A DNA stretch of 42,907 nt, filler included, from a candidate division NPL-UPA2 bacterium Unc8 (GCA_003574845.1; 2 parts of 2 records of this genome joined end to end with filler, not necessarily neighbours in it), one strand, 5' to 3'. Positions 1-42,907 are shown, numbered from the whole stretch's first letter. The notes: a model not told the origin generated them from the sequence alone. Translations and numbers: made by a program.

Positions 1-40
1 GGGTAAAGATTTTGTTCAGGACAGACAGTATTAGAAAAAA

Positions 41-70
41 TGGGGTCAGGAGCCTTTTTTCCTGACCCCA
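41..70. repeat. Perfect 11-bp inverted repeat (REP-like palindrome) upstream of fabD
   Basis: TGGGGTCAGGA (41-51) and TCCTGACCCCA (60-70), 8-nt loop. Confidence 0.7.
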
Positions 71-94
71 CCTCATATAGGCTGGAGATTTGAG

Positions 95-1024
95 ATGGCA
101 AAAATTGGGTTTATTTTTCCCGGACAGGGTTCCCAGTATGTTGGAATGGGTAAAGAACTTTATGAATCTTACACCCAGGTCAGACAGATACTTAATAAGG
201 CGAATGAAGTACTGGGGACAGATTTGTCCCAACTCTGTTTTACCGGTCCAGAGGAAGTTCTTAAGGAGACAACAAACACGCAATTGGCAGTGCTATCAGT
301 AAGTGTTGGCTGTTTTGAACTGTTAAGGAACGAGGGGATTTGTCCTGACATTGTAGCTGGCCATAGCCTGGGTGAGTATACTGCTCTCGTCGCTGCCGGC
401 TCACTCAGCTTTCCTCAAGCATTAAAGCTGGTTCGCAAACGGGGAGAGTTTATGCAGGAGGCGGCTGCGCACCACCCCGGAGCAATGCTGGCAATTATCG
501 GAGCAGAAGAGAAAGTAATAAACGAAGCTTTGCTTCAGACAAGGACTGCCGGCACTGTCCGTATTGCCAATTTTAACTGCCCCGGACAGGTCGTCATCTC
601 CGGAGAGACCTCTGCCATCCAGCAAGTAAGAGACCTGGTGCTGAAGATTGGAGCAAAAAGAGCGATACTGCTGCCAATATCAGGCGCATTCCATTCACCA
701 CTGATGAAGGTGGCACAGGATAAGCTGAGGCAGGAAATAATTCCATTTACCATTAACTCACCTGAAATACCGGTAATAGCAAATGTAACTGCTGACTATA
801 TGAGTAGCCCGGAGACAATAAAAGAGTTACTGGTTGAACAGATAGCCAGCCCTGTACTGTGGGAAGACTCAATAAAAAAAATGGCTGCCGAGGGAGTGGA
901 TACCTTTATTGAAGCAGGCCCTGGAAGAGTGCTTACAGGGTTGGTGCGAAGGACAATTCCTACCGCTAAGTGCTTAAATGTAGAAGATGAGGCAACTTTT
1001 AGGAAAGTCCTGGCCTCAATATAA
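95..1024 (+). CDS. fabD: Malonyl-CoA:ACP transacylase
   Basis: FPGQGSQ at the N-terminus, GHSLGEY catalytic Ser motif, SGAFHSPLM, GPGRVL. Confidence 0.97.
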   Translation: MAKIGFIFPGQGSQYVGMGKELYESYTQVRQILNKANEVLGTDLSQLCFTGPEEVLKETTNTQLAVLSVSVGCFELLRNEGICPDIVAGHSLGEYTALVAAGSLSFPQALKLVRKRGEFMQEAAAHHPGAMLAIIGAEEKVINEALLQTRTAGTVRIANFNCPGQVVISGETSAIQQVRDLVLKIGAKRAILLPISGAFHSPLMKVAQDKLRQEIIPFTINSPEIPVIANVTADYMSSPETIKELLVEQIASPVLWEDSIKKMAAEGVDTFIEAGPGRVLTGLVRRTIPTAKCLNVEDEATFRKVLASI

Positions 1025-1045
1025 GTAGCACCTGCAACTCAATAA

Positions 1046-1117
1046 CTGCTCGGCCAGGGCTCGAACCTGGAATGCCAGATCCAAAATCTGGTGTGTTACC
1101 AGTTACACCACCGAGCA
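1046..1117 (-). tRNA. tRNA-Gln (TTG), CCA not encoded
   Basis: Reverse complement TGCTCGG...CCGAGCAG acceptor stem, CCAGA-TTTTGGA-TCTGG anticodon arm, GGTTCGAGCC T-arm. Confidence 0.93.
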
Positions 1118-1127
1118 AACTTTTAAA

Positions 1128-2333
1128 TTATTTCTTCAGGAACTCTTCCATTAGCTTCCAGCCGCGTTTTAGATGCAGGGCACCTTTACGAGCAGAAGGC
1201 TCATTGAAAGAATCCATTGCATCAGACTTTATATCATTTCCACAAAAAGCAAAAGGAACTGCATCGCGAGTATGTGTTCTTGAAGCCAATGCAGTAAGAT
1301 GGTCAGGAAGGACAAGAACCCGATATGCATTGAAATTACTCACTTCTTTTAAGATTGTTCCTACAATTTCCCTGTCAAAATCCTCAATGGCTCTTACTTT
1401 TGCTTTGATATTGCCCATGTGTCCTGCCTCATCAGGTGCCTGGATATGAACAAAAACAAGGTCTTTCTCTTCCAGTGACTTCAAGGCGGCGGCGGCAATT
1501 CCTTTATAATTGGTATCAAAGTACCCTGTTGCTCCAGCAACACTGATCACTTTCATACGAGCATAGCAGGCAATTCCCTTGACGACATCCACCTCTGAAA
1601 TAGCCGCACAGCTGATACCGAATCTTTCTTCAAATGAGGCAATGTTTGGTGCATAGCCCTGACCCCATAGCCAGATCATATTGCCGGGATTCTCGCCAAG
1701 ACTACAACGCACACTATTTACTTCGTGACTGCATAAAAGGTGATAGGATTGCTCCATAAGGCAGCGCAAAAGATTATTTCCCTTGCCACGCGGGAGATTT
1801 TTCTTTACCGATTGATTGAGAATATCATGAGGAGGAGTGCAATGCAGTGCACTCAGAGCAGCCGATTCCTCACTACGCCCAATGACCATCAGATGGCGAT
1901 AGCTAACTCCAGAGTAAAATCTGATATCTTCCCTTCCTAATTTCTCATCAATGAATTTAATAAGTACAGCAGACTCTTTATTTGATATATGTCCGGCACT
2001 GTAGTCAACGAGGATATCATCATTAACAGTTACCAGATTACATCTAAAAGCAATGTCATCTTCTTTAAGCTCTACTCCCATACTTATTGCCTCCAACGGG
2101 CCTCTCCCACTATAATATTTATTAGGGTCATACCCAAGGAGAGAAAGTATCGCTACATCGCTGGAAGGAATGAACTTAGGAGGAACCATCACAGCCGTTC
2201 CCCCCCTACCCTCGCGGGCAATGAAGTCCATATGAGGAGTGCGGGCAAACTCAAGCGGAGTCTTGCCGCCAAGCTCGCTAATGGGATGGTCAGCTATTCC
2301 ATCCCCGACAAATACCACATATTTTTTCATCAT
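1128..2333 (-). CDS. apgM: Cofactor-independent phosphoglycerate mutase, ApgM family
   Basis: GDGIAD, GKTPLE, GRGPLEA, APDEAGH and PDH metalloenzyme motifs. Confidence 0.88.
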   Translation of the reverse strand: MMKKYVVFVGDGIADHPISELGGKTPLEFARTPHMDFIAREGRGGTAVMVPPKFIPSSDVAILSLLGYDPNKYYSGRGPLEAISMGVELKEDDIAFRCNLVTVNDDILVDYSAGHISNKESAVLIKFIDEKLGREDIRFYSGVSYRHLMVIGRSEESAALSALHCTPPHDILNQSVKKNLPRGKGNNLLRCLMEQSYHLLCSHEVNSVRCSLGENPGNMIWLWGQGYAPNIASFEERFGISCAAISEVDVVKGIACYARMKVISVAGATGYFDTNYKGIAAAALKSLEEKDLVFVHIQAPDEAGHMGNIKAKVRAIEDFDREIVGTILKEVSNFNAYRVLVLPDHLTALASRTHTRDAVPFAFCGNDIKSDAMDSFNEPSARKGALHLKRGWKLMEEFLKK

Positions 2334-2358
2334 TTAGCACTACTAACAGCCATTAGCT

Positions 2359-2460
2359 TATTCGGGGTCAGGGACGACCCCGAATACTGGATTCCCGCGT
2401 CCGCGGGAATGACAATTGTGAACCGTGAACCTTGAACCTTGAACCTTGAACCTTGAACCT
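2359..2460. repeat. Composite intergenic repeat: two palindromes and six TGAACC(G/T) heptamers
   Basis: TATTCGGGGTC/GACCCCGAATA (2359-2386), ATTCCCGCG/CGCGGGAAT (2391-2410), tandem heptamers at 2419-2460. Confidence 0.85.
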
Positions 2461-2476
2461 ACCATCCCCTATCCTC

Positions 2477-3541
2477 TCAGCCTTCAATATTTGCAGCTTT
2501 AAGGACGTCTCCTATATTGGCAGGAACAATTTTTGGTTCCTCAGTAACTTTTACCGCCCGCTCCGGATCTTTTAATCCATGTCCGGTTAAAATGCAAACC
2601 ACGCGGGCTGCCTTCTTGAAATATCCCTGACGGCAGAGCTTAATCATACCCGCCACCCCGGCAGCGGAGGCAGGTTCAACAAAAATACCCTCCAGGGCCG
2701 CCAACATCTGGTAGGCATCTAAAATTTCATCATCACTTACCGCAGATATTATTCCCTGAGACTCATCACGCGCTGCCTCAGCCTCCTGCCAGTTAGCAGG
2801 ATTGCCAATTCTGATTGCCGTAGCAACGGTCTCGGGATTTTCAATAACTTCTCCTCTGACAATGGGCGCCGCTCCCGCAGCCTGAAACCCCATCATACGT
2901 GGGAGTTTTTTAGCCTTACCTGCCTGATGATACTCTTTATACCCCTTCCAATAAGCGACAATGTTACCGGCATTCCCCACCGGTATAAATTGATAATCCG
3001 GGGCACCTCCCAACTCATCAACAATCTCAAAGGCACCTGTTTTTTGCCCCTCAATGCGGTCGGGGTTGAGAGAATTGACCAGAGTAATTGGGTATTTGGC
3101 AACAATCTCTTTTGTCAATCTTAGCGCATCGTCAAAATTTCCATCAATGGCAAGAATTCTGGCAGAATGGATTAGTGCCTGAGCTAACTTGCCAAGAGCA
3201 ATCGCTCCTTTTGGAATCAGAGCAATGCACTTAATGTTTGCTCTGGCAGCATAGGCAGCAGCAGAAGCCGAGGTGTTCCCCGTTGAAGCGCAGATTATCG
3301 CTTTCTGCCCCTTTTCAGCCGCCCTGGAAACAGCTACCGTCATCCCACGATCTTTGAAGGAGCCAGTAGGATTTAGCCCCTCCACTTTGAGAAATATCTC
3401 CAGATTTGTTTTAAGGAAAAACCTCAAGTTATCTGCTCTCACAAGCGGAGTATTACCCTCTTGCAATGAAATTACTGCAGATTTATCTATAGCCGGAAGA
3501 TGCTCCCGATACCGTTCAATAATTCCTCGCCACATCATCAT
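2477..3541 (-). CDS. thrC: Threonine synthase
   Basis: EGNTPL, NPTGSFKDRG PLP-lysine motif, ASTGNTSAS, PVGNAGN, TGHGLKD. Confidence 0.96.
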   Translation of the reverse strand: MMMWRGIIERYREHLPAIDKSAVISLQEGNTPLVRADNLRFFLKTNLEIFLKVEGLNPTGSFKDRGMTVAVSRAAEKGQKAIICASTGNTSASAAAYAARANIKCIALIPKGAIALGKLAQALIHSARILAIDGNFDDALRLTKEIVAKYPITLVNSLNPDRIEGQKTGAFEIVDELGGAPDYQFIPVGNAGNIVAYWKGYKEYHQAGKAKKLPRMMGFQAAGAAPIVRGEVIENPETVATAIRIGNPANWQEAEAARDESQGIISAVSDDEILDAYQMLAALEGIFVEPASAAGVAGMIKLCRQGYFKKAARVVCILTGHGLKDPERAVKVTEEPKIVPANIGDVLKAANIEG

Positions 3542-4710
3542 AAGTTAAGTGCTTTTTTTATTCCCCTCACTGCCTGACGGATGCGATATTCGTTTTCAAC
3601 AAGAGCAAATCTTACATACCCCTCTCCATTTTTTCCAAATCCAATGCCTGGAGCAACGGCAACTTCGCCCTTGCGCAATAGAAGAGAGGAAAAATCAAGA
3701 GAACCCATCTCTTGAAAAGCAGGAGGTATTTTTGCCCACACATACATCGTTGCCTTCGGGAGAGAAACTTCCCACTTAATGTTATTTAACCCTTTTACCA
3801 GTACATCCCGGCGGCGACGGTAAGTTTCAGCTATCTCTCCTACGCACTCCTGGGGACCACGCAGGGCAGCAATGGAGGCAACCTGAATAGGGGTAAATAT
3901 TCCATAATCATAATAACCTTTAATCCTGGTCAATGCTTTAAGTATTTTTTTATTTCCCAGGGCAAAGCCCACTCTCCAGCCTGCCATATTGTATGACTTA
4001 GAGAGCGTATAGAACTCAATGCCAATCTCTTTTGCCCCCTTTGCCTGAAGAAAACTCGGGGCGCGATATCCATCAAAACAAATGTCAGCATATGCCAGGT
4101 CATGAACAACAATGAGCCTCCTCTTTCGGGCAAATGCAACCACTTCAGTAAAAAAAGAAGGGTCTGCTGTCTGAGTCGTCGGATTATGAGGGTAATTAAT
4201 AACAACCATTCTTATCTTACGGGATGGAAGCTTCTTTAAAGCAGCAATAAATTCATCCCCGGTATTAGATGAAATCCCTCGCATTTTCCCTCCGGCAATG
4301 GCAATACTGTAGATATATGAAGGGTATGCAGGATCCTGGATAACAACGGCATCTCCTTTATTAATAACTGCCAGCATAAGATGGCTTATCCCTTCTTTGG
4401 AGCCAATCGTTACCAGCGCTTCACTTTCCGGGTCAAGAGTTACCGAGAATTTTTTCTCATAGTGCTCGCAAATTGCTCTTCTTAAGTGCTTTATTCCGCA
4501 TGAGGCAGAATATTTATGCACCTTCTGGTCATGAGCAACATCACAGAGTTTTTCAATAATGTGCTCGGCTGGTGGCTGATCAGGATTTCCCATTCCGAGG
4601 TCAATAACATCTACTCCTCGCTGTCTTGCTTCTAACTTTTCCTGATTAATCTTCCCAAACATGTAGGGAGGCAAATTTGCTATCCTTTTAGATTCGTATG
4701 TAATGCTCAC
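3538..4710 (-). CDS. PLP-dependent aminotransferase class I/II (AlaC- or DapL-like)
   Basis: LGMGNPD, GSKEG, NYPHNPT, DLAY, SKSYNMAGWRVG. Confidence 0.9.
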   Translation of the reverse strand: MSITYESKRIANLPPYMFGKINQEKLEARQRGVDVIDLGMGNPDQPPAEHIIEKLCDVAHDQKVHKYSASCGIKHLRRAICEHYEKKFSVTLDPESEALVTIGSKEGISHLMLAVINKGDAVVIQDPAYPSYIYSIAIAGGKMRGISSNTGDEFIAALKKLPSRKIRMVVINYPHNPTTQTADPSFFTEVVAFARKRRLIVVHDLAYADICFDGYRAPSFLQAKGAKEIGIEFYTLSKSYNMAGWRVGFALGNKKILKALTRIKGYYDYGIFTPIQVASIAALRGPQECVGEIAETYRRRRDVLVKGLNNIKWEVSLPKATMYVWAKIPPAFQEMGSLDFSSLLLRKGEVAVAPGIGFGKNGEGYVRFALVENEYRIRQAVRGIKKALNL

Positions 4711-4719
4711 AAAACACCT

Positions 4720-6357
4720 CTACATCTTCTCACAGGGAGGTATTCCCAGAAGAGTTAGTCCATTTGCTATCACTGTTTTAACTGCCACCACAAGCCTGAG
4801 TCGCGCTTGTGTTAGCTGTTGATTATCAGGGTTTATCACTCTGAAGTGATTGTAGTAGTTGTGAAATGCCTTTGCCAAATCCTGAAGATACCCGGTTACT
4901 GGCTGCGGCTCCACATTTTTAGCACAACCTGTGATAACATCAGGAAATTGAGCAAGTTTTTTCATTATGGCAATCTCTTCTTCCTCTCGTAGAAAGGATA
5001 AATCCGCGTCTTTCCCAGGGGCAATTGCGTTCTCCCGGGCAACTTTCATAATACTGGCACTGCGGGCATGAACATACTGAACATAATAAACAGGGTTCTC
5101 AAGGGATTCGCTTTTTGCCAGTTCTATGTCAAAGTTAAGATGACTATCTGTTTTTCGCATTAAGAAGAAAAATCTGGCTACGTCTCCTCCTACTTCATGC
5201 AACACCTGGCGCAAAGTAATAAACTCACCCTTCCTTGTAGACATTGATATCTTTTCTTTCCCGCGATAAAGACTCACTAACTGGACAATGATAATTTTTA
5301 GCTTTCCTCTATCATGCCCTAATGCCGTGAGTGCCGCCCAAAGGCGCGGAGAATAGCCATGGTGGTCAGGTCCAAAGAGGTCAATTAACAGGTCAAAACC
5401 TCTCTCGTATTTTTGGTGGTGATAAGCAATATCAGGAGCAATATAGGTTGGCTCCTTATTTCTTCTCCTAATTACCCTGTCTTTTTCATCTCCAAATAAA
5501 GATGACCTGAGCCATAAAGCGCCCTCCTCTTCATAGACTTCTCCTGCTTTCCTCAATTCTTCAATCACCCTATCTACCGCACCACTTTCATAAAGGTCTT
5601 TCTCCTTGATCCAGCTGTCAAAATCCACCCTGAACTCTGATAAGTCCTGTTTAATTCCAGCGAATATCCTCTTCTCAGCAAATGAGGAAAAAAAGTCAAT
5701 ATCTTTTTTTGCTTCATCGTTAGTTATTTCCCGTGCTAATTCTCTAAGATATTCCCCATGATAGCCATCTTCACCAATATCTGCCTTTGCCCCGGAAGCC
5801 TCCTTGTAGCGAGCATAGAGGGATCTCCCTAAAAGCTCCATCTGCCTGCCGCTATCATTATAATAGTACTCTTTTACTACCGTGTATCCAGCCATTCTCA
5901 GTATGCGAGCTATGGCATCCCCGACAGCGGCGTGGCGACCGTGAGCAACGGTCAGGGGTCCGGTAGGATTGGCACTGACAAACTCCAAAAGAACCCTTTT
6001 TCCTTCCCCAAAATTAGAGCACCCATAGCGACTACCTTCTCTTATTATCCGGTTAATGATTGGATAGAAAATTTCCGGTTTAAAGAAAAAATTGATGAAT
6101 CCTGGAGGAGCCACTTCAATGCGGCTAAAAACCGGGGAGCGGAAAGCAATGAGCTTCACAATATCCTCAGCTATTTTAAGTGGCGGTAATCCACTCTGCT
6201 TTGCCAACTGGAGAGCAACATTAGTTGATAGGTCCCCGTGCCGGGTCTCGTGTGGAATCTCTAAATATGGGCTGGGGAACTGCCTCATTCCAGTTTTTTC
6301 CCCAATTTTTACAAGAGCCTCTTTAAGCAGGCTAGATGTTTCTTTAACTAAAATCAA
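4720..6357 (-). CDS. argS: Arginine--tRNA ligase
   Basis: EFVSANPTGPL, GPDHHGY, MSTRKG, NPVYYVQYVHAR, C-terminal EKM. Confidence 0.96.
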   Translation of the reverse strand: MILVKETSSLLKEALVKIGEKTGMRQFPSPYLEIPHETRHGDLSTNVALQLAKQSGLPPLKIAEDIVKLIAFRSPVFSRIEVAPPGFINFFFKPEIFYPIINRIIREGSRYGCSNFGEGKRVLLEFVSANPTGPLTVAHGRHAAVGDAIARILRMAGYTVVKEYYYNDSGRQMELLGRSLYARYKEASGAKADIGEDGYHGEYLRELAREITNDEAKKDIDFFSSFAEKRIFAGIKQDLSEFRVDFDSWIKEKDLYESGAVDRVIEELRKAGEVYEEEGALWLRSSLFGDEKDRVIRRRNKEPTYIAPDIAYHHQKYERGFDLLIDLFGPDHHGYSPRLWAALTALGHDRGKLKIIIVQLVSLYRGKEKISMSTRKGEFITLRQVLHEVGGDVARFFFLMRKTDSHLNFDIELAKSESLENPVYYVQYVHARSASIMKVARENAIAPGKDADLSFLREEEEIAIMKKLAQFPDVITGCAKNVEPQPVTGYLQDLAKAFHNYYNHFRVINPDNQQLTQARLRLVVAVKTVIANGLTLLGIPPCEKM

Positions 6358-7472
6358 GATTTCTTTCCCTGGCCCTTTCTCTTCAAGGTCCTCAGGAAAA
6401 CATCAACTACAACCGGGTCAAACTGAGTGCCACTATTATCCTTAAGCTCTTTCACCGCCTCCTGGTGAGAGTAGGCGCCACGGTATGGTCTTCTGGATGT
6501 CATTGCCTGATAGGCATCGACAACACTGAGTATTTTTGCCTCCAGAGATATTTTTTTATCCTTTAATCCGTCTGGATAGCCTGTTCCATTATACCTCTCC
6601 TGATGTTGCCTTACAAAGGTGATCACGTCTTTAAGAAAGTGAAGAGGCTTGAGAATCTCCTCTCCACGGCGCGGATGAGTCTTTACTATCTGCCATTCCG
6701 AATCGGCAAGAGAGGATGGTTTAAGCAGGATATAATCAGGAATTCCAATCTTACCAATATCATGAAGAAGAGCGGCATATTCAAGGCCCTTCAATCTTTC
6801 AGTGGAAAAGCCTAATTTTTTTCCACAAGCACAGGCATATTCAGCGACTTCCCGAGAGTGCCCCGCCGTGTATTCATCGCGAGCATCAATGGCGGATGAG
6901 AGAGCGGCGATTGATGAAATGTAAGCCTCTTTTGCCTCCCCATAAAGACGGGCTTTATCAAGAGCAATTGCGCACTGTTCTGCGAGGAAAGACATAAAAT
7001 CTTTGGCATCCTGATTAAGATAATCTACTTTTCTTTTTGTATAAATACTTAGAGCCCCGACTACCTTTCCCTTGACTATAAGGGGGGTACAGAGAAAAGA
7101 TCTCATTCCTTCTTCCCGCATCAGCTCAAAGGAAGTATGCAATTTATCTTGAGTCAGGTCCACCGTAATCATTCTTTTCTCCTGCACTGCCAATCCGGCA
7201 AGGCTCTCTCCTACCCTTAATTTTTTTTGGCGACGCAGGTACTCGTTGCTATGACCAACAGATGACCTTGGCACAAGCCATCCCCTTTCCAGAAGCCTCA
7301 ATGAGCAGACGTCAGCCCTTGTTATCTCTTGCGTTTTCCTTACGATTGTTCGCAATACATCATCTAAATTTATCTCGGAAGATATTGCACTGCTAACCTT
7401 AAGCAGAGCGGAAAAGTAGTCAGCTCTTCGCTCCATTTCCTCCATTTCACTTTTTTCTTCTTTTTCTGACAT
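6354..7472 (-). CDS. GAF + HD-GYP domain protein (putative c-di-GMP phosphodiesterase)
   Basis: N-terminal GAF-like region (G.SLAG, SFLCTPL, VGAL), then HS, LLHDIGKIG, GTGYPDGL, RPYR, GTQFDP; purine-rich RBS upstream. Confidence 0.9.
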   Translation of the reverse strand: MSEKEEKSEMEEMERRADYFSALLKVSSAISSEINLDDVLRTIVRKTQEITRADVCSLRLLERGWLVPRSSVGHSNEYLRRQKKLRVGESLAGLAVQEKRMITVDLTQDKLHTSFELMREEGMRSFLCTPLIVKGKVVGALSIYTKRKVDYLNQDAKDFMSFLAEQCAIALDKARLYGEAKEAYISSIAALSSAIDARDEYTAGHSREVAEYACACGKKLGFSTERLKGLEYAALLHDIGKIGIPDYILLKPSSLADSEWQIVKTHPRRGEEILKPLHFLKDVITFVRQHQERYNGTGYPDGLKDKKISLEAKILSVVDAYQAMTSRRPYRGAYSHQEAVKELKDNSGTQFDPVVVDVFLRTLKRKGQGKKS

Positions 7473-8068
7473 GACTCCCCCTCCTTTTCAGTATATAGAC
7501 TATATCGCCTGATATATTCCTCCACCTCAAGAGTAACCAGATATCTGATACTTTTTCCCTCCTTTATTCTCTTGCGGACATCTGTTGCTGAAATTCCTAT
7601 TTCCGGAATCTTCATTATGTGAGAACGCTTGCGTACCGCCGGATTGATTTCCTCAACATTAAACCCTGGTCTTAAGGCAACAATAAACTCACACAGCTTA
7701 AGCAACTCATCAACGTTCTTCCAGCTTTCTATCTCCAGCATAGAGTCAACCCCGACAATGAAATAAATCTGAGCTTCCTTGCCATAGGCAGCCAGGAGCC
7801 TCTCCACTGTCTCTACGGAGTAGGATTTTCCTCCTCTTTCTATCTCCAATGAAGAAATAGAAAAGAGCGGATTAGAGCGTGTTGCGAGACGAGTCATCTC
7901 ATACCGAGCCTTTGCAGGAGCAATATCAGAGCTGTCCTTATGAGGAGGAGTCCCTGACGGAATAAAAACTATGTTGTCAAGCTTGAACTGGTCTCCTGCT
8001 TCAGCGGCTACAACGAGATGGCCATAATGAATGGGGTTAAATGTTCCCCCCATAATACCAATTCGCAT
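7370..8068 (-). CDS. nadD: Nicotinate-nucleotide adenylyltransferase
   Basis: GGTFNPIHYGH, PPHK, ISATDVR; the C-terminal tail overlaps the next gene by 103 nt. Confidence 0.95.
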   Translation of the reverse strand: MRIGIMGGTFNPIHYGHLVVAAEAGDQFKLDNIVFIPSGTPPHKDSSDIAPAKARYEMTRLATRSNPLFSISSLEIERGGKSYSVETVERLLAAYGKEAQIYFIVGVDSMLEIESWKNVDELLKLCEFIVALRPGFNVEEINPAVRKRSHIMKIPEIGISATDVRKRIKEGKSIRYLVTLEVEEYIRRYSLYTEKEGESCQKKKKKVKWRKWSEELTTFPLCLRLAVQYLPR

Positions 8069-8088
8069 CTTTCCCAGCCTTCTACTCT

Positions 8089-9348
8089 CTACTTTAGTCT
8101 TATCTGTCCTTCTCCCTGAATAACGTACTTATAGCTTGTCAACTCTTCCAGCCCCATCGGGCCGCGGGCATGAAGCTTATCAGTGCTAATTCCAATTTCT
8201 GCCCCCATTCCGAACTGACCACCATCGGTAAAACGCGTGGAAGCATTTACATAAACACAGGCGGCGTCCACCACTTGCAAGAAATTTTTCGCAGCACGAT
8301 AGCTGTCAGTAACAATCGCCTCAGAGTGCCCGGAGCCATATTTCTCTATGTGCGCAATTGCCGCCTCCAGATTAGAGACAATTCTAATGGAGAGAATTAA
8401 GTCAAGGTATTCTGTCTTCCAGTCATCTTCTACCGCTTCCCTTGCTTCCGGAATCATCTTTCTTGTCTCTGCGCACCCTCTTATCTCTACACCTGCCTTA
8501 AGCAATCTCTTGCTAAAGGACGGAAGGAATTTTTTTGCAATACCCCGATGAACAAGGAGCGTCTCCATAGCGTTACATACTCCGGGACGAGAAACTTTGG
8601 CATTAAATGCTATTTCCTCTGCCATCTTCAGGTCTGCTGCTTCATCAATATAGGTGTGACAGATACCCTGGTAATGCTTGATAACAGGAATGGTTGAGAA
8701 CTCACCTACCATCCGAATCAATCCTTCTCCGCCACGTGGAATTACCAGGTCAATCCACTGCGATAGACCAAGTAACTCTTTCACTGCCTTCCGCTCTACT
8801 TTTCTTACTATCTGAATCGCACCTCTCGGAATGCCAACTTCCTCTGCTGCCTCCGAGATAAGGTGTGCAAGAATCACATTTGTGTGAGTTGCTTCCGAGC
8901 CGCCGCGTAAGATGACACTGTTTCCTGATTTTAAGCATAACCCGGCAGCATCAACGGTCACATTCGGTCTTGACTCATAAATAATTACAAGGACTCCAAT
9001 TGGCACTCTTACCTTGCTAATCTCCAGATCATTTGGGGTTTTCCACGACTTGATAGTCTCACCTATGGGGTCAGGCAAATCTGCAATCTTCTCCAGACCA
9101 CTTGAGATTTCCTCAACCCTTGCCGATGTAAGCATCAGCCGGTCAAGAAGTGCCCGTGAGATGCCCTTTCTTTCCGCCTCCTTAATATCAATCTCATTTT
9201 CGGCAAGAATTACTTTATTCTCCTTTCTAATAGCTCTTGCCATGTTTATCAGGGCTTTGTTTTTTACTTCTGTCGAGAGATTGGCTAACCCCTTTGCCGC
9301 TTCCCTTGCTGCCATGGCAATGTGGAACATTTCCTCCTTAAGTGTCAT
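8089..9348 (-). CDS. proA: Gamma-glutamyl phosphate reductase
   Basis: IYESRPNVT, LRGGSEA, VCNAMETLL, NASTRFTDGG, HARGPMGL. Confidence 0.97.
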   Translation of the reverse strand: MTLKEEMFHIAMAAREAAKGLANLSTEVKNKALINMARAIRKENKVILAENEIDIKEAERKGISRALLDRLMLTSARVEEISSGLEKIADLPDPIGETIKSWKTPNDLEISKVRVPIGVLVIIYESRPNVTVDAAGLCLKSGNSVILRGGSEATHTNVILAHLISEAAEEVGIPRGAIQIVRKVERKAVKELLGLSQWIDLVIPRGGEGLIRMVGEFSTIPVIKHYQGICHTYIDEAADLKMAEEIAFNAKVSRPGVCNAMETLLVHRGIAKKFLPSFSKRLLKAGVEIRGCAETRKMIPEAREAVEDDWKTEYLDLILSIRIVSNLEAAIAHIEKYGSGHSEAIVTDSYRAAKNFLQVVDAACVYVNASTRFTDGGQFGMGAEIGISTDKLHARGPMGLEELTSYKYVIQGEGQIRLK

Positions 9349-10478
9349 AGAATCACCATGTTATTGCGGTGCACTACTTCATCATAATGCTTATAACCTA
9401 AAATGGGCTCTATATCCTGGGTTTTTACGCCTTTTATCCTGTCTAATTCTATGGAGGAATAATTCGTCAATCCGCGGGCAAACTCCTGACAAGAACTTTC
9501 ATCAATAATTTGCACAAGATCTCCGCACTCAAAATTGCCACTCTGATTAATAACTCCCCGTGGCAGGAGGCTCTTCCCTTTGTGTCTTAAAGCCGCTGTA
9601 GCGCCACCGTCAATGGTTATTTTACCCTTTATCTTCCCGCTAAATACAATCCACCGCTTGCGGCTTTCCATTCTCCGATGTGGGAGAAAGAGTGTTCCGA
9701 CTTCCTCGCAGGCAAGAATTTTCTCCAAAATATGTTTTTTCTTTCCATTGGCAATAACAACAGGGATTCCACAGTTTGTAGCAATCTTTGCTGCCTGAAA
9801 CTTCGTCTGCATACCCCCCGTTCCATCCGGTCCACCGGCTCCTCCCGCCAGAGACTCCATCGCTGCATCAACTTCCGGAATAATATTTACTACCTTGGGT
9901 TTTCCCATGGTTGAATCTCTCAGTACTCCATCAACATCGCTCAATATAACCAAAAGGTCTGCCTCTATCAGGTTTGTAACTAATGCCGAAAGAACATCGT
10001 TATCGCCAAACTTTATTTCATCTGCCGCAACAGAGTCATTTTCATTGATAATTGGAAGAACTCCGAGTTTAAGAAGAACTATCAGGGTATTTCGCGCATT
10101 GAGATAACGTTTGCGGTCGGAGAGATCATCCCGGGTGAGAAGCATCTGGGCAATGAGCAGCCCTTTCTCCCGAAACAGTTGTTCATAGAGATGCATTAAA
10201 GAGCTCTGACCCACCGCAGCAGCAGCTTGCTTGTCTAATATTGTGAGTGGCTTCTTCTTCCACCCTAACTGTCTTGCCCCTGCGGCAATTGCTCCTGATG
10301 TAACAAGAACAACCTTCACTCCTGACTGACGCAATGAGTTCACCTCAGAAACTATTTTTTCCATTTTCTTCGCGCCCAACCCCCGGGATGGAGAGGTAAG
10401 TAAGGTGGTCCCGACTTTCACGACGACACACTTTACCTTTTTCAGCACATCTTTACGATTAATAGAAAAATTATCCAT
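9345..10478 (-). CDS. proB: Glutamate 5-kinase with PUA domain
   Basis: VVKVGT, TSGAIAAG, INENDSV, FGDND, GTGGMQTK. Confidence 0.97.
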   Translation of the reverse strand: MDNFSINRKDVLKKVKCVVVKVGTTLLTSPSRGLGAKKMEKIVSEVNSLRQSGVKVVLVTSGAIAAGARQLGWKKKPLTILDKQAAAAVGQSSLMHLYEQLFREKGLLIAQMLLTRDDLSDRKRYLNARNTLIVLLKLGVLPIINENDSVAADEIKFGDNDVLSALVTNLIEADLLVILSDVDGVLRDSTMGKPKVVNIIPEVDAAMESLAGGAGGPDGTGGMQTKFQAAKIATNCGIPVVIANGKKKHILEKILACEEVGTLFLPHRRMESRKRWIVFSGKIKGKITIDGGATAALRHKGKSLLPRGVINQSGNFECGDLVQIIDESSCQEFARGLTNYSSIELDRIKGVKTQDIEPILGYKHYDEVVHRNNMVIL

Positions 10479-10492
10479 TTACCATTTACCAA

Positions 10493-10741
10493 TCAGCCCA
10501 GTACATCAATCCTTTGAGTTTTGCCTGATTTCCTGAACTGGACAACTCCTTCAACAAGCGCAAACAGGGTATCATCTCCTCCCAGACCAACATTCTTTCC
10601 CGGCTTGAATCTTCTTCCTCTCTGTCGGATAAGGATACTACCCGCAGAGACAAGTTGTCCCCCAAATCGTTTCACTCCCAAGCGCTGAGAATGACTATCG
10701 CGATTATTCCGAGAGCTACCCATTCCTTTCTTATGAGCCAT
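10493..10741 (-). CDS. rpmA: 50S ribosomal protein L27
   Basis: [28 protein letters not shown]. Confidence 0.97.
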
Positions 10742-11060
10742 CTTTAACTTCTCCTTTTATTTTTAGAATTTTGATTTCAGTAAACTGCTGACGATGCCCG
10801 GTCTTGCGACTATAGCCTTTTCTTCGCTTCTTTTTAAAGACGACAATCTTTTTTTCTTTTCCGTGTCCCCTGACCTCCGCATCTACACTTACTCCCTGGA
10901 GGTTTGGTCGGCCAACAGAGACTTCATCTCCATCACACAAAAGAAGAACATCGTCTATCTTTATCTTCTCACCTTCAGCAAAGGTCATCTTTCTTGCCTG
11001 AATCACATCTTCATTACGAACAAGATGCTGCTCGCCGCCTATTCTGATAACTGCATACAT
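10731..11060 (-). CDS. rplU: 50S ribosomal protein L21
   Basis: [16 protein letters not shown]...GHRQ.FT. Confidence 0.97.
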
Positions 11061-11096
11061 TGTCTTAATAACCTCTCCCTATTATGCCCTTTGGGC

Positions 11097-11190
11097 AAAA
11101 TGCAAAAATCAAATTGCAAATTTTAAATTGCAAATTCTTTCCTCTTTCCCTTTGCCGATCCCCGACCCCTGAACCCTGAACCCTGAACCC
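11097..11190. repeat. Runs of degenerate 7-bp tandem repeats between rplU and nagB
   Basis: AAAATGC-AAAAATC-AAATTGC-AAATTTT-AAATTGC-AAATTCT, then CCGATCC-CCGACCC-(CTGAACC)x3. Confidence 0.7.
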
Positions 11191-11970
11191 TTACTTTGTG
11201 TCTCTGTTCATCCTGATTACTTGCAGCTCACCTGGATAACAACGCGATAGCCTGCCGGCAGCAGCGCGCTCAACAATTACCGTTGTCTTCCGGTGAAGCT
11301 GAACAACGGTGGCTGGAACCATAGCCGTTATTGGACCCTCAATCATACTTGCTACTGCCCCGGCTTTTTCCTCTCCATTAGCAAGGAGGATTAGCTCTCT
11401 GGCATCCATAATGGTTCCAATACCCATCGTAATAGCATGGCGAGGGACATTCTCCCGACAAGGAAAAAAGCGGGAATTATTCTGAATTGTCTCTTCGCTT
11501 AGAGTTTCAATGCGAGTGCGTGACCCCAGGGATGAGCCCGGCTCATTGAAAGCAATATGCCCGTTTGAGCCTATGCCAAGGATTTGCAGGTCTATTCCCC
11601 CGGCTTCTTCAATTTTCTTTTCATATTCAATGCAAGCAAGCTCAATATTCTCTGCCATCCCATCCGGCAGATATGTATTTTCTTTCTTGACGTTAATATG
11701 ATCAAGCAGATTCTGATTTATAAAATAGCGATAACTTTGAGGATGCTCCGGCGGCAACCCAATATACTCGTCTAAATTAAAGGTCACTACCTGAAAAAAG
11801 GACAGCCCTTCATCTTTGTGCATGCGAATAAGTTCCCTGTAAATGCCCAGTGGGGTGCTCCCGGTAGCCAGACCGAGGACAGAACGAGGCTTATTCCTGA
11901 CAATCCTGGCAACTATCTCCGCGCCAAGAGCACTCATCTGCTCATAGCTTTCCTTGATTACTACTTCCAT
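11191..11970 (-). CDS. nagB: Glucosamine-6-phosphate deaminase
   Basis: LGLATGSTP, TFNLDEY, GIGSNGHIAFNEPGS, AITMGIGTI. Confidence 0.96.
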   Translation of the reverse strand: MEVVIKESYEQMSALGAEIVARIVRNKPRSVLGLATGSTPLGIYRELIRMHKDEGLSFFQVVTFNLDEYIGLPPEHPQSYRYFINQNLLDHINVKKENTYLPDGMAENIELACIEYEKKIEEAGGIDLQILGIGSNGHIAFNEPGSSLGSRTRIETLSEETIQNNSRFFPCRENVPRHAITMGIGTIMDARELILLANGEEKAGAVASMIEGPITAMVPATVVQLHRKTTVIVERAAAGRLSRCYPGELQVIRMNRDTK

Positions 11971-12054
11971 CGCTTTCTTTTGGCTATGCTATCACAAACA
12001 CTGCCGATAAGTAAAGATAAAAAGGTTCAAGGGTTCACAGGTTCAGGGGTTTGT

Positions 12055-12083
12055 TTGCTTAAAAGCATCTTTTTCTGTATAAT
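12055..12083 (+). promoter_or_regulatory. Putative sigma70 promoter for mpg
   Basis: TTGCTT-17 nt-TATAAT, ending 8 nt before the ATG. Confidence 0.55.
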
Positions 12084-12091
12084 AGCAACTT

Positions 12092-12652
12092 ATGCTCAAA
12101 ATTTTAAGAGGAAAAAAATTAGGTAAAAGTTTTTTTGACCGGCCAACCGTCAGGGTAGCCCGGGAGCTTCTGGGAAAATATTTAATTGTCAATCAAAATG
12201 AGCACTTTCAAATCGGTCAAATTATTGAAACCGAGGCTTATGTAGGAGAAGAAGACAAAGCCTGCCATGCTTGGCGAGGCTGCACGCCAAGAAACAAAAC
12301 TATGTGGGGGCAGGCGGGTGTACTCTATGTTTACTTGATTTATGGAATGTATCATTGCCTGAACATTGTTACAGAGCAGGCTGGTTTTCCAGCAGCAGTT
12401 TTAATTCGTGGGTTAGAGCCCATCTCCGGCATTAGCGGAGAAGTTAACGGGCCTGGAAAATTATGTCGTGAACTTGGAATAACTACCAAAAACACTGGTG
12501 TTGACATTACAGAAAGCAACAAAATTTACATTAATGATATTGATATTGGTAGAAAATCAAAAAGAGTTATTGTTGCCGAAAGAGTGGGCGTTGACTATGC
12601 CGGAGAGTGGGCAAGAAAAAAATGGAGATTCCTTAGAGGAAAAACAAAATGA
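12092..12652 (+). CDS. mpg: DNA-3-methyladenine glycosylase (AAG/MPG family)
   Basis: IIETEAY, YVYLIYGMYHCLN, AVLIR.LEP, NGPGKL, RVG. Confidence 0.93.
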   Translation: MLKILRGKKLGKSFFDRPTVRVARELLGKYLIVNQNEHFQIGQIIETEAYVGEEDKACHAWRGCTPRNKTMWGQAGVLYVYLIYGMYHCLNIVTEQAGFPAAVLIRGLEPISGISGEVNGPGKLCRELGITTKNTGVDITESNKIYINDIDIGRKSKRVIVAERVGVDYAGEWARKKWRFLRGKTK

Positions 12653-12722
12653 GTAAACTTTTAATTACCGGTTGTGCCGGCTTTATCGGTTGGAATGTAA
12701 CCGAACTGGCACTGCGTGATAG
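12649..12722 (+). CDS. 5' fragment of an NAD-dependent epimerase/dehydratase, cut by the contig end
   Basis: MSKLLITGCAGFIGWNV, a Rossmann GxxGxxG motif; ATGA overlap with the mpg stop. Confidence 0.75.
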
Positions 12723-12822
12723 NNNNNNNNNNNNNNNNNNNNNNNNNNNNNNNNNNNNNNNNNNNNTTAATTAATTAANNNNNNNNNNNNNNNNNNNNNN
12801 NNNNNNNNNNNNNNNNNNNNNN
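12723..12822. other. Artificial contig-joining linker / assembly gap
   Basis: 44 N, TTAATTAATTAA (stops in all six frames), 44 N. Confidence 0.97.
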
Positions 12823-12832
12823 TGTCACTGCC

Positions 12833-12883
12833 CTCGCAATGACAAAGAGGGCTGTCATTGCGAGCCGAAGGCGAAGCAATCTC
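12833..12883. repeat. REP-like palindromic element, partial copy at the contig edge
   Basis: CTCGCAATGACA/TGTCATTGCGAG inverted repeat plus CCGAAGGCGAAGCAATCTC; nearly identical to parts of 25037-25166. Confidence 0.85.
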
Positions 12884-12897
12884 AAAGCAATCTTTTA

Positions 12898-13509
12898 TCA
12901 GTTCTCACTTTCCAATCTGATGGTAAATATTTCTTCCCCTCTGACCAGAACAACGCTATCCGATGTAATCTCCATTACTTTTACTTTGCCAATAGTATCT
13001 CCCGGGCGAACAACTCTGCGATTAAGGAGAGCGCGTGAGTTTGCTCCATCAAAAATAATTGCCGAAAGTAGCCATCTTTCATCTCTCAATCTTCGTGGGG
13101 GAGCAGGCAGTTCTTTTTCTTTCTCAAGTTCCTCTTTGAGGGGTGGGACCTCTTCTAACAGGGCTTTCTCAGGAAGGGGCAATGCTTCTGGCAATATGAG
13201 AGCAGGCTCAGCTATCAAGGGAGCTGGGTGCTCTGTTTTTAAGATTTCTTTCCACCATAAGTAGATGAAAAAAGAAAGGATTGCTATCAGGGCAAGGACA
13301 CCAAAGGCAAGTATTTTGCTGTTAATCTTTTTTGCGGACCATTCTTTAATTTTATCTGTGAGAGCAAAAGAACCGGCTTTTCCTTTGGTTTTTTCTGAGG
13401 GTGAATAAATAGCATTAAGGGGATGTTTTCCTCTATCCTTTTTAATTGGTATAGCGGTTTTTTCAAATATAGGATTATTTTTCAAGGAAAACTTTTTTGC
13501 CGTCATCAT
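12898..13509 (-). CDS. Bitopic membrane protein with Pro-rich linker and C-terminal GspB/MshK-like beta domain
   Basis: One hydrophobic helix (ILAFGVLALIAILSFFIYLWW); C-terminal LSAIIF..ALLN..V..GD.IG.VKV.EI..DSVVL pattern. Confidence 0.65.
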   Translation of the reverse strand: MMTAKKFSLKNNPIFEKTAIPIKKDRGKHPLNAIYSPSEKTKGKAGSFALTDKIKEWSAKKINSKILAFGVLALIAILSFFIYLWWKEILKTEHPAPLIAEPALILPEALPLPEKALLEEVPPLKEELEKEKELPAPPRRLRDERWLLSAIIFDGANSRALLNRRVVRPGDTIGKVKVMEITSDSVVLVRGEEIFTIRLESEN

Positions 13510-14288
13510 TTATTCCTTTCATTCATTCTGTTGAGGAATTCATTTGCCAGAGCTAAATAATTTCTCGCTCCGATGCAAACCGGGTCATATTGAAATATTG
13601 TCTGTCTTTTTGATGGAGCCTCTTTAAGTTTTACATTTACCCTGATTACTTCTTTATAAATTAGGTTTCCAAACTTCGCTTTTAAAAGATTGATTGTTTC
13701 ATCCGAGATATTTTCCCGACAATCATATTTTGTAATAACGAAGCCGATGACTTCAACATTGCTGCCTAAATTTTCCTGAGAAATATTTATGGTATCAAGC
13801 AGAAGATTAAGTCCGACAAGGGAAAGGAAGTCGGAAAATACTGGTATCAATATGTAGTCGGCGGCAACGAATGAGTTTATAGTGAGTAAGCTCAAGGAGG
13901 GGGCAGTATCAATAAAAACATAATCGTATGCTTCAATCACATCAGGAGTAAAGCTTCTCTTTAAGGCAAACTCGCGGCCATATGTCTGAATAAGTTGAAT
14001 TTCAGCTCCTGCCAGTTGCAGATTACCAGGAGCCAGGCTAAGACCATTAGTGGTTGTCTCCTCAACAATGGAAGAGATTTTCCTGTTCTTATCAATTAAT
14101 ACTTCATACATAGAAGGTTTCTCATCGTGAGCGTTTTTTGAGAGAATGTAAGAGGCGTTTCCTTGCGGGTCCATATCTATCACAAGCACCTGCTGGCCGC
14201 GAATGGAGAGCGCTGCCCCTAAATTTACTGATAAAGAAGTCTTTCCCACGCCGCCTTTCTCATTGGCAATAGTTATTATTTTTCCCAT
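13506..14288 (-). CDS. parA: ParA/Soj family ATPase
   Basis: Deviant Walker A KGGVGKT, IDMDPQGN, IDTAPSL, V.L.EAPS. Confidence 0.93.
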   Translation of the reverse strand: MGKIITIANEKGGVGKTSLSVNLGAALSIRGQQVLVIDMDPQGNASYILSKNAHDEKPSMYEVLIDKNRKISSIVEETTTNGLSLAPGNLQLAGAEIQLIQTYGREFALKRSFTPDVIEAYDYVFIDTAPSLSLLTINSFVAADYILIPVFSDFLSLVGLNLLLDTINISQENLGSNVEVIGFVITKYDCRENISDETINLLKAKFGNLIYKEVIRVNVKLKEAPSKRQTIFQYDPVCIGARNYLALANEFLNRMNERNK

Positions 14289-14503
14289 ATCTTAGGTGAA
14301 TAATTTTTCCGGGCAAGAAAATAGTTGGTTTCTTTAACATCCTTTACTATTTTCTTAATCTCTTTGCCTGTATAGATTCTCCAGCCTTTCGCATCTCTTC
14401 TTGCTTGAGGGATATATTTTTTCTTCTCCCAACGCTTGACAGTTAAGGGGGAGCGACCAAGGCGAAGTGAGAGGTCCTTTATTCTATAAATTATCTCAGC
14501 CAT
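14276..14503 (-). CDS. Small MerR/BldC-like HTH DNA-binding protein (ATG at 14503 preferred)
   Basis: YRIKDLS..LG.S..TVKRWEK...IP.ARRD..GWRIYT matches the MerR N-terminal HTH; no effector domain. Confidence 0.8.
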   Translation of the reverse strand: MAEIIYRIKDLSLRLGRSPLTVKRWEKKKYIPQARRDAKGWRIYTGKEIKKIVKDVKETNYFLARKNYSPKIWEK

Positions 14504-14598
14504 AGTAAATTCCAAATTCCTCTTTAATCTATGCTACCTATATCTATAACATACATCAAACTGTTATGTCAAGAAAAATCGTAGTTGATTAATTAACC

Positions 14599-14627
14599 TT
14601 GACTTTTGCTTCATCTGACAGTAGAAT
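14599..14627 (+). promoter_or_regulatory. sigma70 promoter of the tRNA-Leu/Val operon
   Basis: TTGACT-17 nt-TAGAAT, ending 9 nt upstream of tRNA-Leu. Confidence 0.75.
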
Positions 14628-14636
14628 AGCTAAGAA

Positions 14637-14720
14637 GCCGGGATGGTGGAATTGGCAGACACGCCAGCTTGAGGGGCTGGTGGGAGCAATCCTGTAGGGG
14701 TTCAAATCCCCTTCCCGGCA
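14637..14720 (+). tRNA. tRNA-Leu (GAG)
   Basis: GCCGGGA/TCCCGGC acceptor stem, CCAGC-TTGAGGG-GCTGG anticodon arm, long variable arm, GGTTCAAATCC. Confidence 0.95.
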
Positions 14721-14724
14721 GCGG

Positions 14725-14798
14725 GGGCGGTTAGCTCAGTCCGGGAGAGCGCTACCCTTACAAGGTAGATGCCACTGGTTCAAACCCAGTACCGCCCA
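14725..14798 (+). tRNA. tRNA-Val (TAC)
   Basis: GGGCGGT/ACCGCCC acceptor stem, CTACC-CTTACAA-GGTAG anticodon arm, GGTTCAAACC. Confidence 0.95.
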
Positions 14799-14811
14799 TA
14801 ATACATAATAA

Positions 14812-15357
14812 TTAAAAGAAAATACTCCCTCGTACATTTCCTTGAATGATAATTTTTTCAACCTCTTCTCCTCCTTCAGTGAGATGTATTGTTATTTTAT
14901 CTCCGTGAAGAATATTTTTCCCCCGCTGTATTTTAACACTTCCCTCCAGAACTATAAGCAGTTTTTCCGGCTCATATAACACCATATCAGAATGACGGAT
15001 AATTATCTCCTCTTTCAGTCCAATTACCCCGCTTCCTTCTTCAATCTCCATCTTTTCGGTTTTCTGCTCCCATTTTCCTCGCTTGCCTGCAAGCTCAATG
15101 AAATGCTCGCTTTCCGGGAATAACCTCTTGATTTTAGGTTCCTCTATCGCAATAATTCTGTCCTGCAAGACGATGGCAGAGGCTCCACTTAGCTGGAGTA
15201 CTGGCTCTCCTCTCTCGGTTCTTGTATGAGAAAATCCTATTACTCTATCGCCAATTCTTTCCTGAAAAGATAATTCACTGCCTTCAGCCTCTGCGAATAA
15301 ATACCAACTTCCTGTGAAAATTACCACCAGCCCCAGATAAAGAAGCCACTTAAACAA
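14812..15357 (-). CDS. LptC/LptA (OstA)-like LPS transport periplasmic protein
   Basis: N-terminal membrane anchor; C-terminal L.G.V.I.RG.N.L.GDKITI OstA-like motif; follows kdsC. Confidence 0.65.
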   Translation of the reverse strand: MFKWLLYLGLVVIFTGSWYLFAEAEGSELSFQERIGDRVIGFSHTRTERGEPVLQLSGASAIVLQDRIIAIEEPKIKRLFPESEHFIELAGKRGKWEQKTEKMEIEEGSGVIGLKEEIIIRHSDMVLYEPEKLLIVLEGSVKIQRGKNILHGDKITIHLTEGGEEVEKIIIQGNVRGSIFF

Positions 15358-15358
15358 G

Positions 15359-15904
15359 TTAATCCCTTCGTCCCATTGAACGCATTTCCAATATTTTTTC
15401 CCATTTCCCTTGCGATTTAAGTATAAGCTCTATTATCTCACGCACGGCACCTTGCCCACCAGAAAGATGAGTTACATAAGCAGCTGACTTCTTTACTTCT
15501 TTGCAGGCATTGGGAACGCTTGCCGCAAACCCTACTCTTCTCATAATAGATAGGTCAAGAAGGTCATCACCAATATAAGCTACTTCCGCATCACTGAGTC
15601 CATACTTTTTAAGAAGTTCTTCGTAAGACTCTTCTTTTTTACTAACTCCCTGATATACATCATCTATGGACAACTCTTGCGCTCTCCTTTCCGTTGCTCC
15701 GGAGAAGCGGCCGGAAATAAGCGCTATCTTTAGCCCTGCACTTTTGGCAAGCACCACTCCCTCTCCATCAAGAACATTAAAAAATTTGAATTCCTCATTG
15801 CCGCTCCCTATAATAATTCTCCCATCGGTAAGCACTCCATCTACATCCATAACAAGTATTTTTATTTGCCTTACTCTATCTATTATTTTTTTTCTCACTT
15901 TCAA
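15359..15904 (-). CDS. kdsC: KDO 8-phosphate phosphatase (HAD family)
   Basis: MDVDGVLTDG, YIGDDLLD, GG.GAVRE. Confidence 0.95.
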   Translation of the reverse strand: MKVRKKIIDRVRQIKILVMDVDGVLTDGRIIIGSGNEEFKFFNVLDGEGVVLAKSAGLKIALISGRFSGATERRAQELSIDDVYQGVSKKEESYEELLKKYGLSDAEVAYIGDDLLDLSIMRRVGFAASVPNACKEVKKSAAYVTHLSGGQGAVREIIELILKSQGKWEKILEMRSMGRRD

Positions 15905-16743
15905 AGCCTCTTCTTACCTTTTTTAACAATTTTATCTATTTCTTTTACTCTTTCCAAAAGTGGCTTCAGTTCATCTGGAGTAAGCATATTTTGCCCATCG
16001 CAGGGAGCAGTTTCGGGCGAGGTGTGAACTTCAAGAAAAAGTCCATCGCAGCCAGCAGCAACCGCTGCACGGGCAAGGACTTCTGTGTATTTCTTTTCTC
16101 CTCCTGAAAAGTCACCACCACTTCCAGGAAGCTGCACACTATGGGTAGCATCAAAAATGACCGGGCAACCCAAGCTTCTCATTATTGGAAGTGAACGCAT
16201 GTCAGCAATCAGGTTGTGATAACCGAAAGATGTTCCTCTTTCAGTGAGGATAATATTTTCATTCCCACCTGACCTTACTTTTTTAATAACATTTTCCATA
16301 TCTTCGGGAGCAAGAAACTGTCCTTTTTTGATGTTGACTGCTTTACCACAGTACCCAGCCGACAGTAACAAAGCTGTCTGGCGGCAGAGGAATGCAGGAA
16401 TTTGAATCAGGTCCAGCGTCCGAGCTGCCTGCTCTATTTCTTCCTGGCAGTGAACATCAGCTGTAACAGGAACTCCAACTTCTTTCCTTACCCTGGCAAG
16501 AATTTTCAATCCATCTTTTATCCCCGGTCCCCGAAATGAATTAATTGATGTGCGATTGCCCTTATCGTAAGATGCCTTAAAAATAAATGGCATTCCAATT
16601 TCTTCACTTATCTTTTTTATCCTCTGAGCTATCTGAAGAGAAAGAATTTCACTTTCAAGAACGCAAGGACCGGCAATAAGCACCAAAGGATTTCTACTCC
16701 CGATTGACACATCTCCTATTTTTACCTGCTTGCTGCCTATCAT
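15901..16743 (-). CDS. kdsA: KDO 8-phosphate synthase (start corrected to ATG 16743)
   Basis: IAGPCVLE, KASYDKGNRTS, QIPAFLCRQT, KKGQF, DATHSVQ.PG; ATGA overlap with the upstream stop. Confidence 0.96.
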   Translation of the reverse strand: MIGSKQVKIGDVSIGSRNPLVLIAGPCVLESEILSLQIAQRIKKISEEIGMPFIFKASYDKGNRTSINSFRGPGIKDGLKILARVRKEVGVPVTADVHCQEEIEQAARTLDLIQIPAFLCRQTALLLSAGYCGKAVNIKKGQFLAPEDMENVIKKVRSGGNENIILTERGTSFGYHNLIADMRSLPIMRSLGCPVIFDATHSVQLPGSGGDFSGGEKKYTEVLARAAVAAGCDGLFLEVHTSPETAPCDGQNMLTPDELKPLLERVKEIDKIVKKGKKRL

Positions 16744-17702
16744 TTTGAGAGTTCTTCCCTGGAAACAGTAGCTGTGCCGAATTTGGCTACAACTATCCCG
16801 GCAGCCAAATTTGCCAGAGACGCTGCTTCCTGCAGAGTAGCTCCACAGGAGAGGGCAAGGGCAAGAGTTGCTACAACGGTATCTCCTGCTCCGCAAACAT
16901 CATAAACTTCCTGGGCAATGGTAGGAATATGGACAATCTCCCCGGTCTTCTCAAGCAGGCACATGCCATCTTCTCCCAATGTGATTAACACTGCTTCTTC
17001 AACTATCTCACTGAGAATTTGCCGACCCGCATCTTCCACTTCATTTCTTTCTCTGACCTTCATCCCAACGAATGCTTCAGTCTCCTGCCTGTTTGGAGTA
17101 ATAATGCTTGCACCATTATATAATGAAAAATCTCTCCTTCCCGGATCAACAATTATTCTTTTCCCCATCTCAATAATTGTCCTGAAAAGCTGTGGTGTTA
17201 TTACGCCATTGCCGTGATCTCCGATAACGATTACCTCAATATCGCTCCGATGCTTTTGACAATATGCAGAAATACTTTCTCTGACGGAGCCAGTGATTTC
17301 CAGTTTCTTTTCCTTGTCAATTCGCGCTAACTGCTGCTGCTGGGCAATAATACGGGTTTTTGTTGTTGTTGAATATTCATCAAGAATCATTAATCCCTGG
17401 GTGTCAAGGCCCTTTTCTTTCAGCTTCTTACAGAGAATCCTTCCATGAAGGTCGTCCCCTATTACGCCACTGAGCAAGACATTTCCTCCAAGCGTGCCAA
17501 TATTATTGGCGGTATTAGCCGCTCCTCCTAACATAAATGATTCTTTTACCACTTCAACAACAGGGATTGGTGCCTCACGAGAAATACGAGAAACCTTTCC
17601 CCAGAGAAATTCATCTATCATAACATCGCCCACTACAAGGACTTTTCCCTCATGAAAGCGAGAAATTATCTCTCTTTTTCTCTGTTCATTAAGAGTTTTC
17701 AC
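16740..17702 (-). CDS. rfaE1: D-glycero-beta-D-manno-heptose 7-phosphate kinase (PfkB family)
   Basis: GDVMIDEF.WG.V.RIS.EAP.PV, GGAAN, DVCGAGDTV. Confidence 0.92.
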   Translation of the reverse strand: MKTLNEQRKREIISRFHEGKVLVVGDVMIDEFLWGKVSRISREAPIPVVEVVKESFMLGGAANTANNIGTLGGNVLLSGVIGDDLHGRILCKKLKEKGLDTQGLMILDEYSTTTKTRIIAQQQQLARIDKEKKLEITGSVRESISAYCQKHRSDIEVIVIGDHGNGVITPQLFRTIIEMGKRIIVDPGRRDFSLYNGASIITPNRQETEAFVGMKVRERNEVEDAGRQILSEIVEEAVLITLGEDGMCLLEKTGEIVHIPTIAQEVYDVCGAGDTVVATLALALSCGATLQEAASLANLAAGIVVAKFGTATVSREELSK

Positions 17703-18187
17703 TTAATAGTTTTCCTCTGGCTGGCTCCAATTCTCTCAAGGAGACTTTGCGTTGAATGCTTATTAACCTCTGAAGCAATTATTACCTCTCCACCGACTTT
17801 CTTCATTGCTTTTCTTTCTGCTATTTCCTTACTCTTGTAATCTCCGCCCTTCACTAAAATATGAGGTTGCAATAAATTAATTAGCTCCTCAGTGGTATCT
17901 TCAGGAAATATAATTACATAGTCAACGAAATAAAAAGAAGAGAGGATTTCTGCTCTCTCTTCCTGAGGGACAACCGGCCTGCTGTTTCCTTTAAGTTTCC
18001 TCGTGGAACTGTCGCTATTCACGGCTACAATCAGTATGTCTCCTTTTCCTCTTGCTTCTCTCAGATAGCGAATATGCCCAATGTGGATAAGGTCAAAGCA
18101 TCCATTGGTAAAAACTACTTTTTTCCCGACTTTTTTTTCATATTTAATAATTCCTGCCAATTCACCTCTCGCAACGACTCTACCCAT
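17699..18187 (-). CDS. rfaE2: D-glycero-beta-D-manno-heptose 1-phosphate adenylyltransferase
   Basis: FTNGCFDLIHIGH, NSD.S...LKG..RP, KGGDY. Confidence 0.94.
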   Translation of the reverse strand: MGRVVARGELAGIIKYEKKVGKKVVFTNGCFDLIHIGHIRYLREARGKGDILIVAVNSDSSTRKLKGNSRPVVPQEERAEILSSFYFVDYVIIFPEDTTEELINLLQPHILVKGGDYKSKEIAERKAMKKVGGEVIIASEVNKHSTQSLLERIGASQRKTIK

Positions 18188-18193
18188 CCCTTC

Positions 18194-18961
18194 TTAGCCT
18201 TCCTCTCTGTTAATCAGCATTATCCACACCAGACCAAGAGCGCCATCCCCTCTGATAAGAAGGGGCAGTCTGTATTTATCGTCGCTAAACCATATCTGAA
18301 CCTTGCTTCCCTCTTCAAAAAAGCTTCCCAATCCCACTCCTTCAGGGGTAGACTCAACAATAATTATATTTCTCCCGCGCCATTTTTTTCTCTCTAAAAT
18401 CTTAAACTCAACTTCTATGTTATATCGTCCCGTGCTAACATTCACGAAAATTGACTCCCCAACATTAAGCGGACCCATTCTCAGATAATAAAAGGTAGTA
18501 GAGAGTGCATCTCTGGCATCAGGAGTGATAGAAACAGAGCTGTGCATCACACCATTATGAAATCTTTCTGCTACCTCTTGCTCCCGGTCAAAGACAATAA
18601 GCCTGCTTCTTTTCTCATCTCTTATTTTTTCTGTGCTTCTGTAAGCAACCGGCAAGAGAGTGTCTTTATCAATTAATGATTCTGATATGTTTTCCAGCGG
18701 GTACAAAAGTGAAATAGGAAAGGAAGTGCGCGAGGTAGTAAGGAGAGAATAGACCTCCTGCCCCCGCCACTTCGTTTTTCCTGCTTCCATAGTTATGGTT
18801 CCTATCGGTATTCCAAAATGAATCCGAAAAGTAAGCTTTTCTCCTGCAGGAAATTCTCTCCTCTCACAGTGCGGTGGCGAGTTGGCATCGCAGGAAAGAG
18901 TAATCCCCTGAGAAGAAGCAATGACAAGAAATACCGCTACTCCAATCATCTTAATTTTCAT
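18194..18961 (-). CDS. DUF3108-like exported protein
   Basis: Signal peptide, GEKLTF, C-terminal IW.SDD...LP motif; lies in the LPS cluster. Confidence 0.7.
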   Translation of the reverse strand: MKIKMIGVAVFLVIASSQGITLSCDANSPPHCERREFPAGEKLTFRIHFGIPIGTITMEAGKTKWRGQEVYSLLTTSRTSFPISLLYPLENISESLIDKDTLLPVAYRSTEKIRDEKRSRLIVFDREQEVAERFHNGVMHSSVSITPDARDALSTTFYYLRMGPLNVGESIFVNVSTGRYNIEVEFKILERKKWRGRNIIIVESTPEGVGLGSFFEEGSKVQIWFSDDKYRLPLLIRGDGALGLVWIMLINREEG

Positions 18962-18989
18962 TAGTTATGAATTATATCATTGACTATTT

Positions 18990-20033
18990 TTATGTCAATA
19001 ATAAGCACAATTTTTCGGCTACTTCAGAAGCTGTTATTTCTCGGACGCAGGAGATATGGGAACAGCTCTTTTTCCAGCAAGAAAGACAGGGAAGGTCATT
19101 CTTAATAACAATATTTCCCTCTCCATAAGGACCATTTCTGATTGAATCGGTTGGACCATAGAGCCCGATAACCTTTTTTCCTAACGCTGCTGCCAGATGC
19201 AAGGGGCCGGTATCTGAGGCAACCAGCACTTCACACCTCTCAATAAGTGCAATAAGTTCCCCTAATGTAGTTGGAGGAGAGACAATTGGAGCTGAATCGG
19301 AAAGAACTTTAATTTTCTCTGCATACTTTCTTTCTCCTGGTCCATAGGTGATGATAACGGCTGTGTCAGCAAAATTTGCCTTAATTTCATCAGTTAGAAG
19401 AGCATACTTTTCTATTGGCCACCTCTTGGTCAGCCAGGCAGCTCCAGGGTGAAGAATAACTATTTTTCGTCTATTATCTACCTTTTTCTTTAAAAATGCA
19501 TCAATATACTTTTTCTCTGCCTCACCTGTTGTAATTCCAAAAGAAACCTCTTTTATTTCAGCTCCCAACCGCCGCGCAAAGTTAAGATTTTTATCAACAA
19601 TATGAGATGCTCTACCCTCACTTACTTTAAAATTCGTAAAAATGGTGCTCAGCCATTCTGTCCTGAAACTGCCTGCCTTAAAACCTAATCTTATCGGCGT
19701 CCGGCTCAGCCAGGCTAAAACTCCTCCCCTTATATCTCCCTGTAACTCAAGCAAGAGGTCATATTTATTTGCCCTTAATTTCCTGATAAGTTGAAGAAGA
19801 TGTTTAAGCATAGTTGGAATCGGCTCATTTTTTTTGAAGATGATTACTGAGTTTAAGGCAGGATGCCCATTTAATATATCTTCTAATTTATCATGAACAA
19901 GCCAGGATATGTAAGCGGCAGGAAATCTTTCTCTAAGAGCATTAAGAGTAGGCAGAGTATGGATAACATCACCCAATGAGCCAAGCTTAATAATGAGGAT
20001 TCGCTCAATTTTTTTTTTAGGTAAATCTTTCAG
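18990..20033 (-). CDS. LPS heptosyltransferase, GT9 family (probable CTG start at 20033)
   Basis: The frame stays open upstream of the ORF call and gives ILIIKLGSLGDVIH..P; also HPGA...KRWP, DTGPLHLAAA and LYGPT. AGAGGAG RBS 8 nt before the CTG. Confidence 0.9.
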   Translation of the reverse strand: MKDLPKKKIERILIIKLGSLGDVIHTLPTLNALRERFPAAYISWLVHDKLEDILNGHPALNSVIIFKKNEPIPTMLKHLLQLIRKLRANKYDLLLELQGDIRGGVLAWLSRTPIRLGFKAGSFRTEWLSTIFTNFKVSEGRASHIVDKNLNFARRLGAEIKEVSFGITTGEAEKKYIDAFLKKKVDNRRKIVILHPGAAWLTKRWPIEKYALLTDEIKANFADTAVIITYGPGERKYAEKIKVLSDSAPIVSPPTTLGELIALIERCEVLVASDTGPLHLAAALGKKVIGLYGPTDSIRNGPYGEGNIVIKNDLPCLSCWKKSCSHISCVREITASEVAEKLCLLLT

Positions 20034-20056
20034 AAATTCATCTCCTCTTTGCTCTT

Positions 20057-20536
20057 TTAGGCTTGATTTTTTTCTTTGAAGCAGGAATAATTTTCTTTAA
20101 TTAATGTTCTCCCGAACTCCCCTGCTCTTCTAATATCCCCTTCATCAGGTTTTCCTTTGTTAATTCCTCCGATAAGCTTAAATGGTCCATTTGTATCAAA
20201 TCCTTTACAGAAGAATTCTCCGACAATATCAAATCCCTTTTTTAATAATCTCTTTTTTAGTGACCTGTGCAGGAGCCATTTTACTATTATCCCTGAGGTT
20301 GAGAAAATAAATGCCTTTTTATTCTTTGAGTCGGGCAGCTTATCTACGAGACTCAGAAGAGTTCTGTGATGCCTCCAATAATAAATCCCAGAACCAAAGC
20401 CAATCAAATCATATTCCTGAATACTGTCCACCTCTTTTGGCTTTAGTAGTTCTGCTCCAAGAGCATTAGCTATTGAGGCGGCAATCTTTTCAGTATTACC
20501 ATGATGAATCGAAATGCATACTACCAATGCCTTCAT
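20057..20536 (-). CDS. Flavodoxin family protein (start ATG 20536)
   Basis: S.HHGNTEKIA, GFGSGIY, FSTSG, C.GFD, INKG.P. Confidence 0.85.
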   Translation of the reverse strand: MKALVVCISIHHGNTEKIAASIANALGAELLKPKEVDSIQEYDLIGFGSGIYYWRHHRTLLSLVDKLPDSKNKKAFIFSTSGIIVKWLLHRSLKKRLLKKGFDIVGEFFCKGFDTNGPFKLIGGINKGKPDEGDIRRAGEFGRTLIKENYSCFKEKNQA

Positions 20537-20549
20537 TTTCACTCTCAGG

Positions 20550-21197
20550 TTATAAAATTTTCTCGGCAAGCCTGCGGGCATTCTCTAAACTCATATCTAA
20601 TTCTTCTTTGCTCAACCCCGCTCCACAACCCATTTTCTCCATCATTTCAGGAGTCATTAAATCTAATAAAGAGTGGGCATCACTGCCAATGATAAGCCCT
20701 GCCGTTACCTCTCTGGCAATTCCTACAATATGTCCATTAGCGAGTGAGTGTCCCTTGCGGCACGATATTTCCAGAAAAATGTTTCTCTCTGCTGCAAGCT
20801 TCGCTTCTTCTAAGCTAATTAATCCGGGATGAGCAAGAATGTCTATTTCCGCCTTCAGTGCCATCCTGTTTGTTCCCGGAGGTACCGGCTCAACGATTGT
20901 CTCGCCATGAACAAGGACCAGTTTTGCTCCTAATTTCCGTGCTCTCTTTACTGCATCTGCAATTGATTCAGGAGGAATGTAGGTTAACTCTGCTCCGGGA
21001 ATTACCTTGATGCGCATAGTTTTATTTAATTCTGCACACACCTTCACAAGTTGAGGAATGACAATTTCAATATTTGAGATATCAATATGGTCAGTGATTC
21101 CCAATATTGTATATCCTTTATCCTCAAAACGTCGGGCAAGTTCTGAAGGTGCAAACGCCCCATCGCTCAAAAAAGAATGGCTATGCAAATTAATCAT
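20550..21197 (-). CDS. PHP-domain phosphoesterase (histidinol-phosphatase-like)
   Basis: LHSHS..SDG, ITDH, HGET, LAHPG, SDAH. Confidence 0.88.
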   Translation of the reverse strand: MINLHSHSFLSDGAFAPSELARRFEDKGYTILGITDHIDISNIEIVIPQLVKVCAELNKTMRIKVIPGAELTYIPPESIADAVKRARKLGAKLVLVHGETIVEPVPPGTNRMALKAEIDILAHPGLISLEEAKLAAERNIFLEISCRKGHSLANGHIVGIAREVTAGLIIGSDAHSLLDLMTPEMMEKMGCGAGLSKEELDMSLENARRLAEKIL

Positions 21198-21209
21198 TGA
21201 TTCTTCTCA

Positions 21210-21569
21210 TCAAGATAGCTCATTTTCTTCTAATCCAAAATGATGTCCAATTTCGTGCTCAAGAACGTCCTGAATGTTTTGCCTTGTCTCTGTTTCAGTC
21301 CTGGAAATTGCCTCAATTGATTTCTGGTAGATGATTATAGTATCAGGAAGAACATTTGCATATTCTCTTCCTCTATTTTTAAGTGGAACGCCTTTGTATA
21401 GCCCTAAAAGAAGATGCGAAGAAGCTATCTTTCGTTCACTGAGAACTTCTGCTGATGGAACATCTTCTACTATTATTTCAGAATTTTCTATTCTACTCAC
21501 AAATTCCAGCGGCAATTTATCTATTGCCTCTTCCACCAATTTTTTAAAATCTTCTCTTTCCAATTTCAC
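21210..21569 (-). CDS. Zincin-like metallopeptidase family protein
   Basis: LLGLY.GVPL, LPD.I.IY, HEIGHHFG. Confidence 0.85.
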   Translation of the reverse strand: MKLEREDFKKLVEEAIDKLPLEFVSRIENSEIIVEDVPSAEVLSERKIASSHLLLGLYKGVPLKNRGREYANVLPDTIIIYQKSIEAISRTETETRQNIQDVLEHEIGHHFGLEENELS

Positions 21570-21616
21570 AGCTAACTTATTGTAGTTACTTAAATTAAAT
21601 CCAACTTGTTAATAAA

Positions 21617-22036
21617 TCACTTTAACTGCTTTTGGCAGTCAAGGTAGCCTTGCAGTATCTCCTGCGCTGCTACTTTATGAATAATCTGCTTGCGCTTTGC
21701 CCGCGGGAGATTAGCTTCCAGTAAGTGTCTTTCAGCGGCAGAAGTCGTTAGTCGCTCATCCCATGTCTCCACCGGTAGTTTTACCTTACGGCAAAGTTTA
21801 GCAATAAATTCAATCACTTTTTTTGCTTGCTTTCCTTCCTTTCCGCTCATCTCAAGTGGAAGTCCGACTATTACTCTTTCAACTTGATATTCTCTTGCAA
21901 TCTCTCCCACTCTATTAAAATCCTTCGTTAGAGAAGACCGCTTAATTACTTCAAAAGCTTGAGCAATTAAATGAAGCTCATCACTCAAAGCAATTCCAAT
22001 AGTTTTATCCCCAACATCTAAGCCCAATATGCGCAT
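21617..22036 (-). CDS. yqgF: YqgF/RuvX family nuclease (start ATG 22036)
   Basis: ILGLDVG.K.IGIA.SD, VGLP, WDERLTT, AA..ILQ.YLD. Confidence 0.92.
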   Translation of the reverse strand: MRILGLDVGDKTIGIALSDELHLIAQAFEVIKRSSLTKDFNRVGEIAREYQVERVIVGLPLEMSGKEGKQAKKVIEFIAKLCRKVKLPVETWDERLTTSAAERHLLEANLPRAKRKQIIHKVAAQEILQGYLDCQKQLK

Positions 22037-22037
22037 T

Positions 22038-24725
22038 TTAGTCATTTCTCTTTGCATGCGAGACAACTATTTGCGGCACTTTTAAGAGGGCATCACTAAG
22101 TCGGGCGGTATTTTTTCCTCCAGCCTGCGCATAGTCAGGACGTCCACCGCCACTGCCACCGACAATACCGGCAACCTCTTTAATAATGTTACCGGCATGG
22201 AATCCTTCCTTAATCAAATTTTCAGTCACCCTCGCTACAAGGAAGGCCTTCTCTCCAACATCAGACCCCAATACAATAACACCTTTATTAACTTTTTTTC
22301 CTAAGACATCCACCATTGAACGAAGCTCTTCAGAAGTGGCTTCTTTAAATTGCGAAGAGATTATTTTTATATCATTGACAATCTTCGCCTCTTTTAGCAA
22401 CTTCTCAACCTCTTTTCTCATCTCCTTTTTTCTTGAGAGATTAATTTCCTTCTCAAGTGCTCTTATCTGCTTCAAGAGGCTTTCTACTTTATCCCGAACT
22501 TCCGTTGATGGACTTTTTAGTATCTGCCCCACCTCGCGCAACAACTGCGACTCATCTCTTAACATTTGCCATGCTGCCTTTCCGCTTACTGCTTCAATCC
22601 TCCTTGTTCCGGCAGCAATGGAGCTTTCACCAACAATGTGGAAAATTCCAATTTCACCTGTTGCTTTAACATGAGTTCCTCCGCATAACTCATAGCTGTA
22701 GTCTCCAATCTTCACCACTCGCACACTTTCCTCATATTTTTCTTCAAAAAGAGCAATTGCCCCCTCTGCTTTTGCATCCTTAAAAGTAGTATAATTAACA
22801 GCTATTTTTTTATTCTCTCTTATTTTCTTATTAATTATTTTTTCAATATAATTAAGCTGCCGTTCATCAATTTTCTTGAAGTGGTTAAAGTCAAATCGTA
22901 ATCTCTCGGGCGAAACAAAAGAGCCTAACTGAGTAATGTGTTCACCCAAGGTCTGTCGCAGGACATTTTGGAGGAGATGAGTGGCTGTATGATTGCAAGC
23001 CGCTGCCTGACGTGCCTCCTCATTAACCAGAGCATTAAATTGTTCCTGAAGACCGATTTTCCCCTGAACAACTATTCCTTGATGAATAATAATTCCATCT
23101 TTTTCACCGCTTTCTCTTGTGTCTATAACCTCTATTTTTGTTTCACCTCTACAAAGGATGCCCACGTCTCCCACCTGTCCGCCACTCTCAGGATAAAATG
23201 GAGTTTTATCCAGAATGATTTCTACTTTGTCTCCCTTTAAGGCAGATGATATTAATTTTCCTTCCCTGACAATTGCAAGCACCTTAACTCTGCATTCTAA
23301 TGTTTTATAGCCGAGGAATTCAGTGCTCTTAATCTTATTAAGCTTCTCTTTCTCAATTATCTCAAAAGTAGGGGCAGCCTTAGATTCTCTGTCAAGGCGA
23401 GCCCGCTCCTGCTGCTTCCGCACTTGTTCATTGAATTTGTCACGGTTTATTGTTAGGCTATTTTCCCGTGCTATTTCCTCGGTAAGATCTATCGGGAAGC
23501 CATAAGTATCATGCATCTTAAATGCCATCTCAACGGGGATTTCATTTTTTTTGCCTTTCTTTGATTCATCAATCACCTTGAGGAGAATTTCCATCCCCTG
23601 CTCGAGCGTGCGCAGGAACCTCTCTTCTTCGCTGAAAATGACCTGGGTAATGTACTCTCTGCGAGAAGTGAGCTCTGGATACACGCTCTTCATCAAATTA
23701 GCAACTATGACAGCGGAGGTATAAAGAAAAGGTTTGTCAAGAGAAAGCTTCTTTTGACCGAGCAATAAGTGAGCCTGGCGCACTGCCCTGCGAAGCAATC
23801 GGCGCAATACATAGCCTCTCCCATCATTTGCCGGTGAAACTCCATCGCCAATCAAAAACGTTGCTGCCCGCAGGTGGTCTGCCATTATCCATAGAGCAGC
23901 TCCCTCTGTTTTATCTTTCTTTGTGCCTTTGTGCCTTTGTGCCTTTGTGCCTATCTTTAGAGTCTCAGCAATAGAGTTAAGAATGGGCTTGAGGAGACTG
24001 CACTCAAAAATCACTTCACTTCCTTCCAATAGAAAGAGTGCTCTCTCCAGCCCCATGCCGGTATCAATGTTCTTTTGAGGCAGAGGGGTCAGGTTTCCAT
24101 TTGAAGTGCGGTTAAACTGAGTAAAAACAAGATTCCAGAGTTCAAGAAAACGGTCGCAGCCGCAGCCGGGACCGCAACTTTTTTGCCCGCATCCTTTTTC
24201 TTCCCCGCGGTCAAAAATAATTTCTGAACAGGGCCCGCAAGGGCCCGTTGGACCCATACTCCAGAAGTTGTCTTTTTCTCCGAGACGGACAATCTTTGTC
24301 TCAGGAATACCAATTTTTTTCCAGATAAGATACGCCTCATTATCGTCTCTAAAAACACTGACCCGGAGTTTCTCCTGTGGCAACCTCAAAACTGAAGTAA
24401 CAAACTCCCATGCCCAGGCAATAGCGTCATTCTTAAAATAATCGCCAAAGGAGAAGTTGCCAAGCATTTCAAGAAAAGTAAGATGACGGACTGTATAGCC
24501 AACATTTTCAATGTCAGTGGTACGAAAACATTTCTGGCAATTCGCTACACGAGGAATATCGCTCTTCTTACTACCCAAGAGGAAATGTTTGAACTGATTC
24601 ATTCCTGCCCCCGTAAAAAGTAGGGAGGGGTCATCTTCAGGAATGAGCGATGAACCTGCTACTATCCGATGTCCGCGCTCGGCAAAAAAGTCAAGAAAAC
24701 TTTTCCGTAACTCATCAGCATTCAT
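22038..24725 (-). CDS. alaS: Alanine--tRNA ligase
   Basis: AGMNQFK, EMLGNFSFGDYFK, DTGMGLER, HTATHLL, ELCGGTH, GGGR...AQAGG. Confidence 0.98.
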   Translation of the reverse strand: MNADELRKSFLDFFAERGHRIVAGSSLIPEDDPSLLFTGAGMNQFKHFLLGSKKSDIPRVANCQKCFRTTDIENVGYTVRHLTFLEMLGNFSFGDYFKNDAIAWAWEFVTSVLRLPQEKLRVSVFRDDNEAYLIWKKIGIPETKIVRLGEKDNFWSMGPTGPCGPCSEIIFDRGEEKGCGQKSCGPGCGCDRFLELWNLVFTQFNRTSNGNLTPLPQKNIDTGMGLERALFLLEGSEVIFECSLLKPILNSIAETLKIGTKAQRHKGTKKDKTEGAALWIMADHLRAATFLIGDGVSPANDGRGYVLRRLLRRAVRQAHLLLGQKKLSLDKPFLYTSAVIVANLMKSVYPELTSRREYITQVIFSEEERFLRTLEQGMEILLKVIDESKKGKKNEIPVEMAFKMHDTYGFPIDLTEEIARENSLTINRDKFNEQVRKQQERARLDRESKAAPTFEIIEKEKLNKIKSTEFLGYKTLECRVKVLAIVREGKLISSALKGDKVEIILDKTPFYPESGGQVGDVGILCRGETKIEVIDTRESGEKDGIIIHQGIVVQGKIGLQEQFNALVNEEARQAAACNHTATHLLQNVLRQTLGEHITQLGSFVSPERLRFDFNHFKKIDERQLNYIEKIINKKIRENKKIAVNYTTFKDAKAEGAIALFEEKYEESVRVVKIGDYSYELCGGTHVKATGEIGIFHIVGESSIAAGTRRIEAVSGKAAWQMLRDESQLLREVGQILKSPSTEVRDKVESLLKQIRALEKEINLSRKKEMRKEVEKLLKEAKIVNDIKIISSQFKEATSEELRSMVDVLGKKVNKGVIVLGSDVGEKAFLVARVTENLIKEGFHAGNIIKEVAGIVGGSGGGRPDYAQAGGKNTARLSDALLKVPQIVVSHAKRND

Positions 24726-24979
24726 TAATGGGTACAGCCTCCGGTTCTAACCCTGACGGCAAGTTCATTACGGTTGGCAAAAAGACCCATCAAAACCTCT
24801 TCAGTCCAATCAGGTGGTGGACCAGCTAAAAGAATTTCCACTTCCTCCATCGCCACGTTTCTTCTCTCGGCTTCTTCCAGCAGGACGCTCTTGTAACTGG
24901 AATGCAACATGTATATGTAGAAAGAAAGTCCCGCCAATGCGATAATAACCAGACTATAAATAAACGCTTTTCTCTTCAT
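24725..24979 (-). CDS. Hypothetical small membrane-anchored protein (start ATG 24979)
   Basis: GGAGG RBS, N-terminal hydrophobic helix, stop overlaps the alaS start. Confidence 0.6.
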   Translation of the reverse strand: MKRKAFIYSLVIIALAGLSFYIYMLHSSYKSVLLEEAERRNVAMEEVEILLAGPPPDWTEEVLMGLFANRNELAVRVRTGGCTH

Positions 24980-25013
24980 CGTCTTCCTCCGCATATTATT
25001 CAATTTTCAAATT

Positions 25014-25166
25014 AGATTGCTTCGTCGCTTGCGCTCCTCGCAATGACAAAGAGGGTGTCATTGCGAGTCCCTTCCTGTCATTGCGAGTCCCTTCCTGTCA
25101 TTGCGAGCCCCTTCTTGTCATTGCGAGCCCCTTCTTGTCATTGCGAGCCGAAGGCGAAGCAATCTC
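25014..25166. repeat. REP-like palindromic element with internal 20-bp tandem amplification
   Basis: Terminal inverted repeat AGATTGCTTCG/CGAAGCAATCT; CTCGCAATGACA followed by TGTCATTGCGAG at 25056, 25076, 25096, 25116 and 25136. Confidence 0.9.
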
Positions 25167-25464
25167 AACTTTGAAGTTCCTAAGCATCAAGTGCCGGTAT
25201 ATGCCTTACTCTGTTTTGTTTTCCTCCCACCACTTTCATTTTTTCCAGCAGGATAACAAAAAAACTCATAAGAAAACCATTTAGTAAAGTTACTGCCGTC
25301 GTCTTCTAATTTCCTGTAAGATGAAAAAGTTAAATCTTTACTGGCTGCATTTATGCGAATCTTTACCGACTTCACAATGTCTCCATTCCTTCACTCCTGA
25401 CCCACTGGCGGGAAGGCCCCGATGTAGATGCCTCCCAAACCTTTCAAAAACCTCGGTCAGACCC

Positions 25465-26559
25465 TTAACCGCCTCCGTTTCTCTTTTTCCTTATCTCATC
25501 TAACAAAGTATCCAGAAGCCTGTCTTCTGACACTGTCCTTATAACCTCACCCCCTTTAAATATTATCCCTTTTCCTTTAGCACCTGTTATCCCAAAATCC
25601 GCATCCCTCGCCTCGCCAGGACCATTTACAAGACACCCCATTACAGCTATCTTGATAGGTGATCGGTAATCCCTGCCCGCCGCTTCGCTTTGGCAGGCGG
25701 GGGTAATCGGTAATCGGTTTAACCTATCCCTGAGTATACTGGTAAGTTTCATCACATCAATGCTGCACCTTCCACAGGTAGGGCAGGATATTATCTCAAA
25801 ATCCTTTTTTCTCATCCCAACTGCAAATAATATCTCCTTTGCAACCCTTACCTCGTCCACAGATGGTGCAGTAAGTGAGACCCTTATCGTATCTCCTATT
25901 CCATCTGCAAGCAGTGAACCGATACCTATCGCCGATTTTATCGTTCCTTCAAAAGGAAGCCCCGCCTCTGTAACCCCAATATGGAGAGGGTATGAAAACT
26001 CCCTGGCTATCAGTCGGTAGGTCTCAATTGTAAATAAGGTATTAGAAGACTTGGCAGATATTACTATATCTGTAAAATCCATCTCCTCCAGAAGATGGAC
26101 ATTCCTTCTCACACTCTCTGTAAGTGCCATCGGGGTCTGACCATATCTTTTCTCTATCTCCTTTTCTATGGAGCCCGAATTCACCCCAACCCTTATAGGA
26201 ACAGTATGTTCTTTTGCAAGACTTACAACAGCTTCCAGCCTATCCTTCCCACCTATATTCCCCGGATTTATCCTTATCATATCCATTCCCTGCTCTATTG
26301 CAAAAAGTGCTATCTTGTAGTCAAAGTGCACATCAGCAACGAGTGGCAGTTTTATCTCTCTCTTTATCTCCTTTATGAGCTCCGCCGACTTTCGTGTAGG
26401 AAGGGCAATCCTTACAATATCACAACCCTCCCGCTCAAGCTCCCTAATCTCATCTATAACCCTCTCTCTGTCCTCTATGGGAGACTTCACCATAGACTGG
26501 ATGGATACATCCGCACCCCCGCCAATCTTTACATTACCAACTTTTATCTGTTTAGTCAT
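25465..26559 (-). CDS. ispG: 4-hydroxy-3-methylbut-2-en-1-yl diphosphate synthase
   Basis: IQSM, AD.HF, RINPGN, GVNSGS, GDTIRVSL, SCPTCGR, MGC.VNGPGE. Confidence 0.97.
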   Translation of the reverse strand: MTKQIKVGNVKIGGGADVSIQSMVKSPIEDRERVIDEIRELEREGCDIVRIALPTRKSAELIKEIKREIKLPLVADVHFDYKIALFAIEQGMDMIRINPGNIGGKDRLEAVVSLAKEHTVPIRVGVNSGSIEKEIEKRYGQTPMALTESVRRNVHLLEEMDFTDIVISAKSSNTLFTIETYRLIAREFSYPLHIGVTEAGLPFEGTIKSAIGIGSLLADGIGDTIRVSLTAPSVDEVRVAKEILFAVGMRKKDFEIISCPTCGRCSIDVMKLTSILRDRLNRLPITPACQSEAAGRDYRSPIKIAVMGCLVNGPGEARDADFGITGAKGKGIIFKGGEVIRTVSEDRLLDTLLDEIRKKRNGGG

Positions 26560-26578
26560 CTCACTTCTCTCTACTCTC

Positions 26579-27055
26579 TCACTTCGTGAGTTTTTCTATC
26601 GCCTGAGATATAACTTCTATGGAAAATCCTCTTCTTCTTAGATAGGAGTAAAGGCGGCGATTACAGGTTAAAGAGTCAAGGTTTCTATAGCTCTTCAATC
26701 TATTATGCGCCAGAGTAAGAGCGAGGTTTTCTTCACTTCTTTCTGCAAAAATACTCTCACATACCTCAGTAATAATCTCAGTTGCAATTCCTTTTTGCCA
26801 TAGCTCTTGAGAAAGAAGTTTTTTTCCTATCGGTTTGCGGTAAGTGCGTGCTTGCGCCCATAAGCGGGCAAATGCCCTGTCATCAATAAGATTTAGCTCT
26901 TTTAGATGCTGCACCACCACCTTAATAACCGCATTTTTATATCCTTTTAGTTTTAGTCTATCAGATAGCTCCTTGCAGCTTCGTTGACGATAGGTAAGAA
27001 AACGAAGCGCACACTCCTTTGCTTTTCTTTCTTCCTCAGAGGTAATCGCTGTCAA
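26579..27055 (-). CDS. recX: Regulatory protein RecX
   Basis: ALRFL.YR.RS..EL..RL..KG, IDD..FA, L..KGI, YL.RRGF. Confidence 0.9.
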   Translation of the reverse strand: MTAITSEEERKAKECALRFLTYRQRSCKELSDRLKLKGYKNAVIKVVVQHLKELNLIDDRAFARLWAQARTYRKPIGKKLLSQELWQKGIATEIITEVCESIFAERSEENLALTLAHNRLKSYRNLDSLTCNRRLYSYLRRRGFSIEVISQAIEKLTK

Positions 27056-27070
27056 TTCCTATTTCGCCCT

Positions 27071-28261
27071 CTACCTTAAAGCCGGGCCTCTCTCAATTAT
27101 TCTTTTTTCTATCATCGCCAGTTCTTCTATGGTTGGCATCTCGCCTAATCTAACAATGACTTCTTTTTCATTGCCGCCTCTGATAATTCCCACTGTCGCT
27201 CTTTTCTCCACTCCGGTTCTGGCAACCTTGCGCTGCAAATCATGAGTGGTAAGAATCTCTTTTCCTTCAAATTCTGTGATTATATCTTTCGCTTTAAGCC
27301 CTGCTTTTGCTGCCGGTCCTCCTGGAATAACCTTACTAATCAAAACTCCTTTATCCTCTGTCAGTGGCTGAATGACTATTCCAAGCCAACCTCTTCTGAC
27401 TATCCCTTCCTCCAAAAGTTGACTATAAATATCTTTTACCATATTACTGGGAATAGCAAAGCCAAATACCATTGGCATGCCCATGCCACGGGTCATAATA
27501 AATGTATTCACTCCAATTACTTCGCCATCGCTGTTTAAGAGTGGGCCTCCACTACTTCCCGGGTGAATAGGGGCATCAGTCTGAATAAAGTTTTCAAAAT
27601 GCACCATTTCAAATCCAACGCGCCCCTTTCCGCTAATAATCCCTGCCGTTACTGTATGCTCAAGACCAAAGGGACTACCCACAGCAATTGCCCATTCTCC
27701 TACCCTTATCTTCTCGGAATCGCCAAAGCGTACCACCGGCAGGTCTTCCGGAACATCAATTTTAATCATTGCCAGATCAGTAAGAGGGTCGGTACCTACT
27801 ACCGTAGCCGGGATTTCTTTGTTGTCCCTGTATAGCCTTACCATTATCTCATCAACATCTTTAATTACATGATAGTTAGTAATAATATAACCATCTTTGT
27901 CCACAATGAAACCTGAACCCAATCCGGAGACCTGACGCTGAGGTGCCCTTGGTTCTCTTTTCCAATGCCGCTTGAATGGCTCAAAGAACTCGGGAAACAT
28001 CTCCTCAAAAGGCTTAAAGAAATGTTCTATCTCTCCAAATGGGTCAGCGACTCTCCGCGTAGTAACAATCTGGACAACAGACGGCTTTACCTCTTCGGCA
28101 ATCTTCGCAAAGAGACTTTCCGTCCTTTCCAGCTGTCGTGGTAGACCTGCCTGAATGAGTTCTGTCTCTTTTGAAAAGTAATTAAGGCCAATGCCAGCAA
28201 TTATTCCTAAAAGAAGCACAGGCATTAACCAAATTGCCGATACTCCCCTCTCTTTTTTCAT
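27071..28261 (-). CDS. HtrA/DegP-family serine protease with a single PDZ domain
   Basis: GSGFI, TNYHV, TDLA, QTDA.I.PGSSGGPL, RGWLGI. Confidence 0.92.
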   Translation of the reverse strand: MKKERGVSAIWLMPVLLLGIIAGIGLNYFSKETELIQAGLPRQLERTESLFAKIAEEVKPSVVQIVTTRRVADPFGEIEHFFKPFEEMFPEFFEPFKRHWKREPRAPQRQVSGLGSGFIVDKDGYIITNYHVIKDVDEIMVRLYRDNKEIPATVVGTDPLTDLAMIKIDVPEDLPVVRFGDSEKIRVGEWAIAVGSPFGLEHTVTAGIISGKGRVGFEMVHFENFIQTDAPIHPGSSGGPLLNSDGEVIGVNTFIMTRGMGMPMVFGFAIPSNMVKDIYSQLLEEGIVRRGWLGIVIQPLTEDKGVLISKVIPGGPAAKAGLKAKDIITEFEGKEILTTHDLQRKVARTGVEKRATVGIIRGGNEKEVIVRLGEMPTIEELAMIEKRIIERGPALR

Positions 28262-28271
28262 TTTAAACCCC

Positions 28272-29285
28272 CTATTCTGTGACTGACAGCCCGGCGGCTT
28301 TTTTTGTCTTATTAGTAATTTCTACGGCAAGCTCTGGATGCTCTTTCAAATAAGTTGTTGCTTTTTCCTGCCCCTGTCCAATTTTTTCCTTGTTGTAGAT
28401 GAGCCAGGAACCTGCTTTTTCAACAACGCCATGCTCTACGGCAGCATCAAGAATGCTCCCCTCCTTTGAGATTCCCTCGCCGTAAATGATATTAAGCCTT
28501 GCTTCATGGAATGGGGCAGCAAGTTTATTTTTGGCAACCTTTACTCGCACTCGATTGCCAATCTCCCTCACCCCATCCTTAATTGGCTCTTTTCTGCGAA
28601 TATCAAGCCGCACTGAAGCATAAAACTTGAGTGCTCTTCCACCTGGAGTAGTCTCCGGATTGCCAAACATTACACCGATTTTTTCTCTTATCTGATTAAC
28701 AAATATGACCGATGTTTTTGATTTGCTGATGGCGGCGGTGAGTTTGCGCAGCACCTGAGACATCAAACGCGCCTGAAGACCCATATGACTATCTCCCATT
28801 TCTCCTTCAATCTCAGAGCGGGGAACAAGAGCAGCTACTGAATCAATAACTATCACATCAATGGCATTTGACCGCACAAGCGTTTCCACTATTTCCATCG
28901 CCTGTTCTCCCCAGTCAGGTTGAGAGATAATAAGAGTGTCTATGTTCACTCCTAATTTTCGAGAATAATCCGGATCAAGGGCATGCTCAACATCAATAAA
29001 TGCTGCGGTTCCGCCCTGCGCCTGCGCCTCTGCCACAACATGAAGCGCCAATGTTGTTTTTCCCGATGATTCAGGGCCAAATATTTCTATCACTCTTCCC
29101 CGGGGAACGCCGCCAATCCCGAGAGCAATGTCAAGACTAAGCGCCCCTGTAGATATTCTTTCTACCCCTACCGCCACTTTACTCTGCCCAAGCCTCATAA
29201 TTGAGCCTTTGCCAAACTGCTTTTCAATCTGAGAAAATGCCAGGTTAAGTGCGCTTTCCTTATTAGCTTTTGTCTCTTCTGTCAT
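28272..29285 (-). CDS. recA: Recombinase A (start ATG 29285)
   Basis: [41 protein letters not shown]. Confidence 0.98.
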
Positions 29286-29295
29286 CTTAATTCTC

Positions 29296-29883
29296 CTATC
29301 TTTTATTAGCCCCTTTTTTGCCAATTTCTACTATATGAAGCGATGAATGTTGCGCTCCCTCCGACTTGAGAATACTTTTCATTACCTTTATCTTTTTAGC
29401 CATCAGTAAGCCTCCATCCCAATTTTCATTTATCTCAATTGCTCTTACCAATCCTTCCTTATTCTTTGACGACCGCACTCTTCCAAGTGTTAGATGAGGA
29501 TGATAATCTCTCTTGTCTTCCGGAAATCCACACTGTTTGAGAAGACCGCTAAGATTCTGACTGATAACGGAAAGTATTTTGCTTTCTTTTATTCCTGCCC
29601 AGATTACCCGCGGCCTCTTCAAGTCGGGAAAGACGCCTATCTTTGAGAGAAAAAGTTTAAACGGTTCAATATCACAGACAGAGTCTTCAGTTGCTTTAAA
29701 GATACACTTCAGGTGAGAAACATAACCTAAAAATCTTAAGGTAAGATGAATATTTTCAGGCACTACCCATCGAACGTCAGCGTCACACTTTTGTAACTTT
29801 CCTTGAATGTCAGCCAGCCTCTGTTGCACCTCCTCATCTATGTCTATGGCAATAAACACCCTATTCTTATCTTCGCTGTTCAT
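29296..29883 (-). CDS. thpR: RNA 2',3'-cyclic phosphodiesterase (2H family)
   Basis: R.FIAI and two HxT motifs (HLTL.FLG, PHLTLGR). Confidence 0.9.
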
Positions 29884-29937
29884 TAGATTATACAACAGGT
29901 AAGCAAAAGATAGCAACAAGATATGAGTTATAACTCT

Positions 29938-30465
29938 TCAGCACGTAAGGGTTCTTCTTACCAGCTTTAGCGCTGCCTCAGAGGCACGCAATTTTATTGC
30001 GCTTCGTTCTCCTGTGAAGTGATATTCTTCGCAGATGACTCTGTTGCCATCAGCAAGCCCCAGATAAACAAGCCCAACAGGTTTTTCTGTCGTTCCTCCT
30101 TCCGGACCCGCAATCCCGGTTATAGCAATGCCGATGTCAGCAGAGCTTGATTTCCTTACTCCATCTGCCATCAACTCTGCTACTTGAGAGCTGACGGCAC
30201 CAAACCTTTTAATCATTTCCGGGGGAACTCCTAAAAGTCTAATCTTCGCTTCATTACTATAGGCAATAATTCCCTCACGGAAATAACATGAGCTTCCAGG
30301 CACATCCGTCAACTTACTGGATACAATGCCCCCGGTACAGGACTCGGCAACAGCTATTGTTTTATTCTTTGAAGTCAAAAGGCCGGCGACAATTCTCTCA
30401 AGAGACTCTCTACCCACGTCAGGGAGACAATCCCATTTTGAATTCATATTAGCATGCTTCCTCAA
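29938..30465 (-). CDS. pncC: CinA C-terminal domain / NMN deamidase
   Basis: AESCTGG, GSS, YSNEAK, GAVS, ITGIAGP.GG...KPVG. Confidence 0.9.
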   Translation of the reverse strand: MRKHANMNSKWDCLPDVGRESLERIVAGLLTSKNKTIAVAESCTGGIVSSKLTDVPGSSCYFREGIIAYSNEAKIRLLGVPPEMIKRFGAVSSQVAELMADGVRKSSSADIGIAITGIAGPEGGTTEKPVGLVYLGLADGNRVICEEYHFTGERSAIKLRASEAALKLVRRTLTC

Positions 30466-30471
30466 GAGACT

Positions 30472-30732
30472 TTATTTTTTGAAAACAATGTCGTGTTCCC
30501 GCACTCTCTCACTAACTTTAATACCGACGGCGTCTCCTTTCTTTCCTTCAGAGATAGAGTTATGCTCTATCTGTATGGAAGAGACATCCTGCTCAAAATC
30601 CGTTGTATGTCCCTTGATATGAATTTTGTCTCCAACCTTGAGTGGAGCGGTCAGTTCAATAACTGCAACCCCTGCCTTATCAAAGTAGTGAGTAGCTCTT
30701 CCAATCTCCTCCTCATTCCTTTCCTCTGTCAT
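30472..30732 (-). CDS. Small translation-factor-like beta-barrel protein
   Basis: IG..THYF.K.GVA, L.VGD.I.I.GHTT, V.S.QI, G..VG.KV...VR..D.V. Confidence 0.75.
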   Translation of the reverse strand: MTEERNEEEIGRATHYFDKAGVAVIELTAPLKVGDKIHIKGHTTDFEQDVSSIQIEHNSISEGKKGDAVGIKVSERVREHDIVFKK

Positions 30733-30759
30733 CTTATTTTCACCTCCCCGGTTAATAAT

Positions 30760-31224
30760 CTATAGTCGAGAATCCAGAATTGTCGGCTTTTCCCACGTAT
30801 TTCCTAAGTATCTTGCTTCTCCACAAAACTGATTTTGATGAGCTTTTTTAATATCCTCTCCTATGTCAGGACGAAAGTCTATTTCTGGAAGAGAATTAAG
30901 GTCAATCTTTCCTACATCTTCAAGGATTTCCTCACTTCCTAATTTTAGCTCACCGCCCAATATTTTTCCAGTGAAATAAAGGTCAATTATATGGCGATGC
31001 CCATCTGGAGGAATAGCATCCCCGATAAAGGCAAGTTTTCCTAATTCTATCCTGAGATTTATCTCTTCTTCTATCTCCCTTATTGCCGCCTCGCCTAATG
31101 TCTCTCCATATTCTACCGTACCGCCTGGAAGAACCCAGTAACTGTGCCCTTCCTTACGATGTTTAACAAGATACAGCTTTCCATCTTCAATTAGAATGAG
31201 AGATACTCTTATTTTGGGATACAT
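30760..31224 (-). CDS. NUDIX hydrolase
   Basis: Nudix box GGTVEYGETLGEAAIREIEEE. Confidence 0.9.
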   Translation of the reverse strand: MYPKIRVSLILIEDGKLYLVKHRKEGHSYWVLPGGTVEYGETLGEAAIREIEEEINLRIELGKLAFIGDAIPPDGHRHIIDLYFTGKILGGELKLGSEEILEDVGKIDLNSLPEIDFRPDIGEDIKKAHQNQFCGEARYLGNTWEKPTILDSRL

Positions 31225-32309
31225 TCTATGGCAGCTTCCACTTTGTTCATCAATTCATCCAGCCCTGTTTTCTTCAGGGCAGAAATTGGAATGCCATCAG
31301 GAAATTCATTCTGAATTTGCCGTCTCTCTACAGCATCCGGGATGAGGTCTATTTTATTAAGAGCAGTGATAACCGTGGTTTCTCCTGCTCCAATTTCATT
31401 GAGAACGTTCAGGACAACCTTATTCTGCTCTTCTCGCATAGGGTGGCTTGCATCTAAAACATTGATGAGGATATCTGCTTCAACAACCTCTTCAAGGGTT
31501 GCCTTAAAAGCGGCAATAAGGTCATGCGGAAGCTGTCTGATAAAGCCGACCGTGTCTGTCATAAGAATTTCCCTGTTAGAAGAAAAAAATACCTTCCTTG
31601 TCGTTGGGTCAAGCGTTGAGAAAAGTCTATCCTCAACTGTTATATCAGAATGACCCAGTGTGTTCAGAAGAGTTGACTTCCCGGAGTTCGTATATCCAAC
31701 AAGCAGGGCGACTTGAAAAGAATGACTTTTTCTTCCCTTCCGCAGCAACGTTCTATGCTTTTTTACTTTTTCTATCTGCTCTTCAATTTTCCTGAGGCGG
31801 CGTCGAATTGCCCTGCGGTCAATTTCCAGTTGAGGCTCACCATGCCCTCTTCCGCCCAATATTCCGCTAACTTGTGAAAGCCCAACCCCCTTCCCTGTAA
31901 GTCGGGAAAGAAGATGCTTCAGTTGTGCTAACTCTACCTGCAGCTTGCCTTCTTGTGACCGCGCTCTCTGTGAGAAAATGTCAAGTATAAGCTGGGTTCT
32001 ATCAATTATTCTTGCATTAATAATTCTTTCCAGGTTACGCTGTTGAACAGGTTTGAGCTCGCTGTCAAAAATCACCAGGTTACATCCTGCTTCGCTAATT
32101 GCCCTTTCCATTTCCTCTGCCTGCCCTTGACCGATGAAAGTTGCAGGGTGGGGCTTTGACTGCCTTAAAGTGCTGACAAAGCAAACCTTAACTCCAAGGG
32201 TCTCTGTAAGTAGCTTTAATTCAGCAATGGCATTCTCTAATCCCCAGCGGCGGGGTCCCGGCTTAATCAAGACAAGCGCAGCCTTTTCCTTCCCCTGTGT
32301 AGAAAGCAT
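31209..32309 (-). CDS. hflX: GTPase HflX
   Basis: IDRTQLILDIF, EGKLQVELAQL, GYTNSGKST, LDPT, DTVGFI, NKID. Confidence 0.96.
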   Translation of the reverse strand: MLSTQGKEKAALVLIKPGPRRWGLENAIAELKLLTETLGVKVCFVSTLRQSKPHPATFIGQGQAEEMERAISEAGCNLVIFDSELKPVQQRNLERIINARIIDRTQLILDIFSQRARSQEGKLQVELAQLKHLLSRLTGKGVGLSQVSGILGGRGHGEPQLEIDRRAIRRRLRKIEEQIEKVKKHRTLLRKGRKSHSFQVALLVGYTNSGKSTLLNTLGHSDITVEDRLFSTLDPTTRKVFFSSNREILMTDTVGFIRQLPHDLIAAFKATLEEVVEADILINVLDASHPMREEQNKVVLNVLNEIGAGETTVITALNKIDLIPDAVERRQIQNEFPDGIPISALKKTGLDELMNKVEAAIECIPK

Positions 32310-32320
32310 TGTTTTAATAA

Positions 32321-33241
32321 TTATCTCCTTGTGGTTAACATGCCACTTGCTATCCGCTGTAGAATTAGTTCTTCGCTGTTATCTTTATCAGCGTCAATCC
32401 AGCGAATACGGCTTTCCTTGCGAAACCAGGTAAGCTGTCTTTTAGCATACCTTCTGGTATTGCGTTTTGTGAGCCTTTTTGCCTCTCCTAAGCCATAATT
32501 ATCCTTGAGATAACCGCAGACTTCTTTATATCCAAGCCCCTGCATAGATGGGAGACATTCTTCGTATCCTTTATTTAGCAAGCCCTCCGTTTCAGCAACA
32601 AGACCAAGAGTAAACATTCTCTCAACTCTATCTTCAATCCTCTCATAAAGATTCCGGGTGGTTCTCATCAACCCGATTACAACAAGATTTAGTTCACTGT
32701 TTTTTTCAGCAGATTGAAAAGATGAAAACGGTTTTCCAGTGACCTTATAAACCTCAATGGCTCTGATTATTCTTACAACATCATTGGAATGGATTTTTGC
32801 TGCAGCGTGCGGGTCAAGAGCTTGCAGACGCTTGTGAAGACGTGCCGACCCAAGCTGCTTCACTTCTTCTTCCAATTCTTTCCTTGTCTTCGGGTCATCT
32901 CCACAGTCAGTATCAAGTCCATTTGTAAACGCTCTCAAGTAAAGTCCGCAACCCCCAACTAATATCGGAACTTTCCCTTTTTTTTCTATTTCCCTGATCG
33001 CTCTTCGTGCATCCCGGCAAAACTGTCCGGCGCTGTATTTCTCATCAGGAAAAATAATGTCAATGAGGTGGTAAGGCGCTTTTTCCTGCTCCGCCTTCGT
33101 TGGCTTTGCCGTTCCAATATCCATATACTTAAAGACTTTCCTTGAGTCAACGGAGATAATCTCTCCTCCTATCTTATGAGCTAATCTTGAAGCGGCCCCT
33201 GCCTTTCCGACCGCTGTAGCGCCACAAACAGCAAGAATCAT
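32321..33241 (-). CDS. miaA: tRNA dimethylallyltransferase
   Basis: DS, MDIGTAKP, VGG.GLY, GYKE, TRRYAKRQ.TWFR. Confidence 0.95.
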   Translation of the reverse strand: MILAVCGATAVGKAGAASRLAHKIGGEIISVDSRKVFKYMDIGTAKPTKAEQEKAPYHLIDIIFPDEKYSAGQFCRDARRAIREIEKKGKVPILVGGCGLYLRAFTNGLDTDCGDDPKTRKELEEEVKQLGSARLHKRLQALDPHAAAKIHSNDVVRIIRAIEVYKVTGKPFSSFQSAEKNSELNLVVIGLMRTTRNLYERIEDRVERMFTLGLVAETEGLLNKGYEECLPSMQGLGYKEVCGYLKDNYGLGEAKRLTKRNTRRYAKRQLTWFRKESRIRWIDADKDNSEELILQRIASGMLTTRR

Positions 33242-33244
33242 TGC

Positions 33245-33580
33245 TCACTCCTCCCGCACCGCTTCCGTTACCCATTTAAGATAGCTTGAATTAACATCTT
33301 CTACTTTCAACAGCACTATCTCCGAAACTTCATAAGGATGGATTTCTTCTAATTTTTTAAGTGTTCGGCAGACAAACTCATCCGTTGTTTTCAAAAAAAG
33401 TATGCACTCATCATCTGTCCGGATTTCCCCCTTCCAGAAATACTTACTTTTCACCGGGCCAATCCTGTTCACGCAGGCGACGAGCTTTTCTTCAAGCAAT
33501 AGATTTGTAATCCCTTCTGCTTTGTCCTGAGGACAAGTGGTCATAATCAGTTTTAATTTATCTTTCCCTGCAATGTCCAT
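33245..33580 (-). CDS. cutA: Divalent-cation tolerance protein CutA
   Basis: L.ACVN, S.Y.WKG, HPYEV.EI, YL.W. Confidence 0.9.
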   Translation of the reverse strand: MDIAGKDKLKLIMTTCPQDKAEGITNLLLEEKLVACVNRIGPVKSKYFWKGEIRTDDECILFLKTTDEFVCRTLKKLEEIHPYEVSEIVLLKVEDVNSSYLKWVTEAVREE

Positions 33581-34947
33581 TGACAGGCCCCCGTAATAGT
33601 AACATCCACTAATTTTCCGATTATACCTTTTTCTCCCTTGAAAGTAACAACTTTATTTGTCCTTGTCCTGCCTAATAATTTGGAAGGAGCTTTCTTCTTT
33701 GTTCCATCAACCAGCACCTCAACTCTCCTGCCAAGGAAGTTTTCATTTCTCTTAAGGCTCATTTCTCTCTGAATCTCCTGCAGCCTCCTAAGCCGCTCCT
33801 TCTTTATATTTTCAGGAACTTCATTCTTCATTCCTGCCGCTTTAGTTCCAGGGCGAATAGAATACTTATACATAAATGCGTTGTCAAACCCAACCTTCCT
33901 CATTACATCAAGTGTGTCTTCAAACTCCGCCTCACTTTCCCCGGGAAAGCCGACAATAAGGTCTGTCGTTATTGATAACTCCGGAATGATTTCTCTTGCC
34001 TTTGAAGCAAGGTTTAAATAAAAATCTCTCGTGTATCCCCTGTTCATCAGCTTAAGGATTCTATCAGAGCCGGACTGCAATGGAAGATGAAGATGCTCGC
34101 AGACCTTCGGCAGGTCAGAAACTGCCTTTAGCAGGCGTGAGGTTACCCCTGATGGATGAGAAGTAATAAAGCGGATGCGTTCCACTCCATCAATGCTGTT
34201 AACCTCCTTGAGTAAATACGAGAGGTCAATATCTTTCCATTCATTGCTCATTTTGGATTTATATTTATATGAGGTAATATCCTGCCCGAGAAGCAAAAAT
34301 TCCTTAAAACCCTGTTCTGTCAGATGGACTATTTCATCAATAATTTCCTCAGGTCCCCTACTCTTCTCCTTTCCTCTCAGATACGGAACCACGCAATATG
34401 AGCAGAATTTACTACATCCTCTCATAATCGCCAGCGATGTGCTAACTCTTCCATCTTTCCTGACTGGAAGTCTAAAAAATGGCAGTTTCTCACTTTCTCC
34501 AATATTAACAATTCCCTTTACCCTGTTAGAAGTCTTACCTCTAACGGGGTTTGCTGTTTTCACCTCATTTAGGAGTTCCCCTATTTGATGAAAGTTATGT
34601 GTCCCGCAAACCAGACTCACAGAAGGAAAGCGGCGAATAATTTTTGCCCCTTCTTTCTGAGCCATACACCCGCACACCCCGATAGTTAATGGCTTATTCT
34701 CTCTAATCTTTGATAATCGCCCCAGCTCACTCCACACCTTATCTTCAGCGTGCTCTCGGACGCTACAAGTATTAAGGAGAACCACATCAGCCTTTGAAGT
34801 ATCATCTACAAGACCATATCCATCGTCGGTTAAAATACCCGCCATAATCTCCGAATCATACTCGTTCATCTGACAGCCGAAAGTACGGATGTAGACTTTT
34901 AGTCGGCACTCCGAACTCTGGTTAGAAAGCTGATTTACTCGCTTCAT
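33553..34947 (-). CDS. miaB: tRNA-2-methylthio-N6-dimethylallyladenosine synthase
   Basis: TFGCQMN.YDS, NTCSVR, GCMAQ, CxxxCxxC (CSKFCSYC), IVGFPGE, TRAM domain. Confidence 0.96.
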   Translation of the reverse strand: MKRVNQLSNQSSECRLKVYIRTFGCQMNEYDSEIMAGILTDDGYGLVDDTSKADVVLLNTCSVREHAEDKVWSELGRLSKIRENKPLTIGVCGCMAQKEGAKIIRRFPSVSLVCGTHNFHQIGELLNEVKTANPVRGKTSNRVKGIVNIGESEKLPFFRLPVRKDGRVSTSLAIMRGCSKFCSYCVVPYLRGKEKSRGPEEIIDEIVHLTEQGFKEFLLLGQDITSYKYKSKMSNEWKDIDLSYLLKEVNSIDGVERIRFITSHPSGVTSRLLKAVSDLPKVCEHLHLPLQSGSDRILKLMNRGYTRDFYLNLASKAREIIPELSITTDLIVGFPGESEAEFEDTLDVMRKVGFDNAFMYKYSIRPGTKAAGMKNEVPENIKKERLRRLQEIQREMSLKRNENFLGRRVEVLVDGTKKKAPSKLLGRTRTNKVVTFKGEKGIIGKLVDVTITGACQWTLQGKIN

Positions 34948-34982
34948 TTGTCAAATTTTCCTTCCGCTTCCACATTAATTTT

Positions 34983-35096
34983 TTATCCTAACCTCTTCCG
35001 CTTGGCAAAATCCTCAAGATATTCCCGTTGGACCTCAAGCGAATATCCTTCCTTGGCTGCTTTAGTACTAACGCGAATATAAATAGCAATTTTCAT
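34983..35096 (-). pseudogene. Truncated serine recombinase, 37-aa N-terminal stub (unit B)
   Basis: Manual translation MKIAIYIRVSTKAAKEGYSLEVQREYLEDFAKRKRLG*, with the Y.RVST catalytic motif and EGYS...Q. Confidence 0.85.
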
Positions 35097-35113
35097 TTTT
35101 ATCAAAGCATCAT

Positions 35114-35961
35114 TCATTTTAAAATTTTATTGAATCATACAAATACCTTACCGAGATCAAATTTTTTCCCTAAGCGGATAACGGGTATTAAATCTGTTCC
35201 TACCTGACGTTGAAGCAAATTAACCGATTCTTCATTTAAACCAAAGTTATATCTATAATCGCCTGAATATCCTTCAGCATCAAGTTTCTTCTTAAAAATG
35301 GTGAGAAATTCTTATCATAAAAATCAAAACCAAATTCTGAAATATACCAAAGGTCGTAATAATCCCTTATCGCTACATCTCTTCTGGATATGGCAGCTTT
35401 GAGTTTCTCGGCAACCGCTTCTTTCCATGACAATGACAAAACCTTTCCTGATGGAAATAAGTCTTCACCTGTAAATGGATCTTGATAAAAATGTTTTATC
35501 TCGATATTAACAGGTTTTTCAATAGGATGCTGGCGAAGGGATATTTCGATTTTAATCATATCATCCTTATTCATTAATACAGAATGATATTTAACTTTGA
35601 ATATGTATTGCCTTGAATTATCAAAACCTTCTCCCTCCAGTTTATCACTTGTTAAACCCAGAGCTTTTAAAAATGAAGGCATTTTTTCTCGTATAGGAGT
35701 TATTGCTTTTGATCTTTGGGCACGTGATGAAAATTGAGCATTATATGTAAAATCTAAATCCTCGCTTAAACGATGATAGTTTAAATGCGCTTTATTAAGC
35801 AAAGTGCCACCTTTAAACACAATCTTATCTGTGAGCAATTCTTCAATTTTGTTCAATATAACCGTAAGGTAATAGTCTTTTTCCACAATAGCTGGCCTAA
35901 ACTTCATCTTACCAGCTATAACTGGGATAATATCTTTGAGCTTTTCTCTATCTATTAACAA
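35114..35961 (-). pseudogene. abiEii: AbiEii-family nucleotidyltransferase toxin, probably frameshifted near 35310
   Basis: VEKDY, FKGGTLL, RLSEDLDF, AEKL.A, RD.YDL; likely TTG start at 35961. The called ORF stops at 35236, but another frame continues FLTIFKKKLDAEGY...FDLGKVFV*FNKILK*. Confidence 0.8.
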
Positions 35962-36739
35962 TGATCTTCCACTCCTTATTAATTTTGCCTTTTCGAGATT
36001 GCCTGAAAGGATCAAGGGGCACAAGCACTCTTTTTTCTCCTATTGCTTTATGTAGCGGTTGTAGTGTATCTTTAGAGCACCCATATTCCTCTAAGAAAAA
36101 TCCTACTCTCTTCCTTACCGCGATAACAGGAAATTTAATTAAATATTTAACGAATTTTTCAACATCTATGTTTTTAATGTTATCTTGTAACGCGACCTCA
36201 AAATTACGCATGGAACCTAATGGATTATAGGCAAAGTCCACAAGGGTCCTTTCTTTATCACTTATAAAAACCTCTTGGTCTTCTACTTTAATCTTTTGTA
36301 CGCCATAATATTTTTCTGGTTTAATTTTTACGGCTTCATACCGTATCCCGCTAATATCCTTCTTTGATGATTTCTCAGTATTTAAAACAAAAATAGTCCG
36401 AGGGATCTGCTCGGTAAAACCCCAGTAATTATACATAGTGAAGTATCCTATGTAATAAGACCTATCTCCCATCCACAAAGCGGCAACAATAAATTCATTA
36501 GGCATCCACTGTTGATTAGGAGCCTTTATGGGGACAAGGATATATTTACCTTTTTCAATTTGAATAAAACGCTCCTTTTGGGTAAGTCTATTTAATATAT
36601 TCGCGGCTTTTTTTGCAACACCAAAGATATTTCTAACATATTCCGTTGTTATAAGTCTCTTTTTCTCGTACTCAATTCGGGATATTAAATAAAGTTCGTC
36701 TTTAGAGAGGCTCTTATATTTTGCAGATATTTTTTTCAT
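35948..36739 (-). CDS. abiEi: AbiEi-family antitoxin / transcriptional regulator
   Basis: N-terminal wHTH (L.RL..K.....IEKGKY), YYIG....YWG.TEQIP, SDKERTLVD, KR.G..LE. Confidence 0.85.
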   Translation of the reverse strand: MKKISAKYKSLSKDELYLISRIEYEKKRLITTEYVRNIFGVAKKAANILNRLTQKERFIQIEKGKYILVPIKAPNQQWMPNEFIVAALWMGDRSYYIGYFTMYNYWGFTEQIPRTIFVLNTEKSSKKDISGIRYEAVKIKPEKYYGVQKIKVEDQEVFISDKERTLVDFAYNPLGSMRNFEVALQDNIKNIDVEKFVKYLIKFPVIAVRKRVGFFLEEYGCSKDTLQPLHKAIGEKRVLVPLDPFRQSRKGKINKEWKIIVNR

Positions 36740-36791
36740 TGTTTTCCTTTCGCTATATTCTCACTTTTTGAGACTTCATTGAACGATTTAC

Positions 36792-36820
36792 ATTATACAT
36801 ATTGCGCCCTGATATGTCAA
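36792..36820 (-). promoter_or_regulatory. Consensus sigma70 promoter of the abiE operon
   Basis: Minus strand TTGACA-17 nt-TATAAT, with an ACATAT/ATATGT inverted repeat around the spacer. Confidence 0.85.
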
Positions 36821-36852
36821 ATATATTTTTATCTGAATTGACAGGGGAAAAC

Positions 36853-36877
36853 AAGCAAAAGCCTGTTTCAGGTGGGT
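36853..36877. repeat. 25-bp direct repeat, copy 1
   Basis: AAGCAAAAGCCTGTTTCAGGTGGGT, identical to 41229-41253. Confidence 0.92.
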
Positions 36878-37002
36878 CAAACCAATGCTGGATCTTATAC
36901 TGAATAAATTCTAGCAATCCATTTTAATCCCTGAAATTCACCACGAATTTTCTTCAAAGGGATAGGGTCATCTTTTTTATACTTCCCATTGTAAGCATAG
37001 TT

Positions 37003-37602
37003 TTATGAACTCCATGGATTTTTGAGATGATGCGAAAGGAATATTGGTATTCCAACCTTACGCATTGATGACGAAAATCTTCGAGCCGTATAATGAGCTA
37101 AGACAAAAGCTGCTTTACAATAAGTAAGTGGTGAAGCTTTGCGTATCTCAGACACAAGAACATCACCACAAGAATACACAGTATACATCTTATTATTAAT
37201 TTGGAACCGCCTGTCCCTTATGCCTTGAAGAATAGCTTTTTTCTTACTTTTATTTTTCCTCGCCCTTTTGTATTGGTCGTAAACCTCAACTATTTTTTTG
37301 CGAATCCTGCCGCTTGGACTGACTAACAAAACTTCCAATTTAGAACCGGATGTATTATCGCGCCCCACTAGAACATTTATTTTTGGAGAATTTCTTTTTA
37401 AAAACTTAACAATCCTGTCAGGATAATCACTCCGAAAAAATCCATCCGGAAGCAATGCAAGATTAACCTTCTCAGAACGTGCTTGAATAATAAGCTCATT
37501 AAAAAATTCATTCCTAAAACTCTCTTGAAATTCTTTATTAAGAGTTGTAGGGTATTCATTAAATTTAACTTTATACTGAACAGCAAAAATAGCAACTTTC
37601 AC
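37003..37602 (-). CDS. Hypothetical protein, possible divergent carbon-nitrogen hydrolase fold; may be cut by a premature TAA (frame stays open to 36895)
   Basis: GTG start overlaps the upstream stop; A..EKVNLALLPDG and YSCGD resemble nitrilase motifs. Confidence 0.6.
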   Translation of the reverse strand: MKVAIFAVQYKVKFNEYPTTLNKEFQESFRNEFFNELIIQARSEKVNLALLPDGFFRSDYPDRIVKFLKRNSPKINVLVGRDNTSGSKLEVLLVSPSGRIRKKIVEVYDQYKRARKNKSKKKAILQGIRDRRFQINNKMYTVYSCGDVLVSEIRKASPLTYCKAAFVLAHYTARRFSSSMRKVGIPIFLSHHLKNPWSS

Positions 37603-38891
37603 AATTCTATAGCCTCTCCGTCTTCCAGAATTTGAACATTTTTAAACAATTCTGGATATTTTTCTGTATCAAAAGTATGGATAGGAATTAATTTTTTAGG
37701 ATTCAAAGCATTAGCAAACTTCTTTAAATCTTCTAATTCAGCATGACCGCTTGTATGGACTGACTCTAATAGTAAACCCTGTTCATTGCAAAAAAATCTA
37801 AATTCTTCAGTTAAATACCCATCCCACATTGAATAAATAATCTTTGCGCCTTTAACAGCATTTATATTCTTTAAGATAAGCGGAAAAACAGAATTATCTC
37901 TTGCCAGCATTAAAATCTTGTCTCTTTTCTCATTTAACTCATCCATATCAATTTTTCGTTCATTATATAAGTATAATAAACTTTTTAGGTTGTTCTTTGC
38001 TAACACATCTGCATGATATTTCATAAATTTAACCCTGATGTTCTTCCGGTCAAAGCGTGGAATTCCTTTCGATATTTTATTAAGCTTATCCAAGATATAA
38101 GCAGTATATAAATCAATAACAAATATCGAATCCGTTTTGAGACACGCTCTATACGCTGAAACAAGCCTGTCAATATTCTGAGATGAAGCAAAAAGAAAAG
38201 TAGCAGTTCTACTTTCTTTTAAAATCTCTACAATACGTTTCTCTATTTCTTCTTCATTATTGTAAAGACGGTCACTTCTGCCAAGCATAGAACCTTCCAT
38301 CAAGAGGCAATCTATATCTTTTGGAGGATTTTCAATCATTTGTTTAAATAAGACACTTTTTCTTCCATGCCCCCTGAAGTCACCGGAATAAAACAAACGG
38401 CTACCATCAGCTTCGATTAAAAAAGCTAATGCATCAAAAGCCGAATGATCTACAAGGTAAGGAGTAATTTTAAAATCTCCGATGACAAGAGTTTCTTTAT
38501 TCTTTATAAGTTTAGCGTTAAAACTCTTAACCTCTTTATGCAAGAATAGATTTGTTATATCAACTAATTCTTTAGCTCCCTCGCTCAGATAAATTGGTAT
38601 ATCCGCATGAACATAACTTAAAAGCCCATAGTGATCCATATGAGAATGCGATATCAAAATAGCATCTATTGATTTATTCTCATTTTTGTATAAGCCTTTA
38701 ATCTTCGGCAGAATTGAAAGTTCTTTGAGCTCTTCGACTGATTTACCTTTTAAAATATCCGGATCAAATCTTTCTTTGTTCTTATTAACCAAAGGCATCC
38801 CAAAATCAATCAAGATTCTTGAATTGGCTGCGCTTAGCTCAACACAACTACCCCCGATTTCTTGAGTTCCGCGATGAATAATTAGTTGCAT
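37599..38891 (-). CDS. MBL-fold / beta-CASP hydrolase, RNase J-like
   Basis: EIGGSC, IDFG, SHSHMDH (HxHxDH), DHS, SGDFR, HTSGHA, PIH. Confidence 0.88.
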   Translation of the reverse strand: MQLIIHRGTQEIGGSCVELSAANSRILIDFGMPLVNKNKERFDPDILKGKSVEELKELSILPKIKGLYKNENKSIDAILISHSHMDHYGLLSYVHADIPIYLSEGAKELVDITNLFLHKEVKSFNAKLIKNKETLVIGDFKITPYLVDHSAFDALAFLIEADGSRLFYSGDFRGHGRKSVLFKQMIENPPKDIDCLLMEGSMLGRSDRLYNNEEEIEKRIVEILKESRTATFLFASSQNIDRLVSAYRACLKTDSIFVIDLYTAYILDKLNKISKGIPRFDRKNIRVKFMKYHADVLAKNNLKSLLYLYNERKIDMDELNEKRDKILMLARDNSVFPLILKNINAVKGAKIIYSMWDGYLTEEFRFFCNEQGLLLESVHTSGHAELEDLKKFANALNPKKLIPIHTFDTEKYPELFKNVQILEDGEAIEL

Positions 38892-39841
38892 TTTTCTATA
38901 TAATTAATTCTTCCTAATTTCTCACCAAATTTCAAAAAGCCGAATTCTATCCTTCGGCCCTTATTATGAAATGCACGGTTAAACATTTGAAGTATTTCTT
39001 TATCAATAAGAGGGTGTAGGCGGGGAGCTAAGATATAGGCTTTAATCTTATTTGTTATAGGAATTTCGTTTTCCGGCTTTAGTCTGCTTTTGCTTGTTTT
39101 TCCGAACTTAAGTGTACCTTTCTGTATCTCTTCCATAAGCAGCACGTAAAAGAAAATCTCTGAAATTACACCGACTTTCATATTTTTGCTGTCTTTCAGT
39201 TCAAAAATGTTGAGGGTTTTATGATCCTTGCTGATTCCCCATATATCAACTGCAGATTTTCTTCTTGGAAAAACTTCATTTTTAGCCTTTATTTCTCTAT
39301 GAAAAACTCCAACGGGAAGCTGACGATCTATTTTTGCAATATCTAATCCTGCCACTTTTGAAAGCAATGCTTTTGCTTCACTGATGAACTGTCTTTCAAG
39401 AACATTTTCCTTTGTTGCCTTTTTATGCAGGCGCACTGCTTCCTCACGCACTCTGCTTGGCGCGTTTAAAACACACTTCTCTTTCGAAAAATCAACAACC
39501 TCATCTAATAACTGTCTATTATTTTCATCAACATCAAACCACCCATTAAATAGCTGCTTAAATTTAGAAACACGGTATAAGAATCTTTTGTAATGTAAAT
39601 CTTCTTTTTTAGTATAATCCCATTTTAGTATAATCTTGTCGAACTCTTTAAGCCAACGCCTAAGAATGACAGCCCACGACTCAAAAGCAGCACAATCCTC
39701 CTGCATATTGTTAGCTACGCCATTGCTCATAAAAATTGTAATGGTATGATCTTTCCCATTGAAATCAATTTCACACGGAAATTTAATGTTTACAACACGC
39801 GTCTTCTCTTTTAAAAATTCCAATAATTCCTGTTTATTCAT
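38882..39841 (-). CDS. Hypothetical protein with a putative PD-(D/E)xK nuclease domain
   Basis: E..LE, AVDIWG, IFELK and SEIFFY occur in restriction-fold order. Confidence 0.65.
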   Translation of the reverse strand: MNKQELLEFLKEKTRVVNIKFPCEIDFNGKDHTITIFMSNGVANNMQEDCAAFESWAVILRRWLKEFDKIILKWDYTKKEDLHYKRFLYRVSKFKQLFNGWFDVDENNRQLLDEVVDFSKEKCVLNAPSRVREEAVRLHKKATKENVLERQFISEAKALLSKVAGLDIAKIDRQLPVGVFHREIKAKNEVFPRRKSAVDIWGISKDHKTLNIFELKDSKNMKVGVISEIFFYVLLMEEIQKGTLKFGKTSKSRLKPENEIPITNKIKAYILAPRLHPLIDKEILQMFNRAFHNKGRRIEFGFLKFGEKLGRINYIEKCN

Positions 39842-39960
39842 GCCTGTATGTCTTCACTTCCTCGAAAGGTATCATTTGAGTCGATAAAACATTTCCTTCC
39901 TTTAGCTTGGTCTTCTGTGCTAACTCTTACATAAATTGCAATTCTCAGTTTTTCATTCAT
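39838..39960 (-). pseudogene. Truncated serine recombinase N-terminal stub (unit A)
   Basis: Manual translation MNEKLRIAIYVRVSTEDQAKG, then unrelated sequence to a TGA that overlaps the next ATG. Confidence 0.85.
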
Positions 39961-39976
39961 TTTTAATAGTGGTGCC

Positions 39977-40534
39977 CTATCTTAGTTCCTTTATTAAGCT
40001 CTCTATCGTATCGACAAAATCTATTGCGTTTCTATAAATTTTTTCAGCATCTTTTTGCGCAATAACTGCATCTGCCTTATACTGTGCTGTATTTCTTTTG
40101 GATTTCGTGGCCCACATTCTATTAACATATTTATCATCGAGTCTTTTTGCAGACTTAATTTTCTCGATGTCTTCCGACTCTATAGCCTTTTCTTTAAAAA
40201 CAAAATGATACTCTAATCCCTCAATAAGACTTTCATGGCTCTGGGCTTTTATCCCTATTGCGGCCAACGCAGCTGTTGCCGCATGAAACATTGCATAATA
40301 TCCACAGCTTATAGTCCAATCATATCCAATATAATCGGCACTTACTTTTAGTCTTTTCTTGCTCTCGTTATCTTCCGAAACCTCCATAAGTAAAGAACCT
40401 GTCTCGATATTATGCCTTGCTTTATCAACATGATATTTTACCAGCGCTGTAATTGTGGGGTCTACTTTTAAATCGCCATTATCAAAATAACCTTTTACTT
40501 TTATTTTTAGCATTTCTTTCTTCAAATCACTCAT
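39977..40534 (-). CDS. HEPN domain protein, putative toxin (start ATG 40534)
   Basis: GYYAMFHAA.A.L, SH, RNTAQY (R-x4-Y); GGAGG RBS; ATGA overlap with the MNT stop. Confidence 0.85.
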   Translation of the reverse strand: MSDLKKEMLKIKVKGYFDNGDLKVDPTITALVKYHVDKARHNIETGSLLMEVSEDNESKKRLKVSADYIGYDWTISCGYYAMFHAATAALAAIGIKAQSHESLIEGLEYHFVFKEKAIESEDIEKIKSAKRLDDKYVNRMWATKSKRNTAQYKADAVIAQKDAEKIYRNAIDFVDTIESLIKELR

Positions 40535-41148
40535 TTTATTACCTCCAATATTAGTTCCCAAAATTTCTCTGCACCAAACAATATTACTTTATTTTTTAAG
40601 ATCTCCTTGGCTACATTATGCTCCTTATCTTTTAACATTGTTAATAAATTTGTTGGCTCAGAAACCAAAGGGTTTATTTCGACACCAAAACCTTTTGACA
40701 AGGCGACACATTCCATATCAATAATTTCATCATATTTCTTTTTTGAAGGGATAAGGATAAAAAGATCGATATCGCTTTTCTTGAAATCGGTCCCCTTAGC
40801 CAAAGAGCCAAATAGAACGACAGACAGTAAGTTAAAATCTGTCTTTTTAGGCAACACCGAAAGAAGTTTTTCAGCAACAAAGAAAACCTTGTCTCTTTTC
40901 TTCAGAAAATCTTCGGCTATTTGATTTGATATCTTAACAAAGCTTGTTTTTACTTCTGGATTTTCATAGTTAGGCCTACAATATTTACGGTTTGAGCGTT
41001 GGTCAACAACTATAATCTTTTTATCCTTCAATTCTTCAATTTGTCTATATACATAGCTGTAAGAAATGTTTGTTTTTGTGGCTAACTCGTTTATTGTAAA
41101 CTGTGCATATACGTCATCATAGAATAGCTTTATTATTTTATCTTGCAT
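40531..41148 (-). CDS. HTH + minimal nucleotidyltransferase (MNT), putative antitoxin (start ATG 41148)
   Basis: N-terminal HTH (TINELA....SYSYVY..I.EL), LFGSLAKG....SDIDL; GGAGG RBS. Confidence 0.88.
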   Translation of the reverse strand: MQDKIIKLFYDDVYAQFTINELATKTNISYSYVYRQIEELKDKKIIVVDQRSNRKYCRPNYENPEVKTSFVKISNQIAEDFLKKRDKVFFVAEKLLSVLPKKTDFNLLSVVLFGSLAKGTDFKKSDIDLFILIPSKKKYDEIIDMECVALSKGFGVEINPLVSEPTNLLTMLKDKEHNVAKEILKNKVILFGAEKFWELILEVIK

Positions 41149-41157
41149 TTCAACCTC

Positions 41158-41206
41158 CATTATCACTTTTGGTGATAATGTTATCACTAAAACTGATATA
41201 TGTCAA
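41158..41206 (-). promoter_or_regulatory. Promoter of the MNT-HEPN operon with two tandem palindromic operator candidates
   Basis: Minus strand TTGACA-17 nt-TAACAT; TATCA-N7-TGATA at 41161-41177 and 41182-41198. Confidence 0.75.
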
Positions 41207-41228
41207 GCGAAATCTTCAAGGGGGAAAT

Positions 41229-41253
41229 AAGCAAAAGCCTGTTTCAGGTGGGT
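41229..41253. repeat. 25-bp direct repeat, copy 2
   Basis: AAGCAAAAGCCTGTTTCAGGTGGGT, identical to 36853-36877; both copies are preceded by GGGGAAA. Confidence 0.92.
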
Positions 41254-41444
41254 GTGGGTTTTTCTTTTCCTCTGCTTTTTAACGACAATTAGGGAATTGG
41301 CGTGCGGATTGCCCGAAAGGCAAGACGCCTTATTAATTTCCTCAGTTCAATAAGGAAGTGCAACTCTTTCTCGATCTCGCAAAAATTCTCTAAATAATTC
41401 TTTTTTTTGGCGTCGCAAAAAGTTTTAAAAGGTGCAATTTGAAA

Positions 41445-42026
41445 TTAAATATCTTCAAAAGTAATTTCGATTCCGTTCTTTTTCTTTTCGTAAAATATAA
41501 TTTTGGTTTTTATACTCTCCTGTAGTCCTAATTTTGCTTTATATGTTGCAGGTTTAATCGAAATCGGAGTTTCATCTAAAAATCCATCTATGCCCTTAGA
41601 TTCCTCCTGGGGATTAGCAATTCTAAACTTACATCCCTTTTTCTCAGCAACTTTCTTTAAGATAGCTTCTTGAAACCTTAGTCCAATAAATGTTTTTACT
41701 ATCACGAGGTCTCGAACCCATCGCTCTACCAAATCTTTATCAATCTCATCCATGGCCCCTTTGAAACTTCCTATCATTTTAACTACCTTTTCTGTTGCAT
41801 TTACAATTGCATCTGGATTTTTCTTAACATACCATTCTTCCCATTCCGGTAAGCTTCTTCCAGAAAATTCTTGAATAAGATCACTAAGTTGACCAACAAC
41901 TTTTGGCCTTGTGCCCTGCGCAAATTGATTTGCCAAATTAAGAATAGAAGTTGTGTATTTGGGAAAATCCGGAGAGTCGATATCTAAAAATTTACGCAAT
42001 TCTTCATTAGATATTTTTAATTTCAT
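41445..42026 (-). CDS. MjaI-family type II restriction endonuclease
   Basis: FPKYT...NLANQ.AQGTRPKVVGQ.SDLIQEF, WV.DLV..KTF.G, E.KGIDG....ISIKP..Y; adjacent to an MTase. Confidence 0.8.
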   Translation of the reverse strand: MKLKISNEELRKFLDIDSPDFPKYTTSILNLANQFAQGTRPKVVGQLSDLIQEFSGRSLPEWEEWYVKKNPDAIVNATEKVVKMIGSFKGAMDEIDKDLVERWVRDLVIVKTFIGLRFQEAILKKVAEKKGCKFRIANPQEESKGIDGFLDETPISIKPATYKAKLGLQESIKTKIIFYEKKKNGIEITFEDI

Positions 42027-42907
42027 CTAAGTACTCCTTCCTTGGAATATTTAACAAACCTATTTCTATACCTATATTCATTTAATTCATCAACATCGAC
42101 TAGCTGTGTTTTAACGAGGTGGGAATTAATGCAGGTTTTATTCTCTAAATAAAGATAACATAAAAGATTCTTGTTGTCGTCGTATTTAACATCGTCGAAC
42201 TTCATAAAAACCTTTTTCGCTTTGGTTATATTATTTAGATACTCAATAGCTTTACGTTCCGTTGCTGCTTTTCTTTTAACTCCAATTAGTCTTACTTTCA
42301 AATTATTACTTAACAACAAAGTAGTACTGTCCAAGATAGCTCTGACTGAATAATAATCTTCTCTCTTATTCCTACCATTGGTATCCACAACCGTTCCAAA
42401 CTTGAATTTTTTTGGATCTGTCAATCTTTCTAAGTGGTTATTATTTAAGAAAGTATGTGGCTTCTCTTCTTTTTTACCATTCTTTTTCTGAAATACAACT
42501 TCGTGGTCAAAGTCTTTCTTAAATAATGCGGGTTCATTATGAATACCTATTTTACTTTTAATTGTTTCTACAAACTCTTTATTTATTTCGTAGCCAACAG
42601 AATTCCTCCCTAATTCTAAGGCCGCTTTTGAAGTAGTGCCGCTTCCTAAAAATGGATCTAAAACAGTGTCTCCATAAAAACTGAACATTTTAATTAGACG
42701 CCTTGGCAGTTCTAATGGAAACATAGCGATGTGACCATTTTGTTTTTCCCCTGCAAAATTCCAATGTCCATTGAAATACTCATTCCATTCCTCGTTAGAA
42801 AGTTTAGATTTTTCTTTTATTTCTTTAGGAGGTTTTACATCTTTCCCTAATTTTTTAAATACTAAAATAAATTCATAATCAATTTTAATTATTCCCCCTC
42901 TCGGGTA
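42023..42907 (-). CDS. N4/N6 DNA methyltransferase (beta class) with a C-terminal thermonuclease-like domain; 5' end lies outside the window
   Basis: Frame is open to the window end (YPRGGIIKIDYEFIL...HIAMFP.EL); VLDPFLGSGTT, GYEIN; C-terminal VRLIGV, LCYLY, IN..LV resemble the SNase fold. Confidence 0.88.
   Translation of the reverse strand, partial: YPRGGIIKIDYEFILVFKKLGKDVKPPKEIKEKSKLSNEEWNEYFNGHWNFAGEKQNGHIAMFPLELPRRLIKMFSFYGDTVLDPFLGSGTTSKAALELGRNSVGYEINKEFVETIKSKIGIHNEPALFKKDFDHEVVFQKKNGKKEEKPHTFLNNNHLERLTDPKKFKFGTVVDTNGRNKREDYYSVRAILDSTTLLLSNNLKVRLIGVKRKAATERKAIEYLNNITKAKKVFMKFDDVKYDDNKNLLCYLYLENKTCINSHLVKTQLVDVDELNEYRYRNRFVKYSKEGVLR

Follow-up and report, generated by a model that had tools for sequence, protein, structure and literature searches.

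A probable fossil array of cassettes moved by large serine recombinases upstream of miaB in a candidate division NPL-UPA2 bacterium

The window analyzed here comprises 42,907 nucleotides of candidate division NPL-UPA2 bacterium Unc8. In its 8-kb stretch 34983-42907, two or more cassettes probably survive as a fossil array. They would stem from small mobile elements of a widespread family whose movement depends on a large serine recombinase (LSR), and a 25/35-nt repeat among them would represent the core of a left-arm hairpin and not the crossover site. In intact relatives, the element consists of a structured non-coding left arm with hairpins and a strong σ70 promoter, a small regulator or antitoxin gene, a variable defense or toxin gene, and the LSR gene, the final ~55 codons of which overlap a replacement miaB start. 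The element joins the chromosome at a TTCGGNTG core within Thr-Phe-Gly|Cys of miaB. Since it rebuilds the miaB start, the miaB-side junction again resembles the target, so that the next element could insert at the same junction and cassettes would accumulate one behind the other ahead of miaB. Both LSR genes would later have been deleted down to 21 and 44 codons, along with all internal junctions, and the toxin-antitoxin (TA) operons and their promoters would have been kept, probably because loss of an addictive TA pair is counter-selected. Our literature search found no publication on miaB-targeting LSR elements.

The minus-strand gene order across 34983-42907, ending at miaB, is as given in a preliminary description of this region; cutA and miaA come after miaB (Table 1). 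That description had recognized the same layout twice around an identical 25-mer. We could confirm this: the two 35-nt copies form a direct repeat, agree at 33 of 35 positions with the inner 25 nt exact, and are the only ones in the 996-kb genome. Two matches with up to three mismatches were found in the window, compared to none in 100 shuffled sequences. Of 30 promoter-like sites detected in this region, the two TTGACA promoters placed before the TA pairs score highest. A perfect palindrome, GTGATAACATTATCAC (41172-41187), overlaps the cassette A promoter, whose region is kept in an alignment of 18 relatives, and is likely an operator for the HTH-MNT protein. The true start of the latter is probably the ATG at 41160. 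The methyltransferase gene is truncated by the contig end, and its start codon lies ~410 nt past the window end in an older metagenome contig (L006).

Table 1. Features of the putative array and the adjoining miaB gene (positions in the window)
Feature	Position	Strand	Evidence
Type II DNA methyltransferase, C-terminal 294 codons, SNase-like C-terminal region	42023-42907	-	Pfam N6_N4_Mtase 1.3e-27; PADLOC MTase_II 1.5e-85
MjaI-family type II restriction endonuclease	41445-42026	-	Pfam RE_MjaI 2.8e-67; PADLOC REase_II 4.3e-67
Non-coding left arm of LSR element family, two short hairpins	41254-41328	-	blastn, nhmmer, L009 homology
Site 1, 35-nt repeat copy; exact 25-mer 41229-41253	41219-41253	.	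Repeat search and hairpin alignment
Cassette A promoter, TTGACA-17-TAACAT with TG	41206-41178, within 41172-41206	-	10/12, promoter scan
HTH-MNT nucleotidyltransferase, antitoxin-type	40531-41187	-	Pfam Polbeta/NTP_transf_2/HTH_11; PADLOC PDC-M05A 3.3e-18
HEPN protein, toxin-type partner	39977-40561	-	Pfam HEPN 2.4e-6; PADLOC PDC-M05B 3.4e-9
Stub 2, LSR gene start then unrelated sequence	39838-39960	-	Translation; LSR DNA homology
319-aa protein, possible nuclease	38882-39841	-	PD-(D/E)xK-like motif by eye; structure lead
MBL-fold/beta-CASP-like hydrolase, 430 aa	37599-38891	-	Pfam Lactamase_B_2 1.7e-16, RMMBL 3.3e-6
CN-hydrolase-like protein, 199 aa, short	37003-37602	-	Structure TM 0.71 to CN_hydrolase
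Site 2, second 35-nt repeat copy; exact 25-mer 36853-36877	36843-36877	.	Repeat search; nhmmer; fold
Cassette B promoter, TTGACA-17-TATAAT	36820-36792	-	12/12, promoter scan
AbiEi antitoxin/regulator	35948-36739	-	Pfam AbiEi_1 1.8e-7; PADLOC AbiEi 1.5e-52; 38 related loci
AbiEii nucleotidyltransferase toxin, frameshift near 3' end	35135-36024	-	Pfam AbiEii 4.7e-29; homologues
Stub 1, first 44 codons of LSR gene	34983-35117	-	Pfam Resolvase 5e-5; 75-88% identity to LSR N-termini
Attachment arm of the family in miaB 5' end, GTCTACATCCGTACTTTCGGCTG|TCAGATGAA	34862-34900	-	blastn-short, core scan
miaB, tRNA methylthiotransferase	33553-34947	-	Pfam UPF0004, Radical_SAM, TRAM

Each TA pair is followed by a recombinase stub carrying the IAIY.RVST motif. 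The reported distances are right: stub 2 begins 16 nt after the HEPN stop and stub 1 17 nt after the AbiEii stop, the latter only if AbiEii is read through its 3' frameshift. The AbiEii ORF stops at 35236 and the homologous C-terminal frame at 35135; homologues align up to amino acid 248 only, and one of them (L112) has the C-terminus in the other frame, which confirms the frameshift reading. Stub 1 clears the Pfam Resolvase cut-off (23.9 versus 23.3 bits); stub 2 had no Pfam match. Among 246 candidate proteins, 236 were matched by stub 1 at E≤0.001, and many of these are 540-583 aa long, contain Resolvase, Recombinase, and zinc-ribbon domains, and share 75-88% identity over the stub. Stub 2 corresponds to LSR codons 1-21 (MNEKLRIAIYVRVSTEDQAKG, ~39898-39960). 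LSR DNA homology also begins after HEPN in L010, L011, and L012, and the L010 homologue of stub 2 runs on into the interior of an LSR (..LMFQQLGSFAEFERNRIAE..GARFVPFGYSY..) of the same family as the stub 1 relatives. Both stubs are remnants of a large serine recombinase, as had been proposed, and belong to one tight family of full-length LSRs. A CcrB model gave only 18 bits (cut-off 900).

Of the 14 loci in which sequence is available behind HEPN, 6 contain LSR remnants at this place, which stop at about codons 6, 12, 23, or 38 or are limited to the tail. Since the MNT-HEPN cassette is 81-90% identical in DNA across phyla (over 1.25-1.35 kb in 19 loci of other phyla), yet the LSR remnants end at different points, the stubs represent independent deletions. 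In L112, AbiE is followed by a 5'-truncated LSR. No full-length LSR was found in the genome (completeness 94.7%), where PF00239 detects stub 1 alone and PF07508 nothing. Both recombinases of the window are dead and every internal junction is lost, which would make the array a fossil.

Among the 229 genomic relatives of the LSR, we examined the best 80 loci and set aside 12 with at most 350 nt after the LSR. In 60 of the 68 assessable loci, miaB has the orientation of the LSR and starts -156 to +150 nt from its end, in line with the suggested accumulation next to this gene; miaB does not follow in seven loci with sufficient room and is located 1.1 kb further on in one. The LSR loci belong to at least six phylum-level lineages (depositors' labels: Omnitrophota, Elusimicrobia, Planctomycetia, Auribacterota, Margulisiibacteriota, Saganbacteria, and WOR-1). 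Their junctions lie at the TTCGGNTG core within the miaB codons TFG|C and in the LSR 3' tail, the right junction reading ..CCGTACCTTCGGnTG|yCArATGAA in 18 loci. At the same core, a miaB-start stub is joined to the left arm of an MNT-HEPN cassette in L016 and L017, and an LSR 3' fragment is joined in L014 and L019. In the window, the arms of six relatives match the miaB 5' end at 86-100% (blastn-short), the sole copy of core or arm is the one at miaB (TTCGGCTG, 34874-34881), and homology with miaB of the sister species stops at 34884. The sequence after stub 2 has no similarity to the family junction arm (shuffle test not significant), and an inverted arm or left-junction sequence is absent from the window. 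A tandem-insertion history of both units is thus suggested by the relatives and not read from scars. Tandem arrays, which had also been postulated, do occur in other genomes (L012, L014, L019, L041, L060, L106, L080/L084): L012 contains three left arms, two ORFs of L106 lie between 88-nt direct copies of the miaB start, an extra cassette follows the LSR in L041 and L060, and L080 and L084 are two LSRs on one contig, 14.5 kb apart.

We analyzed with Pfam up to three ORFs per locus, 140 in total, that lie closest upstream of the LSR in the 50 loci where this side extends for 900 nt or more. A small MerR_1/HTH_17 gene is present in 31 of the 50, beside RhuM, AbiV-HEPN, OLD/UvrD, PHP-SMC, PLD+TIR, AIPR, RES, YhcG, and others, and the variable gene ends 0-25 nt ahead of the LSR start. 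Immediately in front of these LSRs there is a single variable gene for defense or TA, placed as in an operon. The proposed exchangeable slot is supported for this gene. Relatives of HTH-MNT were found in 19 loci of other phyla (73-94% amino acid identity). miaB or its start lies within 3 kb downstream in 6 of 14 MNT-HEPN loci and follows AbiE directly in L124 and L133; a TA pair directly before miaB, with the recombinase lost, is found in L009, L021/L022, L124, L133, and the sister species (G001). As neither an LSR remnant nor miaB lies near 8 of the 14 loci with MNT-HEPN or near most of the 38 with AbiE, both cassettes also travel or persist outside this context. Neither MNT-HEPN nor AbiE occurs in the 80 full-length LSR loci, and no examined locus pairs either TA with an intact LSR.

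For the genes upstream of each cassette, no element boundary is left in the window that would bound the restriction-modification or the nuclease/MBL/CN-hydrolase-like genes. The labels "nuclease" and "nitrilase-like" found no Pfam support (nor, for the 319-aa protein, an NCBIfam match), but predicted structures provide leads: the 319-aa protein resembles REase-ARP/PDDEXK_13 proteins (TM 0.83) and is possibly a nuclease, and the 199-aa protein may be CN_hydrolase-like. A homologue of the latter (75% amino acid identity) sits within an LSR element in L052. The MBL gene shares 82.7% nucleotide identity with a gene that precedes the MNT-HEPN cassette of L016, and fragments of it are located close to AbiE in L115.

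The 25-bp repeat had been taken for the integration site, which is contradicted by the position of the junctions in miaB and the LSR tail. Instead, the 25-mer forms the core of a conserved hairpin that belongs to the non-coding left arm and precedes the -35 box of the cassette promoter by about 12-25 nt. Site 1 is a degenerate version of the family hairpin GAAAYAGGC-loop-GCCTRTTTC, with C-runs on either side. Left-arm homology begins at 41328, exactly the inner edge of the relatives' inverted repeat (L045 304-431 versus window 41328-41201, 78%, blastn; L009 homology extends to the same position), and the left-arm profile matches 41290-41201 (nhmmer, E 3.5e-20). At site 2, only profile positions 40-80 match (36877-36837, E 5.5e-5); here the left arm is reduced to the hairpin part, which folds into an 8-bp hairpin. 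In the alignment, 88% of cells pair, with compensatory changes at four of nine pairs, compared to 25-46% paired in slid controls. The exact 25-mer, predicted to be linked to TA and recombinase genes elsewhere, was found in this species only. The left-arm profile lies upstream of a cassette in all of its 25 matches (16 LSR loci, five MNT loci, G001, and both window copies). We regard the 25/35-mer as a regulatory or architectural element, putatively an insulating or protein-binding hairpin, and not as a crossover site. The likeness of the two window copies (25/25) exceeds that of orthologous copies in other genomes, pointing to a recent exchange between both cassettes within this lineage.

This likeness would also be predicted if the repeat were the recombination site of an integron-like system, at which units of cargo, site, TA, and recombinase are exchanged. 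Moreover, the repeat is an island of identity amid unrelated flanks, family homology begins exactly at the hairpin in unit B and L011, and palindromes can act as recombination hot spots. Nevertheless, such a role is very unlikely, since the junctions common to many loci lie elsewhere and in relatives the hairpin lies 190-250 nt into the left arm. Its stem covaries and differs in length (9 to 16 bp in L040), unlike a recombinase site with fixed spacing, the 25-mer is missing from all 38 other AbiE loci, and serine recombinases are not known to leave direct repeats of 25-35 nt. The TA cassettes could also have arrived independently, e.g., by homologous or illegitimate recombination of selfish TA modules into a permissive region, with the stubs hitch-hiking as 3' flank. 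MNT-HEPN, sometimes with a stub, indeed occurs amid housekeeping genes far from miaB (L011, L013, L015, L017, L020, L026), most AbiE relatives lack LSR and miaB neighbors, and the window is devoid of junction scars. We consider this quite unlikely, because the association of both TA types with miaB is far above the expectation for a single gene among thousands, the cassette left arm is joined at the exact LSR core in L014, L016, L017, and L019, and stub 1 occupies the constant position of the family LSR immediately before miaB.

It is doubtful, but deserves consideration, that the family is primarily an inverton, in which the LSR flips the cassette between inverted sites and thereby alters both its own C-terminus and the context in which miaB is transcribed, with the window as a decayed, locked copy. 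An inverted repeat of 92-281 nt (mostly 92-100% identical) connects the LSR 3' end/miaB start with a copy upstream of the cassette in 42 of 80 LSR loci, and the left junction, when reverse-complemented, reads as an uninterrupted site. A conserved alternative LSR tail (..SADPWFLLYKFSKPF..) is encoded across the left junction in 6 of 13 LSR proteins, and ..SAAR/SDAR, reading into miaB, is found in 2 of these 13 and in 8 of 12 aligned LSRs; since the proteins end in either tail, both joint types are sampled. But 59 of the 60 assemblies with adjacent miaB agree in a single orientation (L033 is odd), the window lacks an inverted copy, and inversion leaves the cross-phylum spread at 81-92% identity, the direct-orientation junctions, and direct repeats (L106) unexplained. 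An assembly chimera, with units A and B from different organisms fused via shared MNT-HEPN sequence, is hardly conceivable. The link across 40497-40720 does pass through sequence also carried by an organism that reaches ~15-fold higher abundance in these samples: MNT-HEPN (39931-40943) reaches 4- to 17-fold flank depth in three runs, and contigs break at 40497-40720 and at 41223. However, depths on either side agree (28.3, 29, and 20.9; X3), contigs of four runs contain no alternative joints, and the same order is present in a second MAG contig (L004, 99.3% identical, gapless) and in three older metagenome contigs, including L006 (14 kb, spanning the whole array with both sites) and L007 (35305-41223), both at 99.2-99.6%. 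The array is not an artefact of a single assembly.

A fossil array of LSR-moved elements, the reading we favor, resembles several known systems. Ccr large serine recombinases move the cassette-chromosome elements SCC/SCCmec and enterococcal ECC at rlmH (orfX). As in the family described here, cassettes are inserted site-specifically at the end of a conserved RNA-modification gene that stays intact, the target is regenerated, tandem composite islands arise, and some elements lack a recombinase. In contrast to the rlmH 3' end used by SCC, the target here is the miaB 5' end, the LSR 3' tail overlaps the rebuilt gene start, the cargo is one defense or TA gene in an operon with the recombinase, and many copies have an inverted second site copy; the hosts are uncultivated phyla. 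Large serine integrases of phages and ICEs, such as those of phiC31 and Bxb1, also target protein-coding genes (A118 in comK, SPbeta in spsM). They share the Resolvase, Recombinase, and zinc-ribbon architecture and a site-specific intragenic target, but the cassettes described here are 2-5 kb long without phage or conjugation genes, rebuild their target instead of splitting it, and form arrays.

In Tn3-family transposons, TA modules are found beside resolvase genes. Here, too, serine-recombinase gene and TA pair are direct neighbors, and the pair presumably stabilizes the element, but the relatives are large serine recombinases and not small resolvases, and the window contains no DDE transposase or res site. 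Like Hin/Gin-type invertons, the family has its recombinase gene within an inverted-repeat segment and reads into the adjoining gene; it differs in its large recombinase, in 90-280-nt repeats overlapping two coding regions, and in its evidence for horizontal spread and direct-orientation junctions. With integrons it has in common a promoter-proximal, exchangeable cassette array by a fixed platform and imperfect palindromes between cassettes, but it uses no tyrosine IntI, every cassette comes with a promoter and, originally, with a recombinase of its own, and the palindrome lies away from the cassette junction. Integration in the 5' end of a tRNA-modification gene is also known from dusA-specific integrase islands and prophages in hundreds of genomes (Farrugia et al. 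2015, PMC4482086); the concluding remarks of that paper name few tRNA-modification genes as known targets and mention a case of the MiaB-like rimO. The dusA islands share with our family the integration within the 5' end of such a gene, but rely on tyrosine integrases, whereas here a large serine recombinase is combined with miaB.

Read along the minus strand, the array has the gene order given in the table below, derived from Pfam and PADLOC matches and the ORF calls. This bears out the duplicated layout of the preliminary description. The two copies of the 25-mer repeat agree at 33 of 35 positions (25 nt exact), no match with up to three mismatches occurred in shuffled sequence, and no third copy is present in the 996-kb genome. 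Both cassette promoters are the top two among the 30 promoter-like sites of the region. When AbiEii is followed in the reading frame of its homologues, its stop lies 17 nt from the recombinase stub behind it (stub 1), the spacing that had been claimed.

Features of the array and of related loci. Positions without a handle refer to the window; L-numbers are homologous loci in other genomes or metagenome contigs, and G001 is the sister species genome.
Feature	Position	Strand	Details
Methyltransferase and MjaI-family endonuclease		minus	upstream end of array
Left-arm profile match, unit A	41290-41201	minus	E 3.5e-20
Repeat copy 1	41219-41253		followed by TTGACA/TAACAT promoter
Perfect 16-bp palindrome	41172-41187		GTGATAACATTATCAC
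HTH-MNT, then HEPN		minus	annotated GTG start 41187; alternative ATG 41160
MNT-HEPN segment of deviating depth	39931-40943		contig depth 4- to 17-fold above flanks
Weak link of array	40497-40720		
Stub 2	39838-39960	minus	40-codon ORF starting MNEKLRIAIYVRVSTEDQAKG
319-aa protein, MBL/beta-CASP hydrolase, 199-aa protein		minus	
Left-arm profile match, unit B	36877-36837	minus	hairpin part only, E 5.5e-5
Repeat copy 2	36843-36877		followed by TTGACA/TATAAT promoter
AbiEi, then AbiEii		minus	frameshift in AbiEii at 35236-35300
Stub 1	34983-35117	minus	44-codon ORF starting ..KIAIYIRVST..GYSLEVQREYLEDFAKR
Arm at miaB	34862-34900		single copy
Core	34874-34881		TTCGGNTG
miaB		minus	ATG 35 nt past the 44-codon ORF
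Contig joint	12735-12822		N runs and TTAATTAATTAA linker
miaB front of G001	L110 (G001:C1) 3804-6510		HATPase_c_4/wHTH protein; site-like motif and promoter; HTH-MNT/HEPN; minimal MNT/HEPN
Two-sided miaB arrangement	L033 2675-2954, 7471-7750		
Direct-orientation left arms	L012 3262-3427, 4573-4713, 6568-6640; L014 4757-4975		perfect palindrome GTTGACATCT..AGATGTCAAC
Recurrent non-miaB post-core sequence	L041 3200-3285; L086 7600-7701; L101 7600-7695; L050 3290-3400; L010 7422-7574		at LSR ends
Small GIY-YIG genes	L010 7103-7447; L011 6528-6833; L016 4260-4526; L024 3322-3678; L050 4454-4804		beside cassettes, Omnitrophota/Planctomycetia

Positions 12823-42907 of the window represent one entire contig (C24, 30,085 bp) of a genome of 24 contigs that is 94.7% complete, and the array abuts the contig end because C24 is the whole contig up to 42907. 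The window up to position ~12734 derives from a separate contig (C19) set off from C24 by an N spacer, and no feature is readable across the joint. The gene order is identical in four independent assemblies. A near-identical contig (99.3% over 9,671 nt, ungapped) is deposited as part of the 'Candidatus Psychracetigena formicireducens' MAG, phylum Candidatus Lithacetigenota. Mis-assembly of separate loci, which would have undone the two-unit structure, is very unlikely to account for it: the four assemblies are concordant and alternative joints are absent from the contigs of four runs. The same contigs, which lose rare variants, contained no joints for excision, inter-site deletion or circles. 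The array has one weak link, a stretch shared with an organism that is far more abundant in these samples; depths to either side of the stretch agree. In these samples the depth of the MNT-HEPN segment was also raised. On the contigs of the abundant variant, a 255-nt loose end beyond 39931 encodes a recombinase N-terminus (..TRVSTEDQAK). A more abundant community member therefore has a related cassette whose recombinase gene is longer.

The two ORFs that follow the toxin genes contain the catalytic motif Y-x-R-V-S-T with its nucleophilic serine (IAIYIRVST in stub 1, IAIYVRVST in stub 2). The Pfam Resolvase model recognized stub 1 only, with 23.9 bits at a cut-off of 23.3; genome-wide, PF00239 matched stub 1 alone and PF07508 nothing. 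A full large serine recombinase (LSR) comprises a complete catalytic domain, a Recombinase domain, and a zinc ribbon. The stubs stop after 44 and 21 homologous codons and, judged by their sequences, are gene fragments and not functional LSRs. Searching with stub 1 returned 236 of 246 candidate proteins at E<=0.001. Many of these are Resolvase, Recombinase and zinc-ribbon proteins of 540-583 aa that are 75-88% identical to the stub, and numerous short fragments on long contigs are also among them. The motif and this tight family of LSRs confirm the stubs as serine-recombinase remnants.

Recombinase-derived sequence is likewise found downstream of HEPN in 6 of the 14 loci having sequence there. 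It amounts to ~6 LSR codons in L019, 12 codons followed by an internal piece (..FAEFERNRIAE..PFGYSY..) in L010, 23 codons in L011, and 38 in L012, where the start codon is dead; L021 and L022 retain the C-terminal tail only, plus the miaB start. Since the break points differ, the stubs result from independent deletions and not from a site-specific cut.

We then used an alignment of 12 full-length LSRs as query, which identified 229 genomic relatives, and examined the best 80 of these 229 loci. In 60 of the 80, miaB starts on the same strand at -156 to +150 nt from the LSR end, mostly followed by miaA. Twelve loci have 350 nt or less left after the LSR, seven lack miaB despite sufficient room, and in one miaB follows 1.1 kb on, so that LSR and miaB adjoin in 60/68 assessable loci. 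The miaB start codon lies within the final ~25 LSR codons, in a different frame. The right junction reads ..GTCTACATCCGTACCTTCGGnTG/yCArATGAA in 18 loci (a slash marks the junction) and therefore falls within the TFG/CQMN motif of MiaB; the uninterrupted site at the 'LSR-long' 3' end is ..CCTTCGGATG/ACCCTTGG... At the LSR ends of five loci, another recurrent sequence follows the core. It translates as ..GRC.PYR.TMA.LAEAL.GAD or ..GRW.RYRGTME.IAEAL.. and gives the impression of a further conserved target, or partner site, distinct from miaB. In the window, stub 1 is co-oriented with miaB and followed by the core. The arm at its own miaB is 86-100% identical to the arms of the relatives, and homology to miaB of the sister species ends at 34884.

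Upstream of the cassette, 42 of the best 80 loci contain an inverted copy of the LSR 3' end and miaB start, 92-281 nt in length and mostly 92-100% identical. Read in reverse complement, the left junction forms an uninterrupted site. Across this junction, 6 of 13 fetched LSRs encode a conserved alternative tail (..SADPWFLLYKFSKPF..) as their end. An LSR end reading into miaB was found for 2/13 fetched and 8/12 aligned LSRs. The inverted copy agrees equally with cassette inversion and with a second attachment site that is internal and inverted. A full miaB-miaA is located left of the cassette on the opposite strand in L033, and a second miaB 5' part (86% identical) right of the LSR; this arrangement may reflect inversion or the capture of a foreign miaB start. 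The window has neither a miaB-start copy nor an inverted site copy at the left, nor a second arm, inverted repeat or P' tail. Beyond chance, window and genome likewise hold no remaining parts of either recombinase, no inverted arm, no alternative LSR tail and no second core. An LSR tail with junction scar after stub 2 was considered and discarded, as 140-290 of 300 shuffled sequences reached scores just as high, and blastn-short gave no support for LSR-tail sequence at 34901-34982.

The slot in front of the LSR is variable. Pfam analysis of the 140 nearest upstream ORFs (<=3 per locus) from 50 loci with >=900 nt upstream revealed a MerR_1/HTH_17 gene of 57-149 aa in 31/50 loci. A single variable gene or gene pair lies next to it and ends 0-25 nt short of the LSR start: RhuM (three loci), HEPN_AbiV (two), PHP-SMC/AAA_21 (three to four), as well as OLD-TOPRIM with UvrD, PLD with TIR, AIPR, RES, YhcG, DUF3644, DUF4062/HATPase_c_4, and a helicase with a DprA-like protein. 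Phage_rep_O is found instead in five loci. The TA pairs of the window sit in this same slot; neither MNT-HEPN nor AbiE occurs in the best 80 of the 229 LSR loci. Together with the adjacency in 60/68 loci, the variable upstream gene supports the proposed miaB-linked, serine-recombinase-driven family of exchangeable defence/TA cassettes. Small GIY-YIG genes were also noted beside several cassettes.

The MNT and HEPN genes form one operon with a 31-nt overlap, and their Pfam and PADLOC matches predict a type VII-like HEPN-MNT TA pair (PADLOC candidate PDC-M05); the MntA model gave 32 bits, with a cut-off of 60. The palindrome overlaps the -10 box of their promoter, is kept in relatives, and is likely the operator of an autoregulatory circuit. 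Because the annotated GTG start lies inside it, the true HTH-MNT start is probably the downstream ATG. Nineteen further loci with this cassette carry the labels Omnitrophota, Planctomycetia, Melioribacteraceae, Aerophobetes and others. Identities are 73-94% for the proteins and 81-90% at the nucleotide level over 1.25-1.35 kb, and the latter value between lineages indicates recent horizontal spread. Relatives of the HEPN protein were not found in viral_contigs. For AbiE, both the AbiEi and AbiEii domains are present. In comparison with its homologues, AbiEii shifts frame ~14 codons short of the ORF end, and the toxin may be inactive. Ungapped alignments show the frameshift in the metagenome contigs and in the second MAG too. 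At the other end of the array, an RE_MjaI match (2.8e-67) adjoins MTase_II (1.5e-85), as in MjaI-like type II R-M systems. In L016 the MBL gene adjoins a gene for a 326-aa protein, to which the 319-aa protein showed no similarity (E 0.52).

The 25-mer had been regarded as the recombination site. This role did not hold: the junctions of relatives lie at the miaB core, and the 25-mer is part of a hairpin in the non-coding left arm. Scans with the exact 25-mer or 21-mer hit this species' own locus only (one locus at 99.3% in genome_contigs, four loci on three contigs in metagenome_contigs, all the same locus, and none in viral_contigs or the second genome of the family). In relatives, two short hairpins precede the motif, and 12-25 nt separate it from the -35 box downstream. 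A left-arm profile (nhmmer) gave 25 matches, all upstream of a cassette: 16 LSR loci, five MNT-HEPN loci, G001, and both window copies. The core hairpin, GAAAYAGGC-loop-GCCTRTTTC flanked by C-runs, is paired in 88% of cells over 14 copies (25-46% in slid controls), with compensatory change in 4/9 pairs; L043 and L040 have perfect stems that are different or longer. Of the window copies, the first is degenerate and the second shows moderate folding. Neither the stub motif nor a site-like motif occurs in 38 other AbiE loci. The unit B copy is therefore part of the arm of the element, not of the AbiE cassette. Over 25 nt the window copies do not differ, whereas orthologous copies differ at 5-6 of these positions, which suggests recent exchange or a common origin within the lineage. 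Between 33000 and 42907, Rfam gave no match at E<=1, and the site was not among the calls of a terminator scan of the region. A putative regulatory or insulating role is what we infer for the hairpin.

Serial arrangements and recombinase-free cassettes also exist elsewhere. An LSR 3' fragment with its arm (L014, L019) or a short miaB-start stub (L016, L017) is fused at the TTCGGYTG core to the same ~230-nt left arm, which in L014 and L019 leads to the MNT-HEPN promoter; L012 has three copies of this arm. This alternative arm, in direct orientation, precedes successive TA cassettes, and it is also found at the end of the AbiE locus L147. In L106, two small ORFs between LSR and miaB are enclosed by direct 88-nt copies of the miaB start. 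A second HTH plus defence or AbiE-like cassette lies downstream of the LSR in L041 and L060, and one contig (L080 and L084) carries two LSRs 14.5 kb apart, only the proximal one adjoining miaB. TA pairs directly precede miaB without an LSR in L009, in L124 and L133 (AbiE), and in G001; in L112, AbiE is followed by a 5'-truncated LSR. Before miaB, the sister species carries a site-like motif along with two distinct MNT-HEPN pairs, and the stop of its minimal MNT/HEPN pair overlaps the miaB start. The miaB-front locus turns over within the genus.

Taken together, the preliminary interpretation stands in its serine-recombinase-driven, miaB-linked exchangeable cassettes; it falls in the role of the 25-mer, which is a left-arm hairpin. 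We see an even chance that the window is a fossil of an undescribed cassette-accretion platform spread across at least six phyla of uncultivated bacteria, in which an LSR integrates defence or TA cassettes of one gene each at miaB and regenerates the target. In such a scheme, insertion would occur at a single nucleotide position of miaB, and the LSR 3' tail would encode a replacement miaB start. With the target restored each time, arrays would grow integron-like from cassettes that are self-mobile and self-promoted. The structured left arm, 25-mer hairpin included, would be a working part of the machinery, as would the second, inverted site that is frequently present; both may govern directionality, inversion or insulation, and TA cassettes would be the residue once recombinases die. 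The window copy itself is a dead remnant: it has lost both recombinases along with every internal junction, and its AbiEii carries a frameshift. It is a graveyard in which addictive TA operons, promoters and a few defence genes outlasted the recombinases that brought them, and the interest lies in the family more than in this locus. If the family works as proposed, it would explain small defence/TA islets before miaB in very different bacteria and would be a serine-recombinase counterpart of SCC- and integron-style accretion in lineages without genetics. In practical terms, its recombinases are of interest for integrating DNA at defined sites in many hosts, given that their target, the coding motif TFGCQMN of MiaB, is highly conserved and almost universal.

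In a library with few subscription journals, our literature search returned no description of miaB-targeting serine-recombinase elements. The window elements are not members of any of four known systems. Integrons combine IntI and attI with promoterless attC cassettes, whereas each cassette here has its own near-consensus promoter, and none of 15 scanned ORFs encodes a tyrosine recombinase. Tn3 TA-resolvase modules have a small resolvase with C-terminal HTH, a transposase and res; the closest full-length relatives of stub 1 are LSRs of 540-583 aa, and 33000-42907 contains no transposase. Closest in mode of working, and alike in this respect only, are two other systems. SCC-type cassette chromosomes use the large serine recombinase Ccr at one conserved RNA-modification gene and form tandem composites. 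They are defined by Ccr, the rlmH 3' end and direct repeats at the boundaries, whereas the target here is the miaB 5' end, boundary repeats are absent from the window, and the CcrB model reached 18.4 bits (cut-off, 900). The other system, described by Farrugia et al. (PMC4482086), comprises islands at the 5' end of dusA, which are mobilized by tyrosine integrases, in contrast to the serine recombinase of the elements described here.
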